Shown in pieces: positions 1 through 64,000 of a stretch of DNA of 64,000 nt. The stretch covers positions 4,085 to 68,084 of the forward strand of contig CACNWU010000001.1 in the NCBI GenBank assembly GCA_902624185.1. Direction: 5' to 3'. Below the pieces are notes generated by a model, which saw nothing but the letters and a program-made list of their open reading frames with translations, made no database searches and was not told where the DNA came from. How positions within the stretch are numbered: position 1 is the stretch's first letter; each line of letters starts with the position of its first letter. Source of the stretch: an uncultured Pelagibacteraceae bacterium. GTDB taxonomy: Bacteria; Pseudomonadota; Alphaproteobacteria; Pelagibacterales; Pelagibacteraceae. A program made the position numbers and the translations under genes.

Positions 1-1
1 C

Positions 2-1915
2 GAACCATGGGCTAAAACGACGACTTTATATTATGCACAAACATTGTCATCTTTAGCAAAACATTATAATTTTTCTCTTGATGAAAAATGGTCTAAACTT
101 TCAAAAAAAATCAAAGATGTAATACTTTATGGCTCAGATGATGAAGAAATAAAATTTACATATGATGATGGATATGAAAAATATTCTCATAAAAAAACTT
201 TTGAGGGTGTTATTAATAATCTTGAGCGTAGATATCTCGAAACTGACAGCGACTGGAAAAGAGAGGAAATAGCTCAATATCAATCAGATACAAAATGTGA
301 AAGATGTAAAGGACATAGATTAAAAGATGAAGCTTTATGTGTTAAGATTGATAATTTACATATTAGCGAAGTAACAGAAAAATCTATATCAGATGCAGCA
401 ATTTGGTTTGATAATTTAAAAAATAATTTAGATAAAAGACAAGTAAAAATTGCAGAACATATTTTAAAAGAAATTAATGAACGTTTAAACTTTTTGTTAA
501 ATGTTGGTCTTGATTATCTGACATTATCAAGAGAATCTGGAACTTTATCTGGAGGTGAAGCTCAGAGAATACGATTAGCTTCACAAATAGGATCCGGGTT
601 AACCGGAGTACTTTATGTTCTTGATGAACCCTCTATAGGACTCCATCAAAAAGATAATGTTAAACTTATAAATGCTTTAAAAAGGTTAAGAGACCTAGGG
701 AATACTGTAATTGTAGTTGAACACGATACAGAAACAATGGAGAATGCAGACCATATCATTGATCTTGGACCTCAAGCAGGAAATAACGGTGGAGAAGTTG
801 TGGCTCAAGGAAGTTTCAAAGAAATTAGTCAAAACAAAAATAGTATCACTGGAAAATATCTTTCTAATAAATTCAAAATAAATGTACCTGTTAAAAGAAG
901 ATTAGCAAAAAATGGAAGATTCCTGGAAATTACAGGAGCAAGTGGAAATAACCTGGACAATGTCAACTTAAAGATACCTTTAGGAAGTTTAACTTGTGTT
1001 ACTGGAGTATCAGGAAGTGGAAAGTCAACTTTGGTATTACAAACATTATATAACGCGTTAAACCTAACGCTTAATAATAATAAATCTAGAAAGATTCCAA
1101 AACCATTTAAAGGATTTAAAGGTACTGAGTTAATTGATAAAATAATTGATATTGATCAATCACCAATTGGGAGAACTCCAAGATCAAATCCTGCCACTTA
1201 TACAGGTGCCTTTGGTCCAATAAGAGATTGGTTTACTGGACTACCAGAATCTAAAACTCGTGGTTATAAACCTGGAAGATTTTCATTTAATGTTAAAGGA
1301 GGTAGGTGTGAGGCTTGTGAAGGAGATGGTGTGATAACTTATGAAATGCATTTTCTTCCAGATGTTTATATTCAATGTGATGAATGTAAAGGAACACGCT
1401 ATAATCGCGAAACATTAGAAATAAAATTTAAAGACAAAAGCATTGCCGATGTTTTAAATATGACTGTTGATGAAGGATGTGAATACTTTGAAAATATTTC
1501 TAACATTAAAACTAAATTATTAACTTTGAAAAAAGTAGGTTTAGGATATATAAAAATTGGTCAACAAGCTACAACACTTTCTGGTGGCGAGGCCCAAAGA
1601 ATCAAGTTAGCTAAAGAGCTATCTAAAAGATCAACAGGTCGGACAATGTATATTTTAGACGAACCAACTACTGGATTACACCAACATGATATAAAAAAAC
1701 TATTAGAAATACTTCATACTTTTGTGTCTTTAGGTAATACTGTCGTAGTTATAGAACATAATTTAGATGTAATAAAAACTGCTGATTATATTGTAGATAT
1801 GGGCCCTGAAGGTGGCGTCAAAGGAGGCAAAATTATCGCTGAGGGAAAACCAGAGGAAATTTGTAAGATTAGTCAAAGTTATACAGGAAAATTTTTAAAA
1901 ACGCTTTTAAACTAA
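2..1915 (+). CDS. uvrA: Excinuclease ABC subunit A (5'-partial, runs off window start)
   Basis: Two ABC signatures LSGGEAQRI, Walker [10 protein letters not shown], zinc finger [25 protein letters not shown]; frame open from position 2. Confidence 0.99.
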
Positions 1916-1962
1916 TAAAAATATATTTTTATATTTTCTGAAAATTAGTATATAATTTGAAT

Positions 1963-2565
1963 ATGGGGAACATGCTTTCATCTTTGTCAAAAACAATTCA
2001 TGCTTCATTGGCCTTAGCAATTATTTTATTCCTAGGCTTATTTTATCAAAATGATGGTTTTGGCTTTGATAGAAATTTTTGGAGCTGGGTGGCTAGATAT
2101 ACCCATATTGTAGTTAGTATAATGTGGATAGGTTTACTTTGGTATTTTAACTTTGTTCAAATACCAAACATGTCAAGAATACCTGATGAACAAAAACCAG
2201 CCGTTGGTAAAGTTATAGCACCAGCAGCACTCTTTTATTTCAGATGGGCTGCAGCTTTTACAATTTTATCAGGACTAATCCTTGCAGGCCTTAACGGTTA
2301 CTTACACGATGCTATGACATTAAGTTTTAATTCAGGTGTACCAAAACATACAGCTATAGGTATTGGAATGTGGTTAGGGCTTATTATGGCCTTTAACGTT
2401 TGGTTTGTTATTTGGCCTAACCAAAAAAAAGCTTTGGGAATAGTTGAGTGTGATCCAGAAATTAAAGCGAAATCTGCAAGAACTGCGATGTTATTTTCTA
2501 GGACAAATACTTTATTATCTTTACCAATGCTTTTAACAATGGTTGCAGCACAAAATTTATATTAA
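1963..2565 (+). CDS. Membrane protein, urate-oxidase N-terminal (PuuD/DUF989-like) family, no cytochrome c domain
   Basis: Motifs MWIGLLWYFNFVQIP, FRWAA, NVWFVIWPNQK, SRTNT; ATG at 1963 preferred over TTG at 1957. Confidence 0.7.
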   Translation: MGNMLSSLSKTIHASLALAIILFLGLFYQNDGFGFDRNFWSWVARYTHIVVSIMWIGLLWYFNFVQIPNMSRIPDEQKPAVGKVIAPAALFYFRWAAAFTILSGLILAGLNGYLHDAMTLSFNSGVPKHTAIGIGMWLGLIMAFNVWFVIWPNQKKALGIVECDPEIKAKSARTAMLFSRTNTLLSLPMLLTMVAAQNLY

Positions 2566-3449
2566 TTTTTGTCAGATTCTTTCATTATAGTCTTTTGAGA
2601 AACATTCAATCTTACTAAAACAGTATTTGCTATATATATCGACGAATATGTTCCAAAAATTACACCAAAAATCATAGCAAGTGAAAAACCTTTAAGAACT
2701 TCACCACCAAATAGGTATATTGAAAATAAAGCAAGCAAAGTAGTGATGGATGTAATTAATGTTCTTGATAAAGTTTCATTTATTGAAATATTTGTGAGTT
2801 CAAATATTTTTATATCTGAATATTTTTTAAGATTTTCTCTAACTCTATCAAAAATGACTACAGTATCATTCATCGAGTAACCGACGATTGTCAATACAGC
2901 GGCTATTATTGATAAGTTAATTTCAAGGCCAAACAATGAAAATAAACCTAGTGTAACTATAACGTCATGAAACAACGCTAATATAGCACCTAGGCTAAAC
3001 TGCCACTCAAATCTAATCCAAATATATATTAGCATTAAAGCTAAGGCCACTGATATAGCAATAATACCAGACCTTAATAATTCAGTACTTACTTTTGGAC
3101 CTACATTTTCAACTCTTCTAAAATTAAAATTATTCCCAAATGATTTATCTAGATTTAATTTTATTTCTTCAATAACATTCTTATTATCATTTATCTCAAA
3201 TTTGATTAAAAAGTCAGTCTCATTGCCAAAGTTTTTTACAGATATGTCACCTAAATTCATTTGACTTAGATTGTCTCTTAAAGAAGAAATGGTAATATTT
3301 TCATCACCGGATCTAAGCTCAATGAGTGTTCCTCCTTTAAAATCAATTCCATAATTTAAACCCTTGAATATCAGAAAAAATAAAGAAATAATAACTAGTG
3401 AAATTGAAAGTATATTAAAAGTATTATAATATTTATTAAATGGTATCAT
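2562..3449 (-). CDS. secF: Protein translocase subunit SecF
   Basis: GIDFKGG, VGP, HDV, GYSMNDTVVIFDRVRE. Confidence 0.98.
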   Translation of the reverse strand: MIPFNKYYNTFNILSISLVIISLFFLIFKGLNYGIDFKGGTLIELRSGDENITISSLRDNLSQMNLGDISVKNFGNETDFLIKFEINDNKNVIEEIKLNLDKSFGNNFNFRRVENVGPKVSTELLRSGIIAISVALALMLIYIWIRFEWQFSLGAILALFHDVIVTLGLFSLFGLEINLSIIAAVLTIVGYSMNDTVVIFDRVRENLKKYSDIKIFELTNISINETLSRTLITSITTLLALFSIYLFGGEVLKGFSLAMIFGVIFGTYSSIYIANTVLVRLNVSQKTIMKESDKN

Positions 3450-5002
3450 TATATAATCACATCTCTCTCTTTATTTTTGGAAACATAAATAACCGTTAAT
3501 AATCTTGCTATAAAGTAAACTGAGAAAAGAGTTGTAAAAATTCCTATACCTAATGTTAAAGAAAAACCTTTAATGGGGCCAGATCCCATAAAAAATAATA
3601 TTACCGCAGCTAACAAAGTTGTAATATTGGCGTCAAGAATAGCTGTTCTAGATTTAATATATCCAGCATCGAATGCTATGAGATTATTTTTCTCATTTTT
3701 GAGTTCTTCCCTAATTCTCTCAAAAATAAGAACATTTGCATCGACCGCCATACCTACTGTTAAGATTATTCCAGCTATTCCAGGTAAAGTAAGAGTGGCT
3801 TCGAAAATAGTTAAAATCCCAATTAAAAGAAATAAATTTATAATTAGAGTAATATTTGTAATCAATCCAAAGATTTTATATTTAATTAAGATAAATAATA
3901 TAACAAGAATAAAACCTATAACTAATGCAATTATTCCAGCTTTAATTGAGTCTTTTCCTAAATCTGGTCCAACTGTTCTTTCTTCGATAATATTTAGAGG
4001 AGCGGGCAATGCACCAGATCTTAGTAATAAAGCAAGGTCAGTAGCGGATTGAAAAGTAAATCCTCCACTAATTTGACCAGAACCACTAGCTATAGTATCT
4101 CGTATAACTGGAGCACTTATAATTTTTCCATCTAGAACAATCGCTAACTGTTTTCCAATACCTGTTGAGGTAGCTTTACCAAATCTTTTAGCACCAACCC
4201 TATCAAGCGTAAAAGAAACTACAGTTTCGTTTGTTTCATTATTCATTCTTGGTTGAGCATCTAAAAGATTATCACCACTTAGTATTATTCTTTTACTTAC
4301 AATAGCTTCATCCATGCTTTCCTCATATCTTAATTTCTCAGCACCAAAAGAATCCTCGTTATTGTTAGTAACAAACCTAAATGTTAAATTGGCAGTTTTA
4401 CCAAGTAATGATTTAATTCTCATAGGATCATCTAAACCTGGTAACTCAACTAAAATTCTATCGTTTCCTCTTTTTAAAATATTTGGCTCATTAGTTCCAA
4501 TTTCATCAATTCTTCTTCTAACTATTTCTAAAGCTTGATCCTGGGAGGAAGTTTTAAGTTCAACAATTCCTTGTTTGGAATATTCAACAAGAAAAATGTT
4601 ATTTTTTTCAATTATATTTAATTGATGAGATTTAAATCTTGGATAATAAGGATTAATATCACTTTCTTCATCATTAAAAGTTTCTATTATAGTTTGTTTA
4701 AAATCTTCTGCTACAGAAAATGAAAGTATTTGATTTTCAATTTTTATATTATTTATTCTGATATTTTTTTCTTTAAAATAATTTCTTATTGTAATTGTTA
4801 AATTTTGAAGTTTTTGTTCTATTACAGGTGTATTGTCAATTTCTAACAATAAATATGATCCACCCTGTAAATCTAGACCAAGATTAATTTTTTTATTTAT
4901 TAAGCTATTACTTAATTTTGAAAAATTTGAGGAAGCTAGTAAAATAAAAAATAATGATAATAATGTAATAATAATTATTCTTAATTTTGAAAAGTATAGC
5001 AC
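3449..5002 (-). CDS. secD: Protein translocase subunit SecD
   Basis: LGLDLQGG, LLRSGALPAP, GMAVDANVLIFERIREE; GTG start. Confidence 0.98.
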   Translation of the reverse strand: MLYFSKLRIIIITLLSLFFILLASSNFSKLSNSLINKKINLGLDLQGGSYLLLEIDNTPVIEQKLQNLTITIRNYFKEKNIRINNIKIENQILSFSVAEDFKQTIIETFNDEESDINPYYPRFKSHQLNIIEKNNIFLVEYSKQGIVELKTSSQDQALEIVRRRIDEIGTNEPNILKRGNDRILVELPGLDDPMRIKSLLGKTANLTFRFVTNNNEDSFGAEKLRYEESMDEAIVSKRIILSGDNLLDAQPRMNNETNETVVSFTLDRVGAKRFGKATSTGIGKQLAIVLDGKIISAPVIRDTIASGSGQISGGFTFQSATDLALLLRSGALPAPLNIIEERTVGPDLGKDSIKAGIIALVIGFILVILFILIKYKIFGLITNITLIINLFLLIGILTIFEATLTLPGIAGIILTVGMAVDANVLIFERIREELKNEKNNLIAFDAGYIKSRTAILDANITTLLAAVILFFMGSGPIKGFSLTLGIGIFTTLFSVYFIARLLTVIYVSKNKERDVII

Positions 5003-5018
5003 TTTATAAAAATGAAAA

Positions 5019-5306
5019 TTATTTTTTAATTTCTGGGGAATTTATTAAACTTTGAATGCCTGTACCTCTAATCACTTCCACAGTAACATTGTCAGCTATT
5101 TCTACTTCTACCTTGTCATTATCAACAACTCTAGAAATAGTTCCTGTAATTCCACCCGAGGTTACTACTTTGTCCCCCTTTTTTAAACTCTCAACCATAG
5201 CTTTATGTTCTTTAACTTTTTTTTGCTGTGGTCTTATTAAGAAAAAATAAAAGATAACAAAAATTAATATTAACGGTATAAATTGTCCTATTCCTGAACT
5301 TTCCAT
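5019..5306 (-). CDS. yajC: Preprotein translocase subunit YajC
   Basis: FYFFLIRPQQKK, GDKVVTSGG; upstream of secD. Confidence 0.98.
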   Translation of the reverse strand: MESSGIGQFIPLILIFVIFYFFLIRPQQKKVKEHKAMVESLKKGDKVVTSGGITGTISRVVDNDKVEVEIADNVTVEVIRGTGIQSLINSPEIKK

Positions 5307-5360
5307 AAAACTCCTTGCTTAAAAATGAATATTTATACCATCTATTCAATTAAAACAACT

Positions 5361-6620
5361 TTAATTCAGCGAAATTTTTTCTAAATTATTCATATAGGGT
5401 CTAAGGACTTTTGGGATAGTAATTGAACCATCTTTTTGCTGATAATTTTCTAAAATAGCAATAAGTGTTCGACCTATTGCTAAACCACTACCATTTAAAG
5501 TGCCCACATATGATATTTCTTTTTTTTGATCCTTATACCTAGCTTTCATTCTCGTGGCTTGAAAAGTAGAACATGAAGAGCAAGAAGAAATTTCTCTATA
5601 TTTATTTTCAGAAGGTAACCATACTTCTATATCATAAGTTTTTTCAGCACTAAAACCCATATCCCCACTACACAAAATTACTTTTCTATAGGGTAGTTTC
5701 AAAAGATCTAAAATATTTGTTGCACAATTCGTCATTCGTTCTAATTCTTCGAGGCATTTATCTTGTTCTACTATACTTACCATTTCAACTTTATAAAATT
5801 GATGTTGTCTAATCATGCCCTTTGTGTCTTTCCCATAACTACCAGCTTCTTTTCTAAAACATGGAGTTGAAGCAACAAATCTCAAAGGTAAAACTTTTGC
5901 TTCAATAATTTTATCTTTTACTATGTTAGTTAAAATTACTTCTGCCGTTGGTATCAAAAATTTTCTTTCAGTCCCCTCTTCAAGTTTTACCTCGAATTGA
6001 TCATTTTCAAATTTTGGGAGTTGACCAGTGCCAAACATTGAGTCTGCAGAAGCTAATAAAGGTGGTGAAATTTCTTCGTAACCATTTTTTGATACATGAA
6101 TATCTAACATAAAATTTGAAATAGCTCTTTCAAGTAATGCTAATTTATTTTTAACAAAAACAAATCTTGATCCAGTGGTTTTTGACGCTAATTCAAAATC
6201 AAGCATTCCCAAATTTTCTCCTAATTCATAATGAGACTTTGGTCTAAAATCAAAATCAGGTATCTCGCCAAATTTCTCAATCTCTAAATTATCATTTTCA
6301 TCTTTTCCAAAAGGCACATCTTCGTGAGGAACGTTTGGTATATTTGATAAAATTTTTTCTAAATCGTTTTTGATTGATTTTTGTTTTTCTACAATTTTTT
6401 CCAAGGAAGAAGAAATTTCTTTTGATTTTGAAAATAACGACTTATCTTTTGATTTCGAAATTTCTTTTTTTTCTTTTTCAAAATTTTCTTTTTTTTGTAT
6501 TAATTCTCTATTTTCTATATCTAATTTCTTAATCTTACTTAAATCTATATCTAATGATCTTTTTTCAAGAGCTTTTTTAAAAGCTTCAAAATCTTTTCGG
6601 ATTAATTTCAAGTTATGCAT
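5361..6620 (-). CDS. serS: Seryl-tRNA synthetase
   Basis: [42 protein letters not shown]. Confidence 0.99.
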
Positions 6621-7383
6621 CTGAATTTTTTAAATTTTTATTTTCTATAATTTTTACAGAAAATATTGATAATTCATATAAAATTAATAATGGTATAGCT
6701 AACCCAATTTGAGTAATAGGATCAGGCGGAGTTAATAATGCAGCTGCAGCAAATATTATCACTACTACATATTTTCTTCTTTCTTTCAAAAATTTAGAAT
6801 CAACAATACCAATTCTAGCTAATAAACTTAGAACAACAGGTAATTGAAAACTAATTCCAAATGCAAAAATAAGTTTCATAACTAGAGAAAGATATTCATT
6901 TACTTTAGCCTCAAGCTGAATAGGTAAACTCGTTGACATTCCAGTACTTTCAAATGATAAAAAAAACTTTATAGCTAAAGGCATTATCAAATAATAAACT
7001 AACATTCCTCCAAGAAAGAATAATACTGGTGTCAAAATTAGATAAGGTAAAATTGCAATTTTTTCATGTTTATAAAGACCAGGAGCAATAAATTTCCATA
7101 TTTGCATTAAAATAAATGGGCATGTAACAAAAAAAGCAGTGAAAAAAGAAACTTTTAAATATGTTAAGAAGGTTTCTTGTAGTGCGGTAAAAATTAATCT
7201 TCTATCAGATCCGTCATTTTTCACAGCCTTGGCAAATGGTTCAACTAAAAAACTATATAAATGCTCAGCAAAAAAATAACAGGCAATAAAAAAAATTATT
7301 AAAAAGATAAAACTATGTATTAGTCTTTTTCTCAACTCGGTTAAATGACTTATGAAGCCACCTTCATTTTCATCATGACTCAT
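6613..7383 (-). CDS. tatC: Twin-arginine translocase TatC
   Basis: [22 protein letters not shown]. Confidence 0.98.
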
Positions 7384-7585
7384 CTTTTTTTTCTTCTTTT
7401 TTTTCTATATGATTATCTTCAATATCGATATTTGAAACTTCATTTTGAATATTGTTAATATGTTTTTTGGCAGTTCCAATCCACGAACCAACTTTTTTTA
7501 ACATTACGGGAAAATCTTTAGGTCCGAGAACTATAATTGCTAACGAAACTACAATTAGTATCTCAAACCAACCAATAGTAGGCAT
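7373..7585 (-). CDS. tatB: Twin-arginine translocase TatB (short)
   Basis: IGWFEILIV...VLGPKDFP; between tatA and tatC. Confidence 0.93.
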   Translation of the reverse strand: MPTIGWFEILIVVSLAIIVLGPKDFPVMLKKVGSWIGTAKKHINNIQNEVSNIDIEDNHIEKKEEKKDES

Positions 7586-7590
7586 TTTAC

Positions 7591-7791
7591 TTATTCTTTA
7601 TTATTTGGATCTTGTTTTTCTTCAGAAATGTTTTTTGGATCATTATCATCAGTTACATCTGAAGCCATTCCCTTTTTAAAACTTTTTATTCCTTTGGCTA
7701 CGTCTCCCATTAAACTCGATATTTTACCTCTACCAAAAAGTAAAACTACAAGTATTACAACTATTGCTATTTGCCAAATTCCAATGCTCAT
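7591..7791 (-). CDS. tatA: Twin-arginine translocase TatA
   Basis: [28 protein letters not shown]. Confidence 0.97.
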
Positions 7792-7857
7792 ATAAATCTT
7801 ATATCCTTTTTATTAATACTTGAAAAGTATCTTTTTTTTGATTGATTTTAAAACAAT

Positions 7858-8559
7858 CTATTTATTATCTTCAGAGTCAAGAGTGCTACTTAACATTTCA
7901 TCAATATTTGAGTAAATGTCCTCTTTTTTATCATCTTGTTTTTCTCTGTAAAATTTTCCTGTTCCAAAAATTGCATTATCAATATTAGTACTATCGATTA
8001 ATCCTGCTGCTCCAAGTTCATCTACTGTAGGTAAATCAGATAATTTTTGAAGATTAAAGTGACTTAAAAAATCATCAGTAGTTACATATTGAATTGGCTT
8101 ACCAGGAACATTTTTTCTACCTCCAGGTTTAACCCAATTTAATTCCATTAATATTTCAAGAGTATTAGTTCCAAATGCAACACCTCTAATTTCTTCAATT
8201 TCAGCTCTTGTAACTGGTTGATGATAAACAATTATTGCAAGTGTTTCTATAGCAGCTCTTGATAATTTTTTCTCAACAGTTTTTTCTTGTTTCATCAAAT
8301 TTGATAAATTCGGTGACGTTCTAAAGGACCATTTTTTGGATATACATACTAAATTGATACCACGATCTGAATATTCAGATTGTAATTTTATAAGTATCTT
8401 TTCTACATCTGCTTTTTTTGAAATTTTATTTTCAATGGTTTCAATATTGAGAGGTTCTGCTGCAGCAAAAACTATCGCCTCAATTTCTTTTTCTAAAGAG
8501 GATAACTTAGATGGAAAATCTATAACATTATTTTTCTTTTTAATTTTTTTTTTTATCAT
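7858..8559 (-). CDS. scpB: SMC-Scp complex subunit ScpB
   Basis: LSRAAIETLAIIVYHQPVTRAEIEEIRGV. Confidence 0.97.
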   Translation of the reverse strand: MIKKKIKKKNNVIDFPSKLSSLEKEIEAIVFAAAEPLNIETIENKISKKADVEKILIKLQSEYSDRGINLVCISKKWSFRTSPNLSNLMKQEKTVEKKLSRAAIETLAIIVYHQPVTRAEIEEIRGVAFGTNTLEILMELNWVKPGGRKNVPGKPIQYVTTDDFLSHFNLQKLSDLPTVDELGAAGLIDSTNIDNAIFGTGKFYREKQDDKKEDIYSNIDEMLSSTLDSEDNK

Positions 8560-9296
8560 TTATTTTCTTTTATATAAATATCCTCAAAAAGGTCTTTTTG
8601 TTTAATTTTTAAATTTCCTTCTTTTACTAGTTCTAATGAACCAGCAAATATACCAGCTTTGCCTGTTCTTTTAAATTTTGATCCATTTTTAAAATTTTTT
8701 GGAATTAAATCATCTAATTTTTTCCAATCTATCAATTTACCAAAAAAATCTTTGATAGTTTTAATTCCTTCCTCTGCAGTAAAAACGGGTAATCTAGGTA
8801 TGTTAATTTTTTGAAAATCTTTTGTCGAAAGTATTGTTGAATAAACTTTTAATAATTCAAATAAATTTACTTTATATTCACTGTTATAAATTGAATTAAT
8901 TCCTGTTCTGCTTCCCCTTGTACGAATTTCTCTTCCTAATCTTTTTCTTTTCAACATTTGTTCGGATAACAATCTAATCAATTCTAGTTTTTTTAATTGT
9001 AATTTCAATTTTTCTGCTACCTCATTGACCTTAAACTCCTCCTCGGGAGTTCCTGGTAATAGTAATTTAGATTTTAAATAAGCTAACCATGTTGCCATTA
9101 ACAAATATTCAGAAGCTATTTCTAAATTTAAATTTTTTTCATTAGTAATAAAATCATGAAATTGGTCGGCTAATTTAGTAATTGATATATTTTCTAAGTT
9201 AACTTTTTGAGCCTTAGCTAAATCCAATAATACATCTAACGGTCCATTATAATTTTGAACATTTACTTTAAATAATCTAGAATCTTTTTCTTCCAT
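8556..9296 (-). CDS. scpA: Segregation and condensation protein A
   Basis: GPLDVLLDL, EYLLMATWLAYLKSKLLLP, LELVKEG. Confidence 0.96.
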   Translation of the reverse strand: MEEKDSRLFKVNVQNYNGPLDVLLDLAKAQKVNLENISITKLADQFHDFITNEKNLNLEIASEYLLMATWLAYLKSKLLLPGTPEEEFKVNEVAEKLKLQLKKLELIRLLSEQMLKRKRLGREIRTRGSRTGINSIYNSEYKVNLFELLKVYSTILSTKDFQKINIPRLPVFTAEEGIKTIKDFFGKLIDWKKLDDLIPKNFKNGSKFKRTGKAGIFAGSLELVKEGNLKIKQKDLFEDIYIKENK

Positions 9297-9305
9297 AGAT
9301 AGATA

Positions 9306-10253
9306 TTAGCTTAAAATCTTGTAAAATTGTGATGTTTTTTTAACTATAAATTTACTTAACTGCGGGGAGTTTTTTCCTACAATCTCCATTTCTTTTAAAT
9401 TTGCGTTACAATGCAGTGCAATATTACAACCTGCATTAAACGTTTTTAAAGTTTTTTCTTTAATAGATCCTTTTAAACCCTTCATTGATAAATCATCCGA
9501 AATTAATATATTTTTAAAACCAATTTTATTTCTAATTATTTTAATCAATTTTTTTGAATGAGTAACGGTGTTTTTCTCATCAATATTTTTAAAAATTACA
9601 TGAGCAGTCATTGCAAAAAAAGTTTTTTTATTTTTAAATGGAAGAAAATCATTTTTTGTAAGATATTCTAATTTTTTATTTACTATGGGCGTGTAGTGAT
9701 GACTGTCAACTTTAGCTAGACCATGGCCTGGTATATGTTTTATCACTGTTCCAATTCTATTTTTATGAAAATAATCAATACAAAAATCACCTATATTAGA
9801 GACTATTTTAGGATTTTTTGAAAATGATCTGTTTCCAATTATATTTGAACTTCCTTTTACTCTTAAATCTAAGACTGGTGTTGTATTAATATTTACTCCT
9901 ATTAAGCTTAGAAAATAAGAAGTTTTATCTACAAATAATTTAAAAAATGATTTAAATTCCAAAAAATTATTAATATATTTTCTACCAAAAAATTCTGCTG
10001 TGAGGTTTTCAAAATTTATAATATCTTTTAATCTGTTTACCTTCCCTCCTTCTTGATCAATTAAAATTGGATATTTTGAATCTTTAAAAATTTTTCTAAT
10101 TGAAGAGGTCAACTTATAAGTTTGATTTATATTTTTGATATTTCTAGAAAAAAGTATCACACCCCAAGGTTTATATTTTTTCAAAAAATCTTTTTCTTTC
10201 GATAAAAGTTTTGTTGATTTGATACCTATGATAAATGCTCTCCTTCTATTCAT
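9306..10253 (-). CDS. nagZ: Beta-N-acetylhexosaminidase (GH3)
   Basis: IDQEGG, KHIPGHG..VDSH, MTAHV, SDDLSM. Confidence 0.96.
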   Translation of the reverse strand: MNRRRAFIIGIKSTKLLSKEKDFLKKYKPWGVILFSRNIKNINQTYKLTSSIRKIFKDSKYPILIDQEGGKVNRLKDIINFENLTAEFFGRKYINNFLEFKSFFKLFVDKTSYFLSLIGVNINTTPVLDLRVKGSSNIIGNRSFSKNPKIVSNIGDFCIDYFHKNRIGTVIKHIPGHGLAKVDSHHYTPIVNKKLEYLTKNDFLPFKNKKTFFAMTAHVIFKNIDEKNTVTHSKKLIKIIRNKIGFKNILISDDLSMKGLKGSIKEKTLKTFNAGCNIALHCNANLKEMEIVGKNSPQLSKFIVKKTSQFYKILS

Positions 10254-10509
10254 TAGAATCTAACAATTTCCAAAAATTAAATTTTTTCTTTTTTTTACTC
10301 TTTGACTGTTCAGCGTATTCTATAATATTCTTAGTATCATCCTCTAAAACTGTTAATTTATCTGTGTATATCTTAATCTTTTTATCAATGCTATTGAGAG
10401 ATCTATGCGAATTTTTTTTATTTTCGTCTGAAAAATAATGTCTAGCAGTAAAAAATAAGAATAAACAAATAATTAATATGAATATCAAATATTTAATTTC
10501 TTTAAACAT
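10246..10509 (-). CDS. Small single-TM hypothetical protein
   Basis: 87-aa ORF overlapping the argS stop and nagZ start; one N-terminal hydrophobic helix. Confidence 0.8.
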   Translation of the reverse strand: MFKEIKYLIFILIICLFLFFTARHYFSDENKKNSHRSLNSIDKKIKIYTDKLTVLEDDTKNIIEYAEQSKSKKKKKFNFWKLLDSNE

Positions 10510-12242
10510 TACATTTTTTCAGGCACTGAAACACCCACAATATCCATGCCAGATTTTAATACATTTGAAATAGCTTTTAAAAAAATTAACTTATCATCAG
10601 TAATTTTTTTATCATTATTAATAAATCTTTTTTCTGGATTTTCTTTCCCTAAGTTCCAGTATGAATGAAATAATGAAGCAAGTTCATATAAATAAGTTGG
10701 TATTCTATGTGGCTCAAGTTTTTTACTTGATGAGTCAATACATTTAGGCCATTCTGATATTTTTTTTAAAATTTTAATTTCATCATTTGTATATTGGAAC
10801 TCATATCTCTTAATTTTAAGATCTGATTTTAGATCCATATTAACATGTCTAAACACTGAAGCTATTCGAGCATAACTATATTGCACATAGTAAAGAGGAT
10901 TATCTTTCGATTTTTCAATTACATTATCAAAATCAAAATCTAGCTCTACATCACTGCTTCTATTTAACATTATGAATCTTGTTGCGTCTTTGCCTACTTC
11001 TTTGATCAAGTCGTCCACAGTTATATAATCTCCTTTTCTTTTAGACATTTTAAAAGGTTTTTTATCTTTAATAAGTTTTACTAATTGGCTTACTTTACAA
11101 ATTAAAATATCTTTTGAATTCGATAAAGCTTCGACTGACGATGAAATTCTTTTTATATACCCAGCGTGATCAGCACCTAAAATATTGATTAAGTGATCAA
11201 ACTTTCTATCTAACTTATTTTTGTGATATGCAACATCGCTTGCGAAATAGGTCCAAGATCCATCAGATTTTTGTAAAGCTCTATCTTTATCATCACCAAA
11301 ATCAGTAGATTTAAAAAGTAATTGTTCACGTTCAATCCATTTATTCTTGTCTTCAATAGCTGGGGCTTTAATTTTTCCTTTATAAACAAATTTACCTTTT
11401 TGAAGAAAATCGATTACTTTTTCAACCTCTTGATTTTTGACTAATTTTTTTTCACTTACGAAATTATCATGTTTAATACCTAGACTATTGAGATTTTCTT
11501 TGATCAATTTTAATGCTTCCTCAATTGACAATGAAGTTAATTTTTCACTTATATTTTCAAAACTATTAAAATCTATTTTCTCATTTGAATTAATTATGTT
11601 TTGAGCAAAATTAATTAGGTAATCACCAGGGTATAACTCTTCATTATCAGATGGAAATGGCTCATTAAAGATTATTTCTCTTATTCTAAAATATACAGAT
11701 TTTGTAAAATTTATAATTTGATTACCATAATCATTTACATAATATTCTTTTTTGACTTTGTGCTTGTTGAATAATAAGACATTTGCAATAACGTCACCTA
11801 AAATTGCTCCTCTACAATGACCCACATGTAAAGGACCTGTTGGATTAGCAGATACAAACTCAATTAAATAATTTTTCTTTTTTTCTTTTGAATTAATTCC
11901 AAAAGTTTTGGCATTTTGAATAATATCTTCAAGAAATTTATTCCAAAAATTTCCTTTAAACTTTATGTTAATAAAGCCTGGTTTGATGATTGATATATCT
12001 TCAACAAGTTCATCACTTTTTTTAATAGCTTCAGTTAATTTAGTAGCTAAGTCCATTGGTGATTTTTTATTTACCTTAGATAAAACCATTGCAACATTAG
12101 TAGATATATCACTATCAAATTTTGAAGGAGGTATTTCTGCAGTAATACCATCCAAATTGTCAGGCAAAAGCAAATTGCCATTTTTAGACAAATCTAAAAG
12201 AATTTTTTTTATATTATCTAAATATTGATCAAAAATATTCAT
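10509..12242 (-). CDS. argS: Arginyl-tRNA synthetase
   Basis: EFVSANPTGPLHVGH, KMSKRKG, YVQYSYAR. Confidence 0.99.
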   Translation of the reverse strand: MNIFDQYLDNIKKILLDLSKNGNLLLPDNLDGITAEIPPSKFDSDISTNVAMVLSKVNKKSPMDLATKLTEAIKKSDELVEDISIIKPGFINIKFKGNFWNKFLEDIIQNAKTFGINSKEKKKNYLIEFVSANPTGPLHVGHCRGAILGDVIANVLLFNKHKVKKEYYVNDYGNQIINFTKSVYFRIREIIFNEPFPSDNEELYPGDYLINFAQNIINSNEKIDFNSFENISEKLTSLSIEEALKLIKENLNSLGIKHDNFVSEKKLVKNQEVEKVIDFLQKGKFVYKGKIKAPAIEDKNKWIEREQLLFKSTDFGDDKDRALQKSDGSWTYFASDVAYHKNKLDRKFDHLINILGADHAGYIKRISSSVEALSNSKDILICKVSQLVKLIKDKKPFKMSKRKGDYITVDDLIKEVGKDATRFIMLNRSSDVELDFDFDNVIEKSKDNPLYYVQYSYARIASVFRHVNMDLKSDLKIKRYEFQYTNDEIKILKKISEWPKCIDSSSKKLEPHRIPTYLYELASLFHSYWNLGKENPEKRFINNDKKITDDKLIFLKAISNVLKSGMDIVGVSVPEKM

Positions 12243-13357
12243 TTCATTTTTCTATTAAGGTTAATTGCATACCGATCAGTCATTCCGGAAATAAAGTCTG
12301 AAATAGCTCTAAATTTATTGATTGAAATTTGCTCTTTTGTAAGAAAATTTCTGGGATTTTTTTTAATCTTATTAAATAACTTCTTAATAATTAACTTCCC
12401 ATTATTATTTTTATTTAAAACATTTTTATTATTATACATTTTTGTCTTTAAGAAATATCTTATCTCTTTTTCCGAATTTTTTACTTTATCAGAAAATTCA
12501 ACTATTAAAAAAGATGATTTGTTTATATCCTTAAATGATTTAATCTTATAATAAATCAAATTTTTTTTTGTGTGAGCTATTAAATCTTTAATCATCAAAT
12601 CAATTGAATCTCTTATAATTTGGTAAGTTGCTATTTTATAATTTAGTTTATTTATTTTTTTTTTGTATTTTTTGTAAATATCCTTAAAAAAATTAATTTC
12701 AATTAATTCCTCAAGTTTAAATAAATTTGCATTTATTCCATCCTGAATATCATGGTTATTGTAAGCTATATCATCAGAAATCGCTGCTATTTGAGCCTCT
12801 AATGATGGATATGTTTTAAAATTTATCATGTTTTTAAAATTTTTTATTCCAATTAAATTGTTTACTAAATGTAAATCATTTACAGGACCGTTATGCTTTA
12901 AAAGACCTTCTATAGTTTCAATAGAAAGATTTAATCCTTTGAACTTTAAATATTTATTTTCTAAAAACATTACAATTCTTAATGTTTGTAAATTATGATC
13001 AAATCCACCGTAATCTTTCATACATTCATTTAGTGCATCTTCACCTGCATGTCCAAAAGGAGTATGGCCTAAGTCATGTGCAAGACTAAGTGTCTCAGCT
13101 AAATCTTCATTAAGATTGAGATGTCTTGAAATTGATCTAGCGATTTGAGCAACTTCAATTGAATGAGTTATTCTTGTACGATAATGGTCCCCTTCAGTAT
13201 TAACAAATACTTGGGTTTTATGTTTTAGTCTTCGAAATGAAGCACTATGGATAATACGATCTCTGTCTCTTTGAAATGGAGTTCTATATTTTGATGAAGA
13301 TTCTTTATAAAGTCTTCCTTTGCTTTTAAATAGACCAATCTTTGAGTATTTTTTCAT
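12239..13357 (-). CDS. dgt: dGTP triphosphohydrolase-like HD protein
   Basis: FQRDRDRIIHSASFRRLKHKTQV, HDLGHTPFGHAGE. Confidence 0.96.
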   Translation of the reverse strand: MKKYSKIGLFKSKGRLYKESSSKYRTPFQRDRDRIIHSASFRRLKHKTQVFVNTEGDHYRTRITHSIEVAQIARSISRHLNLNEDLAETLSLAHDLGHTPFGHAGEDALNECMKDYGGFDHNLQTLRIVMFLENKYLKFKGLNLSIETIEGLLKHNGPVNDLHLVNNLIGIKNFKNMINFKTYPSLEAQIAAISDDIAYNNHDIQDGINANLFKLEELIEINFFKDIYKKYKKKINKLNYKIATYQIIRDSIDLMIKDLIAHTKKNLIYYKIKSFKDINKSSFLIVEFSDKVKNSEKEIRYFLKTKMYNNKNVLNKNNNGKLIIKKLFNKIKKNPRNFLTKEQISINKFRAISDFISGMTDRYAINLNRKMK

Positions 13358-13407
13358 CCTTTAAAATTAAATATTAAGTATTATATTAGTAATACCAGTG
13401 ATCAATA

Positions 13408-13725
13408 ATGATAAAAGAAATTAAATTTACTGATAAAGCTTTAAAACAGATCAATAGTCTATTGTCTAAAAAGAATAAAGGCTCTTTCTTTAGAATCGCT
13501 ATTAAAGGTGGCGGATGTTCTGGTTTTCAATATGAATTTACATTCGATCAAGCAAAATCAAAAGATGACTTAAATTTTGAAAATATTTTGATCGACAAAA
13601 CTTCAGCAGATCTTTTAAAAGGATCAGAAATTGATTACGTTTCAGAATTAATTGGTGAACAATTTAAAATAACCAATCCACAAACAAAATCTTCTTGTGG
13701 ATGTGGTGTTTCTTTTTCTCTTTAA
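13408..13725 (+). CDS. erpA: Fe-S cluster insertion protein (HesB/IscA/ErpA family)
   Basis: GGGCSGFQY, CGCGVSF. Confidence 0.9.
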   Translation: MIKEIKFTDKALKQINSLLSKKNKGSFFRIAIKGGGCSGFQYEFTFDQAKSKDDLNFENILIDKTSADLLKGSEIDYVSELIGEQFKITNPQTKSSCGCGVSFSL

Positions 13726-14502
13726 ATGCTGATTTCATCTTGGAATGTAAATTCCGTACGTGCTCGTATCGAAAATATAAAAAGTTACCTACTGAAATAT
13801 AAACCTGATATATTAATGATGCAGGAAATTAAAACTGAGGATATAAATTTTCCTTATGACGATTTTTCCTCAATGGATTACGAAAGTCATGTATTTGGTC
13901 AAAAAAGTTATAATGGTGTGGCGATTATTTCAAAAATAAAACTAAAAAATGTAAAGACAGACCTTATTAAAGATAAATTAAAACAATCAAGAATTATTTC
14001 TGCTGAAGTTGAATATAAAAAAAAAATAATTCAATTAATAAATATTTACACTCCCAATGGAAACCCTGTTGATACTGAAAAATATGATTATAAAAAAAAT
14101 TGGATGGATCAATTAATAAAACAATTAAAATTTTTATCTAAAAAAAATCCAAATATAATTCTTGCAGGCGATTTTAATGTAATTCCGTCTGCAGAAGATG
14201 TTTACAATGTAAAAAGTTTTGAAGATGATGCATTATATAGATTAGAAATAAGAAAAAAATTCAGAGAGATGCTTAATTTAGGATTTAACGATGTTTATAG
14301 ACATTTTAATGAAACAAAAGAAGGCTATACTTTTTGGGATTATATGAGAGGAGCTTGGCAAAAAAATAATGGTATGAGAATAGATCACTTTTTAGGATCA
14401 AACTCTTTAATCGATCAAATTAAATCTATAAATATTAATAAAGATCCAAGAGGAAGAGAAAAACCCTCTGACCACACACCAATTGAAATTAAATTAGCTT
14501 AA
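13726..14502 (+). CDS. xth: Exodeoxyribonuclease III
   Basis: SWNVNS, QEIK, GDFN, RIDH, SDHTP. Confidence 0.97.
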   Translation: MLISSWNVNSVRARIENIKSYLLKYKPDILMMQEIKTEDINFPYDDFSSMDYESHVFGQKSYNGVAIISKIKLKNVKTDLIKDKLKQSRIISAEVEYKKKIIQLINIYTPNGNPVDTEKYDYKKNWMDQLIKQLKFLSKKNPNIILAGDFNVIPSAEDVYNVKSFEDDALYRLEIRKKFREMLNLGFNDVYRHFNETKEGYTFWDYMRGAWQKNNGMRIDHFLGSNSLIDQIKSININKDPRGREKPSDHTPIEIKLA

Positions 14503-15492
14503 AGATTTTATTTTATTTACTAGTTCCTCATTAATATTTCGAGAACCTTTATCTAGTCTGTTTTTATGTCTTCTTTCACCAGGTAATCTTACTTCACCCA
14601 TTGATTTCATTTTATCAAAAAATTCATCTGCATGTTTTTGCCAATTTGTTCCTGAAGTTTTATCTGGTGAAATTGCAATAATAAATTCTCCCCCACTTGG
14701 TGGTCCACCGTCATTATTATCTTTAGCTGCTGTTTCAAAACTAAAATTGTCACCAACTAAAGCGCCTGCCATTAACTCAACCATCATTGCTATAGCTGAA
14801 CCTTTATAACCACCAAAAGGAAGTAAGACACCACCGTCTGCTATTGCTCCTGGATCAGTAGTCTCTTTACCATCTTTGGTTAAACCAGTTCCAAGTGGAA
14901 CTTTGTGCCCTTCTCTTTTAGCAACTTGAACTTCACCCATTGCCATTGATGCAGTTGCCATATCATAAACGACTGGAGTTTTGCCAGGACGTGGCCAAGC
15001 GAATGAAATTGGATTTGTTCCGAACAATGGTTTAATTGCTCCCGCAGGTGCTACAGCAGGTTTATAAGATGTACAAGCAAATGCAACTAGCCCCTCTTCT
15101 GCTAATTTTTCTGTTTCAGGCCACATAGCAGCCATATGATGAGAATTATTTATTGCTAACACTGCTACACCATTTTCTTTTGCAGCTTTTGCTAATTCAG
15201 GTAGACCTTTATTTAAAACTACAGGTGCTAAGCAATTATTCCCTTGAACTTTAATTACTGATGATGAAATTTTTTTAACTTCTGGTTTTCCTTTACCATT
15301 AATTTTACCACTTTTTAAACCACTTACATATGCTGGTAATCTAAATAAACCATGAGATAATGAACCATCACGTTCAGCGTTTCTGATTAAATCTGATAGA
15401 ATAGATGCTGTTTCATCATCACATCCATTAGCTAATAATGTTTTTTTAGCTAGATTAAAAATTTCATCTAATGAAAGGGAAACTGTACTCAT
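14494..15492 (-). CDS. Ldh_2 family NAD(P)H oxidoreductase, DpkA/LhpD-like imine reductase
   Basis: SHGLFRLP, HHMAAMWPE, FGTNPISFAWP, PFGGYKGS, RLPGERR. Confidence 0.8.
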   Translation of the reverse strand: MSTVSLSLDEIFNLAKKTLLANGCDDETASILSDLIRNAERDGSLSHGLFRLPAYVSGLKSGKINGKGKPEVKKISSSVIKVQGNNCLAPVVLNKGLPELAKAAKENGVAVLAINNSHHMAAMWPETEKLAEEGLVAFACTSYKPAVAPAGAIKPLFGTNPISFAWPRPGKTPVVYDMATASMAMGEVQVAKREGHKVPLGTGLTKDGKETTDPGAIADGGVLLPFGGYKGSAIAMMVELMAGALVGDNFSFETAAKDNNDGGPPSGGEFIIAISPDKTSGTNWQKHADEFFDKMKSMGEVRLPGERRHKNRLDKGSRNINEELVNKIKSLS

Positions 15493-15534
15493 CCGTTTAT
15501 TAGATATTATTTATGACTAAAGATCAATTTTTAT

Positions 15535-16548
15535 TTAACAACCTTTGAAAGATTTTGACATGTTGCCAATTAAATCAAAATAAAGATCTTTTCCTGGATT
15601 AAGAGTTGCTCCTAATGGATCTATAACCCCAGTTGCAACATTAGTATCTTTTGCTACAGCCTTTATAATATCAGGATTAAATTGTGGCTCTGAAAATACA
15701 CAGCTTACTTTATCGTGTTCAATTATTTCTCTGATTTCAGCTAACTGTTCAGCACCAGGCATTACATCTGTGTTGACTGTAAATGCTCCAAGTATATTAA
15801 CATCAAATCTCTTTTCAAAATATTGGTAGGCATCATGAAAAACGATAGATTTAAAATCCTTGTTTAATTCAGACTTCACATTTTTTATCAATTTGTCTAA
15901 ATCTTTATTAGCTTTCTTAAGGTTATCTTTGTATTTAGAGGCATTGTTTTGATCATTTTCAATCAAATGTTCAGTCATTTCATTTAATATAACTTTAGCA
16001 TTCATTGGATCTAGCCAAATGTGCGGGTCATACTCGCCATGAGCATGTCCTTCATGTCCATGATCATCATGGTCATCTTCTTTATGGCCTTCTTTATCAT
16101 GATCATGGTCATCATGGTCATCTTCCTTTTTTGCATGATCATCGTGGTCATCTTCTTTATGGCCATGATCATGTTCATCAAAAACATTTCTTTCTCTAAA
16201 TTTAAGTTTTTTTAAACCTTTAATTTCAATTAATTCGATTTTCTCAGCTTTTTTGGCAATTGAATTTAATGGTTTTTCTAAGAAATTTTCTAAATCCTCA
16301 CCAACCCAGAATATAAGATCAGCATCTTGTAACATTTTCGCGTGAGATGGTTTTAATGCAAAATTATGAGGTGAAGAATACCCATCAACTATTAAATCAG
16401 GTTTACCTACACCATCCATCAAGTAACTAGCTAATGAATGAATAGGTTTAATTGAAGTAACTACTTTAATTTCAGCATTTGCTGGTACAAAAATAGCTAA
16501 GAATGATAGTATTGATAGGATAAATGGTAATTTTTTAATATTTTTCAT
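15535..16548 (-). CDS. znuA: Zinc ABC transporter substrate-binding protein
   Basis: SIKPIHSL, SPH, His/Asp-rich loop, DPHIWLDP, FHDAYQYF; start taken as ATG 16548 (MKNIKK signal peptide). Confidence 0.96.
   Translation of the reverse strand: MKNIKKLPFILSILSFLAIFVPANAEIKVVTSIKPIHSLASYLMDGVGKPDLIVDGYSSPHNFALKPSHAKMLQDADLIFWVGEDLENFLEKPLNSIAKKAEKIELIEIKGLKKLKFRERNVFDEHDHGHKEDDHDDHAKKEDDHDDHDHDKEGHKEDDHDDHGHEGHAHGEYDPHIWLDPMNAKVILNEMTEHLIENDQNNASKYKDNLKKANKDLDKLIKNVKSELNKDFKSIVFHDAYQYFEKRFDVNILGAFTVNTDVMPGAEQLAEIREIIEHDKVSCVFSEPQFNPDIIKAVAKDTNVATGVIDPLGATLNPGKDLYFDLIGNMSKSFKGC
16040..16180. repeat. Imperfect tandem repeats encoding the ZnuA His/Asp loop (KEDDHDDH x3)
   Basis: tcatcRtggtcatcttc.. 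units at ~16063, ~16108, ~16138. Confidence 0.85.
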
Positions 16549-16565
16549 ATGTTGTATATTTAAGT

Positions 16566-16598
16566 TGTTATAATATAACACTATGTAATAATATAACA
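16566..16598. promoter_or_regulatory. Two tandem Zur boxes between divergent znuA and znuCB-zur
   Basis: TGTTATA-A-TATAACA (16566-16580, perfect) and TGTAATA-A-TATAACA (16584-16598) match the proteobacterial Zur core TGTTATANTATAACA. Confidence 0.9.
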
Positions 16599-16618
16599 TT
16601 TATAAGTCAAGGATTTAA

Positions 16619-17365
16619 ATGAGCTCTGATCAAAATATTTTAGTTAAATTAAAAGACGCTGGTTTTAAAATAAATGATAAATGGCTCGTTAAAGGTGTGT
16701 CACTACAAGTTGAAAAAGGTAAAATAGTTACTCTTATTGGTCCGAACGGATCAGGAAAAAGTACAACTGCTAAAATCGCTCTTGGTATTTATAAAAAGAT
16801 TGATGGCTCAGTAGAAAAAAATACAGATAAAATTGGATATGTTCCTCAAAAAATTTCAATTGATTGGACGTTACCACTTAGAGTTTATGACTTTATGTTA
16901 CTTACTGAAAATCTTGATGAAGAAACAATTAATAATGCTTTATCATTAACTGGAGTTACTCATCTTAAAAATAAAAATTTAGGTGATTTGTCTGGTGGAG
17001 AATTTCAAAGAGTATTACTAGCAAGAGCTATATCAAAAAAACCAGAACTATTAGTTCTTGATGAGCCAGTTCAAGGGGTAGATTTTACTGGTGAAATCGC
17101 TTTATATGAATTAATTAAAAAAATCTCAGATGAATTAAATTGTGGTATTTTATTGATTTCTCACGACTTACATACTGTAATGAGCGCGACAGATCATGTG
17201 GTTTGCTTAAATGGCCATGTCTGTTGTTCAGGGTCTCCAATAGATGTAGCAAAAAATAATGAATATAAAGCTTTATTTGGTGAACAAGCCTCACAAATAC
17301 TATCAAGATATGAGCATAGACATGATCATGTTCATACAAGTGAAGGAGAAATAAAGAAAAATTAA
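16619..17365 (+). CDS. znuC: Zinc ABC transporter ATPase
   Basis: GPNGSGKST, LSGGEFQRVLLARA, CLNGHVCCSG, C-terminal HRHDH. Confidence 0.97.
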   Translation: MSSDQNILVKLKDAGFKINDKWLVKGVSLQVEKGKIVTLIGPNGSGKSTTAKIALGIYKKIDGSVEKNTDKIGYVPQKISIDWTLPLRVYDFMLLTENLDEETINNALSLTGVTHLKNKNLGDLSGGEFQRVLLARAISKKPELLVLDEPVQGVDFTGEIALYELIKKISDELNCGILLISHDLHTVMSATDHVVCLNGHVCCSGSPIDVAKNNEYKALFGEQASQILSRYEHRHDHVHTSEGEIKKN

Positions 17366-18169
17366 ATGTTTGATGATTTTTTTATAAGAGCTTTAGTGGC
17401 TGGACTTGGGGTTGCAATTGTTACAGGACCTCTTGGTTGTTTTGTTATATGGAGAAGACTTTCATATTTTGGTGATACTCTCTCCCACTCTGCATTGCTC
17501 GGTGTTACACTAGCTTATTCTATGGAGTTTAATATTGCACTATCAGTATTTATAATTTCATCTTTAATAGCTTTAACATTAATACATCTTCAAAAAAGAA
17601 CAAACTTGCCAGGTGATGCCTTATTAGGTCTTTTGGCTCATTCATCATTGGCAGTTGGACTTGTTGTTATTGGTTTTCTCACTTTTATTAGATTCGATAT
17701 AATGGGATTATTATTTGGAGATATATTGGCTGTAACAGCTAAAGATATTTTTATTATTTGGGTTGGTGGAGCTTTAATTCTATTAGTCCTAAAATTAATT
17801 TGGAAATCTTTATTCGCATCAACAGTTAACTATGAATTAGCTGAGGCAGAAGGTTTAAATCCTGATAGAGCCAAGGCAATTTTCACGATCTTAATGGCTG
17901 GTATCATCGCCATATCAATTAAAATGGTTGGATTATTATTAATTACAGGGATGTTAATTATACCAGCAGCAATGGCTAGAAACATTTCAGATAGTCCACA
18001 GAAAATGGTTGTTTACTCAATCATTGGAGGTTTATTATCAGTAATATTAGGGTTATTCTCTTCTTTAGAGTTCAATACATCTTCTGGACCTTCAATCATA
18101 GCGGCTGCTTTATTTTTATTCATACTTTCTTTATTTAATATTAAACAATCAATTAAATTGAAAAATTAA
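17366..18169 (+). CDS. znuB: Zinc ABC transporter permease
   Basis: GPLGCFVIWRRLSYFGDTLSHSALLG, LFGDILAV. Confidence 0.97.
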   Translation: MFDDFFIRALVAGLGVAIVTGPLGCFVIWRRLSYFGDTLSHSALLGVTLAYSMEFNIALSVFIISSLIALTLIHLQKRTNLPGDALLGLLAHSSLAVGLVVIGFLTFIRFDIMGLLFGDILAVTAKDIFIIWVGGALILLVLKLIWKSLFASTVNYELAEAEGLNPDRAKAIFTILMAGIIAISIKMVGLLLITGMLIIPAAMARNISDSPQKMVVYSIIGGLLSVILGLFSSLEFNTSSGPSIIAAALFLFILSLFNIKQSIKLKN

Positions 18170-18192
18170 TGAGGAATCATTAAAGTAAAAAA

Positions 18193-18576
18193 ATGCAAAA
18201 TCTTTCAAAAAATCAGCAAATTATTTTTGATTTAATTGATAAATCAGCTGAACCATTAAAAGCTTATGCAATACTTTTTAATGTTCAAAAAAAAGGAATT
18301 AAAGCTCCATTACAAGTATATCGAGCATTAGATAAGTTAGTTGAAATAGGAAAAATTCATAAAATTGAAAGCAGAAATGCCTTTATAGCCTGTCAAAATT
18401 CTAGTTGTCAGGTATCAAAAGCTACTGCATTTTCAATCTGTGAGATCTGTGAGAAAGTAACAGAAATCAGCAGTGCAAGTCTCTCTAAATACTTAACTAA
18501 TTTCAAAGACAAAGATGGTATGAAATATAGTAAATACAATCTTGAGTTTTTTGGATTATGTAAAAAGTGTAGATAA
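18193..18576 (+). CDS. zur: Zinc uptake regulator (Fur family)
   Basis: VYRALDKL, HKIES, CEIC and CKKC; follows znuCB. Confidence 0.9.
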   Translation: MQNLSKNQQIIFDLIDKSAEPLKAYAILFNVQKKGIKAPLQVYRALDKLVEIGKIHKIESRNAFIACQNSSCQVSKATAFSICEICEKVTEISSASLSKYLTNFKDKDGMKYSKYNLEFFGLCKKCR

Positions 18577-18620
18577 GTTATTATCTAAAATCTAAATAAA
18601 ACAAGCTGAAAGGGAAACGT

Positions 18621-18842
18621 ATGTTTATTAAGAAATATCTTAAATGGATAAGCACATTTCTAGTTTTAATAGGTATTCTTTTAACAAACCTAAATATATA
18701 TCCTTTAAATATTTATTTTCATGGATTAGGAGTTGTTGGATGGACTATTGCTGGATTTGTTAGCAAAGATAAAGCGATATTAACTAATTTTGGATTACAG
18801 ATACCATTATTTATCATTGGTATTTATAAGGTTGTATTTTAA
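18621..18842 (+). CDS. Small membrane protein of unknown function
   Basis: 73-aa hydrophobic ORF (NIYPLN motif) with upstream purine-rich RBS. Confidence 0.75.
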   Translation: MFIKKYLKWISTFLVLIGILLTNLNIYPLNIYFHGLGVVGWTIAGFVSKDKAILTNFGLQIPLFIIGIYKVVF

Positions 18843-18878
18843 TTATAAAGTAGACTTTAATTTTAATTAGTTTAGATA

Positions 18879-19007
18879 TTGACGAATCCACCCCCTAATT
18901 CTTAAAACAATAAATTTATATATAGAATTATTTTCCGTCTCAGATTACATACTCCTTAAGTCATGAATCGATAGGAACCGAAAACAATAATATAAAGGAG
19001 AAAAAGA
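18879..19007 (+). promoter_or_regulatory. Putative promoter (TTGACG...TAAAAC) and structured 5' leader with anti-SD loop
   Basis: -35-like TTGACG 18879-18884; imperfect hairpin 18933-18977; CTCCTT 18952-18957 complementary to SD AAGGAG 18995-19000. Confidence 0.45.
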
Positions 19008-19973
19008 ATGGAAATGACTTTAATTTACACGGTTATAGGTTTTGCCCTTGCCGGTTATAGCGTAATCGCTAACGACTCAATTCAAACACTAGGTACATTT
19101 ATAGCTTCAAAAAAGAAGTGGTTTAAATGGTACATACTAGCAGGATCAGCTTCTAGTGTAATGATTTTAGCTTTAGCATGGGGATGGTATTCATATGATG
19201 GTGATATTTCATACGGAAGATTAACTAGAATACCTTATCAAGAAATTCAATGGTATCATGCAGTAGCGCCTGCAATATTGCTATTATTAACAAGAATTGG
19301 AATACCGGTATCTACTACTTTCTTAGTTCTTTCAGCATTTGCTTCAACAGTTGTGCTTGAAAAAATGCTATTAAAAAGTGTAGTTGGATATGGTTTAGCG
19401 GCAATGGTCGCTTATATTGCTTGGATTGTTGTATCAAAGTTTATCAATGAAAAATTAGATGAAGTTGATGAAAAGTATATAGGCTTTTGGAGAAACTCAG
19501 TATGGGTCACTTCAGGTTGGTTATGGTGGGTTTGGTTATCTCACGATGTAGCAAACATCGCCGTATATCTTCCAAGACAACTGGATATAACAATTCTATT
19601 AACTGTAATGGCATATTTTACGGTTTTACTATTTTACATCTTTTATATTCAGGGTGGACGAATACAAACTGTAGTTTTAGAAAAAACTGGAACTAGATAT
19701 GCAAGATCAGCTACAATTATTAATGTAATTTATGCAGGTGTTTTATACTACTTTAAAGAACTTAATGATTTGCCTATGTCAACTACATGGGTTTTCGTTG
19801 GTTTATTATGCGGTAGAGAACTTGCGATTTCAACAATGAACAAAGATTATAAGTTTAAGTATGTTTTTCCATTAATTGGTAAAGACTTTCTTAAAATGAT
19901 CTTTGGATTAAGCGTATCAGTTGGAATTGTTTTAGGAATTCATTACATAATTATTCCAAATAATTGGTTCTAA
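19008..19973 (+). CDS. Multi-pass membrane protein, divergent PiT/PHO4-like (phosphate/sulfate permease-like)
   Basis: Internal repeat with ANDSIQTLGT / HDVAN and GIPVSTT / LPMSTT, echoing PiT motifs GANDxAN and PVSTTH. Confidence 0.65.
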   Translation: MEMTLIYTVIGFALAGYSVIANDSIQTLGTFIASKKKWFKWYILAGSASSVMILALAWGWYSYDGDISYGRLTRIPYQEIQWYHAVAPAILLLLTRIGIPVSTTFLVLSAFASTVVLEKMLLKSVVGYGLAAMVAYIAWIVVSKFINEKLDEVDEKYIGFWRNSVWVTSGWLWWVWLSHDVANIAVYLPRQLDITILLTVMAYFTVLLFYIFYIQGGRIQTVVLEKTGTRYARSATIINVIYAGVLYYFKELNDLPMSTTWVFVGLLCGRELAISTMNKDYKFKYVFPLIGKDFLKMIFGLSVSVGIVLGIHYIIIPNNWF

Positions 19974-19983
19974 ACAAATCTAT

Positions 19984-20014
19984 ATGGTCGTGTTAATCTA
20001 ATTAGCACGACCAT
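19984..20014. terminator. Hairpin between convergent genes, probable bidirectional terminator
   Basis: ATGGTCGTGTTAAT-cta-ATTAGCACGACCAT, 14-bp stem with one G-U pair. Confidence 0.8.
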
Positions 20015-20023
20015 TATCTTATT

Positions 20024-20362
20024 TTAAGAACTTACTTTTCCTAAATAGTTTACAAGAATAACACCAATAATTATTAAAATTATACCTACAGTTCCATAAA
20101 TATTAGGCAACTGATTGTATTTTAAAATACCAAAGATCGTTACTGCAGTAATTGTTAGTCCTCCGTATGTTGCATAGGTAAAACCAACAGGAATTATATT
20201 CATTGCTTTAGATAAACAAAATAAACATAAAACGATTGAGACTACACAAAAAATTGTTGGAAAAACATTTGTAAAACCATTGGTAGTTTTTAAGAAACCA
20301 TTAGCAGAAATTCCAAGTATAATTGCTAAAAATAAATAAATGTATCCTGATGAAAAATTCAT
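20024..20362 (-). CDS. SMR/DMT family small transporter (EmrE-like fold, Glu14 position is Gly)
   Basis: 4 TM; YIYLFLAIILG, IPVGFTYATYGG, GIILIIIGV. Confidence 0.85.
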   Translation of the reverse strand: MNFSSGYIYLFLAIILGISANGFLKTTNGFTNVFPTIFCVVSIVLCLFCLSKAMNIIPVGFTYATYGGLTITAVTIFGILKYNQLPNIYGTVGIILIIIGVILVNYLGKVSS

Positions 20363-20371
20363 CAGGTTATA

Positions 20372-21199
20372 TTATTTTATTTTTGATCTAATAAAAGCAG
20401 AAAGATGATCTATAATAAAGATTGTTACAAAAATAAGTATAATTATTGCTGATACTCTTTCATACTCAAACATCCTGAAAGATGATTGTAGTTCATATCC
20501 TATTCCACCCGCTCCAACGATTCCTAACATTGTTGCCATTCTAACATTTCTATCTAAGATATATAAATTGTTTGCAACAAATGATGGTAAGATTTGAGGT
20601 ATAACACCAAATGAAATAATTTGACTTTTAGTTGCACCAGATGATTTAAGAGCATCAATTGGTCCTTTATTAATATGCTCAATATCTTCTGCGTAAAATT
20701 TTGCTAAGAATCCCATCGTGTGTAAACCTAAAGCTAGAACGCCCGGCATAGCACCAAACCCGATAGCTATAACCAAGATCATCGCCATAATAAACTCTGG
20801 TATAGCTCTAAAAAATATAACAATAGTTTTGCAAATTATATATACAAAATAGTTTGGAGCTAAATTTCTAGCTGAAAATAATCCCAAAGGTATAGATAAA
20901 ACAATTGCAAGAAAAGTTCCTAAAATTGCAATTTCAATGGTTTCTAAGATTGCAAAAAATAATTGACTAAAATTGCTGAAATCAGGTGGTAACATTCTTG
21001 ATAAGATGTCACCAAAGTATTTTGAAGAGTCTGTTACTAATTTAATAAAATCAATCTCAAGATCTTTAACAATAAATATCAAGATTAATACCGACAAAAT
21101 GATAGAAATTAACGTTTTATATGACCATTGAGGTTTTAAGTATTTTTCAAGATTTTTATCTTTATTATCTACTTTAAGCTTTAGAATATTATCGTTCAT
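20372..21199 (-). CDS. phnE: Phosphonate ABC transporter permease
   Basis: ETIEIAILGT, RAIPE, NVRMATMLGIVGAGGIG. Confidence 0.95.
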   Translation of the reverse strand: MNDNILKLKVDNKDKNLEKYLKPQWSYKTLISIILSVLILIFIVKDLEIDFIKLVTDSSKYFGDILSRMLPPDFSNFSQLFFAILETIEIAILGTFLAIVLSIPLGLFSARNLAPNYFVYIICKTIVIFFRAIPEFIMAMILVIAIGFGAMPGVLALGLHTMGFLAKFYAEDIEHINKGPIDALKSSGATKSQIISFGVIPQILPSFVANNLYILDRNVRMATMLGIVGAGGIGYELQSSFRMFEYERVSAIIILIFVTIFIIDHLSAFIRSKIK

Positions 21200-21200
21200 A

Positions 21201-21923
21201 TTAAGTATAAATTTTCTCTAAGTTTATAGTATTTATTTTAGATGAATTTTCATCAAATATGATTTTTCCATCCATTAAGCCAACTATTCTATCTGAGTAT
21301 TTTTTTGCTAAATCTACTTGGTGAAGATTGCATAATATTGTTGTTCCAAAATCTTGGTTTATTCTTTTTAATAAAGATAAAATCAAATTTGCTGCTTTTG
21401 GATCAAGACTAGCGACAGGTTCATCGGCTAATAATAACAATGGTTTTTTAATAATGGCTCTAGCGATACCGATACGTTGTCTTTGACCACCTGATAACTC
21501 ATCTGATCTACTGTATGATTTTTCAAGTAAACCAACTGTTTCTAGAGATCTTAAAGCTTTAATTTTTTGATTTTTTGAAAATAAATAAAATAAAGATAAA
21601 AATTTATTACTTGAATTTAAAAGACCTGTTAAAACATTATTTATAGCAGACAAATTATTAACTAAATTGAATTCTTGAAAAATCATTCCTGTTTTTTTTT
21701 GAACATCTAAAATCGTATTCTTATTTACAATTTTATTATCAAAGTAAATTTCTCCTCCACTTGCTGTTTCAAGTCCATTTATACTTCTTAGTAAAGTTGT
21801 TTTACCTGATCCACTAGGTCCTAGGATGCTTACAAATTCTCCTTTATTAACTTTTAAATTAATACCCTTTAAAGCAGGAGTTCCATTATCAAAGGTTTTT
21901 TTAAGATCATTAATTTCAAGCAT
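21201..21923 (-). CDS. phnC: Phosphonate ABC transporter ATPase
   Basis: GPSGSGKTT, LSGGQRQR, ADEPVASLDP, NLHQVDLA. Confidence 0.95.
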   Translation of the reverse strand: MLEINDLKKTFDNGTPALKGINLKVNKGEFVSILGPSGSGKTTLLRSINGLETASGGEIYFDNKIVNKNTILDVQKKTGMIFQEFNLVNNLSAINNVLTGLLNSSNKFLSLFYLFSKNQKIKALRSLETVGLLEKSYSRSDELSGGQRQRIGIARAIIKKPLLLLADEPVASLDPKAANLILSLLKRINQDFGTTILCNLHQVDLAKKYSDRIVGLMDGKIIFDENSSKINTINLEKIYT

Positions 21924-21939
21924 AATAGTTTAATTTTAA

Positions 21940-22794
21940 TTAGCTTTTATCTTTATTTAATAGTTCAATAACTTCTCTTAAAACATTATAGTCAGAGTCT
22001 TTAACTTCCATGTAGTGAGACATCTTTCCACCATATCCACCTATCTCACCATGTTTATGGGCCTCTAATACTGCTTTCTTAATTTTATCCCTATCTTCTT
22101 TCGGTATCATTTTTGAATAAGCTAATGGTGGAGGTGGAACTCTATCTGATTTGTGAATAATTCTTACATCTTCTTTTTTAAAAGTACCATCTTCTAATCT
22201 TGCCTCAAAATTTCTTGAGCTCATTCCGCAAACATCAGATTGGTTATTTAATACAGCTAACAAACAAGCATCATGACTTCCGGCATAAAAAACATTTTTA
22301 AAATGGTCTTTGTTTTTAATTGAAAGATTTATTTTGCTTAACTCTACCTGGGGTATTAAATCACCACTTGTTGATCCTATGGTATTAAGGGATAAAATTT
22401 TACCCTCCACATCTTGAAATTTTTTTAAAGGACTGTCATTTTTGACAACAAAATAAGTATAATAACCAGCATCCTTCTCTCCTGGTCTTACACCTGCAGC
22501 AAAAGCTTCTGCATTAGCAATCTCAGCAGCTTTAACATATGTTTTTCCACCATACCAAGCTATATGAGCTCTACCAGCTCTCATTGCTTCAACAGCTGCA
22601 TTATAATCTGTCACTTTAATTGTATCTATTTTTAGACCTGTAAGTTTTTCAGTGATTGTAATTAAAGTTGTGTAGTCACTTTCATCACCCTTCTCACTCG
22701 CTGGAACAAACACCATTTTATAAGTATTTGAATCAGCATTAAGGTTGTTTGTTAAAAAAACTATAAGTACTATAAATAGTAATTTTTTAATCAT
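21940..22794 (-). CDS. phnD: Phosphonate/phosphite/phosphate ABC substrate-binding protein
   Basis: DYNAAVEAM, IAWYGG, STSGDLIP, GSHD; signal peptide. Confidence 0.92.
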   Translation of the reverse strand: MIKKLLFIVLIVFLTNNLNADSNTYKMVFVPASEKGDESDYTTLITITEKLTGLKIDTIKVTDYNAAVEAMRAGRAHIAWYGGKTYVKAAEIANAEAFAAGVRPGEKDAGYYTYFVVKNDSPLKKFQDVEGKILSLNTIGSTSGDLIPQVELSKINLSIKNKDHFKNVFYAGSHDACLLAVLNNQSDVCGMSSRNFEARLEDGTFKKEDVRIIHKSDRVPPPPLAYSKMIPKEDRDKIKKAVLEAHKHGEIGGYGGKMSHYMEVKDSDYNVLREVIELLNKDKS

Positions 22795-22876
22795 AATATT
22801 GATTTTAATATCATTAACTTTGTTCGCTTACAAGTTAATTTAAAATATATAAGTAGTTATTATTTCAGTAAAAACG

Positions 22877-23995
22877 CTATTTTTTTGTGAATTTTTTATT
22901 AAAGCCAGCAATAGCTTTTTTATAGTCTTCAACAGTGTCTATTTCTTTCCAACCACTTTCAATTATAACACAATGAACCTTTATTCCAATATCAACCAAC
23001 TCTTGAATAAAGTCAGTTAAATAGGCTTTTTGGAAAATCTTAGCTCTCTGGAATGGTTTATTCCAATAAATCTTTTTTAATCTATGAAAATTTTCTTTAA
23101 ATATTTTAGTTCCATGATCAGATAATTTGATCATTCCAATAAACTCACCATGAACTTCTTGATTACCTTTGTTGATTTTACCAATTTTTTCAACTTCATT
23201 ATTTGAATTAAAAATTACATTTTCAGCTTCTGAGATTGGATGATCTTTTCTTCCAACATAATAACCTCTCCAATCAATATCAACCACAACAGAAATATCA
23301 TGATTTGACTCAAGTGTTCTTTGAACTACTGAGGAGTCGAATAATATATCAGAATATGAGATTATTATATTTCCATTAATAAACTTTTCAGCATAGAAAA
23401 TTGAATTTAGAATATTGTTATTACGATAATCAGTATTTTCGAAATATTTAATACCTTTATACTTAATTTTTTCTTTTTTATAACCACGGATTAAAGATAT
23501 ATTTTCAACTCCTGAATTTTTATAGGCTTCGAGTTGTCTTTGAAGTAAAGTTTTTCCACCAAAATCAAGCATACACTTTGGCAAATTTTCAGTGTGTTTT
23601 TTTAGTCTACTGCCTAGTCCTGCTGCAATAATTAAAGCTTTTGTTTTTTTTTTACTAATTGAGTTTTCTAATAATTCAATTTGTTTTTCGTTAAGATTAT
23701 TTTCCTGGATAGTTCTTAAAAGAGAATTAATTTTAGGATTTTTAACAATAAAATCATTAATATCTGGGGCCAAAGTTTTTTTTGAATATCCAGCTAAATC
23801 ATTAAGTTTTTTGTTATCGATAGATAAAATAGAAGAAATTTTTTTTATAATATCTAATTTAGGTGCTGTTCTTTTCTCTTTTTCTATATCGTTGAGATAA
23901 GATGCTGATACTCCAATTTTTGAAGCTAATGCTCTTTGTCCTATTCCTTTTTGAATTCTTACTTCTCTTATAAATGGTCCAAATTTTTTATTCAT
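22877..23995 (-). CDS. XRE-type HTH fused to LicC/PntC-like (phosphocholine/phosphonate) cytidylyltransferase
   Basis: N-term GIGQRALASKIGVSASYLNDIEK (HTH); C-term IIAAGLGSRL..PKC, YSDILF, GEFIG, GWKEIDTVEDY. Confidence 0.85.
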   Translation of the reverse strand: MNKKFGPFIREVRIQKGIGQRALASKIGVSASYLNDIEKEKRTAPKLDIIKKISSILSIDNKKLNDLAGYSKKTLAPDINDFIVKNPKINSLLRTIQENNLNEKQIELLENSISKKKTKALIIAAGLGSRLKKHTENLPKCMLDFGGKTLLQRQLEAYKNSGVENISLIRGYKKEKIKYKGIKYFENTDYRNNNILNSIFYAEKFINGNIIISYSDILFDSSVVQRTLESNHDISVVVDIDWRGYYVGRKDHPISEAENVIFNSNNEVEKIGKINKGNQEVHGEFIGMIKLSDHGTKIFKENFHRLKKIYWNKPFQRAKIFQKAYLTDFIQELVDIGIKVHCVIIESGWKEIDTVEDYKKAIAGFNKKFTKK

Positions 23996-24005
23996 TAGTT
24001 AATAT

Positions 24006-25130
24006 TTAAAAACATATTTTTGAAAAATTTTTATCAAAATAATCTATAGTATTTCCATAATTATAAAAATTATTTTCTAAAAAATTATCAATTTCTTTTT
24101 TATCAAAACTTGCTATTGCCTTATTTATAACTTTATCAATTTCATTTAATTCATGTTTATTAAATTCATATCCAAATTTATCTTTAATAGTATCTTCTAT
24201 TGGAATTAAGGTCTTAAATTTCTCAAAACTTTCATTATGTACTTTATCAAAATCACTATAAAAAATTACAGGTTTTTTAAATAACATCATGTATTCTATT
24301 GATATACCTGAATTATCAGTGATTAGACATTTTGCATTTTTCATTGCTTCAAAATTTTCAGAATTATCATCAAATAAAAAATTTTTATGTTTAAAATTTT
24401 CTTTATAAGATTCCATTAAATTTTGTGATCTTTTTACTGTTTCTGGATGAGGTCTAAATCTTACTTTGTAACCTGAGTTTAACAAGTTTTTAAGAATTTC
24501 TTCAAAATCTTCATTAATAAAATTAAGTCTATTTTTGTTCCAAGATGGAGCAACTAGAATTTCGCTATCATTCTGTGACTCTGTGATTTTGTCTTTTAAA
24601 TAATCAAAATAAAAAAAACCTGATTTTATTAATTTTTTTTCTTTTAAATTATCTAACTTTTCTCTTTGGCGAATTTCTTCAATTTGATATTCACCATTAC
24701 ATAATATTGTATCGTAATTATCAAATGCTGTTGATGTATAGATTCGTGTCGTACTTACTGCACCGTGAAAAAAATAAATATAATTCTTCACAAAACCGTT
24801 TCTCTTAATAATATTGTTGTTAAGATCGGTCAAAGTCATAAATAAATTATCTGTTACAATACTTTTAAAGAAATACTGTAACAAAAAGCCATTACCAATA
24901 TAGACATTAACTACATTTAAATCTGAAACTTTATCGTTAATATCTGACGATACATAATATACATCTCCTGGATATTTTTTCGATAAATATTCTAATATTG
25001 GATAACCATACTTCAAATACGCCCTATTTTCAGAATAAAAAATAAATCTTGGTTTATTTTTATTTATATTATTTATTTCCTTAAATTTAAGAAAAAAATT
25101 TTTTAGATTATTTGATAATTTTTTTAACAT
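24006..25130 (-). CDS. CDP-glycerol:glycerophosphotransferase (TagB/TagF-like) family protein
   Basis: FFHG, LVAPSW, FRPHP, LITDNSGISIEY..KPVIF motifs. Confidence 0.8.
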   Translation of the reverse strand: MLKKLSNNLKNFFLKFKEINNINKNKPRFIFYSENRAYLKYGYPILEYLSKKYPGDVYYVSSDINDKVSDLNVVNVYIGNGFLLQYFFKSIVTDNLFMTLTDLNNNIIKRNGFVKNYIYFFHGAVSTTRIYTSTAFDNYDTILCNGEYQIEEIRQREKLDNLKEKKLIKSGFFYFDYLKDKITESQNDSEILVAPSWNKNRLNFINEDFEEILKNLLNSGYKVRFRPHPETVKRSQNLMESYKENFKHKNFLFDDNSENFEAMKNAKCLITDNSGISIEYMMLFKKPVIFYSDFDKVHNESFEKFKTLIPIEDTIKDKFGYEFNKHELNEIDKVINKAIASFDKKEIDNFLENNFYNYGNTIDYFDKNFSKICF

Positions 25131-25136
25131 CTTTAA

Positions 25137-26327
25137 TCATTTTACTCTTCCATAGATATCTTGAAATCTAACAATATCACTTTCTTTTAAAATTGAACCT
25201 ACTTGAGCTTCTATAATTTTAACAGGTTTTTTATAGGGATTTTCTATTCTATGGATTGCACCTAATGGAATAAAAATAGTTTCATTAGGTTTCAATGTAA
25301 AACATTTCTTGTTCAAAGTAATTTTAGGTTTACCATTAGTAACTACCCAATATTCAGCTCTGTGATGATGTTTTTGAAGACTTAATATACCTTTAGGTTT
25401 TACATATAATTCTTTTATTAAAAATTCTTTACCATTAAATAGATTTACATAACTACCCCAAGGTCTATGAAATACATTTTTCTTTTTAAAGTATTGTCTC
25501 TTATTCCTTCCATACATCTTACAGATTTCTTTCCAAGATCCTAAATCAGACCAAGGAATATCTAATTTAATAGCATTTATATCTTTAGTTTTTTCTAATA
25601 TTGCATAATCAAAAGACTTAGCTTTTGCTTTGGTAAATGCTTGTTTGTTTAAATAATACACATTACTTTTATATTTTGCTTTTGTTACTGCTTTAAGACA
25701 ATTTCTATAAATATTTGGTTGGTATTTTTTAAAATTATTAATGATTGAGTCTTTTCTCAAATAAAACATTCCAGAGTTCCAATAACCTTTTTTACTTATA
25801 ATTTGTTTAGCTTTAGCTTCTTTAGGTTTTTCTATAAATCTAGTTACTTTGGTATTTTTAGTTAAAAAATATCCAAATTCACTAGAAGGCATTGTGGGTT
25901 TAATCCCAAAAATAAATATATTATTTGGGGTTAGTTTCTTTTGATTTTTTTTAATAGCTTTATTAAATAAACCAACCTTCTCTAACAAATGATCAGCAGC
26001 AAAGAACATTAAAGGTTGTTCGTGTGGAATATCCTTTATTAATGCAGTACTTAATATAGCTGGTGCCGTATTTCTTTTTGCTGGCTCTAAAACAATTTTA
26101 AATTTTCTTATTTTGTGTTTTTTAAAATGCTGTTTAACTTGTTTTAGATATTTTGTATTTGTGCTTATGATTGGTGTATCAAATATAGAGGATTTTATTC
26201 TTTCTAGAGTTTTACCTAATAATGTCCAATTACCAAAATCTATAAACTGCTTTGCTTGATGTTTTTTAGCATTTGGCCAAAGTCTTGTTCCTGCTCCACC
26301 ACATAAAATTACTGGGCGAATTTTCAT
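25137..26327 (-). CDS. manC: Mannose-1-phosphate guanylyltransferase / mannose-6-phosphate isomerase (shortened)
   Basis: ILCGGAGTRLWP, EPAKRNTAPA, WNSGMF, WSDLGSW, RPWGSY, SLQKHHHRAE cupin. Confidence 0.92.
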   Translation of the reverse strand: MKIRPVILCGGAGTRLWPNAKKHQAKQFIDFGNWTLLGKTLERIKSSIFDTPIISTNTKYLKQVKQHFKKHKIRKFKIVLEPAKRNTAPAILSTALIKDIPHEQPLMFFAADHLLEKVGLFNKAIKKNQKKLTPNNIFIFGIKPTMPSSEFGYFLTKNTKVTRFIEKPKEAKAKQIISKKGYWNSGMFYLRKDSIINNFKKYQPNIYRNCLKAVTKAKYKSNVYYLNKQAFTKAKAKSFDYAILEKTKDINAIKLDIPWSDLGSWKEICKMYGRNKRQYFKKKNVFHRPWGSYVNLFNGKEFLIKELYVKPKGILSLQKHHHRAEYWVVTNGKPKITLNKKCFTLKPNETIFIPLGAIHRIENPYKKPVKIIEAQVGSILKESDIVRFQDIYGRVK

Positions 26328-28045
26328 TAAATCTTTGAGTAATCCTTAACTTCTTTTTTCTTACCTGGATGTGTTGGTGCACCTAAATACGCAGGTCCAA
26401 CCGTTTGTGCATATTTCCAAAGTGTTCCTGATCCAAAATCAGATTTTCTAGCTTTCCATTTTCTTCTTCTTGAGGCTAGCTGTGCTCTTGTTAATCGAAC
26501 GTTAATCGTTCCCTTTTTAGCATCTATATCAATTACATCTCCATTACGTAAAAGAGCAATAGGACCTCCTAAAGCAGCCTCTGGTCCCACGTGACCTACA
26601 CAAAAGCCTCTTGTAGCTCCTGAGAACCTCCCATCAGTAATTAGAGCAACCTTCTCTCCCTTACCTTGACCATAAATAGCACCTGTTGTTGAAAGCATTT
26701 CTCTCATACCAGGTCCACCTACTGGTCCTTCATATCTAATGATGATTACATCACCATCTTTATATTTTCTACTTTGAACAGCTTTCATTGCGCTTTCTTC
26801 ATTATCAAAACATCTTGCTCTTCCAGTAAATTGTAATTTTTTAAGTCCAGCAATTTTTACAATTCCACCTTCTGGAGCTAAATTTCCTTTTAATCCTACA
26901 ACACCACCATCTGGTGATAAAGGTTTATTGTAAGCTCTTAAAACTTTTTGCTTAGGATTGAATTTAATTCCTCTTAAATTTTCTTTCATTGTTTTGCCAG
27001 TTACAGTCATACAATCACCATGAATGTAACCACCATCATAAAGAGTTTTTAACAACATAGGTACACCCCCAGCTAACCACATATCTTTTGCAACATATTT
27101 TCCACCTGGTTTTAAATCAGCAAGATAAGGAGTTTTTTTAAATATTTTTGCAACATCCATTAAATCAAATTTAATTCCAGCTTCATTTGCTATTGCTGGT
27201 AAGTGCAAAGCTGCGTTAGTTGATCCTCCAGTTGCAGCTACAATTGTTGCAGCATTTTCTAACGCTTTTTTAGTTACAATATCTCTTGGTTTTATTTTTT
27301 TTGCTAATAGTTCCATTACCATTCTACCACTTAATTTTGCGTACTTATCTCTTTCCTCATAAGGAGCTGGTGTTCCGGCTGAGTAAGGTAATGCTAAACC
27401 AATAGCTTCTGAAACACATGCCATAGTATTGGCAGTAAACTGACCTCCACAAGCACCTGCGCTTGGACATGCAACTAATTCGAGATTTCTTAATTCTTTT
27501 GCAGACATTTGTCCTGAGGAATGTTTTCCAACAGCTTCAAAAACATCAACGACAGTTACATCTTTACCTTTATATCTTCCAGGTAGTATTGATCCACCAT
27601 AAATAAAAACACTTGGAACATTTAATCGAACCATTGACATCATTAAACCTGGTAATGATTTATCACAACCAGCAATACCTACTAACGCATCATAACAATG
27701 GCCTCTTACAGTTAGTTCTGCTGAGTCAGCAATTACTTCTCTAGAAATTAATGAAGACTTCATTCCCTCATGTCCCATTGCGATACCATCAGTTACAGTA
27801 ATTGTACAAAATTCTCTTGGAGTTCCACCTGAAGTTCTTACACCTTTTTTTACTGACTGTGCCTGTCTCATTAAAGCTATATTGCATGGAGCTGCCTCAT
27901 TCCATGTTGAAACAACACCTATAAATGGTTTTGATACATCTTTTTCAGTTTCCCCCATTGCATAATAAAAAGATCTATGTGGAGCTCTATCAGCACCTAA
28001 AGATGTATGTCTACTTGGTAATTTTTTCTTATTAAATTTCCGCAT
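26327..28045 (-). CDS. ilvD: Dihydroxy-acid dehydratase
   Basis: [32 protein letters not shown]. Confidence 0.98.
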
Positions 28046-30672
28046 TATAAACTTTCAATAGTTAATGATATTTTTTTGATATCATTTTTTAAATTACTAT
28101 AGTTAGTTTTTTCTTGTTCAACAATATTTTTTGGAGCTCTATCTGTAAATCCTTTATTTGATAATCGCTGGGATATCTTGTCCATTTCTTCTTGATATTT
28201 GTTCTGTCTTTTAAGCAAATTTTCCTTTATTAAATTTAAATCAACATTCTCATCAAAATATATCTTAAATATGTCACCAGATATGACTAGAGTAGCTGAG
28301 GGTTTTTTCTGATCCTCATCATAGAAATTATTGATACGTCCGAGCTTTTTAAGAACTACCTCGTTATTTGTCATTAAAATTTTGTTCTTTTTAGCAATTT
28401 TATTAATAGATATATCTATAAATGATCCTGGGCTCACATTTAATTCATTTTTAAATGATCTAAGTTCAGATATAACATTAATAATTTTCTCAACATCCTT
28501 CATCGACTGATCTTTTTTGGGCTTACCTACAGGCCAGTTTGCATACATAAGAAAATTATTATTAGATTTATCAAATTTATTTTTAAGCCAAATTTTTTCT
28601 GTAACAAATGGAATAAATGGATGAAGAATAATTAATATTTGTTTAAATATATAGGCAGATACTTCTTTTACCTCTTTTTTGGCTTTTTCATCATCAGAAA
28701 AAAGAATTGTTTTTGAAAGTTCGATATACCAATCACAATATGAATGCCAAGCAAACTGGTAGGCATTTTTAGCAGCCTCATCAAATCGATAATCTTTGAG
28801 ATTTTTTTCTATCTTGTCTTTTGTTAAATAAAGTTCTGAATAAATCCACTTATTAATATTTAATATAGCTTTAGGGGCATTATTAGTTTTATTAAAATCA
28901 CATTTGTTAGTGATTAAAAAGTTATTAGCATTCCATAATTTGTTTAAAAAATTTCTATATCCTTTAACTCTATCCTCAGAAAGTTTCACATCTGTGCCTG
29001 GTGAAGCCATTGAAAGAAGTGTAAATCTTAAAGCATCCGCACTATATTTTTCTATTAAGTCTAGAGGATCAATAACATTCCCTTTTGACTTAGACATTTT
29101 TTGTCCCTTTTCATCTCTTACTAATGCATGAACATAAATATCTTTAAATGGTTCTTTATTTAAAAACTCCATTCCAAACATCATCATTCTTGCTACCCAA
29201 AAAAAGATAATATCAAAACCTGTAACCAAAACTGTTGTAGGATAAAATTTCTTAACAAAATCTTTTTTATCAGGCCAACCTAATGTTGCAAAAGGCCATA
29301 AACCTGAAGAAAACCATGTGTCTAATACATCGGGATCTCTAACTAAATTTACATCTTTTTTATAAAACTTTTTAGCTTGTTTTTTTGCATTACTTTCATT
29401 TGTTGCAACAAAAATTTTTTTATTTGGTCCATACCAAGCTGGTATTTGATGACCCCACCAAAGTTGTCTTGATATACACCATGGTTCAATATTGTTCATC
29501 CATTGAAAATAAGTCTTTGACCAATTTTCTGGAAAGAAATTTGTTTTTTTAGACTTAACAATTTTCTTCGCTTTAATAGATAATTTTTTAGCATTTACGA
29601 ACCATTGTTCCGTTAAAAAAGGTTCTATAATTGAATTAGATCTATCCCCATATGGTACTTTATTTTTTATATTTTCCTCTTTAACAAAGAAATTTTTTTC
29701 TTTTAATTCATCTAGTATTTTTTTACGAGCTTCAAATCTATCTAATCCAATATAATTTTTTGGAGCATTTTTGTTAATTTTACCATCTTTAGTAAAAACA
29801 TTTATGATTTCCAATTTGTTTCTTTGTCCAACATCATAATCATTAAAATCATGAGCTGGAGTTATTTTTAAAGCACCTGTTCCTTGCTCTGGGTCAGCAT
29901 AATTATCTTTTATGATCTTAATTTTTCTTCCTACAATGGGGATAGTGACTGTCATACCTACGAATTTCTTAAATCTTTTATCTTTTGGGTTTACTGCAAT
30001 CGCAGTATCACCAAGCATAGTTTCAGGTCTTGTAGTAGCTATAGTGATGAATTCATCAGATTTATCTATAGGATACTTAATATAGTAAATCTTAGAATTC
30101 ATTTCTCTTTGATCTACCTCTAAATCAGATATTGCTGTTTTTAATACAGTATCCCAATTTACTAATTTTTCAGCTTTATAAATTAATTTTTTTTTATGAA
30201 GTTCAACAAAAACTTTAATTACAGATTTTGATAAATTTTCATCCATAGTAAAAGCATTTCTGGACCAATCACATGAGCAACCAAGTTTTTTAAGCTGGTT
30301 GATTATTATATCTCCATATTGATTTTTCCATTCCCACACTTTTTTAATAAATTTTTCTCTACCTAAATCATTTTTATTTAAATTTTCATTTTCTAGTTTT
30401 TTTTCAACAAGAGCTTGGGTTGCTATTCCCGCATGATCTGTACCGGGTTGCCATAAAGTTTCGTAATTATTCATTCTGTAATAACGAGTTAAAAGATCTT
30501 GAATTGAATTATTCAATGCATGGCCCATATGTAAACTTCCAGTTACATTGGGTGGTGGAATTACTATTGAGAATTTTTTTTTATTTTTTTTAGGTTTGAA
30601 AAGTTCATTTTTTTCCCAGTATGAATAAATATCATCTTCTACTTCAGAATGTATATATTTATCGCTACTCAT
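28045..30672 (-). CDS. valS: Valyl-tRNA synthetase
   Basis: [29 protein letters not shown]. Confidence 0.99.
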
Positions 30673-30790
30673 GGGTTTTAATAGTTTATAATTTATTAAT
30701 CTAAATTAACAATAATCAAATTAGAACGTTATTTAATAGACTAATTGCAAATATTTTATATAAAACTCTTTGTAGCTATCTACTAAAACT

Positions 30791-30864
30791 GGCAACGTGG
30801 CGGAATGGTTACGCAGAGGATTGCAAATCCTTGTATCCCGGTTCGATTCCGGGCGTTGCCTCCA
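30791..30864 (+). tRNA. tRNA-Cys(GCA)
   Basis: GGCAACG acceptor stem, anticodon arm GAGGA-TT-GCA-AA-TCCTT, GGTTCGATTCC, encoded CCA. Confidence 0.97.
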
Positions 30865-30914
30865 AAAAAAATCTTGTTTTAGTGCGAAAAAAAAGTAAGT
30901 TGAACTTTTTACAT

Positions 30915-30990
30915 TCCTCGGTAGCTCAGTTGGTAGAGCAGTTGACTGTTAATCAATTGGTCGCAGGTTCGAGTCCTGCCCGAGGAGCCA
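30915..30990 (+). tRNA. tRNA-Asn(GTT)
   Basis: TCCTCGG/CCGAGGA acceptor stem, TTGA-CT-GTT-AA-TCAA, GGTTCGAGTCC, CCA. Confidence 0.97.
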
Positions 30991-30994
30991 AAAA

Positions 30995-31363
30995 CTACCC
31001 CACTTTAGAAATGTTATTATTTATTTGTAAAGATTTACTAAATTTTATTTTTTGATCTTGTGTAAGCTCTGCATAAATTTTAGCTAAAAAATTATAATTA
31101 ACATTCATATGTCCTTCTTGTGACTTTTCTAAATTTATTAGATATTCAGAAAAATCTTCAAAAAAATAATTTATTGGTACTTTTAAATAGTTTGAAAGTT
31201 GCAATAATCTTATTGAACTTACACCATTAGTCCCTTTTTCATATTTTTGAATTTGTTGAAATGTGACGTTAATTGCTTTTGCTACTTTTGTTTGTGTTAA
31301 ACCTAAAGCCAACCTTCTAAGCTTGAGCTTATTGCCTAGATGCTTATTAAAATTATCTTCCAT
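30995..31363 (-). CDS. XRE-family HTH regulator (PhrR/PraR-like)
   Basis: RRLALGLTQ..VTFQQIQKYEKGTN motif of the conserved alphaproteobacterial family. Confidence 0.88.
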   Translation of the reverse strand: MEDNFNKHLGNKLKLRRLALGLTQTKVAKAINVTFQQIQKYEKGTNGVSSIRLLQLSNYLKVPINYFFEDFSEYLINLEKSQEGHMNVNYNFLAKIYAELTQDQKIKFSKSLQINNNISKVG

Positions 31364-31526
31364 TAAGACCCCTCTTAATTTTTATAAAAAACTTATTGAA
31401 CTAGTTTTTAATACCTACTGCAACTATATTTTTTTTTTATTTTAAGCGAAATCTTGGATAATTAAGGAATATGTCAAGCATTTCTTATGCTTAATTGTAA
31501 GAAATATTTCTTGAAATAACTATTGA

Positions 31527-32261
31527 CTATAGTATCTGGCTCAAAAAAAGTTTTGTTCTTTCGCTCTTTGGATTAGCAAAAAATTCCTTTGTATCGGCTT
31601 TTTCTACTATCATGCCCTCATCCATAAAAATCATTTGGTCAGCAACTTCTTTGGCAAAACCCATTTCATGAGTAACCACAATCATTGTCATACCTTGTTT
31701 TGCTAAATTCACCATAACATCAAGCACTTCCTTAATCATTTCTGGATCTAAAGCAGATGTTGGCTCATCAAAAAGCATTATTTTGGGCTCCATACATAAA
31801 GCTCGAGCAATAGCTACTCTTTGTTGTTGACCTCCAGAGAGTTGACCGGGGTATTTTTGAGCTTGATCTAAAATTTGAACTCTTTCCAAATGTTTCAAAG
31901 CTAATGCCTCTGCATCTTTCTTTGGCATTTTCTTCACCCATATAGGAGCTAAAGTGCAATTATCTAAAATTGATAAATGTGGAAATAAGTTAAATTGTTG
32001 AAACACCATACCAACTTCTGCTCTTATTTGTTCAATATTTTTAGTATCCTCTGTCAATGTGGTACCATCAACTACAATGTCACCTTCTTGATGTTCTTCC
32101 AATCTATTAATACATCTAATTAAAGTAGATTTTCCAGAGCCTGAGGGGCCACAAACAACTATTTTTTGTTTTGGTTTAACTTCTAAATTAATTCCTTTTA
32201 AAACCTGGAAATCTCCAAACCACTTATTCATGTTATTTATTTGAATAATATTATCTGACAT
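31527..32261 (-). CDS. aapP: General L-amino acid ABC transporter ATPase (AapP/BztD/YhdZ)
   Basis: [38 protein letters not shown]. Confidence 0.93.
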
Positions 32262-32267
32262 ATTTTT

Positions 32268-33710
32268 TTATCGATCTGTTTTATATTTTTGTTCTAAGTT
32301 ATAACTATATTTACTCATTGCATAACAAATAATCCAGAAAATTATTGCAGCAAATACGTAGCCTTCCATAGCAAAACCTAACCATTCTGGATTGGTTTTA
32401 GCCAAATTTAACATTCCAACTATTTCTAATAGACCAACTACAAAAATTAAAGGAGTATCTTTGACTAAAGCTAAAAATGTATTTGCTATACCGGGAATAA
32501 CCAATTTCAAAGCTTGGGGTAAGATTACAAATATATGCATTCTCCAATACCCCATCCCTAATGATTTGGCAGCCTCATATTGACCTCTCGGCAAAGCCTG
32601 TAATCCACCTCTTATTACCTCGGCAACATAAGCAGCCTCAAATAATGAGATGGCTATTATACATCTAACCAATTTATCTATAAAAAAATCTGCGGGTAAA
32701 AACATTGGAAACATTACAGCTGACATAAATAAAACTGTTATTAATGGAACACCTCTCCAAAATTCAATAAAACCTATAGATATATATCTGATTAATGGGA
32801 ATCCTGATCTTCTACCCAAAGCAAAAGCCATTCCTATTGGAAAACAAAAAATTAGACAGAAAAATGAGATTATAAAAGTTAAAGATAATCCACCCCAGGC
32901 ACCAGTTTCTACCCAATTCAATCCATCTAATTTACCTAATTCAATTAATTCTTCATAAAAAATGAAATATTTTAACAAAATATACAAAGCTAAAGGAACT
33001 ATTAAAAAATAATAAAACTTAAATTTGCTAGGAATAAAAAAACCAATAATTATAGATAGAATTGCAGCAATTATACCATATGAAAAATCAAAGAACACTG
33101 GTCCTCCTGAAATGAAGAAAAAGATGAATAAGAAAGCAATAAAAGGGTAAATTACAACATAATAAAGTGTTAAATACTTTTTAAATTTATCAGTTGCAAA
33201 ATATCCAACTGAACCAAGTAAGGCTAAGGCTATAAATGATAAATTTATTCTCCATTGTTCTCCATTAGGATACATTCCATACATAAATCTTCTCATCCAA
33301 ACTTTAATATACGTCCAACAAGCACCCGATCCGGTACAAACATCTTTTGAGTCACCAGCAAAACTAGCATCGACAAAAAACCAACTTGCTATGGGTGGAA
33401 TTGATTTTAAAATTATGAAGATAATTAACAGTGATAAAATAGCGTTAAAATTATTTGTATTTATATGTTTATTTAATAAATCTAATTGTTTAATTCCACT
33501 TAACTCAATCCTAATGAAATAGAGCCCAATAAAACCTAATATTAGTGGTAACAAAAAACTTAAAAAACTAGGTAAAAAGCCAGTTATATTTAAATCAAAA
33601 AAAGAATTTAATAATACATCTAAAACACTAATGAAAAATAAAAATGAACCTAGATACAAAAAAGTATAAAGATTAGATTTATCTGGTTTTAAAAAATTAA
33701 TTTTAGACAT
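32268..33710 (-). CDS. aapM: Amino acid ABC permease (AapM/BztC/YhdY)
   Basis: GACW, WGGL, RGVPLITVLFM, AEVIRGGLQA. Confidence 0.92.
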   Translation of the reverse strand: MSKINFLKPDKSNLYTFLYLGSFLFFISVLDVLLNSFFDLNITGFLPSFLSFLLPLILGFIGLYFIRIELSGIKQLDLLNKHINTNNFNAILSLLIIFIILKSIPPIASWFFVDASFAGDSKDVCTGSGACWTYIKVWMRRFMYGMYPNGEQWRINLSFIALALLGSVGYFATDKFKKYLTLYYVVIYPFIAFLFIFFFISGGPVFFDFSYGIIAAILSIIIGFFIPSKFKFYYFLIVPLALYILLKYFIFYEELIELGKLDGLNWVETGAWGGLSLTFIISFFCLIFCFPIGMAFALGRRSGFPLIRYISIGFIEFWRGVPLITVLFMSAVMFPMFLPADFFIDKLVRCIIAISLFEAAYVAEVIRGGLQALPRGQYEAAKSLGMGYWRMHIFVILPQALKLVIPGIANTFLALVKDTPLIFVVGLLEIVGMLNLAKTNPEWLGFAMEGYVFAAIIFWIICYAMSKYSYNLEQKYKTDR

Positions 33711-34861
33711 TATTTTTCCGTTATCGCTATTTTTTTATTATACCAGTTCATTAATATAGAAATTGAAATACTCAAAGACAGATAAGTGAACATTGTTATA
33801 GATACAATTTCAATTGCTTTACCAGTTTGCATCAACGCCGTTCCAGCAAAAACTAATACTAAATCAGGATACGCTATTGCAGCCGCTAATGAAGAATTTT
33901 TAGTTAAATTTAAGTATTGATTTGTTGTTGGTGGTATTATTATTCTTAGAGCTTGAGGCATTACTACTAACTTCAAAACTTGATTGGGAGTTAACCCAAT
34001 TGATGCTGCAGCCTCTTTTTGACCTTTACCAACACCTTGAATACCTGCCCTCACACACTCAGCTATAAAAGTTGCTGTGTATAAAGACAAAGATAACGCT
34101 AAAGCAATTAATTCAGGTGGCAAACTAACTCCCCCTTCATAAATAAATGATGTTGTTGCTAATTGTTTTAAAACAGGAACTTCGAATGATAATCTCACAC
34201 CACCAATTAAAAAACTTAAGAGTGGTAAAATCAAAATCAATCCTATTGATATTAATAAAACTGGTGTTTGTTTACCTTGAGATTCTTGTAATTTTTTTGC
34301 ATGAATCCGAATTACAATTATTGCTATAATTGCTGCAACTACTGAATAAAAGAAAATATTAAAATTTTGCCAAATAAAAGCAGGTACATATAAACCTTTT
34401 ATTGTTAAGAATGAAATTCCAAACATTGGTTCAGCATCCTGTGGAAGTGGTAAAGCTCTTAAAGCAGCAAAATACCAAAAAAATATTTGTAATAATAATG
34501 GGATATTTCTAAAAAACTCTACATAAAATGCTGCGAACTTATTAATTAAATAATTTGGAGATAGTCTTGCTATTCCAACTATTACTCCAAGTATTGTTGC
34601 AAAAATAATTCCAATTACTGAAACGAGAATAGTATTTAATAAACCAACTAAATATGCTCTAAAATAAGAGTGAGATCCATCATACTCAATCAAAGAAAAT
34701 TGAACATCAAATGAAGACTCTTGTGATAAAAATCCGTAACCAAAATCAATACCTCTATTTTCCATATTGACTTGGGCGTTGTAAGTAAAAAAACCAAAAA
34801 CCAAAACAACAGCTATAACTGTCATTAATTGTGGACCAATATCTTTAAGTTTAAAATTCAC
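33710..34861 (-). CDS. aapQ: Amino acid ABC permease (AapQ/BztB/YhdX)
   Basis: GLLNT, RNIPLLLQIFFWY, NQYLNLTKNSSL; GTG start. Confidence 0.92.
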   Translation of the reverse strand: MNFKLKDIGPQLMTVIAVVLVFGFFTYNAQVNMENRGIDFGYGFLSQESSFDVQFSLIEYDGSHSYFRAYLVGLLNTILVSVIGIIFATILGVIVGIARLSPNYLINKFAAFYVEFFRNIPLLLQIFFWYFAALRALPLPQDAEPMFGISFLTIKGLYVPAFIWQNFNIFFYSVVAAIIAIIVIRIHAKKLQESQGKQTPVLLISIGLILILPLLSFLIGGVRLSFEVPVLKQLATTSFIYEGGVSLPPELIALALSLSLYTATFIAECVRAGIQGVGKGQKEAAASIGLTPNQVLKLVVMPQALRIIIPPTTNQYLNLTKNSSLAAAIAYPDLVLVFAGTALMQTGKAIEIVSITMFTYLSLSISISILMNWYNKKIAITEK

Positions 34862-34885
34862 AATGGGGATAATATAAGAGTTTAT

Positions 34886-34917
34886 AAAAAAAGGGCTAGA
34901 AAAATCTAGCCCTTTTT
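34886..34917 (-). terminator. Intrinsic terminator/stability hairpin after aapJ
   Basis: AAAAAAAGGGCTAGA-aaaa-TCTAGCCCTTTTT, T-tracts on both strands. Confidence 0.85.
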
Positions 34918-34936
34918 ATTCAATTTATAACTTAAA

Positions 34937-35977
34937 TTATCTTGATGGTGGAACGTATAAAATACCACCTTTAGTCCATAATTCATTTGGACCTCTGTCT
35001 GGTAAAATACCAGTGTCAGCTATATTTCTCTTATAGCTTTCACCATAGTTTCCAACTTGCTTGATAATTCTTAAGTTCCACTCATTATCTAAACCAAATG
35101 CTGCACCCATTTCACCCTCAGCACCAACAAGTCTTTTGATTTGTGGGTTGTCTGAAGTTTTCATTGAGTCTGCATTAGATGAAGTAATACCGTATTCTTC
35201 AGCTTCAATCATTGTATTTAATGACCATCTTACGATATCTTCCCATACTGGGTCACCTTGTCTAACAACTGGTCCTAAAGGTTCTTTAGAAATAGTTTCT
35301 GGTAGAACAATGTGTTCATCAGGGTTTTTCATTTTAGTTCTTTGAGCAGCTAAACCAGATTTATCAGTAGTGTAAGTATCACATCTACCAGCATCATAAG
35401 CAGCTACAACTTCATCAGCTTTTTCAAACGCAACTGGCTCATAAGAAATTCCTCTTGAATTAAAGAAGTCTCTCATATTTAGCTCAGTTGTTGTACCAAT
35501 GTTTGTACAAGCTGAGATACCATTTTTGAATTGGCTAGTTGAAGTAATACCTGAACTTTTTCTTACCATGAAACCTTGTCCATCGTAAAAGTTCACACCT
35601 ACAAATGTAAGTCCGATATCAGCATCTCTAGAAAGAGTCCAAGTTGTGTTTCTTGATAAGATATCAATCTCACCAGAAGTTAAAGCTGTAAATCTTTCTT
35701 TAGCACTTAGTGGTGTAAACTTAACTTTGTTTGCATCACCTAGAACCGCAGCAGCTACCGCTCTACATACATCAACGTCAACACCAGTCCAATTTCCTGC
35801 AGCATCAGCATTAGAAAATCCTGGTAGACCTTGAGATACTCCACATCTTACAAAACCCTTCTTTTGAGTGTTTTTAAGTGTTTTAGATTTTTTAGCAGCC
35901 ATAGACTCTGTTGTAAAAGTGAACAACACAGCTACCATAGCAACTAAAGAAGTTAATTGTTTTAAGTATTTAAACAT
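34937..35977 (-). CDS. aapJ: Amino acid ABC substrate-binding protein (AapJ/BztA/YhdW)
   Basis: CGVSQGLPGFS, RNTTWT, YDGQGFMV, ISKEPLGP, VGNYGE. Confidence 0.95.
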   Translation of the reverse strand: MFKYLKQLTSLVAMVAVLFTFTTESMAAKKSKTLKNTQKKGFVRCGVSQGLPGFSNADAAGNWTGVDVDVCRAVAAAVLGDANKVKFTPLSAKERFTALTSGEIDILSRNTTWTLSRDADIGLTFVGVNFYDGQGFMVRKSSGITSTSQFKNGISACTNIGTTTELNMRDFFNSRGISYEPVAFEKADEVVAAYDAGRCDTYTTDKSGLAAQRTKMKNPDEHIVLPETISKEPLGPVVRQGDPVWEDIVRWSLNTMIEAEEYGITSSNADSMKTSDNPQIKRLVGAEGEMGAAFGLDNEWNLRIIKQVGNYGESYKRNIADTGILPDRGPNELWTKGGILYVPPSR

Positions 35978-36152
35978 ATTTCTTCCTATTGTTTATTTAT
36001 TTGTTAACAAATAATTCAAAATAACTTTTGAATATTCATAATTTAAGCATGTAAGAAAATACTCTTCAAGACATATTTATTGCGACTATTAGGTTTAAGG
36101 AATTCTAGTCAAGTATAATATTTATTAAAAAGATAAGTAAAAATGATAATTC

Positions 36153-36229
36153 TGGCGCGCCCTGGAGGATTCGAACCTCCGACCCTCGGTTTAGAAAACC
36201 GATGCTCTATCCAGCTGAGCTAAGGGCGC
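36153..36229 (-). tRNA. tRNA-Arg(TCT)
   Basis: Reverse complement GCGCCCTTAGCTCAGCTGGATAGAGCATCGGTTTTCTAAACCGAGGGTCGGAGGTTCGAATCCTCCAGGGCGCGCCA. Confidence 0.97.
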
Positions 36230-36261
36230 ATATAATTGATTAATACATATACAATAATTAA

Positions 36262-37668
36262 TTAATTTTTAAAAAGAAATTTTTTAATAAGAAGTAAAAT
36301 TGTTAACAATTCAATTCTACCTACAATCATAAAGAAAATTAGAGTGTATTTTGTTAAGAAATGAAGATTATTAAAGTCAAACCCAGCTAGCCCATAAATT
36401 GATGAATTTACAGTATTCATTAATGTCAAAATAGATAATTTAAATGAATTTTCAAAGTTAATATCACTTAAACTTAAAAGTGAAGCGAGTACCAAAAAAG
36501 AAAAAATAAATATTAAAATCGTTAAAAAATACTTGTTAATTTCATCAAAATTAAAGTTAATTTTTGTAAACATTAGCTTGTTCATAAATATATTTTTTGG
36601 TCTACTAAATGATAAAATTTGGTTCATAGAATATTTAAACAGAGAGTAAACTTTTATAAATCTTAAACCAGAGCTAGTAGAAAAAAAAGAACCTCCTATA
36701 ATTACTAAAATCAAAAATATAAAAATTAAATTTGGTTTTCCAGTATCAAGAGAAAAACCAATATTAGAAATACTAGTAGCTATAGCCAAAAAATTATCAG
36801 AAAAGGCACTATTAAAACTAAAAAAAAGAAAAAAAATTGTAATTACAATTATTAAGTAGATTATTAAATGTAAATCCTCATAAAAAAAATTAATATTTCT
36901 GTTCTTAATGAAAATCAAATTATAACCAAAAAAGATACTAAAAAAAGACAACAGCATTAATAATGATAAAATCACAATTTGAGAATTCTCCTTAAAAATA
37001 GTTGATAAGTCATTTACAGGTAAAAAACCTCCTGATGAGATTATTGTAAAAGCAAGATTTAATGAGTCAAAAGCTCTTATTGAAAAAATATTTAGAATTA
37101 TGAATATTAATAATGTTAGACCTGAATACAAAAGAAATATCTTGATTGCTTGTTTAAATATTTCTGAGCTATTAAATGAAATAAAATTTGTTAAAGTTTT
37201 TTTAAAATTTTCATCGTAAATATCAATTAAGAAAATAATAGAAAATAAAAAATAAAGTCCACCTATCCATTGTATGGATGATCTCCATAAAATTAAACTC
37301 TGGTCAATATGTTTAATATTTTCAAAAATGGTAAATCCTGTTGATGTAAAACCAGAAACTGACTCAAAAAAAGAATTCAAAAATGTAAGATTATAAATGC
37401 TAAAATAAAATGGAATAGATAAAACCAAAGGTAATAAGATATATCCTATTAAGACGGTAAAAATTTTATTATAGATACTTGGTTTTATTTTTGGCCCACT
37501 TAACTTATAGAATAAAATTGATACTATTAATGATAATATAAAACTCCAATAATAAGTATCTAAATTTAGATATAGGTTCAAATAGTAAGAATAGATTATA
37601 TTAAAAAAGGATAAGACCGAAATTAGTCCAAAAAAGAAACTTAAATATTTAATTTGCAATGCAAACAT
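36262..37668 (-). CDS. trkH: Trk-type K+ uptake membrane subunit (divergent)
   Basis: FESVSGFTSTG, LWRS..QWIGG, MIVGRIE; follows trkA. Confidence 0.9.
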   Translation of the reverse strand: MFALQIKYLSFFFGLISVLSFFNIIYSYYLNLYLNLDTYYWSFILSLIVSILFYKLSGPKIKPSIYNKIFTVLIGYILLPLVLSIPFYFSIYNLTFLNSFFESVSGFTSTGFTIFENIKHIDQSLILWRSSIQWIGGLYFLFSIIFLIDIYDENFKKTLTNFISFNSSEIFKQAIKIFLLYSGLTLLIFIILNIFSIRAFDSLNLAFTIISSGGFLPVNDLSTIFKENSQIVILSLLMLLSFFSIFFGYNLIFIKNRNINFFYEDLHLIIYLIIVITIFFLFFSFNSAFSDNFLAIATSISNIGFSLDTGKPNLIFIFLILVIIGGSFFSTSSGLRFIKVYSLFKYSMNQILSFSRPKNIFMNKLMFTKINFNFDEINKYFLTILIFIFSFLVLASLLSLSDINFENSFKLSILTLMNTVNSSIYGLAGFDFNNLHFLTKYTLIFFMIVGRIELLTILLLIKKFLFKN

Positions 37669-37671
37669 TTT

Positions 37672-39063
37672 TTAAACTGAGCTCAATCTAAAAATATTTT
37701 CTACAAAAGAAATTGAGTCTTTCTTAGCAAGAAAAACAACTTGATCATCCTTTTTAAAAACAAAATTTGATCCTGGGATAATAACTTTCTTATTTCTAAG
37801 CACGGCTCCAATTCTTATTTCATCAGGTAAATTAGAATTCTTTAATTCTTTATTTATCAATTCTGATGTTTCTATAATTTCTGCTTCGATTACTTCATAT
37901 TCTCCATTTGAAATAGTGTAGGCATTTTCGATTGTTCCCTTATGAACATGTTTTAGAATACTTGAAACCGTATTCATTCGAGGATCAATTAAATCATCAA
38001 TCTTTAATGATGATTGTAATAAAGAATAATTTGGTTTATTGATTAAAGCCATTGTTCTTTTATCATCAATTTCTTTTTGATCTTTTGCAAATTTTTCCAC
38101 TAATACACTAACCATTAAATTATCTTCATCATCATTAGTAAGTGCTAACACAGTTTCAGCTTCATCTAAATTTGCCTCAACTAAAACTTCCTCATCTAAT
38201 CCATTGCCGTTAATTACAATAGTATCATTTAACTCATTAGCCAAATATTTTGCTCTTTCATTATTTTTTTCAACAATTTTTACTCTTACAGTATCCAGTG
38301 TTTCTTCAATATTTTTAGCAAGATTATATCCAATATTACCACCACCTATTATTAAAATTTTTTTTGATATTTTTTCCTCATGACCAAAAGCTTTTAAAGT
38401 TTCTGACATTTGTGATGAATTAATTATTACGTAAATCTTATCATCTTTCTTAACAGAGTCGGTTTTTTTTGGGATAAAGAACTTATCCTCTCTATTAATA
38501 CCAATTACATTAGCCTCAAGTTTTGGATATTTTTTTGTCAGCTCATTAAATTTAATATCTATTGACTTACAATTTTCCTTAATGAGTATTTCTAATAATC
38601 TGATCTTATTGTTAGCAAAAGGAACGCTATCTAAAGCTCCTGGTGCCTCTAGTTTTCTTTGAATTGATTTAGCAATCTCAATTTCGGGTGAAATGATTAC
38701 ATCTATCGGTAAATTTTCTTTACTGTAAACTCTAGTAAATTTCGGATTCAAATAATCTTGAGATCTAATTCTAGCAATTTTTTTTGGAATATTAAATATT
38801 GAAAATGCTATTTGGCATATCAACATATTTATCTCATCATTTCTTGTTACTGCAATAATCATATCCGTTTCTGTAGCATTAGCTTTTTCTAGAATAGAGG
38901 GATAAGTTGCTTTACCTACGATGGCTTTAACATCTAAACTGTCGTTAATTTTCTGAATATCCTCACTGGATTGATCTATCACTGTTATAGAATGCCCTTG
39001 TTCACTCAATAGCTTAGCTATAGTAAAACCAACTCTACCAGCACCACAAATAATTATGTTCAT
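37672..39063 (-). CDS. trkA: Trk system K+ uptake NAD-binding subunit
   Basis: Two RCK domains, GAGRVG and GGGNIG. Confidence 0.97.
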   Translation of the reverse strand: MNIIICGAGRVGFTIAKLLSEQGHSITVIDQSSEDIQKINDSLDVKAIVGKATYPSILEKANATETDMIIAVTRNDEINMLICQIAFSIFNIPKKIARIRSQDYLNPKFTRVYSKENLPIDVIISPEIEIAKSIQRKLEAPGALDSVPFANNKIRLLEILIKENCKSIDIKFNELTKKYPKLEANVIGINREDKFFIPKKTDSVKKDDKIYVIINSSQMSETLKAFGHEEKISKKILIIGGGNIGYNLAKNIEETLDTVRVKIVEKNNERAKYLANELNDTIVINGNGLDEEVLVEANLDEAETVLALTNDDEDNLMVSVLVEKFAKDQKEIDDKRTMALINKPNYSLLQSSLKIDDLIDPRMNTVSSILKHVHKGTIENAYTISNGEYEVIEAEIIETSELINKELKNSNLPDEIRIGAVLRNKKVIIPGSNFVFKKDDQVVFLAKKDSISFVENIFRLSSV

Positions 39064-40419
39064 TTAGTTAAATTCTTTTATCCCGAGACCTTTTAATTTC
39101 CTATGAAGTGCGCTTCTTTCCATGCCAACAAAATTAGCTGTTTTAGATATATTTCCATTAAATTTTTTTAATTGAATAGTTAAATACTCTTTTTCAAAAT
39201 TTTCTCTAGCTTCTTTTAGTGGCACGGATAAGCTGTTTTCCCTTATTTTATCGGTCAAACTGTCGATTTTTATAGACTCCTTAATAATATTCGAAACTTT
39301 TTCTTTACTTTCCGGCTGCAATATAGCTATTCTCTCAATCAAATTTCTAAGCTCTCTTACATTTCCCTTCCAGTTATGACTTAAAATATAGCTATCATTT
39401 TCATCAATTTCTAATTTTTTTATATTATAGCTCTCAGATATTTTTGATGAAAAATATTTAACAAGAAGAGGAATGTCAGATACTCTCTCGTTAAGAGATT
39501 GAATATTAATCTCAAATACATTTAGTCTGTGATAAAGATCTTCTCTAAAATTACCTATTTCAATCTCATCTAAAAGATTTTTACTGGTTGAACAAATTAG
39601 TCTCACGTCCACATTAACTAAATTATTACCGTTTAATCTTTTAAATTTTTGATCAGTTAAAACTCTTAATATTTTAGATTGTATATCTAATGGGATCTCA
39701 GAAACTTGATCTATTAGTAAAGTACCCTTATTTGCTTTTTCAAGCGCACCATAAGATATTGATCCATTCTCTTTTTCTTCACCAAATAATTCTAATTCAT
39801 ATTTATTTGAGTCAAGCAAAGCTCCATTCAAAATAATAAAAGGTTTATTACTTCTTTTAGAATTTTTGTGAATTTTTCTTGCGATTAATTCTTTTCCAGA
39901 ACCGGATGGACCATTTATTAAAACTCTACTATCTGTAATAGAAATTTTATCAATTTGATCACGTATATTGCTAATATTTTTACTATTACCTATCAACTCA
40001 TAGGAGGAAAATAATCTGTTAGCATATTCTTTATTTTCTGACTTCAATTTAATGTTCTCTACAGCCCTTGTTATAAAATTAAGCAATCTTGCTTGATCAA
40101 AAGGTTTTTCTACAAACTCAAAAGCTCCATGTTTGAGTGAATTGACTGCCATTTCGATATTTGCATGACCAGTAATTATAATGACTGGAACATCTTTATT
40201 TTTAGATTTAATGTGTGATAAAAGTTCTATACCATCATTATCTCCTTTATCTAGTTTCACGTCTAAGATTGCTACATCAGGCATTTTTTTGTCTATTTCA
40301 CTCAAAGCTTGATTATAGTTTGCTGCAACCCTTGTTTTGTAACCAGCATCTATTATAAGTTCATTGAGGATATTTCTTATATCCACATTATCATCAACTA
40401 TTAAAATTTCTATTGCCAT
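39064..40419 (-). CDS. ntrX: Response regulator NtrX
   Basis: REC + AAA+ (GPSGSGKE, FREDLYHRL) + HTH (GMERSALHRKL). Confidence 0.95.
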   Translation of the reverse strand: MAIEILIVDDNVDIRNILNELIIDAGYKTRVAANYNQALSEIDKKMPDVAILDVKLDKGDNDGIELLSHIKSKNKDVPVIIITGHANIEMAVNSLKHGAFEFVEKPFDQARLLNFITRAVENIKLKSENKEYANRLFSSYELIGNSKNISNIRDQIDKISITDSRVLINGPSGSGKELIARKIHKNSKRSNKPFIILNGALLDSNKYELELFGEEKENGSISYGALEKANKGTLLIDQVSEIPLDIQSKILRVLTDQKFKRLNGNNLVNVDVRLICSTSKNLLDEIEIGNFREDLYHRLNVFEINIQSLNERVSDIPLLVKYFSSKISESYNIKKLEIDENDSYILSHNWKGNVRELRNLIERIAILQPESKEKVSNIIKESIKIDSLTDKIRENSLSVPLKEARENFEKEYLTIQLKKFNGNISKTANFVGMERSALHRKLKGLGIKEFN

Positions 40420-42199
40420 CTAATCTAAAATTAATTTCAACCTTTGCTCCGTTGGTAATAGGTATAAATAAAAGTTCTCCATTATGATCGTTTATTATCT
40501 TATTAACTATTGATAAACCTAGCCCCGTTCCATTTTTTTTTGTTGTAAAATAAGGATTAATAATTTCTTTAATATCATTTTTAAATTGATCAAAACCTAT
40601 TCCATTATCTTCTATAGTTATTTTGATATGATCATTATTGTCAAAAATTTCAATTGAAATTTTTTTCTTAAAATCACTCACTTTATCTGACTTTTGCTTT
40701 ATACTTTCTATCGAATTTTTTATCAAATTAAAAAAAACTCTATTTAATTGCTCTTTATCACAATTAATTATAATTTTATTATGAGTATTTACAATTTTAA
40801 TCTCAATACTTTTATCAAATTCTGATGATAATTTAATACTATCATTCAATATGGACACTAAGTCATTATCTTTAAAAACAGGTTTTGGCATTCTTGCAAA
40901 ATCAGAAAATTCATTTACCAGATTTTCTATTTGTTTAATTTGATTATTTATAATTTTCAAATTTTCTTTAAAATTATCTTGATCTTTTAAAACTAATTGA
41001 TCTGTATATTTATTCTTAAGTCTATCAATGGTTAGTTGTAGCGGGGTAAGAGGGTTTTTAATTTCATGAGCAAGTTTTCTTGCTAAATTACCCCAGGCTT
41101 CATGTCTCTCATTTATTATTAATTTAGATTGTTGATTTTTTAATCTTGTTATCATCGAATTAAAATTTTTATTTAATATCTCTAAATCTTTATCAGTTTT
41201 TATTTCAGGAACTTTAGTATCTAAATCACCCTCACCAATAGCTGTTGAAGCTAAAATTAAATTATTAATTGATCTAAAAAATCTTGAAGAAAATCTTATA
41301 GCTATTGAAATAGATAAAAAAAGTAACATTGTCACAATAATTATATAAATAATTGCAAACGAAATTTTGATACCACTGCTTTTTTCTTCTACAGTATAAT
41401 AAAAACTAATTGCCTCTTGAGACTCATTTAAATATCTAGAAATATCGGTCCCAAGAAATTTTACCACATATAGGAATCTATTTTCGAAAGCTTGTAATCT
41501 CATTATTGCTGCAGATCTGTTCTGAGGTGCATTAATAATCTTGAGCGGTCTATCATCATCAAGAACTAAATTAAGAGCTTTATCCATTGGAGGTATATAT
41601 TTGTCTTTATCTTCAAGAGAAGAAAATACTAAATTTTTATTATCATCAATTATATGAACTTCATCAACATCTCTTATTAATCTCTGAGTATTAAGGAATC
41701 TGAAATATTGATCTTCACTATTATTTAAAAATTTAGAACTTTTATTAACATCAAAAGCTACCAAAACTATATCGGCCTGAATCTTATTTCTAACTTCCTG
41801 AACATAACTTTTAGCAAGATCATAAGAATTATCTACAACAGTGGAAATTTTTTTATCAAAATATTTTTCTAATGCAAAAGAGAATAAAAAAAGAGAAAAT
41901 ATAGAAATTAATATTGAGGGAATTAGAGTAAATAATGAAAAATATGTTATATATTTCTTATTTGAATTTAATCCGTCTTTATCAATTTCGTTTTTAATTG
42001 ATTTTTTAATTTCATTAAAAATAAAAGCAAATAATAAAAAAAGTAAAAAAATATTTAAAAGTAATAAGTATTTTAAATTGTTTTGATTTAAATTTATAAA
42101 ACTTTTGTCTATAAACGTTAAAAAGGTTAAAAAACCTATAAATAGTGTGATACTAGATAGAATAATTATGAATATATTTTTTTTCAAAAACTCTAACAT
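40394..42199 (-). CDS. ntrY: Sensor histidine kinase NtrY (short form)
   Basis: TM-periplasmic-HAMP, AHEIKNPLTP, EFSDFARMP, GTGLGL; upstream of ntrX. Confidence 0.92.
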   Translation of the reverse strand: MLEFLKKNIFIIILSSITLFIGFLTFLTFIDKSFINLNQNNLKYLLLLNIFLLFLLFAFIFNEIKKSIKNEIDKDGLNSNKKYITYFSLFTLIPSILISIFSLFLFSFALEKYFDKKISTVVDNSYDLAKSYVQEVRNKIQADIVLVAFDVNKSSKFLNNSEDQYFRFLNTQRLIRDVDEVHIIDDNKNLVFSSLEDKDKYIPPMDKALNLVLDDDRPLKIINAPQNRSAAIMRLQAFENRFLYVVKFLGTDISRYLNESQEAISFYYTVEEKSSGIKISFAIIYIIIVTMLLFLSISIAIRFSSRFFRSINNLILASTAIGEGDLDTKVPEIKTDKDLEILNKNFNSMITRLKNQQSKLIINERHEAWGNLARKLAHEIKNPLTPLQLTIDRLKNKYTDQLVLKDQDNFKENLKIINNQIKQIENLVNEFSDFARMPKPVFKDNDLVSILNDSIKLSSEFDKSIEIKIVNTHNKIIINCDKEQLNRVFFNLIKNSIESIKQKSDKVSDFKKKISIEIFDNNDHIKITIEDNGIGFDQFKNDIKEIINPYFTTKKNGTGLGLSIVNKIINDHNGELLFIPITNGAKVEINFRLDGNRNFNS

Positions 42200-42225
42200 A
42201 ATTTAGAATTATAACATTTAAACAA

Positions 42226-43332
42226 ATGAACAACTATTTTGTAATATTAGCTGCTGGAAAAAGTAAGAGATTTCACTCAAAAGTGGCTAAACAATTCTAT
42301 AATTATAAAAATAAAGAAATTATTGATCACTCAATAGAAAAATCACTCAATTCAAGACTTTTTAAGAAAGTGATTATTGTTACGAATAAAATTAAACATT
42401 TCAGAAAAAAAAAATACTCAAAATTTATTAGTTTAATAAAAGGTGGAAAAGAAAGATCAGACTCTTCACTAAAAGCTTTAAAATATATTAAAAAGTATAA
42501 ACCAAAAAATGTTTTTATTCATGATGCTGCTAGGCCTGATTTTTCAATGAAATTACTCAGAAATTTAATTAGCCAATTAAAAAACCACAAAGCTGTTGTC
42601 CCTTTTCTTCATTCAAAAGATACAATTAAATACAAAGTCAAAAATGAATTGTTTAATTTAGATAGAAATATGGCATTTTTAACACAAACACCCCAAGCAT
42701 TTAGATTTAAAGATCTTTATAAACTTGCAGTTAAAGAAAAAAAAAAAATTACTGATGAGGCGACACTATTTATAAATAATAACTATAAAATTAAATTCAT
42801 AAAAGGTGAGTGTCAAAATAGTAAGATTACGTATATAAATGATACAAAGATTTCTAAAACATATTTTGGTATCGGCTTTGATATACATAAATTAGTCACA
42901 AATAAGAAACTTTACCTTGGTGGGATTAATATCCCTTTTCATTCCGGTCTTAAAGGGCATTCAGATGGTGATGTTATTTTACACGCTATTATTGATGCAA
43001 TACTTGGAGCTACTAAAAGAAAAGATATTGGTACTTATTTTCCAAACACTAAAAAATTTAAAAATATTAGATCACCAAAAATGATGAAAATCATTATGAA
43101 TAATCTCAATAAATCAAATTTTTATATTAATAATTTAGATATCAATTTAATTTGCGAACAACCAAAAGTTTCAAAATATAGAAATAAAATAATTTACTCG
43201 ATTTCAAAAATAATGAATTTAAATAAAGAACAAATTAACCTGAAAGGTAAAACTGTAGAAAAATTGGGATTAATTGGAAAAGAAAAAGCAATAGCTTGTG
43301 AAGCAATAATTTCAATTACAAAATATGATTAA
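42226..43332 (+). CDS. ispDF: Bifunctional IspD/IspF
   Basis: LAAGKSKR, HDAARP, QTPQ; GFDIH, HSDGDV, GKTVEKLG. Confidence 0.97.
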   Translation: MNNYFVILAAGKSKRFHSKVAKQFYNYKNKEIIDHSIEKSLNSRLFKKVIIVTNKIKHFRKKKYSKFISLIKGGKERSDSSLKALKYIKKYKPKNVFIHDAARPDFSMKLLRNLISQLKNHKAVVPFLHSKDTIKYKVKNELFNLDRNMAFLTQTPQAFRFKDLYKLAVKEKKKITDEATLFINNNYKIKFIKGECQNSKITYINDTKISKTYFGIGFDIHKLVTNKKLYLGGINIPFHSGLKGHSDGDVILHAIIDAILGATKRKDIGTYFPNTKKFKNIRSPKMMKIIMNNLNKSNFYINNLDINLICEQPKVSKYRNKIIYSISKIMNLNKEQINLKGKTVEKLGLIGKEKAIACEAIISITKYD

Positions 43333-43828
43333 AACCTTTAATACATTATTTGTTACAATGTTTGGCTTAGGAAAAGTCAAAAAAATTCCAGGCACCGTTG
43401 GTTCCTTAGCTACTATAATTATACTTTATATTCTTTTTCATATACTAAGCTTATCCTCAAATATAATATTGATAGGTTTAATATTTATATTTTTATATTC
43501 TTTCACAGCTGTTGCAAATCACATCAAAGATAAGGAAAATAAAGACCCAAAGGAAGTAATCATTGATGAATTTATTGGTCAATCTATTCCGATTTATCTC
43601 TACGAAATATCACATGGTATAAAAAAGTCATCTGATGATGCAATTATTTTTTATTGTGTATGCTTTATATTGTTTAGATTTTTCGACATAGTAAAACCAT
43701 TTCCTGTCAATTTTTTTGATAGAAATTTCAAAAACAGTTTTGGTGTGATTATGGATGATGTTTGTGCAGGATTTTATGTTGTTTTATCTTTAATTTGCTT
43801 TATGGTTTTAAGCAGTTATTTTATTTAA
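43325..43828 (+). CDS. pgpA: Phosphatidylglycerophosphatase A
   Basis: PGTVGSL, DPKEVIIDEFIG, FRFFDIVKP, GVIMDD. Confidence 0.95.
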   Translation: MIKTFNTLFVTMFGLGKVKKIPGTVGSLATIIILYILFHILSLSSNIILIGLIFIFLYSFTAVANHIKDKENKDPKEVIIDEFIGQSIPIYLYEISHGIKKSSDDAIIFYCVCFILFRFFDIVKPFPVNFFDRNFKNSFGVIMDDVCAGFYVVLSLICFMVLSSYFI

Positions 43829-44289
43829 TGAAATCTTTAATAAAAGTATTAATTAAAAAAAAACTTAAAATTTCGCTTGCAGAATCCTGCACTGGTGGAT
43901 TACTCGCAAGTACGATCACATCAATTAGTGGTGCATCCAAGATATTCAATTTAGGTTTAGTCACTTATTCAAATCAAGCAAAAATTAAAGTATTAAAAAT
44001 AAATAAAGATATCATAAAAAAATATGGTGCGGTAAGTCGAGAATGTTGTTTAGCTATGGTAAATAATTTATCTAAAATATCCAAAGCTAATATAAATGTT
44101 TCAATAACAGGTATAGCGGGCCCCAAAGGTGGAACTAAAACAAAGCCTGTGGGTTTGGTTTTTATTGGATTAAAAAAAGGTAATAAAACACAAATTATAA
44201 AATGTTTTTTTAAAAGCAAGAAAAGATCATTAATACAAAAAGCAACAGTTAAAAAAGCTTTAAGTTTAGTTCTTAGAATTGCTAAATAG
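43828..44289 (+). CDS. cinA: CinA C-terminal domain / NMN deamidase (PncC-like)
   Basis: AESCTGG, GAVS, SITGIAGP..G, KPVGLV; likely start ATG 43828 overlapping the pgpA stop. Confidence 0.92.
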   Translation: MKSLIKVLIKKKLKISLAESCTGGLLASTITSISGASKIFNLGLVTYSNQAKIKVLKINKDIIKKYGAVSRECCLAMVNNLSKISKANINVSITGIAGPKGGTKTKPVGLVFIGLKKGNKTQIIKCFFKSKKRSLIQKATVKKALSLVLRIAK

Positions 44290-44724
44290 TTCTTCTGCCC
44301 TTTTCTGAAAAGCGTCTGCTATTTTTTCCAATCCGAATTGAAAAGAAACTATCATTAAAGAATTCAAAAACTTATTATTAATTTCAAAATCAATATCGAA
44401 AGTTACTTCTGTAATTCCATTTTCTTTATTAGAAAAAAACCAATTATTTGACAGATGGTTTAATGGACCTTCTATATTCTTAACATATATTGTGTCTTTT
44501 TTTTTATTAAACACTACATCACTTTTATAGGTATCTTTGAATGGTCCTTTACCAATAGTTAAATCAGCTATTATCTTTGTCAAATCTCCCTGATTTTTAT
44601 TTTCATATACTTTTGCGTCATAACAAAATGGGACAAATTGAGGATATTTTTCAATATCAAGAACTAGATTAATTAAATCTTTTTTTTGACATTCAATTAA
44701 CCTCTTTACAGAAGCTTTTGGCAT
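44266..44724 (-). CDS. START-domain Coq10/RatA family protein
   Basis: LVLDIEKYPQFVP, GP, AFQKRA. Confidence 0.9.
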   Translation of the reverse strand: MPKASVKRLIECQKKDLINLVLDIEKYPQFVPFCYDAKVYENKNQGDLTKIIADLTIGKGPFKDTYKSDVVFNKKKDTIYVKNIEGPLNHLSNNWFFSNKENGITEVTFDIDFEINNKFLNSLMIVSFQFGLEKIADAFQKRAEELFSNSKN

Positions 44725-45656
44725 TAATTCAAATTTAATCTTTTTTTCTTTAATTTAGCAAAATCTTCGTCTGCATGATATGAAGATCTTGTTAAGGGTG
44801 ATGATGAAACTAATAAAAATCCTTTTGATCTTGCAATTAATTCTAGTTCCTTAAACTCATCTGGATGATAATATCTTTCAAGAGGATGGTGTTTTACCGA
44901 AGGTTGAAGGTATTGACCAATCGTCAAAAAATCCACATTTGCTGATCTTAAGTCATCCATTACTTGAATAATTTCATTGTGTTCCTCACCTAAACCAACC
45001 ATAATTCCGGATTTAGTAAAAATATTGCTATTATGATTCTTAGCATTTTTTAATAATTCTAGAGATGCAAAATATCTCGCACCTGGTCTTACTTTTAAAT
45101 AAAGTCTAGGAACAGTTTCTATATTATGATTGAAGACATCGGGATTTGCTTCTAATATTTTCTTATAAGAGTCTCCTTTTCTCAAAAAATCTGGTGTTAA
45201 AACTTCTATTGTAGTACTTGGGTTTTTTCTTCTTGTAGTTTCAACAACTTTTTTAAAGTGCTCTGAACCTCCATCGATTAAATCATCTCTATCCACAGAT
45301 GTAATTACTACATGTCTTAAAGACAACTTATTTACTGCGTTGGCAATTTTAATATCCTCAAAAGGATCTAATTTCTCTGGTTTGCCTGTTTTAACATCAC
45401 AGAAAGCGCAAGCTCTTGTACAGGTATCACCCATTATCATAAAAGTAGCATGTCTTTTACTCCAACATTCTGTTATATTAGGGCAGTTCGCTTCTTGGCA
45501 TACAGTAACTAGGTTGCTTTTATTAACCACAGTCTTGGTTAAAAAAAATTCTCTACTGTTAACTAATTTTGATCTTATCCAATCAGGTTTTTTTTTTATA
45601 GGATTAATCGGATTCTTTACTTTTTCAGGGTGCCTAAATTTAATTTTTTGTGCCAT
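44724..45656 (-). CDS. lipA: Lipoyl synthase
   Basis: [26 protein letters not shown]. Confidence 0.99.
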
Positions 45657-45948
45657 TAGTTTGTATTAAATAAATTTGTTCATTTTTTTTTCCATATATG
45701 AATCTTTCTCTAATCAAAGTCTCAACATAATCAAGATCCAGATTGTCACTTAATAAAGAATTCTTGAAATCCAAGTCTGTAATTTGACTTATTATTGTAG
45801 ATTCTTTATTTTTAAGAGTATTTAAAACATTTTTTTTCTCAAAATAGGAAATAAGACCTCTTTGTCCTGATAAAAGATTAAAGAAAAAATATAAAATTAA
45901 AAAAGTAGAGATTAATAAAAAATAATTTTTTTTTAATTTTTTCAACAT
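45640..45948 (-). CDS. ftsB: Septum formation initiator FtsB/DivIC family
   Basis: TM + G.RGL + coiled coil + DLDYVE; downstream of eno. Confidence 0.85.
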
Positions 45949-47204
45949 TAATGAAGTTTATTCATTCTAGCTTTTTTTCCAAGTTCTTCTTCTATACGTA
46001 TTAATTGATTATACTTAGCTACTCTTTCAGATCTGGCTAAAGAACCTGTTTTAATTTGATTTGAATTAGTCCCTACAGCTAGATCAGCAATAAATGTATC
46101 TTCACTGTCTCCTGATCTGTGAGAAATTATTGTTTTAAAGCCAATAATTTGTGCGAATTTTATTACTTCCATTGTTTCAGAAACTGTACCTATTTGATTA
46201 AGTTTAATTAAAATAGAATTAGATGATAAATTTAAAAATCCTTTTTTAAGTCTCTCTAAATTTGTAACATAAAGATCATCACCAACAAGTTGAACATCAT
46301 TAATTGATTTCATCAATTTACTCCATGATGACCAATCATTTTCAGCAAAAGGATCTTCAATTGATCTAATCTTATATTTTTTTATTATTTTTTTATATTC
46401 TTTAATGGATTCTTCAACTGTTAAATATTTTTTGGAGTGAATTGAATATTTTTTATTTTTATAAAGTTCATTAGCAGCAACATCTAAACAAATTGATACA
46501 TCTCTTCCGTTAACAAATCCCGATTTTTTAATTGCTAAAACAATCAAGTCCATTGCTTGATTATTGTTATTTATCATTGGTGCAAAACCACCTTCATCAC
46601 CAACAGATGTTGATAAGCCTTTCGATTTAATAATTTTACTTAAGTTTTTAATTACCAAATAACAAATTCTCATTGCATCTGAAAAATTTTTTGCTTTATC
46701 AGGTCTGATCATAAATTCTTGAATTCTTAGACCATTATTAGCGTGAGCTCCTCCATTTATAATATTCATTAATGGATATGGTAATTGAAAATTTTTTTTT
46801 ATTAAAAAAGTTTTATACAAAGGAACTTTTTTCAATTTAGCTGAGAGTTTTTTTGCAGCCATTGAAACTGCTAAGATTGAATTTGCACCAAGTTTGGTTT
46901 TTTGTCTTGTTCCATCCAAATTAATCATTATTGTGTCAATTTTTTCTTGATTATGGACGCTACACCCTTTAAGTTTTTTTGAAATTTCTGAATTAATTAA
47001 TTTTACGGCTTTAAAAACACTTTTACCTAGATATCTTTTATTAACATTATCTCTTTTTTCAAAAGCTTCATACGTTCCTGTAGAGGCACCCGAGGGGCAA
47101 ATTGCTGCTGCACTAGATTTTGATGAATAAACTTCAGCTTCAACAGTAGGATTTCCTCTACTATCAAAAACTTGACGAGCTATAACCTTAATAATTTTAT
47201 CCAT
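45948..47204 (-). CDS. eno: Enolase
   Basis: DSRGNPTVE, NGGAHA, GDEGGF, SHRSG, KTGS..RSER. Confidence 0.99.
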   Translation of the reverse strand: MDKIIKVIARQVFDSRGNPTVEAEVYSSKSSAAAICPSGASTGTYEAFEKRDNVNKRYLGKSVFKAVKLINSEISKKLKGCSVHNQEKIDTIMINLDGTRQKTKLGANSILAVSMAAKKLSAKLKKVPLYKTFLIKKNFQLPYPLMNIINGGAHANNGLRIQEFMIRPDKAKNFSDAMRICYLVIKNLSKIIKSKGLSTSVGDEGGFAPMINNNNQAMDLIVLAIKKSGFVNGRDVSICLDVAANELYKNKKYSIHSKKYLTVEESIKEYKKIIKKYKIRSIEDPFAENDWSSWSKLMKSINDVQLVGDDLYVTNLERLKKGFLNLSSNSILIKLNQIGTVSETMEVIKFAQIIGFKTIISHRSGDSEDTFIADLAVGTNSNQIKTGSLARSERVAKYNQLIRIEEELGKKARMNKLH

Positions 47205-48099
47205 TCAGCTTATATTTTAAGTGGACAAAAAATAATTTAACTACTTTAATAATACTGTATGGCTTTGTAAATTTTTGAAACAAATCATAATTGTCATCAA
47301 ATAATTTAGCATTATCAATATTGCTGATTTTCTCAGAATATCTTTTTGGGATAGCTACCAAAATTATTTGCATATTGTCTCTAAAATTTTTTGGAACTCC
47401 AGCCCTGTGAAAAATTTGCGGTGAGCTGAATAAACAGCAGTCACCAATTTTTCCTACATTTTTTTTAATTAAAGATTTGTCACCTAACACATTGTAATTA
47501 TGCCTGTCTTTGTAATTAAAAGATTTTATAAAAGAATTTCTGTTTTCTCTAGGCACGACTTCTAGTGGACCATCTTCTTCATTAATATCCATCAAATTTA
47601 CAAATATTTTACTATATGTCATTAAGTAACTGTCTTGATGAAAATGATTTGAAAAATGTTCTTTATCAAGATTGAGTGCATCATTATGATTATAATTTCT
47701 CCAAATTGTAACATCCGGTATAGAAATTTCACAATTAAAATAATTTTCAAGTTTTTTAACAAAAGGTAAAAGTTTTTCCTTAATTTTTAATATCAAATTG
47801 ATTTTATCAATTTCATTTAATTCTAAAGGTACTTTTTTAATTCCGTCTTTAATATATTGATCATTGATAAAAAACTTATTCTTATATTCCTCTATCTCAT
47901 TTTTAAAAGACATGTCAATTTTTACAAAACCTGATTTGTGAAATTGTAAAATTTCTTTATCTTCTATATTTATATTAACTATAAATTTTCTGTAAAAATA
48001 ATTAAATAAAATATAAATAAATGGTAATCTTTGTTTAAAAAATTTTACTGAAAATTTTTTACTATTTAAATTAATATATTTATATAATTTCAAATTCAT
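47197..48099 (-). CDS. Hypothetical protein, PhyH-like Fe(II)/2-oxoglutarate dioxygenase fold
   Basis: HQD (HxD), L.DI..EDGP..V.P, GD..LF....FHRAG....R. Confidence 0.65.
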   Translation of the reverse strand: MNLKLYKYINLNSKKFSVKFFKQRLPFIYILFNYFYRKFIVNINIEDKEILQFHKSGFVKIDMSFKNEIEEYKNKFFINDQYIKDGIKKVPLELNEIDKINLILKIKEKLLPFVKKLENYFNCEISIPDVTIWRNYNHNDALNLDKEHFSNHFHQDSYLMTYSKIFVNLMDINEEDGPLEVVPRENRNSFIKSFNYKDRHNYNVLGDKSLIKKNVGKIGDCCLFSSPQIFHRAGVPKNFRDNMQIILVAIPKRYSEKISNIDNAKLFDDNYDLFQKFTKPYSIIKVVKLFFVHLKYKLNG

Positions 48100-48165
48100 A
48101 ATCTAATTCATAATATCAGAATTGAAAATTTGTACAATTTTCATCAAATATTTTTCGAATAAATT

Positions 48166-48990
48166 CTATTTTTTGATTAATTTATCAATATCGCTCAATT
48201 GATTTAATAAATGCTCTAATTTGTTTAATGGTATCATATTTGGACCATCAGATGGTGCATTATCAGGATCTTGGTGAGTTTCAATAAATACCCCGGCAAC
48301 ACCTACAGCAACAGCAGCTCTAGCTAAATATTCAACGAACTCCCTTTGTCCTCCAGATGACTCCCCTTGACCACCAGGCTGTTGAACTGAGTGGGTTGCA
48401 TCAAATATCACAGGATAACCATTTTTTGCCATAATAGGTAAAGATCTCATATCTGAAACTAAAGTATTATAACCAAAACTAGCCCCTCTTTCCGTTACCA
48501 AAATGTTATTATTTCCTGAATCGGAAATCTTTTTAGTAACATTGACCATATCCCATGGTGCTAAAAACTGACCTTTTTTAACATTAATAATCTTTTTAGT
48601 TTTGGCGGCAGCAATTAGTAAGTCTGTTTGTCTACACAAGAAAGCAGGTATTTGTAAAACATCAACATGATTAGCTACTATAGAACATTGTTCTGCGTTA
48701 TGAACATCAGTCAGAATTGGAATCTTTAATTCTTTTTTTATTTTATCAAAAACTGGTAACGACACATCTAGGCCAGCACCTCTTTTACCCTTTAAGCTTG
48801 TTCTATTTGCTTTATCAAATGAAGTTTTATAAATAAACCCAAGATTAAATTTCTTAGTAATTTCTTGTATTTTTCCTGCCATATCCATTGCATGCTGCTC
48901 AGTCTCTAGTTGACAAGGACCAGCTATAATACAAATCTTATTTTCATTTGAGATTTCTAAATTTTTACAATTTACTTTAATATTACTCAT
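48166..48990 (-). CDS. kdsA: KDO-8-phosphate synthase
   Basis: AGPC, KANRTS, QIPAFLCRQTDL, DATHSVQ. Confidence 0.98.
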   Translation of the reverse strand: MSNIKVNCKNLEISNENKICIIAGPCQLETEQHAMDMAGKIQEITKKFNLGFIYKTSFDKANRTSLKGKRGAGLDVSLPVFDKIKKELKIPILTDVHNAEQCSIVANHVDVLQIPAFLCRQTDLLIAAAKTKKIINVKKGQFLAPWDMVNVTKKISDSGNNNILVTERGASFGYNTLVSDMRSLPIMAKNGYPVIFDATHSVQQPGGQGESSGGQREFVEYLARAAVAVGVAGVFIETHQDPDNAPSDGPNMIPLNKLEHLLNQLSDIDKLIKK

Positions 48991-50603
48991 TTATGATTTT
49001 TTGATGCCTTGATAAATGATGAGAATAATGGATGTGGAGACAAAGGTCTAGATTTAAATTCAGGATGAAATTGAACACCAATGAACCATGGATGATTTTT
49101 AAGCTCGATTATTTCAGGTAATTTGCCATCTGGAGACAATCCTGAAAAATCCATACCATTTTTCTCAAATTTTTCTTTATAAGCTATATTGACTTCATAT
49201 CTATGACGGTGTCTTTCTTTGATTAAATTTTTATTATAAATCTTATGTATCATTGAATTTTCTTTTAATTTTGCATCATAAGAACCTAATCTCATAGTGC
49301 CTCCAAGCTGTTTATCCGTGCCTTTAATTCTTTTACCATCTTTTGTCCATTCATTTATTAAACCTATAATGTGTAAACCCTTTTTATCAAATTCACTTGA
49401 TGTAGCTTTTTTCAAATTTAGTTTATTTCTTGCAAATTCTATAATAGCCATTTGCATTCCATAGCAAATTCCAAGAAATGGAATTTTATTATTTCTAGCA
49501 AATTTAATAGCTTCAATCTTTCCATCTGTGCCTCTTTTGCCAAACCCTCCTGGAATCAAAATTCCAGAAATATTTTGAAGTTTTGCCTTTATTTCAGATA
49601 TTTTCAGATTTTCTGAGTCTATTCTTACAAGATTAACTTTTACATTATTTTCAATACCACCATGTGTAAGCGCTTCATCTAGAGATTTATATGCATCTTT
49701 TAATTCAACATATTTACCTATTATTGCTATATTCACTTGTTTTTTATTTTGCAAAATAGTTTTAGTGATTTTCTTCCATGGAGTTAAATTTACAGGCTTT
49801 TTAGATTTTAATTTGAAATAATTTAATACTTGAATATCTAATTTTTCTTTAAAAAAACTTATTGGAGCTTCATAAATTGTTCGAACATCAACTGTTTCTA
49901 TTACATTCTTAATACCTACATTACAAAATAAAGATATTTTTTTTCTATGTTCTAGGGGTATTGGTCTTTCAGACCTACAAATAATTATATCTGGCTGAAT
50001 ACCTATACTTCTTAATTCTTTTACTGAATGTTGTGTTGGTTTTGTTTTAATTTCATCAGAAGACTTTAAATAAGGAACAAGTGTAAGATGGATAAAAAGT
50101 GCATTTTTTTTTCCAATATCATTTGCAAATTGTCTTATTGCTTCAACAAAAGGTAAACTCTCAATATCACCAACTATTCCACCAATCTCGCAAATAACGA
50201 AATCCTCTTTTGCAGAGTCATTTTTAATAAACTCTTTTATACGATCTGTTATATGTGGAATTACTTGAACTGTTTTGCCTAAATACTTTCCTTTTCTTTC
50301 TTTCTTAAGAACATCGCTATAAATTTTTCCTGTAGTGATATTATCTGATTTTTTTGCTGAAACACCTGAAAATCTTTCGTAATGCCCGAGATCTAAATCA
50401 GTTTCTGCACCGTCATCTGTAACAAAAACTTCTCCGTGTTGAAAAGGACTCATTGTTCCTGGATCAACATTTAAATAAGGATCTAATTTTCTTAATCTTA
50501 CCTTATAACCTCGTGATTGTAGTAAATATGCTAATGAAGCAGATGACAATCCTTTACCTAAAGATGAAACCACGCCGCCTGTGACAAATATATATCGCGC
50601 CAT
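48987..50603 (-). CDS. pyrG: CTP synthase
   Basis: GGVVSSLGKG, GICYGMQ, RHRHRYE, QFHPE. Confidence 0.99.
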   Translation of the reverse strand: MARYIFVTGGVVSSLGKGLSSASLAYLLQSRGYKVRLRKLDPYLNVDPGTMSPFQHGEVFVTDDGAETDLDLGHYERFSGVSAKKSDNITTGKIYSDVLKKERKGKYLGKTVQVIPHITDRIKEFIKNDSAKEDFVICEIGGIVGDIESLPFVEAIRQFANDIGKKNALFIHLTLVPYLKSSDEIKTKPTQHSVKELRSIGIQPDIIICRSERPIPLEHRKKISLFCNVGIKNVIETVDVRTIYEAPISFFKEKLDIQVLNYFKLKSKKPVNLTPWKKITKTILQNKKQVNIAIIGKYVELKDAYKSLDEALTHGGIENNVKVNLVRIDSENLKISEIKAKLQNISGILIPGGFGKRGTDGKIEAIKFARNNKIPFLGICYGMQMAIIEFARNKLNLKKATSSEFDKKGLHIIGLINEWTKDGKRIKGTDKQLGGTMRLGSYDAKLKENSMIHKIYNKNLIKERHRHRYEVNIAYKEKFEKNGMDFSGLSPDGKLPEIIELKNHPWFIGVQFHPEFKSRPLSPHPLFSSFIKASKNHK

Positions 50604-50643
50604 GGAAGTATCTTATAGCGAAAAAAAATGAAATTGAAAAGTA

Positions 50644-50946
50644 TTAATTATTGTTTTCTGGGATAGTTGGTGTGTCCTCTGTTTTTTCATCAACAGTATC
50701 TAAAACTGAGGAAGTAGGAGTTAAATCACCTCTAGAAATAATCGTTAATCCAAGACTACATATTATGAATAAAGTTGCCACCACAGCTGTTGCTTTTGTC
50801 ATAAAATTGCCAGCTGTTCTTGAAAACATAAAATTTTCTTGTGAAACTCCTATTCCCAGCGCTCCACCCTCTGATTTTTGCATTAAAACTAATAAAACTA
50901 AAATTACCGCAAAAACAATGTTTAGGATTAATAATATATTTTCCAT
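50644..50946 (-). CDS. secG: Preprotein translocase subunit SecG
   Basis: VLMQKSEGG, two TM; between tpiA and pyrG. Confidence 0.95.
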   Translation of the reverse strand: MENILLILNIVFAVILVLLVLMQKSEGGALGIGVSQENFMFSRTAGNFMTKATAVVATLFIICSLGLTIISRGDLTPTSSVLDTVDEKTEDTPTIPENNN

Positions 50947-50951
50947 TGGGG

Positions 50952-51674
50952 TTAATTATATGTTTTTTTAATTATATCAATAAATTTTTTTGAGTCTTGA
51001 GATGCGCCTCCTACTAAAAAACCATCAATATTTATTATAGATTTTAACTCATTTATATTTTTTGGATTTACAGATCCACCATAGAAAACTTTGGATTTTT
51101 TAATTTTTTTTTTTATAAAATTGATAGTTGTAAATAATTCGTTGGATTTTGGTATTACACCTGTTCCAATAGACCAAACTGGTTCATAGGCTATAAAAAC
51201 TTTACTATTATTTCTAATTTTATTTAGACCTAATTTAATTTGTTTATTTAAAACTTTATTAGTAATTTTTTTTCTTTTTTGACTTAAAGTTTCACCTATA
51301 CAAAAAATTACTTTTAGACCTGACCTTAAAGCACTTTTAATCTTTTGATTAATTAACTTGTCAGTTTCACCAGCCTGTCTATTTTCTGAGTGACCAACTA
51401 TTACGTATTTAGCACCAACATTTTTTAACATTTTAGAATTTACTGATCCTGTAAAAGGACCGTAAGAATCTTTCTCATGACAATTTTGAGCTCCAACTTC
51501 AATATTTGATTTTTTTAATTTTTTAGACATTGGACGAATTAACGTATTAGGTGGACAATAAATTATTCTGAGAGATTTATTTTTTTTGAAGGTTTTGAAA
51601 AATTTATTTACTTTATGCAGTGAATTTAGTGAATTTAAACCACCATACATTTTCCAATTCGCGATAAAATACAT
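50952..51674 (-). CDS. tpiA: Triosephosphate isomerase
   Basis: ANWKM, GHSE, AYEPVWSIGTG, YGGSV, LVGGAS. Confidence 0.98.
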   Translation of the reverse strand: MYFIANWKMYGGLNSLNSLHKVNKFFKTFKKNKSLRIIYCPPNTLIRPMSKKLKKSNIEVGAQNCHEKDSYGPFTGSVNSKMLKNVGAKYVIVGHSENRQAGETDKLINQKIKSALRSGLKVIFCIGETLSQKRKKITNKVLNKQIKLGLNKIRNNSKVFIAYEPVWSIGTGVIPKSNELFTTINFIKKKIKKSKVFYGGSVNPKNINELKSIINIDGFLVGGASQDSKKFIDIIKKTYN

Positions 51675-51745
51675 ATATTTATTTGTTATTTGCTATATTT
51701 TAATCTATAGCTTTGCTTTTTATAGATCAATAAATTTTTAGAGTA

Positions 51746-53164
51746 ATGATTAGTAATTTAAGAAATTTTGCCAAAACTAAATTTGCTGGCTTATTAGTTT
51801 TTATTATGATTATCCCGTTTGTGTTTTGGGGAATGGGAAGTATGTTTAGTAGTGGTAATACCAACAATATAGCAAAAATTAATAAGAAAAATATTTCAAC
51901 CCAAGAATTTATCGATTACCTCAACAAGTCAGGTATTCCCCAGGAAACTATTAAAAAAAATTTAGATAGTAATATCTTACAAGAAATACTTTCTGGATTA
52001 ATATCCACGACTTTACTAGAGCTCGAAATAAAAGATTTTAATATTATCATTTCAGAGAAAACTTTATTAAGAAAAATTAAAAAGAATAAAAATTTTTTAG
52101 ATGATGATGGTGTTTTTCAAAGAGCTAAATATGAAAAATTTTTACTTGAAAACAATCAATCCGCACCAGCATTTGAGTTAAGATTAAGGGGTCGTGAATT
52201 ACAAAAAAATTTATTTGACTATATTGGAGCTGGAACAGTTTTGCCAAAATTTTTAGCAAAAAAATTATTTATAGAAGAAAATAGTAAATTAGAAATAGAT
52301 TATATTGATTTAAAAAATTTTTACAAAAAAAAGGAAAATATTACTGATAAAGAATTAAGAGATTTCATAACAAAAAATCAGGATCAATTAAAAGTAGATT
52401 ATCTTGATTTTAGTTATGCAATAATAAATCCCCTTAATTTAATTGGTGTTGATGATTTCAATCAGTCTTTTTTTGATAAGATTGATCAAATAGAAATTGA
52501 CATATCTAATGAAATTAATTTTAAAGAGGTCGTAAAAAAATTAAATATTAAATCAAATGATGTTGTTAACTTCAAAATTTCTAAAGATACCAATGAAATA
52601 GAAAAAAAAATATTTGAACTAAAAAATAGTAAATATGATATTTTTGAAAATGGTAATAATTATATTCTTTATAAAATTAACAATATTGAACAAAGAGAAC
52701 CAGATCTAACAGATATACAGACAAAAAGTGAAATTCGACAGCTTGTTTATCAAAAAAACATGTTTGATTATAATGCAGATTTATTGGAGAAAATTGGAAA
52801 AAAGGAATTTACTAATGATAACTTTTTAAAGATGGGGAAGGAAAAAATCAAAACTACTAAATTAAATTCTATAAGAGACAATAAAAAATTTGAAATTAAT
52901 GCAGTTGAATTACTATACTCTTTACCTGTGAATACACTAACTTTAATAAATGATGAAAATAATAATATTTACTTAGCTAAAATTAAAAAATTCCAAAGTG
53001 AAAAATTTGATGATGATGATGATAAATTTAAAAATTTTGTTGAAAAACAGAATTCAAATAAACGAAATACTTTATTAAAATCATACGATTTACTTCTTAA
53101 TGAAAAATATAATGTTGTTTTAAATCAAAAAACAATAGAACGAGTTAAAAATTTCTTTCAATGA
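51746..53164 (+). CDS. PpiD-like periplasmic chaperone (SurA N-terminal domain)
   Basis: N-terminal anchor PFVFWG, SurA_N-like region; position between tpiA and trpE. Confidence 0.8.
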   Translation: MISNLRNFAKTKFAGLLVFIMIIPFVFWGMGSMFSSGNTNNIAKINKKNISTQEFIDYLNKSGIPQETIKKNLDSNILQEILSGLISTTLLELEIKDFNIIISEKTLLRKIKKNKNFLDDDGVFQRAKYEKFLLENNQSAPAFELRLRGRELQKNLFDYIGAGTVLPKFLAKKLFIEENSKLEIDYIDLKNFYKKKENITDKELRDFITKNQDQLKVDYLDFSYAIINPLNLIGVDDFNQSFFDKIDQIEIDISNEINFKEVVKKLNIKSNDVVNFKISKDTNEIEKKIFELKNSKYDIFENGNNYILYKINNIEQREPDLTDIQTKSEIRQLVYQKNMFDYNADLLEKIGKKEFTNDNFLKMGKEKIKTTKLNSIRDNKKFEINAVELLYSLPVNTLTLINDENNNIYLAKIKKFQSEKFDDDDDKFKNFVEKQNSNKRNTLLKSYDLLLNEKYNVVLNQKTIERVKNFFQ

Positions 53165-54621
53165 TAATTAATCGAAGCTTCAATGATTTCAAGTTTCGAC
53201 ATAAAAGGAAACAAAATCAAATAATATTTTCTTCAAAAAAAGTTAGAGATGATGAAGAAATAACTAATTTAATAGACAATTTTCTAACAGAAAAAAATAG
53301 TTTTATTTTTGAGTCAGTCGAGAAAGGTAAAATCAGAGGTAGATATACTATATTTGGAAAAAATCCTGATAAAATATGGGAGTTCAACAATAATAATTCT
53401 TATCAAATTGAAAATCGAAAAAAAATTAAGCTCAAAGAAAAACCAGAAAAATTGATTGAAAAAATTATTGAAGAATTCAAATTTAAAACCCCTAAAAATT
53501 TACCCAAAATTTGTTCTTTAATATCTGGTTTTTTTTCTTATGATGCCATTAGATACATAGAAAAGATCCCTAATAACTGTAAAAATGATTTGAAATTGCC
53601 AGATGTAAGGCTTTTGCGTCCAAGAACTTTAATTATTCATGATAATTTGAAAAAAGAAATATTTTATATTCACAACATTTTTAAAGATGAAAAAATCAAT
53701 AATTATAAGACCAAATATAATAAAATAAAATCAGACCTTTATAAATTACAAATTCAGTCATCAATTAAGAATACTCAAAACAATGTAAAAGATAAATTTA
53801 CGAATATAAAAGTAAAATCAAATACGTCAAAAAATAAATTTATAAACATGGTAAAGAAAGCAAAAAAATACATTAGATTAGGAGATATTTTTCAGGTTGT
53901 TCTGAGTCAAAGATTTGAGGCAAAACTTTCGAAAAAACCAATCGAAATTTATAAAAAACTTAGAGTCACAAATCCTTCTCCATTTATGTTTTTTTTTAAT
54001 TTTGATGATTTTCAAATAATTGGGGCTAGTCCTGAAATTCTTGTTAGATTAAGAGATAACAATATTACTGTAAGACCTATAGCTGGAACTAGACCACGAG
54101 GAAAAAATACAAGAGAAGATCTTTTCTTTGAAAAAGACCTTTTAAATGATAAAAAAGAGCTTTCAGAACATTTAATGCTTCTAGACTTGGGAAGAAATGA
54201 TGCGGGTAAGGTCTCAAAAATTAATTCAGTAAAAGTTACCGAAAGCTTTATAATTGAAAAATATTCTCATGTTATGCATATAGTTTCAAATGTTATTGGA
54301 AAATATAATAAGAAATTTTCAAAATTTAAATCATTGTTAGCGGGTTTTCCTGCTGGAACTGTTTCTGGTGCACCAAAAATAAGAGCTATGGAAATAATTG
54401 ATGAACTAGAAACAACGAAAAGAAAAGTTTATGCTGGTGGTATTGGTTATTTTTCTGCTAATGGAGAATTTGACACTTGCATAGCACTAAGAACTGCAGT
54501 TGCAAAAAAAAATAAATTTTATGTTCAAGCTGGTGCAGGAATAGTTGCAGATAGTAAACCAATTAAAGAATATGAGGAAACTGTAAATAAAGCTAAAGCT
54601 TTAATTAATGCATTAAGATGA
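53161..54621 (+). CDS. trpE: Anthranilate synthase component I
   Basis: FESVE, NPSPFM, EHLMLLDLGRND, GTVSGAPK. Confidence 0.98.
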   Translation: MIINRSFNDFKFRHKRKQNQIIFSSKKVRDDEEITNLIDNFLTEKNSFIFESVEKGKIRGRYTIFGKNPDKIWEFNNNNSYQIENRKKIKLKEKPEKLIEKIIEEFKFKTPKNLPKICSLISGFFSYDAIRYIEKIPNNCKNDLKLPDVRLLRPRTLIIHDNLKKEIFYIHNIFKDEKINNYKTKYNKIKSDLYKLQIQSSIKNTQNNVKDKFTNIKVKSNTSKNKFINMVKKAKKYIRLGDIFQVVLSQRFEAKLSKKPIEIYKKLRVTNPSPFMFFFNFDDFQIIGASPEILVRLRDNNITVRPIAGTRPRGKNTREDLFFEKDLLNDKKELSEHLMLLDLGRNDAGKVSKINSVKVTESFIIEKYSHVMHIVSNVIGKYNKKFSKFKSLLAGFPAGTVSGAPKIRAMEIIDELETTKRKVYAGGIGYFSANGEFDTCIALRTAVAKKNKFYVQAGAGIVADSKPIKEYEETVNKAKALINALR

Positions 54622-55193
54622 AAAAAATAATTTTAATTGATAATTATGATAGTTTTACATTTAATCTTTATCATTATTTATCCTCACTAAAAGTAAATGT
54701 CGACGTAATTAGGAATGACCAAATCACTTCAAAAGAAATATTGAAAAGAAAATTTAATAAAATTGTAATCTCACCTGGGCCAGGAAATCCAAATCAAGCT
54801 GGAAATTGTCTTAAAATCGTAAAATCTTTATATAAAAAGATACCTATACTTGGGGTTTGTTTGGGTCATCAAATAATTGGGCAAGTATTTGGATCAAAAA
54901 TAATTCAAGCTGAGAGGTTAATGCATGGAAAAACAAGTAAAATAGTATCAAAAAAAACTGGTATCTTAAAGAATTTGCCAAAGACCTTTGAAGCAACTCG
55001 TTATCACAGCTTAATTATTGATAAGAAATCTCTATCCAAAGATCTTGAAATTACTGCTAATACTAAAGACGGATTAATAATGGGTGTAAGACACAAAAAA
55101 TACCATGTTCATGGAGTGCAATTTCACCCTGAAAGTATTAAAACTAAGATAGGAATTAAAATTTTAAAAAACTTTATTAAAATTAAAAATTAA
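54618..55193 (+). CDS. trpG: Anthranilate synthase component II (glutamine amidotransferase)
   Basis: IDNYDSFT, SPGPG, GVCLGHQ, QFHPES. Confidence 0.96.
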   Translation: MKKIILIDNYDSFTFNLYHYLSSLKVNVDVIRNDQITSKEILKRKFNKIVISPGPGNPNQAGNCLKIVKSLYKKIPILGVCLGHQIIGQVFGSKIIQAERLMHGKTSKIVSKKTGILKNLPKTFEATRYHSLIIDKKSLSKDLEITANTKDGLIMGVRHKKYHVHGVQFHPESIKTKIGIKILKNFIKIKN

Positions 55194-56185
55194 TGAAACA
55201 ATTCATTGAAAAAATTAAGAGTAGAGAAAATTTATCTTTTGAAGAGAGTAAAGTGGCTTTTGAATTATTAATGGAAGGTAAAGCTGAAGACCAAGAAATA
55301 TTTGATTTTTTAACACTTTTATCGAATAAAGGTGAAGCTTCAGATGAAATAGCAGGTGGAGTTTTTGTTCTTAGAAATAAGTCTAAAAGAGTAAATGTAG
55401 AAAATTGTGTTGATACGTGTGGAACTGGTGGAGATGGAATGAATACACTTAATATATCTACTGCATCTGCATTATTACTTGCAAGTATGGGTATTAGAGT
55501 AGCAAAACATGGAAATAAGGCTGTATCTTCCAAGTGTGGATCAGGTGATGTTTTAGAAGCATTAAATATAAAAATTGATTTAGAGCCAAACGATATAGAG
55601 ACACAAATTAATAAAAATAATTTTGGTTTTATGTTTGCACCTAATTACCATAGTGCAATGAGGTTTGTTGGTCCTACTAGAAAAAAAATTGGAAAAAGAA
55701 CTATATTTAATATGATTGGACCATTAAGTAGCCCTGCTCTAGTAAAAAGACAAGTTGTTGGTGTCTTTGATAAAAAACTCTTAAAAATATTCGCAAGTGC
55801 TTTAAATAATTTAGATATTAAATTTGCTTGGATCGTTAATAGTGAAGATGGCTTAGATGAGATTTCTCCTTATGCAAAGACAAATGTAATTCAATTAAAA
55901 GATAACAAGATTTCTGAAATTATTATAGACCCAAAAAAATTAAATATAAATGCAGATAAATTTGAAAATCTTGTTGGTGATGATGCAAAATTTAATGCAG
56001 ATAAAATGGTTGAAATATTTAAAGGTGAAGATAATGATTTTTCTAAGGCTGTCTGTTTGAATACAGCTGCTGGATTAATAGTAAATGAAACTCATCAAAA
56101 TTTTGCTGATGCATATAATAATGCAAGAGAACATATTTTATCAATGAAAGTAATTAAACATTTAGAAAAAATACAAAATGGCTGA
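55193..56185 (+). CDS. trpD: Anthranilate phosphoribosyltransferase
   Basis: DTCGTGGDG, NISTAS, KHGN, DGLDE. Confidence 0.98.
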   Translation: MKQFIEKIKSRENLSFEESKVAFELLMEGKAEDQEIFDFLTLLSNKGEASDEIAGGVFVLRNKSKRVNVENCVDTCGTGGDGMNTLNISTASALLLASMGIRVAKHGNKAVSSKCGSGDVLEALNIKIDLEPNDIETQINKNNFGFMFAPNYHSAMRFVGPTRKKIGKRTIFNMIGPLSSPALVKRQVVGVFDKKLLKIFASALNNLDIKFAWIVNSEDGLDEISPYAKTNVIQLKDNKISEIIIDPKKLNINADKFENLVGDDAKFNADKMVEIFKGEDNDFSKAVCLNTAAGLIVNETHQNFADAYNNAREHILSMKVIKHLEKIQNG

Positions 56186-56969
56186 AAATATTCTTGAAAA
56201 AATAATTCAAAAGAAAAGTGAAAAAATAGAAAATTTAAAAAAAACTATTTCACTAGACTCATTAAATCAGTTAATTGATAAGAATGAATTATTTATTAAT
56301 TTTAAAGAGAAAATTGAGAATAATATAAAAGAAAATAAATTTTCAATCATTGCTGAAATTAAAAAAGCCAGTCCTTCTGCTGGTATAATTATCAAAGATT
56401 ATGATCCTGTAAATATAGCTAATATATATAATGATAATAAAGCTACTTGTTTATCAGTCTTAACCGAAGAAGATTTTTTTCTAGGAAACCTAATGCATAT
56501 TAGTAAAATTAAAAAAACTGTTAATTTACCAATTCTTTGTAAGGATTTTTTTGTAGATAAATTTCAGATACCACTAGCAAAAAGTTATGGGGCTGATGCA
56601 ATATTAGTTATCTTAGCGGGTGTCAGTGAAAATCTCGCAAATGAATTATATGAAGAAGCATTAAAATTAGATATGTCTGTTATAGTTGAGGTACATACTG
56701 TTGAGGAAGCTAAGCAGGCTCTTAATTTTAAAAAAGCTTTAATAGGGATAAATAATAGAAACCTTAAAACTTTAAAAACTGATATAAATACAACTTTTAA
56801 TATTCATGATGTTTTAGTTAATCATCAAGGTCCACTAATTTCTGAAAGTGGGATTAAAACAAAAGATGAGCTTTTAGAATTATCTAGTAAGACTTCTATT
56901 AAAACTTTTTTAATAGGTGAATCACTTTTGAAAAATTTGGATAATAATTCTATTTTTTCTGTTCTCTAG
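56178..56969 (+). CDS. trpC: Indole-3-glycerol phosphate synthase
   Basis: IAEIKKASPSAG, SVLTE, KDF, GINNRNL, ESGI. Confidence 0.98.
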   Translation: MAENILEKIIQKKSEKIENLKKTISLDSLNQLIDKNELFINFKEKIENNIKENKFSIIAEIKKASPSAGIIIKDYDPVNIANIYNDNKATCLSVLTEEDFFLGNLMHISKIKKTVNLPILCKDFFVDKFQIPLAKSYGADAILVILAGVSENLANELYEEALKLDMSVIVEVHTVEEAKQALNFKKALIGINNRNLKTLKTDINTTFNIHDVLVNHQGPLISESGIKTKDELLELSSKTSIKTFLIGESLLKNLDNNSIFSVL

Positions 56970-57019
56970 ACGAATAATTCCCAATTTTAAAGGCTTTTTT
57001 TACTATTGTGAATTGTAGA

Positions 57020-57056
57020 GAACTTTTGTAGAACAGATTTTGTACGATATTTGTTC
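57020..57056. promoter_or_regulatory. Alphaproteobacterial SOS (LexA) box array
   Basis: GAAC-N7-GAAC-N7-GTAC-N7-GTTC ending 2 bp before the lexA ATG; known consensus GAAC-N7-GAAC / GTTC-N7-GTTC. Confidence 0.9.
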
Positions 57057-57058
57057 TT

Positions 57059-57736
57059 ATGCTAACAAAAAAACAAAAAAACCTGCTTTTATTTATCAAC
57101 AAGAAGTTGAGAAGCTCTGGTGTATCTCCTTCTTACGAAGAAATGAAAGAGTCTCTAAATTTAAAGTCTAAGTCAGGAATTCATAGGTTAATTAGTGCAT
57201 TAGAAGAAAGAGGATTTATTAAAAGACTTGCTCATAAAGCTAGAGCTTTAGAAGTTATAAAATTGCCAGAAACTGCTTCAGCAAATGATATTTACAACAG
57301 TTTTTCACCGAGTGTTATTAAGGGAGGTTTAGACGAGGATAAACCTATGTCTGATGGAGCTGAAGTACCTGTTTTAGGAAAAATTGCTGCAGGAACACCT
57401 GTGGAAGCTATTCAAAATGAGGTTTCAAGAATTCCGTTGCCGAGTAACTTAGAAAAAAATGGTGATTATTTTGGTCTTAAAGTTCAAGGAGATTCAATGA
57501 TTGAGGCTGGAATTAACGAAGGTGATACAGTTATTATCAAAAGAACTGATACAGCTGATAATGGAAAAATAGTTGTTGCATTAATCGATGAGCATGAAGC
57601 TATGCTAAAAAGAATTAGAAAAAAAGGTAAAGTTGTAGCGCTCGAAAGTGCAAATAAAAACTACGAAACTAAAATATTTGGCCCAGATAGAGTTAAAGTA
57701 CAGGGCGTATTAGTATCTTTATATAGAAACTTCTAG
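57059..57736 (+). CDS. lexA: SOS repressor LexA
   Basis: [19 protein letters not shown] cleavage site, GDSM, LK catalytic Lys. Confidence 0.98.
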
Positions 57737-57758
57737 TAAAATAGTCTAAACATTTTCA

Positions 57759-59159
57759 ATGAAAAAAGTAGCAACAAGATTTGCTCCATCCCCTACTGGA
57801 GCTTTACATATTGGTGGAATTAGGACAGCTTTATTCAATTGGTTATATTCTAAAAACCAAAAAGGAGATTTTTATCTAAGAATTGAAGATACAGATAAAG
57901 AAAGATCAAAAGACGAATATAAAGATCAAATAATTAAATCCCTTAAATGGATTGGAATTTACTATGATGGAGAAGAATATATACAATCAAAAAAAATTAC
58001 AGATCATATAAAAGTTGCAAATGAATTACTTAAAAATGGTCATGCGTATAAATGTTATTGTTCAAGCGAAGAAATAGAAGAACAAAAAAAAAGAGCAAGA
58101 CAAAAAAAGATTCCTTATATTTATGATAGAAAATGGAGAGAAAAAAAAGAAACTGATGCACCAAAAGATATTAAACCAGTTATAAGATTTAAAAGTAAAA
58201 TAGATGGAACATCAGTTTTAAAAGATTTAGTTCAAGGTGATGTTGAAATAGATAATAATACTATAGAAGATTTTATCATTTTAAGAAATGATGGAACTCC
58301 CACATATAACTTATCCGCGTCTGTGGATGACCATCAAATGAATATGACACACATAATTAGAGGTGATGATCATAAAATAAATACCTTTAAACAAATCCAA
58401 ATTTATCAAGCAATGAAATGGGAGATACCCTCATTTGCTCATATACCTTTGATACACACAATTGAAGGAAAGAAATTATCAAAAAGAGATAAAGCCTCAA
58501 CGTTAGATGATTATTCTAAAATTGGTATTATGCCAGATGCACTGAGGAATTATCTTCTTAGATTAGGTTGGTCTTATAAGGATAAGGAAATATTTACATT
58601 AGATGAAAGTATCAAGCATTTTAATCTTGAAGGAATTGGTAAATCTCCTTCAAAACTAGATATGAGTAGAATTTTATCAATGAATGAACACTATATTAAA
58701 AATATTGATGAGAGTGATTTATTCAATCAACTAACCGATTACAGCAAATTATATAAAAGTGAAATTAAATCAGATAAAAAAGATAAGATTAAGAAGTCTC
58801 TAACTTTCCTAAAAAATAAAGCTAAAACCCTAGAAGATATATTTAATAATGGTCATTATATTATGGTAGACGAGGTTAATTTTAACCAGGATGATTTTAA
58901 GTTAATTGATGATAAAGCCAAAAAAGTCATTTCTGATTTCAATACTCAATTTAATAGCGTTGATAAATTGAGCAAAGAAACATTAGAGCCAATATTAAAC
59001 GAATTGATTAAATCAAACGATACTAATTTTAAAGGGGTTGGCCAGCCTTTAAGAATAGCTTTAACAGGTTCAAAATTTGGACCTGGAATATATGATATAA
59101 TTATCTCCCTTGGGAAAGAGGAGGTATCAAAAAGATTAGCTAATAAGAAACTTACTTAA
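57759..59159 (+). CDS. gltX: Glutamyl-tRNA synthetase
   Basis: RFAPSPTGALHIGG, RGDDH, KLSKR. Confidence 0.98.
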   Translation: MKKVATRFAPSPTGALHIGGIRTALFNWLYSKNQKGDFYLRIEDTDKERSKDEYKDQIIKSLKWIGIYYDGEEYIQSKKITDHIKVANELLKNGHAYKCYCSSEEIEEQKKRARQKKIPYIYDRKWREKKETDAPKDIKPVIRFKSKIDGTSVLKDLVQGDVEIDNNTIEDFIILRNDGTPTYNLSASVDDHQMNMTHIIRGDDHKINTFKQIQIYQAMKWEIPSFAHIPLIHTIEGKKLSKRDKASTLDDYSKIGIMPDALRNYLLRLGWSYKDKEIFTLDESIKHFNLEGIGKSPSKLDMSRILSMNEHYIKNIDESDLFNQLTDYSKLYKSEIKSDKKDKIKKSLTFLKNKAKTLEDIFNNGHYIMVDEVNFNQDDFKLIDDKAKKVISDFNTQFNSVDKLSKETLEPILNELIKSNDTNFKGVGQPLRIALTGSKFGPGIYDIIISLGKEEVSKRLANKKLT

Positions 59160-60272
59160 TACTGAAGAAGCCTCATCAGAAGAAGAGGTTTTTGATCTGA
59201 TTTTAGTTAAAGTTTTATCACAATCATTTATTTGCTTTTTCATTAATTCTGGATTTTTTAAAAAATAGACAACTGAATTATAAATTTCTTTAGGATTACA
59301 CTCCTTCTGGATTAATTCGGGGATTATTTCTTTGTTATTAATAATATTAATAATGTTAGCAAATTTTATTTTTACCAACATTTTAACAATCAAAAAATTC
59401 AAAAAATTCATTTTATAAATAATTATAGAAGGAACTTTTGCATTACAAATTTCAAGAGAGACTGTGCCAGATTTAGAGACCGCAAAAATAGACTTATTTA
59501 GTATTTGTTTTTTTATATTTTCATCAGAAATAACTTCAACATTTTTTACATTTGTATTATTAATTTTTTCACTTATTAGATTCTTATTCTCATCAGTTGC
59601 ATGAAAAACAAAAGAGAAATCATCAAATTTTGTATTCATCATATTTATAAAATTAATTAAAATAGGTAAAAGTAAATTTACTTCAGATGATCTACTACCA
59701 GAGAAAAGAGAGATGATTTTTTTGTCATTTGATATAATGTTAGAAAGATCTATTTTATCTTTTGATTCTTGTTCTAATAATGGATGACCCACAAAAGTAT
59801 TTGGAATATTCTCTTTATCAAAATATTTTTTTTCAAAATCAAATAATAATAAAATATGATCTAAAAACTTTTTAAACTTTTTTACTCTGCCCTCCCTCCA
59901 AACCCAAACTTGAGGAGCCACGTAATGTATTGTTTTAATGTTAGGATTAATACTTTTTACTTTTTCAACAACTCTCAAAGTAAAATCTGGACTATCAACA
60001 CTAAATAAAATGTCAGGATTAAATTCAATAATCTGTTTAACAGTTTCATTAATTTTATTTCTGATTTTAAATAGATTTAAGATGACACTAGTAAAACCGA
60101 TATAAGTTATCTCTTTAAGATTATATATTGATTTGATGCCTAGTGAATTTAAATGAGAACCTCCAACACTTAAATATTCTATATCAGAATTTTTTTTTTT
60201 AAGTTTATTAATTACAGTAGATGCTAATTTATCTCCTGAGGGTTCACCTGTTAATATAAATATTTTTTTCAT
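59136..60272 (-). CDS. lpxB: Lipid-A-disaccharide synthase
   Basis: GEPSGD, DSPDF, YVAPQVWVWR, GSR..E, SGTVSLE. Confidence 0.97.
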   Translation of the reverse strand: MKKIFILTGEPSGDKLASTVINKLKKKNSDIEYLSVGGSHLNSLGIKSIYNLKEITYIGFTSVILNLFKIRNKINETVKQIIEFNPDILFSVDSPDFTLRVVEKVKSINPNIKTIHYVAPQVWVWREGRVKKFKKFLDHILLLFDFEKKYFDKENIPNTFVGHPLLEQESKDKIDLSNIISNDKKIISLFSGSRSSEVNLLLPILINFINMMNTKFDDFSFVFHATDENKNLISEKINNTNVKNVEVISDENIKKQILNKSIFAVSKSGTVSLEICNAKVPSIIIYKMNFLNFLIVKMLVKIKFANIINIINNKEIIPELIQKECNPKEIYNSVVYFLKNPELMKKQINDCDKTLTKIRSKTSSSDEASSVLSKFLIS

Positions 60273-61063
60273 TTTACCGAGATAAACATCTTATTTTTGT
60301 TAGCTAATTTAATACATTTATTTTTATCTAAAAAAACATGTTGTTTACTTTTTACAACAATACCCTTTAATCCAGCAGCCTTAGTTTGTTTTAAAGTTTT
60401 TAATCCAATAGTAGGTAAATCAATTCTAAGGTCTTGTTTTTTTTTTGGAAACTTAACTAAAACTCCATGATTTCTAAATTTTTTGCTTCTGCTTTTTTCA
60501 AGCATTTTTTTAGTACCACCTTTGCCTTCTATAGAAACAACTTTTTTATTTCTAATTACAACTCCTTGACTAAAATTATATTCTCTTAAACTATTTAATG
60601 TTGTAATTGCTTTTTTAATATCTAATTGGTCTTGTTTGTTAGGTTTAAATTTTGAATAATTGCCTTTTTTTAATGAAAGTTCAGGATTAAATTTAAGTGA
60701 ATTTTCAGTTTTTATCTTATTTAGAGTTAATATTTTAATAATTTCCTTAAGTATTGCTGCGTCTCCAAGTTTAGATGCTTTGATTATTCTGGGGATATAA
60801 TAAATACCTTTAAAATCTAATTTCAGTTTTGAAAAGTTTGGTTTATTTACCTTTCCAGCAAATAAGACTTTTTTACAGTTATTTTTCTTGAGAATATTAA
60901 TGATTTTACCAAATTGACCTATAGATACTGAGTAAGATTTTCTATCCTGTTTGAATTTCTTTGATTTAGACAAATCAATTATCAAATATTTTATTTTTCT
61001 TTTTTTTACAGTTTTAAGAATTTCCTTTGGAAAATCAGTATCACCAAAAATTAATCCTATCAT
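60269..61063 (-). CDS. lpxI: UDP-2,3-diacylglucosamine diphosphatase LpxI
   Basis: GD..IL, Q.VV, QDLRIDLPTIG; between lpxA and lpxB. Confidence 0.9.
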   Translation of the reverse strand: MIGLIFGDTDFPKEILKTVKKRKIKYLIIDLSKSKKFKQDRKSYSVSIGQFGKIINILKKNNCKKVLFAGKVNKPNFSKLKLDFKGIYYIPRIIKASKLGDAAILKEIIKILTLNKIKTENSLKFNPELSLKKGNYSKFKPNKQDQLDIKKAITTLNSLREYNFSQGVVIRNKKVVSIEGKGGTKKMLEKSRSKKFRNHGVLVKFPKKKQDLRIDLPTIGLKTLKQTKAAGLKGIVVKSKQHVFLDKNKCIKLANKNKMFISVK

Positions 61064-61064
61064 T

Positions 61065-61841
61065 TTACGAAAATGGTGTGCAAATAGATCTTTTTTTATC
61101 TTTTGTTATAAAATCAATTACATTCTTAACTAATGGATTTTCTTGAAAAGAACCATTCAATTTACTTATATTTTCATTGATATTCTTTGTGGCAAAAATT
61201 TCTTTATAAGCTTCACTCAAACCTAATATATCCTTATTTTCAAACTTTGCTCTTCTTAAGCCTATTAAGTTTAATCCTTGTAATGAGTTTCTGTTTCCTG
61301 TTGATAATCCATAAGGAATTACGTCATGCAGTACACCTGTCATCCCACCGATCATTGCCATTTTTCCAATTCTTGTGAATTGTTGAACTGCAGAGTTTCC
61401 TCCTATAACAACATTATCCTCAATTATTGCGTGACCACCTAAAGGTACATTGTTTGCAATAATTACATTATTTCCAACCTGACAATCATGAGCAACATGA
61501 GACGAAATCATAAATAAACAGTTATTACCAATGACTGTTTTACCCCCTCCGCCTACTGTTCCTGGATTAATTGTTACATATTCTCTAATCTTATTATTAT
61601 CTCCAATTATCAGATTAGTTGGTTCTCCAGCATATTTTAAATCTTGTGGTTCGTTAATAGAAACAAACGGGTATATCTTGTTCCCTTTACCAATCTTAAC
61701 ATTTCCAGAAATATTTACATGTGATTGGATATTAGTGTTTTCTCCAATCTCGACATTAGGGCCTATTACACAATATGGACCTACTTTAACATTTTTATCT
61801 AATTTTGCTTTTGGGTCTACGATTGCAGTTTTGTCTATCAT
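61065..61841 (-). CDS. lpxA: UDP-GlcNAc O-acyltransferase
   Basis: Hexapeptide repeats, PQDLKY, HVAHDC, GLNLIGLRR. Confidence 0.97.
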   Translation of the reverse strand: MIDKTAIVDPKAKLDKNVKVGPYCVIGPNVEIGENTNIQSHVNISGNVKIGKGNKIYPFVSINEPQDLKYAGEPTNLIIGDNNKIREYVTINPGTVGGGGKTVIGNNCLFMISSHVAHDCQVGNNVIIANNVPLGGHAIIEDNVVIGGNSAVQQFTRIGKMAMIGGMTGVLHDVIPYGLSTGNRNSLQGLNLIGLRRAKFENKDILGLSEAYKEIFATKNINENISKLNGSFQENPLVKNVIDFITKDKKRSICTPFS

Positions 61842-62818
61842 CTATTATCTTTTATAAATTCTCTTAAATTTTTTGCTGGGTATCCCATCACTCTAGTGTT
61901 ATCAGGTATGTCTTTTATAACACCACTGCCACCTCCAATTTGGACATTGTTTCCAACTTTTAAATGACCTGAAACACCAGCCTGTCCACCAATCATAACA
62001 TTATTACCCAAAGTAGAACTTCCAGCAAAACCAACTTGACCGGCAATAATACAATTATCACCAATTTTATTATTGTGGGCAATATGCACTTGGTTATCTA
62101 AGTATGTATTTTTACCAATTATTGTATTTGATAATGAACCTCTATCAATAGTAGAGCCACATCCAATTTCACAATTCTCATTTATTATTACAATACCAAT
62201 ATGGGGATATCTTATATTTTTATCTTTATTAGGAAAAAAACCAAAACCCTTTTTACCTATAACACATCCATCTAAAATACTTACGTTGTCTTTAATTATT
62301 GTGTTTCTAATAATTACATTAGAACCAATAGAACAATTTGAACCAATGATAACATTTTTTTCAATAATTGTATTATGACCAATTAAACAATTTTTTCCTA
62401 TTTTAACGTTTTTACCTATCAAAACATTTTTTCCAAATTTTACCTTCCTCTTGAAAGAAGTTTTAGAAATATCTTTTGCTGAATCATCAAAATCATCAAC
62501 AATAGATTTTGGATAAAATTCTTTTGTAATTTTTGACATAGATAATATTACATTCTTAACAATTATCTTTTTACATGAACTTGGTAAAAATTGAGAAAGA
62601 TTGTCTAAAGTAATGCAGTAAGAAGCTTTAGTTTTAGACGCTAATTCAGAATAATTTTTTGAGTGAAAGAAAGTTAAATCCTTATTACTTGCAGAAGTTA
62701 AGTCAGCAACATTATAAATTTTATCTTTCTTAAAATTTTCTTTATTTTCAATATTAGTTTTATTTAATAATTTTTCTATATTGAAAGGTCCGACATTTTT
62801 AAAAAAAGGATTTAACAT
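61838..62818 (-). CDS. lpxD: UDP-3-O-acyl-glucosamine N-acyltransferase
   Basis: GFGF, TIDRG, DNQVHIAHN, GYPA. Confidence 0.97.
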   Translation of the reverse strand: MLNPFFKNVGPFNIEKLLNKTNIENKENFKKDKIYNVADLTSASNKDLTFFHSKNYSELASKTKASYCITLDNLSQFLPSSCKKIIVKNVILSMSKITKEFYPKSIVDDFDDSAKDISKTSFKRKVKFGKNVLIGKNVKIGKNCLIGHNTIIEKNVIIGSNCSIGSNVIIRNTIIKDNVSILDGCVIGKKGFGFFPNKDKNIRYPHIGIVIINENCEIGCGSTIDRGSLSNTIIGKNTYLDNQVHIAHNNKIGDNCIIAGQVGFAGSSTLGNNVMIGGQAGVSGHLKVGNNVQIGGGSGVIKDIPDNTRVMGYPAKNLREFIKDNR

Positions 62819-62872
62819 TTAAGAATATTTATCAAAATTTATGATATTCTTAGTATCAATTATTATTACTAA

Positions 62873-63328
62873 TTATTTTCTATCTACTATAGTAGCTGAC
62901 CATTGAGCATCAGCCATTTTTTTTTCACCTACAAAGGCTTCACCTTTATATTTCCACACTCTACCATGTGATCTAATAGCCTCAATATTGAGTTCTAACT
63001 TGCAATCAGGAATAACAGGATTTCTAAATCTTGCTTTTTCAACACTCATCAAAAAAACAAGTTTATTTTCATAAGTTTCTTTATCAATACCATGAGCTGT
63101 TAACGCTGCTGCAGCTTGTCCAAATGCCTCAACAATCAAAACTCCTGGCATTACTGGTTGTCCTGGAAAATGACCTTGAACATAAAAACCATCTTTCTTA
63201 ACATTCATTATTGCTGTAGCTGAATGTAATTTTTTTATATTGGTAAGTTCATCAATTAATAACATTGGCTCTCTATGAGGCAACAAATCTATTATATCTT
63301 TTTTTGATAACTTAGTTATTTCAGTCAT
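62873..63328 (-). CDS. fabZ: 3-hydroxyacyl-ACP dehydratase
   Basis: LPHREP, GHFPGQPVMPGVLIVEA. Confidence 0.97.
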   Translation of the reverse strand: MTEITKLSKKDIIDLLPHREPMLLIDELTNIKKLHSATAIMNVKKDGFYVQGHFPGQPVMPGVLIVEAFGQAAAALTAHGIDKETYENKLVFLMSVEKARFRNPVIPDCKLELNIEAIRSHGRVWKYKGEAFVGEKKMADAQWSATIVDRK

Positions 63329-63333
63329 AATAT

Positions 63334-63852
63334 TTAGTTTTTTAAACTCTTTACTTCTTTATTAAATATTTCAAGTACTTGATCAGTTATATCTAAATCA
63401 GTTTTACCAATGACTATATTTTTTTTTTGAATAATTAATGAAATAGAATTTTTATTAGCATAATCTGACAAGATTGAATTCAGGCTTAATACCATTGAGT
63501 TAGTTTGCTTCAATCTTAAATCTGCAAATTTTTTATTAATTGATCTTCTTTGTGTTTTAAAATTTTCTATTTCAGTTCTAAGATTTGAAATTTTTTCATT
63601 AAGTTCCTCTTTAGAAAGAATATTTTTTTGTTTAAGAATATCATTTTCCTTAACTTTCAATTCTTTTTCTTTTTTTTTTAAAGCTTTATCTTCTTTTTCA
63701 ATATCTTTCGCAATTTTTTTATTTAATTTTTTTCCAAGATCAGATTGATAAATGACCTTATCTATATCAATGAATACAATATTTTCAGCTGATAAGGTTG
63801 GGCTAATAAAAAAAATAGTTATTAACACAACAAAAGATACTAATTTAGACAT
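63334..63852 (-). CDS. skp: Skp/OmpH outer-membrane chaperone
   Basis: Signal peptide, coiled coil, DITDQV; downstream of bamA. Confidence 0.9.
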   Translation of the reverse strand: MSKLVSFVVLITIFFISPTLSAENIVFIDIDKVIYQSDLGKKLNKKIAKDIEKEDKALKKKEKELKVKENDILKQKNILSKEELNEKISNLRTEIENFKTQRRSINKKFADLRLKQTNSMVLSLNSILSDYANKNSISLIIQKKNIVIGKTDLDITDQVLEIFNKEVKSLKN

Positions 63853-63854
63853 AC

Positions 63855-64000
63855 CTAAAATGTTGTTCCAAGATTAAATTGAAAACTTTCTGTTTTATCA
63901 GTTGATGCTTTGGTCAAATCTTGCGCTATTGAAAAATTTAATGGCCCTATTGGTGTAAACCAATCAACAACTATTCCTGTTGAAGATCTTATCTTATTTG
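63855..64000 (-). CDS. bamA: Outer membrane assembly factor BamA, C-terminal end (partial)
   Basis: Manual translation ...IRSSTGIVVDWFTPIGPLNFSIAQD...ESFQFNLGTTF*, a BamA-type C-terminus. Confidence 0.92.
   Translation of the reverse strand, partial: NKIRSSTGIVVDWFTPIGPLNFSIAQDLTKASTDKTESFQFNLGTTF

Follow-up and report, generated by a model that had tools for sequence, protein, structure and literature searches.

A candidate salvage version of phosphonate surface decoration in a flexible island of a SAR11 genome

Seven co-oriented minus-strand genes of a Candidatus Pelagibacter (SAR11) assembly contain an island that, in our assessment, is rather probably the salvage ('take') version of SAR11 phosphonate surface decoration. 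The genes occupy positions 20024-26327 of the window, by which we mean the whole 64,000-nucleotide stretch analysed, and the source assembly is an 80% complete genome of 917 kb. Open reading frames were found again exactly as listed in an earlier note on this DNA, with gaps of 9, 1, 16, 82, 10 and 6 nt in the order from the SMR gene to manC and a TAATG overlap joining ilvD with manC. The features are:

19984..20014, no strand: hairpin with a 14-bp stem and T-rich tail, candidate bidirectional terminator
20024..20362, minus strand: SMR-family 4-TM transporter (PF00893)
20372..21199, minus strand: PhnE permease (TIGR01097, 288 bits against a cut-off of 217)
21201..21923, minus strand: PhnC ABC ATPase (TIGR02315, 311 bits against a cut-off of 266)
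21940..22794, minus strand: PhnD-family periplasmic binding protein, clade A (above cut-off for PF12974 at 168 bits and for TIGR01098 at 175 bits)
22814..22838, minus strand: 25-nt inverted-repeat element TTAACTTGTAAGCGAACAAAGTTAA with 7-bp arms and an 11-nt spacer, candidate operator
22844..22872, minus strand: sigma-70-like promoter hexamers 5' of phnD (TTTACT-17-TATATT, consensus scan)
22877..23995, minus strand: HTH-NTase, an XRE-HTH joined to a PntC/LicC-like cytidylyltransferase (PF01381 and PF12804; HTH_3 + NTP_transf_3 fusion)
24006..25130, minus strand: TagF-like (TagB/TagF-fold) phosphotransferase of 374 aa (fold, and PF04464 in relatives)
25137..26327, minus strand: manC, mannose-1-P guanylyltransferase / PMI (PF00483 and PF01050)

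The profile scores of PhnC, PhnE and PhnD confirm the PhnDCE importer that had been read from the sequence. The hairpin sits between the convergent SMR gene and a 321-aa gene, and to judge from its sequence it likely ends the operon as a bidirectional terminator. Inclusion of manC in the module, as first proposed, did not hold: manC is present in 218 of 240 Pelagibacteraceae genomes, and as a core gene of the family it lies outside the module and marks the edge of the island. The flexible-island module is the TagF-like gene, the HTH-NTase gene, phnDCE and the SMR gene, and the window's cassette contains no acceptor glycan genes, a point that weighs against surface decoration.

Cassettes alternate at one chromosomal site. 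In sister SAR11 genomes, the slot after valS-ilvD-manC-TagF-like holds pepM, ppd, Fe-ADH and mpnS in place of phnDCE. One of them (G167/L019) continues from valS-ilvD-manC-TagF-like (65% identity) into genes for MpnS, a cytidylyltransferase, CT::PepM, Ppd and Fe-ADH; its MpnS matches PDB 6b9s at 1.5e-108, its PepM reaches 362 bits on TIGR02320 (cut-off 320) and its Ppd 364 bits on TIGR03297 (cut-off 313). Another (L049) has the order manC-TagF-like (75%)-PhyH-CT::PepM-Ppd-FeADH-HTH-NTase (82%)-MpnS-SMR (80%). Such 'maker' clusters use TagD-type (PF01467) cytidylyltransferases, and no PhnD above cut-off was found in four 'makers'. Orthologues within these pepM/mpnS clusters support the earlier proposal that an intact phosphonate would be imported, activated with CTP and transferred to a surface glycan, an anabolic use. 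The SMR gene lies directly 3' of phnE in L002, L021, L025, L041, L046 and L050 and 3' of mpnS in L049; it travels with both 'take' and 'make' cassettes, and its role is putative.

A survey of neighbourhoods bore out the co-occurrence that had been anticipated, since HTH-NTase and phnDCE, often with the TagF-like gene, are co-conserved across differing contexts. The unit of HTH-NTase, operator and phnDCE is kept on about 50 independent contigs, and the TagF-like gene is directly 5' of HTH-NTase-phnDCE on 14 of 21 informative metagenome contigs; in G212 and on several metagenome contigs there is no adjoining TagF-like gene. Elsewhere the neighbours are DegT, formyltransferase, APS kinase, sulfotransferase, NeuB and sulfatase-family proteins, with no P-catabolic genes beside the unit in these other contexts. 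This synteny largely refutes the idea that manC, a pair of glycan genes, and the transporter with the SMR are three units without functional connection, packed together by chance in a streamlined SAR11 genome. In favour of that idea, manC did prove to be a core gene unrelated to the others, genes in SAR11 operons lie close together and nothing could be learned from the promoter scan, but conservation on so many contigs, together with a pairing of TagF-like genes with NTase or pepM that recurs across phyla, makes chance adjacency very improbable. The latter pairing was also found in SAR116, Bacteroidota, Saccharibacteria, Cyanobacteria and Chloroflexota.

The TagF-like protein itself has no Pfam match above cut-off and fails the PF04464 threshold, so its identity is not callable from the query alone. 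The 'TagF-like' call nevertheless stands, because PF04464 is matched by 51 of 96 relatives and the predicted structure (pLDDT 96.3) has TagF (3l7m/3l7i, E 7e-13) as its closest PDB folds, followed by Cps3D and TarL. H122, S126, A194 and H228 are invariant. Of 50 TagF-like loci taken from species-representative genomes, PepM lies no more than 10 kb away in 17, HTH-NTase with phnDCE is present in seven, and a LicC-like NTase alone in eight. In the tree of TagF-like proteins 'take' and 'make' members are interspersed, and the nearest sister of the window's protein is a 'make' protein (99% support). We propose that the enzyme is a CMP-phosphonate:acceptor transferase, which would release CMP as it places the phosphonyl group on a hydroxyl, the acceptor being a surface glycan, the glycan of a glycoprotein or a lipid-linked precursor.

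In the fusion protein, the XRE-HTH covers residues 9-58 and the cytidylyltransferase residues ~116-372. Sequence and fold agree with the 'LicC/PntC-type' call: by sequence, 1jyk (LicC) is the best PDB match at 4e-13, with 6pd1 at 3e-10, and by fold, 6pd2 (PntC-AEPT) is top at 3e-16, with 1jyk at 2e-15. Catalytic signature residues are retained in the NTase domain, unlike in a dead sensor. The proposed function is that of a CTP:phosphonate cytidylyltransferase plus local repressor, whose NTase domain would use CTP to form CMP-phosphonate, by analogy with PntC acting on 2-aminoethylphosphonate (AEP). An acidic residue touches the substrate amine in both PntC and LicC, and in Tde-PntC Glu104 contacts the amine of AEP (PMC6697681). 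This glutamate corresponds to Tyr214 in the window's NTase, suggesting that the substrate is probably not AEP.

The cargo may be narrowed further from PhnD. The six residues with which E. coli PhnD contacts the phosphonate are all kept, and the amine clamp E177/D205 of the E. coli protein is R194/P222 here. C-P-lyase-linked SAR11 PhnD is also without an E. coli-type amine clamp, and it is only an E. coli-type clamp that the pocket residues appear to exclude. PhnD scores below the cut-off of TIGR03431; its top PDB match is the phosphite-binding PtxB, E. coli PhnD being equally close. Because both PhnD and the NTase are without acidic amine-contacting residues, a non-amino phosphonate fits better than AEP. 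Hence, of the 'phosphonate or phosphoester' cargo first suggested, the phosphonate part is upheld, and AEP and phosphocholine appear unlikely from these residues. The ligand is likely a non-amino phosphonate, and PhnDCE would bring such a small molecule in from seawater; methylphosphonate is our best guess, and 2-hydroxyethyl- or hydroxymethyl-phosphonate would be the alternative.

A route resembling that of the Lic system, in which phosphocholine, phosphoethanolamine or glycerol phosphate is imported, converted to a CDP-alcohol by a LicC-like enzyme and installed by the TagF-like protein, is improbable in our estimate. LicC being the best sequence match of the NTase agrees with it, TagF enzymes take CDP-glycerol or CDP-ribitol, and E. 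coli PhnCDE carries some phosphate esters. Moreover, G269 (88% complete) has its HTH-NTase within a LicD glycan island, paired with a LicD-family gene, and neither phnD nor pepM was detected in it. However, pepM-ppd-adh-mpnS clusters contain orthologues of both the NTase and the TagF-like gene, the top fold match of the NTase is the phosphonate-specific PntC, PhnD retains its phosphonate contacts, and a tyrosine stands here for the amine-contacting acid of PntC and LicC (PMC6697681).

Use of the phosphonate for P nutrition can be weighed against a search for catabolic genes. Neither C-P lyase nor pepM, which had been noted as missing from the window, was found in the 80%-complete genome as a whole. 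PhnJ was found in none of nine carrier genomes, and in five of these PepM, PhnX and PhnA gave no match above cut-off and no adjacent PhyH/HD pair was seen. This catabolic search was directed at PhnJ, PhnX, PhnA and PhyH/HD rather than at PhnZ, HpnWXZ or PtxD, and no carrier genome is complete: they reach 80-92%, or are single-cell genomes of 0.8-1.1 Mb. Within that scope, no genome-wide catabolic pathway was found, in agreement with the anabolic role first put forward. Clade A PhnD never occurs together with PhnJ in the 301-genome sample; all nine C-P-lyase-positive Pelagibacter genomes sampled carry another PhnD clade, at 28-30% identity, and over all comparisons the C-P-lyase-linked SAR11 PhnD shares only 24-30% identity with clade A.

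A nutritional role would have PhnDCE scavenge phosphonate or phosphite under phosphate stress, with HTH-NTase only a ligand-sensing regulator, the TagF-like gene an unrelated glycan gene, and C-P cleavage or phosphite oxidation left to an unrecognised enzyme. phnCDE is classically catabolic, and the island is located in the SAR11 phosphate/arsenate flexible region, where it directly adjoins phoR-pstSCAB-phoU in L002 and L046, an arrangement that a nutritional role also fits. In the same region of HTCC7211 (G043), a C-P lyase cluster lies ~25 kb from manC. The PtxB match and the unit without a TagF-like gene in G212 point the same way. Against this stand the carriers' lack of the catabolic genes searched for, the separation of clade A PhnD from PhnJ, the glycan genes neighbouring the unit in other contexts, the intact catalytic signature of the NTase, and the HTH-NTase and operator that also precede mpnS inside a biosynthetic cluster. 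We therefore regard nutrition as unlikely and retain salvage for surface decoration.

The candidate operator is common to both kinds of cassette. In 11 genomic or related loci and on ~50 metagenome contigs, TTAACTTGTAAGCGAACAAAGTTAA separates the HTH-NTase gene from phnD; in the 'maker' L049 it separates the HTH-NTase gene from mpnS. It is single-copy in the 917-kb genome, allowing up to 4 mismatches, and has no match in Rfam. The TTTACT-17-TATATT hexamers are weak evidence for a promoter in an AT-rich genome. We propose that TTAACTTGTAAGCGAACAAAGTTAA is the operator of the HTH-cytidylyltransferase, to which the XRE-HTH would bind just 3' of the phnD promoter. Such binding by an enzyme would tie head-group supply to the state of that enzyme, a control of the trigger-enzyme type.

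The proposed system combines features of known ones. Like the Lic pathway of Streptococcus pneumoniae and Haemophilus influenzae (LicB, LicA, LicC, LicD), it would import a head group, activate it with CTP and install it on a glycan, but with a PhnDCE ABC importer rather than the LicB permease, another transferase family and a phosphonate (as proposed) rather than phosphocholine. Unlike Lic, which has LicA, the island has no kinase, and a phosphonate needs none. With the TagD/TagF system (glycerol-3-P cytidylyltransferase and CDP-glycerol glycerophosphotransferase) it shares the GT-B-like TagF fold and the pairing of a cytidylyltransferase with a TagF-family transferase, whereas its host is a Gram-negative alphaproteobacterium and its donor presumably CMP-phosphonate. 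Clusters for methylphosphonate biosynthesis, in which pepM-ppd-pdh-mpnS stand with nucleotidyltransferases and sulfatase-like genes, are reported from Nitrosopumilus maritimus and SAR11 (Metcalf et al. 2012; Born et al. 2017). In the Pnt pathway, PepM-Ppd-(AEPT)-PntC act with a LicD-like transferase (Rice et al. 2019, PMC6697681), and there too a LicC-family cytidylyltransferase makes CMP-phosphonate for transfer to cell-surface glycans. The island differs in that its genome is without pepM, its head group would come from an ABC importer, its transferase is TagF-like and its NTase bears an N-terminal XRE-HTH. HTCC7211 has a C-P-lyase-linked phnCDE (Carini et al. 2014, as cited in PMC12789548), likewise a PhnCDE-type importer in the same flexible region; the island has the order phnDCE and is without phnGHIJKLM. 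A GntR regulator is reported for C-P lyase operons (PMC9381506), whereas the local regulator of the island would be the XRE-HTH enzyme fusion.

SAR11 methylphosphonate biosynthesis clusters (Acker et al. 2022, PMC8931226) share with the island orthologous TagF-like, HTH-NTase and SMR genes, the operator and the chromosomal site, and differ in that phnDCE stands in the island for four biosynthetic genes. In the literature that we searched on the SAR11 and Nitrosopumilus clusters, the transferase and regulator are not named and a salvage version is not described. One frame of manC, TagF-like gene, HTH-NTase, operator and SMR thus carries either pepM-ppd-Fe-ADH-mpnS or phnDCE, which suggests that SAR11 strains would either make or take the head group.

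Comparison of the window with sister genomes supports the interpretation of the earlier note that a head group is imported, activated and attached at this locus. We consider such an import-and-display mechanism reasonably probable, and hold it at this strength because every catalytic and regulatory step in it is inferred from comparison. Close homologues bear the names Candidatus Pelagibacter or Pelagibacteraceae, which places the genome in SAR11. The genes concerned lie in a region of the following layout (G+C of the window ~28%; source assembly 917 kb in 34 contigs, 80% complete):

28045-30672, minus strand, valS, upstream of ilvD
26327-28045, minus strand, ilvD, with a TAATG overlap with manC
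25137-26327, minus strand, manC
24006-25130, minus strand, gene of the TagF-like protein (374 aa)
22877-23995, minus strand, HTH::nucleotidyltransferase fusion gene (HTH-NTase)
22814-22838, inverted-repeat element TTAACTTGTAAGCGAACAAAGTTAA in the 82-nt gap upstream of phnD, with 7-bp arms and an 11-nt spacer
21940-22794, minus strand, phnD
21201-21923, minus strand, phnC
20372-21199, minus strand, phnE
20024-20362, minus strand, SMR gene

Rechecking of coordinates, gaps and the TAATG overlap showed that the seven-gene arrangement had been described accurately, with intergenic gaps of 6, 10, 82, 16, 1 and 9 nt from manC to the SMR gene. Inclusion of manC in the module was not borne out, and manC was dropped from it, as an orthologue occurs in 218 of 240 family genomes (a tally that takes in G111, a genome flagged as unpublished, on which the claim does not depend). 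Of 301 sampled genomes of the order, 15 showed the TagF-like gene, 4 the full-length HTH-NTase and 3 the PhnD clade of the window. Near-universal manC and the rarity of the other components indicate that the module is a flexible island, lodged behind the core genes valS, ilvD and manC. A 14-bp hairpin (19984-20014) lies between the SMR gene and a convergent 321-aa gene (19008-19973, plus strand), for which no Pfam or NCBIfam match was found. In the compared genomes G212 and G237, a relative of the 321-aa gene is followed by MIP, ArsC-like phosphatase and PhyH genes, and a co-oriented EamA-family transporter gene, absent from the window, follows the SMR gene (L021:13808-14650 and L025:3955-4797, respectively).

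Gene contents at the manC site extend this interpretation: a 'take' cassette (phnDCE) and a 'make' cassette for methylphosphonate biosynthesis (pepM-ppd-Fe-ADH-mpnS) alternate at one site and share one predicted operator. The island is present as in the window in G237, split over two contig ends (L025, L026), and intact on L002, a 1.25-Mb metagenome contig; G212 has HTH-NTase-phnDCE-SMR without the TagF-like gene. The gene calls on L002, a JGI contig, break valS into four pieces and manC into two (4447-7072, 8790-9996), which are probably assembly frameshift errors and not real pseudogenes. Clusters of pepM and mpnS adjoining glycan genes have been reported in SAR11 (PMC8931226, PMC9381506). 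In genome G167, manC and a TagF-like gene (65% identity) are followed at the same site by a biosynthetic cassette. It encodes an MpnS homologue that matches PDB 6b9s at 1.5e-108 versus HEPD at 2e-65, a cytidylyltransferase of TagD type, a fusion of cytidylyltransferase and PepM (TIGR02320, 362 bits), Ppd (TIGR03297, 364 bits) and an Fe-alcohol dehydrogenase. All six MpnS homologues, from SAR11 and other alphaproteobacteria, keep the Fe ligands H148, Q152 and H190 together with F162 and I184 (N. maritimus numbering), five residues reportedly given as MPnS diagnostics by Born et al. in 2017.

The gene order in single-cell genome AG-909-C05 (L049) is manC, TagF-like (75%), PhyH, CT::PepM, Ppd, Fe-ADH, HTH-NTase (82%), MpnS and SMR (80%), and pepM-ppd-adh and mpnS stand there in place of phnDCE. 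From this order it follows that, in a sister strain, the activating enzyme, transferase and SMR protein of the window belong to a cluster for de novo methylphosphonate synthesis. The PhyH-family 2-oxoglutarate dioxygenase between TagF-like and CT::PepM (L049:11140-11883) may hydroxylate the phosphonate head group.

Fifty TagF-like loci of species-representative genomes were retrieved with a close 15-sequence alignment, as the wider 96-sequence alignment has no conserved stretch suited to locus retrieval. Within 10 kb of the TagF-like gene, PepM (with Ppd) was found in 17 of the 50 loci, including SAR116, Chitinophagaceae, Saccharibacteria and cyanobacterial genomes, HTH-NTase with phnDCE in 7, and only a LicC-like NTase in 8. 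'Make' and 'take' loci are intermixed in the TagF-like tree, where the 8 'take' rows require 6 or more changes and the protein of the window is sister to the 'make' protein of L049 with 99% support; this intermixing points to repeated exchange of cassettes on a diversifying transferase backbone. 'Make' and 'take' appear mutually exclusive: no PhnD over cut-off was found in four 'maker' genomes and no PepM over cut-off in five 'takers'. One metagenome contig (MDSY01102580.1, L167) carries manC-Ppd-HTH-NTase-operator-phnD without PepM between manC and Ppd, and looks like a hybrid produced by recombination of the two cassettes. In single-cell genome AG-907-A11 (L045), mpnS and a small cytidylyltransferase gene are kept at the manC site, from which pepM, ppd and adh are missing, and PepM is encoded on another contig (G308:C2:122250-123098) with an in-frame TAA.

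The inverted-repeat element starts 6 nt past a promoter-like -10 hexamer and occurs once in the 917-kb genome, even when 4 mismatches are allowed. In 11 related loci it separates the HTH-NTase gene from phnD, with 0-2 mismatches, and in L049 it separates the HTH-NTase gene from mpnS. When metagenome contigs were scanned with the 17-nt core of the element, 80 loci were returned, and nearly all contigs in which the element is close to complete (<=4 mismatches) had the order HTH-NTase-element-phnD, given enough flank; both genes were called directly in 37 of them, and the others that were spot-checked were explained by contig ends or alternative start codons. An Rfam scan of the locus, including the 82-nt gap, detected no riboswitch or known RNA, and a promoter scan was uninformative, with fewer matches than in shuffled sequence. 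The simplest reading is that the element is the predicted operator of the HTH domain, through which the enzyme-regulator would control its own substrate-supply gene. Upstream of phnD in L046 (12232-12345), another compared locus, the operator core is present twice, once in full and once in part (TTAACTTGTTAGCGAACGGTTAAT).

HTH-NTase consists of an XRE HTH domain at residues 9-58 (HTH_3, PF01381, 41 bits, over cut-off) and a complete NTase domain of ~255 residues. The LicC/PntC-type call for this cytidylyltransferase agrees with both sequence and fold: the nearest solved relatives in profile matches are LicC (1jyk, 2e-22) and then the phosphonate-specific PntC of Treponema denticola (6pd1, 5e-18), and Foldseek returned PntC-AEPT (6pd2, 3e-16) followed by LicC (1jyk, 2e-15). 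The domain looks like an active enzyme, since the nucleotide- and metal-binding signature residues are invariant (A125, G126, R130, K140, D216, E351 and D353 in 24 sequences) and the N-terminal (A/G)GxGxR...PK signature for nucleotide binding is present. PntC enzymes are known to activate phosphonates, and E104/E196 of Tde-PntC and D105/D192 of LicC contact the substrate amine (PMC6697681). Tde-PntC E104 aligns to the invariant Y214 of our NTase, so the acidic residue is not kept; E196/D192 aligns to Q331 in an alignment of low confidence. As to linkage with pepM, no pepM was found in the 80%-complete genome of the window, and the L049 orthologue lies between Fe-ADH and MpnS. PEP_mutase matches in the genome of the window were rejected as PepM, one being PrpB in a prpD-prpB-prpC operon and the second a weaker match, both below the PepM cut-off.

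A search for shorter, NTase-only relatives recovered mainly fragments, and no HTH-NTase relative was found in viral contigs. The JGI name 'L-glutamine-phosphate cytidylyltransferase' (Campylobacter MeOPN pathway) was set aside, as no glutamine kinase or other genes of that pathway are nearby. Genome G269 (L020, G269:C3, 9734-13796) has a full-length HTH-NTase (82% identity) beside a LicD-family gene in a glycan island, which also contains GT1/GT2 genes and a sulfotransferase-like gene; no operator was found at this HTH-NTase locus, and phnD and pepM were not detected in this 88%-complete genome.

The 374-aa protein has no Pfam match over threshold, including PF04464 (TagB/TagF glycerophosphotransferase), and PDB sequence searches with the protein and its family profile gave no relative; of the sequence, family-profile and fold searches, the last alone could place it. 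With an AlphaFold model (pLDDT 96.3) derived from the 96-sequence family alignment, the top 11 Foldseek matches in the PDB were TagF chains (E ~1e-12, TM ~0.6), followed by the TagF-like capsule polymerase Cps3D and then TarL, with UDP-GlcNAc 2-epimerases lower. More than 1,700 relatives are present in a 50%-identity representative protein library, and PF04464 is matched by 51 of 96 diverse ones (best E 6.8e-18). We place the protein as TagF-like because of these relatives, the confident model and the TagF-first ranking, and the two-domain fold and the PF04464 matches of relatives agree with the earlier TagB/F-type transferase call. Residues H122, S126, A194 and H228 (RPHPE motif) are invariant in the 96 sequences; H122/H228 are, by their conservation, candidate counterparts of the TagF catalytic pair H444/H584. 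Beside TagF-like genes, proteins of the sulfatase family (alkaline-phosphatase superfamily), 530-550 aa long, are encoded repeatedly (L004:327-1973, L069:4768-6420, L081:11083-12675) and may be periplasmic head-group transferases; they call to mind the sulfatase-like genes of the N. maritimus methylphosphonate cluster.

For the importer, PhnC (TIGR02315, 311 bits, cut-off 266) and PhnE (TIGR01097, 288 bits, cut-off 217) exceed the curated cut-offs of their equivalog models, and PhnD is over cut-off for PF12974 (168 bits) and TIGR01098 (175 bits) and below it for TIGR03431 (208 bits, cut-off 261). PhnD residues Y64, Y111, S141, T142, S143 and H174 align to Y47, Y93, S127-S129 and H157 of E. coli PhnD, whose roles are as reported with the 3P7I structure, and these six phosphonate-contacting positions are invariant among 12 clade members. 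The two acidic positions that clamp the amine of 2-aminoethylphosphonate in E. coli PhnD are R194 and P222, also invariant in the clade. Residues of PhnD and NTase may therefore point away from amino-phosphonates and phosphocholine, an argument that is no more than suggestive, because C-P-lyase-linked SAR11 PhnD likewise has no acidic amine clamp. The ligand proposed in the earlier note, an intact phosphonate or phosphoester, is narrowed to a probable non-amino phosphonate. Methylphosphonate is the likely ligand, mainly because mpnS and phnD would both deliver intracellular methylphosphonate.

Variant importers were also seen. Single-cell genome AG-464-P07 encodes a 517-aa permease (L069:8021-9574, minus strand) in which an extra N-terminal PhnD-like domain, 33% identical to PhnD over 243 aa, is fused to PhnE, and a separate phnD is also there. 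A UbiE-like methyltransferase gene follows phnDCE at L004:7232-8122; this arrangement may be the 'phnCDEubiE' operon that was laterally transferred between HIMB59 and Pelagibacter (PMC12416821).

The earlier observation that PhnDCE is not linked to C-P cleavage genes holds genome-wide in carriers for the genes searched. PhnJ was not found in the genome of the window and 8 other carriers, PhnX and PhnA were not over cut-off in five carriers, and PhyH-family and HD-domain genes are present in carriers and never adjacent, so no PhnYZ-like pair was seen; these searches covered PhnJ, PhnX, PhnA and adjacent PhyH/HD pairs, in genomes 80-92% complete. In the 301-genome sample, PhnJ occurs in 31 genomes, 29 of which also have a PhnD match; its identity to the PhnD of the window is in every case just 28-30%, and where compared it lies a few kb from phnJ (e.g. 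HTCC7211, G043); the three genomes with the PhnD clade of the window have no PhnJ. Two candidates were rejected: the PhyH gene ~4 kb downstream of the cassette in G212 and G237 as PhnY (it neighbours genes of MIP, an ArsC-like phosphatase and ZnuA, and no HD protein is encoded close by), and the PhnD locus of IMCC9063 as a source of PhnZ (PHO4, PhoU_div and HAD genes are there instead). A nutritional role of the island in phosphorus supply is kept alive by L002 and L046, where the island abuts phoR-pstSCAB-phoU.

Away from the manC site, neighbours of HTH-NTase-phnDCE are surface-glycan genes, encoding sulfatase-family membrane proteins, NeuB, UDP-GlcNAc 2-epimerase, DegT, formyltransferase, APS kinase and sulfotransferases. 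Among 21 informative metagenome contigs, 14 have a TagF-like gene immediately upstream of the unit, a count that takes in a remote 449-453-aa branch (three contigs; one member with hhalign probability of 95%). A 367-aa gene upstream of the unit in contig L139 was examined and is not TagF-like. Co-occurrence of the PhnD clade with HTH-NTase and TagF-like genes, as proposed for survey in the earlier note, is seen in these contigs as in the TagF-like loci.

More tentatively, and with less confidence than in the mechanism itself, three linked proposals may be made, together less likely than not: that the TagF-like family esterifies methyl- and hydroxyethyl-phosphonate onto marine bacterial polysaccharides; that SAR11 populations divide into makers (pepM/mpnS) and takers (phnDCE), the takers drawing on free phosphonate as a common resource and so gaining the surface coat of makers; and that HTH::PntC is a trigger enzyme setting the supply gene, mpnS or phnD, via one operator. 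In the literature searched, we found no report of phosphonate import linked with CMP activation and transfer, and none of the HTH::PntC fusion, of its operator or of a phosphonate transferase of TagF-like type. Our comparison yields specific candidates for two steps so far missing from marine phosphonate biology, a glycan-esterifying transferase and a regulator whose operator is defined.

No bacterial group in the ocean is more abundant than SAR11, phosphonates are a large part of dissolved organic phosphorus, and phnD commonly serves as a marker for the consumption of phosphonates and for phosphorus stress. If one clade of phnD were devoted to decorating the surface, such marker data would have to be read differently; if the three linked proposals are true, part of the phnD signal in ocean 'omics would reflect surface decoration and not phosphorus stress. 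Moreover, our comparison points to a possible polymorphism, make or take, at a single chromosomal site, which phage or grazer pressure together with the cost of de novo synthesis could drive.

Follow-up and report, generated by a model that had tools for sequence, protein, structure and literature searches.

A cytidylyltransferase fused to an XRE-type DNA-binding domain in marine bacteria is a candidate enzyme-repressor of phosphonate supply

The 64,000-nucleotide stretch of Pelagibacteraceae DNA analyzed here (herein referred to as the window) encodes a 372-residue protein that joins an XRE/Cro-type helix-turn-helix (HTH) domain to a LicC/PntC-type cytidylyltransferase, upstream of the genes for a phosphonate importer. 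We hypothesize, at a probability of about 0.6, that this fusion is a bifunctional enzyme-repressor that makes a CMP-phosphonate and represses phnDCE through an 18-bp repeat, the two activities being coupled by a ligand. Given a conserved candidate site on the importer promoter, the enzyme probably governs the supply of its own substrate. The more specific proposition that, in SAR11 and other marine bacteria, this one protein makes CMP-methylphosphonate and represses the supply gene (mpnS in "makers," phnDCE in "takers") is more tentative, and we place it somewhat short of even odds. The features of the locus are as follows.

19984-20014, terminator-like hairpin after the SMR gene
20024..20362, minus strand, SMR-family membrane protein, last gene of the unit (Multi_Drug_Res, 2.6e-17)
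20372-21199, minus strand, phnE, importer permease (BPD_transp_1)
21201-21923, minus strand, phnC, importer ATPase (ABC_tran)
21940..22794, minus strand, phnD, periplasmic phosphonate-binding protein, first gene behind the candidate operator (Phosphonate-bd, 2.9e-49)
22809..22821, minus strand, near-invariant 13 bases AAAGTTAATGATA beside the candidate operator (spacer alignment of the closest SAR11 loci)
22822..22839, minus strand, candidate operator ATTAAC-TTGTAA-GCGAAC, an 18-bp imperfect inverted repeat of 6-6-6 layout (cross-locus conservation)
22844..22872, minus strand, candidate sigma-70-type phnDCE promoter, TTTACT-17 nt-TATATT (consensus scan)
22877..23995, minus strand, HTH::cytidylyltransferase fusion gene (P0001), 372 aa, stop codon included (open reading frame list and translation)
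22880..23644, minus strand, LicC/PntC-type cytidylyltransferase, residues 118-372, signature intact (Foldseek, VIA-align, motif positions)
23645..23815, minus strand, helical module, residues 61-117, predicted dimer interface (AlphaFold2 helices, homodimer prediction)
23816..23995, minus strand, XRE/Cro-type HTH domain, residues 1-60 (HTH_3, repressor matches, conserved residues, dN/dS)
24006..25130, minus strand, TagF-like CDP-/CMP-alcohol phosphotransferase (structure and language-model features)
25137..26327, minus strand, mannose-1-phosphate guanylyltransferase (ManC-like), first island gene after ilvD (NTP_transferase and MannoseP_isomer)

The fusion is a single open reading frame with an ATG start and no internal stop codon, and both of the domains that the initial annotation had read in one chain are recovered by Pfam: HTH_3 at residues 9-58 (41.2 bits, cut-off 23; E 1.6e-10) and NTP_transf_3 at residues 120-238 (40.6 bits, cut-off 27). 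The motifs it had quoted are likewise all present, namely AAGLGSRLKKHTENLPK (residues 124-140), YSD (214-216), and EIDTVED (351-357), and the AlphaFold2 model of the full-length protein reaches a pLDDT of 94.7 and a pTM of 0.86. Both domains occur together in more than 120 protein clusters (at least 80% identity), every one of 370-383 aa, and the fusion is carried by 19 Pelagibacteraceae single-cell or metagenome-assembled genomes and by 80 metagenome contigs. A single clade, spanning SAR11 and higher-GC marine bacteria at 37-98% identity, holds 40 of the 41 fusion rows; orthologs encoded as two separate genes, which the initial annotation had named as the case against a genuine fusion, were not seen within it. 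One clade of this breadth without a split form indicates, as a matter of sequence comparison, that the fusion is neither a chance product nor an assembly artefact. The architecture had not been recognized as characterized, and our literature search indeed found no paper describing an HTH domain joined to a LicC/PntC-type cytidylyltransferase.

The N-terminal part resembles a repressor. HTH_19 also scores above its Pfam cut-off (36.7 against 30.2), and the best sequence matches of residues 1-117 are the repressors Rco of pLS20 (8BNY; PMC9986798) and SinR; the HTH domain also matches C.AhdI. Like the fusion, Rco and SinR have an HTH followed by a helical region, which serves oligomerization in these repressors and is predicted to dimerize in the fusion, and an inverted-repeat operator (a candidate one in the fusion) with GTTC-type half-sites; they differ from it in being small stand-alone repressors without an enzyme domain. 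In the AlphaFold2 model, the XRE bundle comprises helices 5-15, 20-27, 31-38, 47-57, and 61-72 (pLDDT >92), the last of which is also the first helix of the module at residues 61-117 (61-72, 77-85, 87-98, and 103-113). Of the earlier reading of the ~115 N-terminal residues as an HTH and a linker, the HTH thus stands, whereas the loose linker gives way to a model with eight helices in all. Residues Q20, R21, Y33, N35, I37, E38, and R42 are invariant down to relatives of 37% identity, and over the same range the recognition helix conserves S32, Y33, N35, I37, and E38; with a dN/dS of 0.105 (0.103 for the module), this invariance identifies the HTH as a domain under selection at the sequence level. 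We also asked whether the recognition helix and the left half-site of the candidate operator vary together across relatives, a test without power because the helix is invariant.

The fusion is predicted to form a homodimer with a score of 0.50 against 0.00 for the best control, a value obtained with a custom alignment and possibly helped by solved XRE repressor dimers known to the model. In the calibration, 20 of 30 solved homodimers attained this mark, as did 1 of 23 single chains; because of the custom alignment, these counts apply only approximately here. At least 67% of the contacts agree over three runs, the partner pLDDT is at least 80, and the predicted interface consists exclusively of residues 62-117. 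Dimerization of the fusion would hence come from the N-terminal module alone, since LicC and one PntC are monomers (PMC6697681).

The enzyme class proposed at the outset, a phosphocholine/phosphonate cytidylyltransferase, was correct: the top Foldseek matches of the C-terminal domain are PntC (6pd2, 7.8e-19) and LicC (1jyk, 5.3e-17), and VIA-align superposes it on LicC with Z 27.5 (rmsd 2.0, 224 aligned residues) and on PntC with Z 26.4. All 25 of the invariant or nearly invariant family positions are retained; D216, D239, E351, and D353 are in place alongside the N-terminal signature, and G-x-G-S-R...P-K, D216, E351, and D353 persist in 77 of 79 distinct fusions. The dN/dS of this domain (0.035) corresponds to evolution three times slower than that of the HTH. 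Moreover, the fusion is the sole cytidylyltransferase of its module, and the TagF-like or LicD transferase that adjoins it needs a CDP- or CMP-activated donor. Invariant positions, motif retention, slow evolution, and a transferase next door together make the enzyme domain apparently active. In two lineages (L059 and L060), R130, K140, and D353 are gone but the HTH and the operator remain, so ligand sensing can be the role that is retained. Among solved enzymes, the closest are LicC, which acts on phosphocholine, and PntC, which acts on 2-aminoethylphosphonate (2-AEP); PntC turns over at a kcat of about 1-4 per s, and substrate specificity in PntC/LicC enzymes is steric (PMC6697681).

The initial annotation had singled out positions 22795-22876 for a test of DNA binding, and the 18-bp inverted repeat lies within this spacer, at 22822-22839. 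Its cross-locus consensus, [A/G]TTAAC-TTGTWW-GCGAAC, is found in all 75 informative loci (86 distinct instances), with T2, T3, G9, T10, and GCGAAC invariant apart from four of the loci, which have the single substitution GCGGAC; one locus (L066) carries the perfect repeat GTTCGC-N6-GCGAAC. The candidate operator is unique both in the window and in its genome, no second GCGAAC-type match occurs elsewhere in the loci, and each genome has one site. Of 401 Pelagibacterales genomes sampled, five contain the true motif, each time beside the fusion; two further matches with 2 mismatches adjoin neither the fusion nor phnD. Behind the candidate operator stand phnDCE in 72 of the 75 loci, methylphosphonate synthase in 2, and PEP mutase in 1. 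Where a spacer separates the fusion gene from phnD, the motif precedes phnD; where the two genes abut, it lies 33-100 nt before the fusion gene. The element shifts with the promoter, and it accompanies the HTH fusion in lineages whose G+C content spans 23-50%. This distribution (every informative locus, genome-unique, fusion-linked, and able to move to the front of the fusion gene) lends comparative support to the earlier proposal of an enzyme that regulates the adjacent importer.

The -10 hexamer of the candidate phnDCE promoter ends 4 nt ahead of the operator. The sigma-70 consensus scan returned 37 sites in the window against 40.9 expected, i.e., not above chance, and was used solely in combination with the comparative loci. 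In related loci, TTGACA stands out clearly 14-16 nt ahead of the motif, which implies that the motif overlaps the -10 element or the transcription start. Of the two half-sites, the left one (ATTAAC, compared with GCGAAC on the right) is degenerate; the TGT of the central spacer is conserved, and 13 bases beside the repeat are near-invariant in SAR11. A plain symmetric operator would hence not account for the whole element, some of which may be promoter or leader. A Pho-box reading was rejected, as the element lacks 7-nt direct repeats at 11-bp phasing.

The genes on either side supply the context of a pathway. The phnD product scores 175 bits against a cut-off of 112 for TIGR01098, has PhnD and PtxB as its PDB relatives, and belongs to a group whose members bind phosphite, methylphosphonate, or 2-AEP. 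This type of PhnD occurs in 6 of the 401 sampled genomes; the fusion adjoins it in five, and the contig ends there in the sixth. The TagF-like gene lies 10 nt upstream of the fusion gene. Its product matches no Pfam or NCBIfam family above cut-off and no PDB sequence below E 0.13, and is recognized instead by its model (pLDDT 83; Foldseek tops teichoic acid polymerase TagF 3l7j, 1.1e-10, and TarL) and by the Atlas feature search, whose matches at 0.99 are Glyphos_transf clusters; it is the probable user of the activated phosphonate. Further upstream, the ManC-like protein scores 359 bits for TIGR01479, just below the cut-off of 373. The fusion gene lacks a dedicated operator or promoter here and is probably transcribed from the upstream glycan genes. 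There is also no terminator between it and phnD, so read-through could bypass the proposed control.

In the window's own genome, pepM, mpnS, and phnJ were not found, a provisional result given that the genome is 80% complete. The PF13714 matches there are a PrpB-like protein and an isocitrate lyase; the best of them was rejected as pepM, as it carries the PrpB/isocitrate-lyase motif KRCGH and lacks EDK-x5-NS. A SAR11 PepM query matched just the unrelated cytidylyltransferase-like part of another protein. PntC in the naming of Rice et al. is reportedly encoded near ppm (PEP mutase); the window copy has no true pepM in this 80%-complete genome, and it is an import-fed variant. Several of its orthologs do lie near pepM (L035, L077, L090, L125, and also L060, where the regulator precedes pepM). 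Most informative is a SAR11 locus (L035) with the order pepM-ppd-pdh-fusion-operator-mpnS, in which the fusion is 82% identical to that of the window, the operator is the same, and the mpnS product matches MPnS 6b9s at 1.7e-108. This methylphosphonate-synthesis cluster is complete (pepM-ppd-pdh-mpnS), contains no AEP transaminase, and ends in an SMR gene whose product is 80% identical to that of the window. In a second locus (L108), MPnS also stands behind the operator.

Taken together, these observations suggest the following mechanism. By homology and gene context, the C-terminal PntC/LicC-type domain would convert a small phosphonate delivered by PhnDCE (most likely methylphosphonate, less likely 2-AEP) and CTP into a CMP-phosphonate, from which the TagF-like transferase would place the phosphonate onto a surface glycan or glycoprotein. 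Comparative genomics points to the N-terminal XRE HTH, with its predicted pairing through residues 61-117, as the part that would bind ATTAAC-TTGTAA-GCGAAC at the -10/transcription-start region of the phnD promoter and thereby repress the phnDCE-SMR unit. Purely by inference, the affinity for DNA would depend on whether substrate or CMP-product is bound in the enzyme domain; as to the sign of this coupling, an end-product (co-repressor) logic would be the most economical, since the same operator fronts the importer or the synthase depending on the relative, and phosphonate supply would thereby be matched to use.

Most of the weight among the alternatives falls on the substrate. That the same architecture handles 2-AEP, phosphocholine, phosphoethanolamine, or another organophosphorus head group is unlikely, and of the alternatives it is the one we take most seriously: LicC takes phosphocholine and PntC 2-AEP, LicD is the neighboring transferase in one SAR11 locus, and E. 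coli PhnD, a relative of the binding protein here, binds 2-AEP tightly. Against it, the 82% identical ortholog stands directly before methylphosphonate synthase in a cluster without AEP transaminase, choline kinase is absent beside the fusion in every module, and the importer has a PhnD/PtxB-type binding protein. A protein that only regulates, its nucleotidyltransferase serving as a ligand sensor as in BzdR while another enzyme activates the phosphonate, strikes us as improbable. The two lineages without catalytic residues, which retain HTH, operator, and phosphonate genes, would fit such a protein, as would the second cytidylyltransferase-like domain found fused to PepM in biosynthetic clusters; however, the conservation of family-invariant residues here and in 77 of 79 relatives, the slower evolution of the enzyme domain, and import modules that offer the TagF-like or LicD transferase no other cytidylyltransferase argue against a mere sensor.

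The converse, that the protein is only an enzyme, its XRE-like domain being structural or oligomerizing and the 18-bp element a promoter, a leader, or the site of another factor, is in our estimate very improbable. Phosphonate enzymes of the HppE, HEPD, and MPnS group do carry HTH-like domains without a DNA-binding role, and two proteins (P0157 and P0160) combine this nucleotidyltransferase with a cupin and an HTH. The N-terminus, however, resembles true repressors and has no significant similarity to the HTH-like domain of MPnS (E 1.7); the GCGAAC inverted repeat follows the HTH fusion, moving with the promoter, and occurs once per genome and solely where the fusion is present; and no other regulator was found to be conserved in the module. 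Least probable of all, to the point that we give it little weight, is that the element acts as RNA (a phnD leader hairpin or a riboswitch-like structure) and not as a DNA operator. A TTAACTT-N11-AAGTTAA hairpin could form in the closest SAR11 loci, probably at the 5' end of the transcript, yet its outer arms are missing elsewhere and the invariant core is the part that does not pair; the 6-bp arms pair at just 4 of 6 positions in most lineages, and in many lineages the left half-site coincides with the -10 hexamer and would hence go untranscribed. An Rfam search of positions 19000-27000 at a permissive threshold gave two chance-level matches, neither of them at the element.

The enzyme-repressor that we propose has parallels in several known systems. 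BirA (biotin protein ligase and bio repressor) and NadR (NMN adenylyltransferase and NAD repressor) likewise place an N-terminal HTH before a nucleotidyl-transferring enzyme of their own pathway, and in BirA the enzyme-bound adenylate drives dimerization and operator binding. In the fusion, too, sequence and predicted structure place an HTH and a competent enzyme in one chain, and the operator fronts phnDCE, mpnS, or pepM, the presumed sources of its substrate. The folds are nonetheless unrelated: BirA combines a winged helix with a class II ligase and NadR an HTH with NMNAT and kinase domains, whereas the fusion has an XRE-type HTH, a GlmU/LicC-type cytidylyltransferase, and a substrate importer or synthase as its target. 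BzdR (an XRE HTH with a shikimate-kinase-like domain; PMC3602430) and RbkR (an archaeal riboflavin kinase with an HTH; PMC5397151) are pathway repressors that join an enzyme fold to a DNA-binding domain, which in BzdR is of the same XRE type as in the fusion. In BzdR, the enzyme-like domain acts purely as a sensor, an end state that just two fusion lineages resemble; nearly every member of the fusion family still has its catalytic residues.

On the enzymatic side, PntC (Tde1415 of Treponema denticola, 6PD1/6PD2; Ari1348) and LicC (Streptococcus pneumoniae, 1JYK) share fold and motifs with the fusion and use CTP to activate a phosphorus head group for surface decoration (PMC6697681); the occurrence of fusion orthologs in pepM clusters is a further likeness to PntC. 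Both lack a DNA-binding domain and are only ~20% identical to the fusion enzyme domain, and PntC is found alone or fused to PEP mutase or an aminotransferase, whereas the substrate of the window fusion is presumably imported rather than made. The lic pathway (LicB importer, LicA kinase, LicC, and LicD) follows the same import-activate-transfer logic, except that the module needs no kinase and a PhnD-type ABC importer replaces LicB. The SAR11 mpnS cluster described above has the TagF-like transferase, fusion, operator, and SMR in common with the window module, in which a PhnD-type importer replaces the biosynthetic genes of the SAR11/Nitrosopumilus methylphosphonate synthesis cluster. Regulation built into the enzyme would set the module apart from both the lic and the methylphosphonate clusters.

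SAR11 bacteria possess very few transcription factors and their regulation is little understood, and methylphosphonate from SAR11 and Thaumarchaeota is a proposed source of methane in oxygenated sea water. We know of no work on the control of marine methylphosphonate synthesis. What the fusion family adds is a specific protein, with a candidate site of 18 bp, that appears to gate either the synthesis (mpnS, pepM) or the uptake (phnDCE) of phosphonate. If our reading holds, it would be the first regulator to become known for methylphosphonate production and uptake in the sea, and the window would represent a "taker" that draws phosphonate from seawater to decorate its surface, neither making nor eating it. 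This suggests that PhnDCE serves surface display and not nutrition in some cells, with the consequence that metagenomic phnD counts would have to be reread. For the study of enzyme evolution, a clade with a bifunctional state and two sensor-only end states would also provide a natural series that leads from an enzyme to a regulator.

Relatives of the enzyme domain occur in other fusions as well, with PEP mutase, Fe-ADH, and HEPD/MPnS-like cupins as partners. One protein (P0123), known from one representative and perhaps chimeric, combines an Arm-DNA-binding domain with the nucleotidyltransferase. Another (P0124, 46% identical) is a separately arisen fusion that resides, without phnD, in a polysaccharide cluster.

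The fusion protein, an XRE-type helix-turn-helix (HTH) joined to a cytidylyltransferase, is encoded within a module of co-oriented genes that extends from just past ilvD to a hairpin at 19984–20014, in the following order:

25137–26327, ManC-like gene, first of the module
24006–25130, TagF-like transferase gene, between the ManC-like gene and the fusion
22877–23995, minus strand, the fusion gene
22822–22839, minus strand, candidate operator, an 18-bp imperfect inverted repeat, followed by phnD, phnC and phnE
20024–20362, minus strand, gene of an SMR-family membrane protein, 80% identical to the SMR gene (8864–9205) closing the mpnS cluster of a related SAR11 locus, L035

As the initial annotation had it, the fusion is a single stop-free frame (372 residues), and every enzyme motif quoted there is found in the translation. 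Pfam assigns HTH_3 to residues 9–58 and NTP_transf_3 to residues 120–238, each over its cut-off. By sequence, the solved proteins nearest to residues 5–117 are the repressors Rco of plasmid pLS20 (8bny; PMC9986798), SinR and C.AhdI, and those nearest to the C-terminal part are LicC (1jyk, 4e-13) and a PntC-aminotransferase fusion (6pd1, 2.8e-10). The AlphaFold2 model, built on an alignment of 115 relatives (pLDDT 94.7, pTM 0.86), contains eight N-terminal helices, the HTH helices among them, followed by a nucleotidyltransferase fold, for which Foldseek places PntC (7.8e-19) and LicC (5.3e-17) at the top ranks and VIA-align, run on 48,161 representative chains, scores LicC at Z 27.5 (rmsd 2.0, 224 residues) and PntC at Z 26.4. 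The N-terminal part is an XRE repressor module, and both fold and motifs place the enzyme domain in the LicC/PntC group; ppm, the neighbour that serves as the criterion for PntC, lies beside orthologues but not beside the window copy.

Homodimer prediction scored 0.50 versus 0.00 for the best control (at least 67% of contacts shared between runs, partner pLDDT at least 80). Of 30 solved homodimers, 20 attained this score, as did one of 23 single chains; these counts are only approximate because our own alignment was used, and since XRE repressor dimers have already been solved, the predictor may partly be reproducing known structures. The predicted interface consists exclusively of residues 62–117; therefore, although the HTH in the ~115-residue region earlier described as "XRE-HTH and linker" holds, the linker is probably a dimerisation module, such as that of small XRE repressors.

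The possibility that the architecture is a chance fusion, with orthologues encoded as two genes, finds no example within the main clade: in a maximum-likelihood phylogeny based on the enzyme domain, 40 of 41 fusions group as a single clade (SH-aLRT 83), with P0126, an enzyme that stands alone, and a GT2 fusion as sister. The fusion is real and old. The remaining fusion, P0124, is placed elsewhere with support of 99, which indicates a second origin of the architecture. Both domains occur together in more than 120 clusters (≥80% identity); a species-genome scan with residues 1–125 found 19 Pelagibacteraceae genomes, and searching metagenomes with aligned N-terminal regions yielded 80 contigs. 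The fusions on these contigs are 37–94% identical to the window copy and the G+C of the contigs spans 23–50%, which extends the family beyond SAR11. The gene is nonetheless rare among species, with the fusion-motif-phnD unit present in five of 401 sampled Pelagibacterales genomes and a sixth genome whose contig ends at phnD. Purifying selection acts on each of the three parts (median dN/dS over 74 close pairs: HTH 0.105, dimer module 0.103, enzyme domain 0.035; mean pairwise identity among 79 distinct full-length fusions: 0.62, 0.50 and 0.76, respectively). Truncated or rearranged fusion genes occur on metagenome contigs (L112:254–1409, L064:184–780 and L071), and in L112 the HTH and first third of the enzyme are joined directly to the C-terminal half of a TagF-like gene; possible causes are recombination, decay and an assembly error.

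The fusion and phnD are separated by 82 nt (22795–22876), the region suggested earlier for binding assays; this spacer varies among relatives save for one block, the inverted repeat ATTAAC-TTGTAA-GCGAAC, which is kept across related loci. Anchoring loci on this block gave 86 distinct instances ([A/G]TTAAC-TTGT[A/T][A/T]-GCGAAC-A), with T2, T3, G9, T10 and GCGAAC invariant or nearly so and a perfect repeat in L066 (GTTCGC-GTGTTA-GCGAAC). A full-length fusion followed by 400 nt or more of sequence is available for 75 loci: 71 conform to the pattern and four carry one substitution (GCGGAC), and a motif search found no other GCGAAC-type match in these loci. The element occurs once in the window's own genome, and each of the 19 fusion-bearing genomes has one match at ≤2 mismatches, with one extra two-mismatch match in a single genome.

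In SAR11-like loci the operator sits behind the fusion and ahead of the following gene, and nine of these loci, whose fusion possesses a promoter of its own, show a further copy ~60 nt before the fusion gene; in higher-GC lineages whose fusion abuts phnD, the sole copy lies 33–100 nt before the fusion gene. Many lineages have a clear TTGACA 14–16 nt upstream of the motif, with the left half-site coinciding with an extended −10 or the site spanning the start, and in the window TTTACT-17-TATATT stops 4 nt before it. This placement appears to be that of a repressor blocking RNA polymerase. An RNA element is improbable: because numerous lineages leave part of the motif untranscribed, it very probably acts at the DNA level.

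Next in order is a PhnD-type binding protein, identified by tblastn in 71 of the 75 loci and by Pfam in L059. In L035, whose fusion is 82% identical to ours, the upstream order is TagF-like, PhyH, cytidylyltransferase-like::PEP mutase, TPP enzyme (phosphonopyruvate decarboxylase type), Fe-ADH, fusion and operator, and what follows is a 435-residue protein matching methylphosphonate synthase (MPnS; 6b9s, 1.7e-108) and HEPD (2.5e-63), then SMR. MPnS likewise stands behind the operator in L108, PepM lies upstream in L077, L090 and L125, and in L060 a sensor-like variant is directly followed by cytidylyltransferase-like::PEP mutase. What these loci appear to share is an operator placed before the gene that provides the small phosphonate, whichever gene that is. 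The conserved operator before phnD also supports the earlier reading of the fusion as a regulator of the adjacent importer.

PEP mutase, MPnS and PhnJ were searched for and not found in the window's own genome (80% complete), so that the module resembles a "take" counterpart of the "make" cluster of SAR11. The TagF-like assignment is predicted from two sources, Glyphos_transf clusters at 0.99 among Atlas features and a structure model (pLDDT 83, best matches TagF and TarL); LicD occupies this position in other SAR11 loci. Among enzymes that stand alone, the nearest relatives are encoded in comparable modules, with an MFS transporter and a CDP-alcohol phosphotransferase.

We hypothesize that the module imports a phosphonate, activates it with CTP and transfers it to a surface glycan rather than consuming it, and that a fusion dimer would occupy the operator and repress phnDCE-SMR, with the enzyme domain signalling pathway state. 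Since the same protein and site would act on the importer in one set of genomes and on the final biosynthetic enzyme in another, repression by end product or substrate excess, as with BirA, would be the simplest common logic, although the sign of control is a guess. The catalytic signature and acidic residues are kept in 77 of 79 fusions; R130, K140 and D353 are gone in L059 (38% identical) and L060 (49%), and these two lineages with seemingly dead active sites would show that the enzyme fold can serve as a sensor alone. Strong comparative evidence supports the proposed enzyme-regulator interpretation.

Enzyme-repressor fusions are a known kind, such as BirA and NadR. Others are BzdR (PMC3602430) and RbkR (PMC5397151). 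An XRE::cytidylyltransferase controlling phosphonate supply is described in neither the PntC paper, the phosphonate inventories, the SAR11 phosphonate paper nor keyword searches (most subscription journals being outside this scope), and is apparently undescribed, which is not proof of absence.

Several further features were noted. The 13 bases past the repeat (22809–22821, minus strand; AAAGTTAATGATA) are also near-invariant in the closest SAR11 loci and form with the left arm a second, offset palindrome (TTAACTT-N11-AAGTTAA), a feature that the simple operator model does not account for. The extra operator copy ~60 nt before the fusion gene in L037, L038, L040, L041 and L070 is followed ~16 nt later by an inverted GTTCG, which may be a second half-site or auxiliary operator. 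SMR is the fixed last gene of both import and methylphosphonate-synthesis cassettes and may be flippase-like or an exporter. In L059, the most diverged, sensor-like fusion (3995–5101) precedes phnDCE (5155–7999), and the start of the next ORF (from 8019) resembles cytidylyltransferase-like::PEP mutase, so uptake and synthesis may there share one operon.

Other candidate regulator genes lie in the window and elsewhere in the genome. A stand-alone 122-residue XRE-type HTH protein upstream of valS (30995–31363, minus strand) is unconnected to the fusion. On contig C20 of the same genome (7373–7603; L003), a 364-residue ORF with an XRE HTH 40% identical to fusion residues 3–83 adjoins isocitrate lyase (C20:6038–6553) and may be a RamB-like acetate or glyoxylate regulator. 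Finally, as read from translations only, a ZnuC/ZnuB-like ABC pair at 16619–18576 (plus strand) is followed by a 127-residue protein that, by position, could be a Zur/Fur-type regulator.
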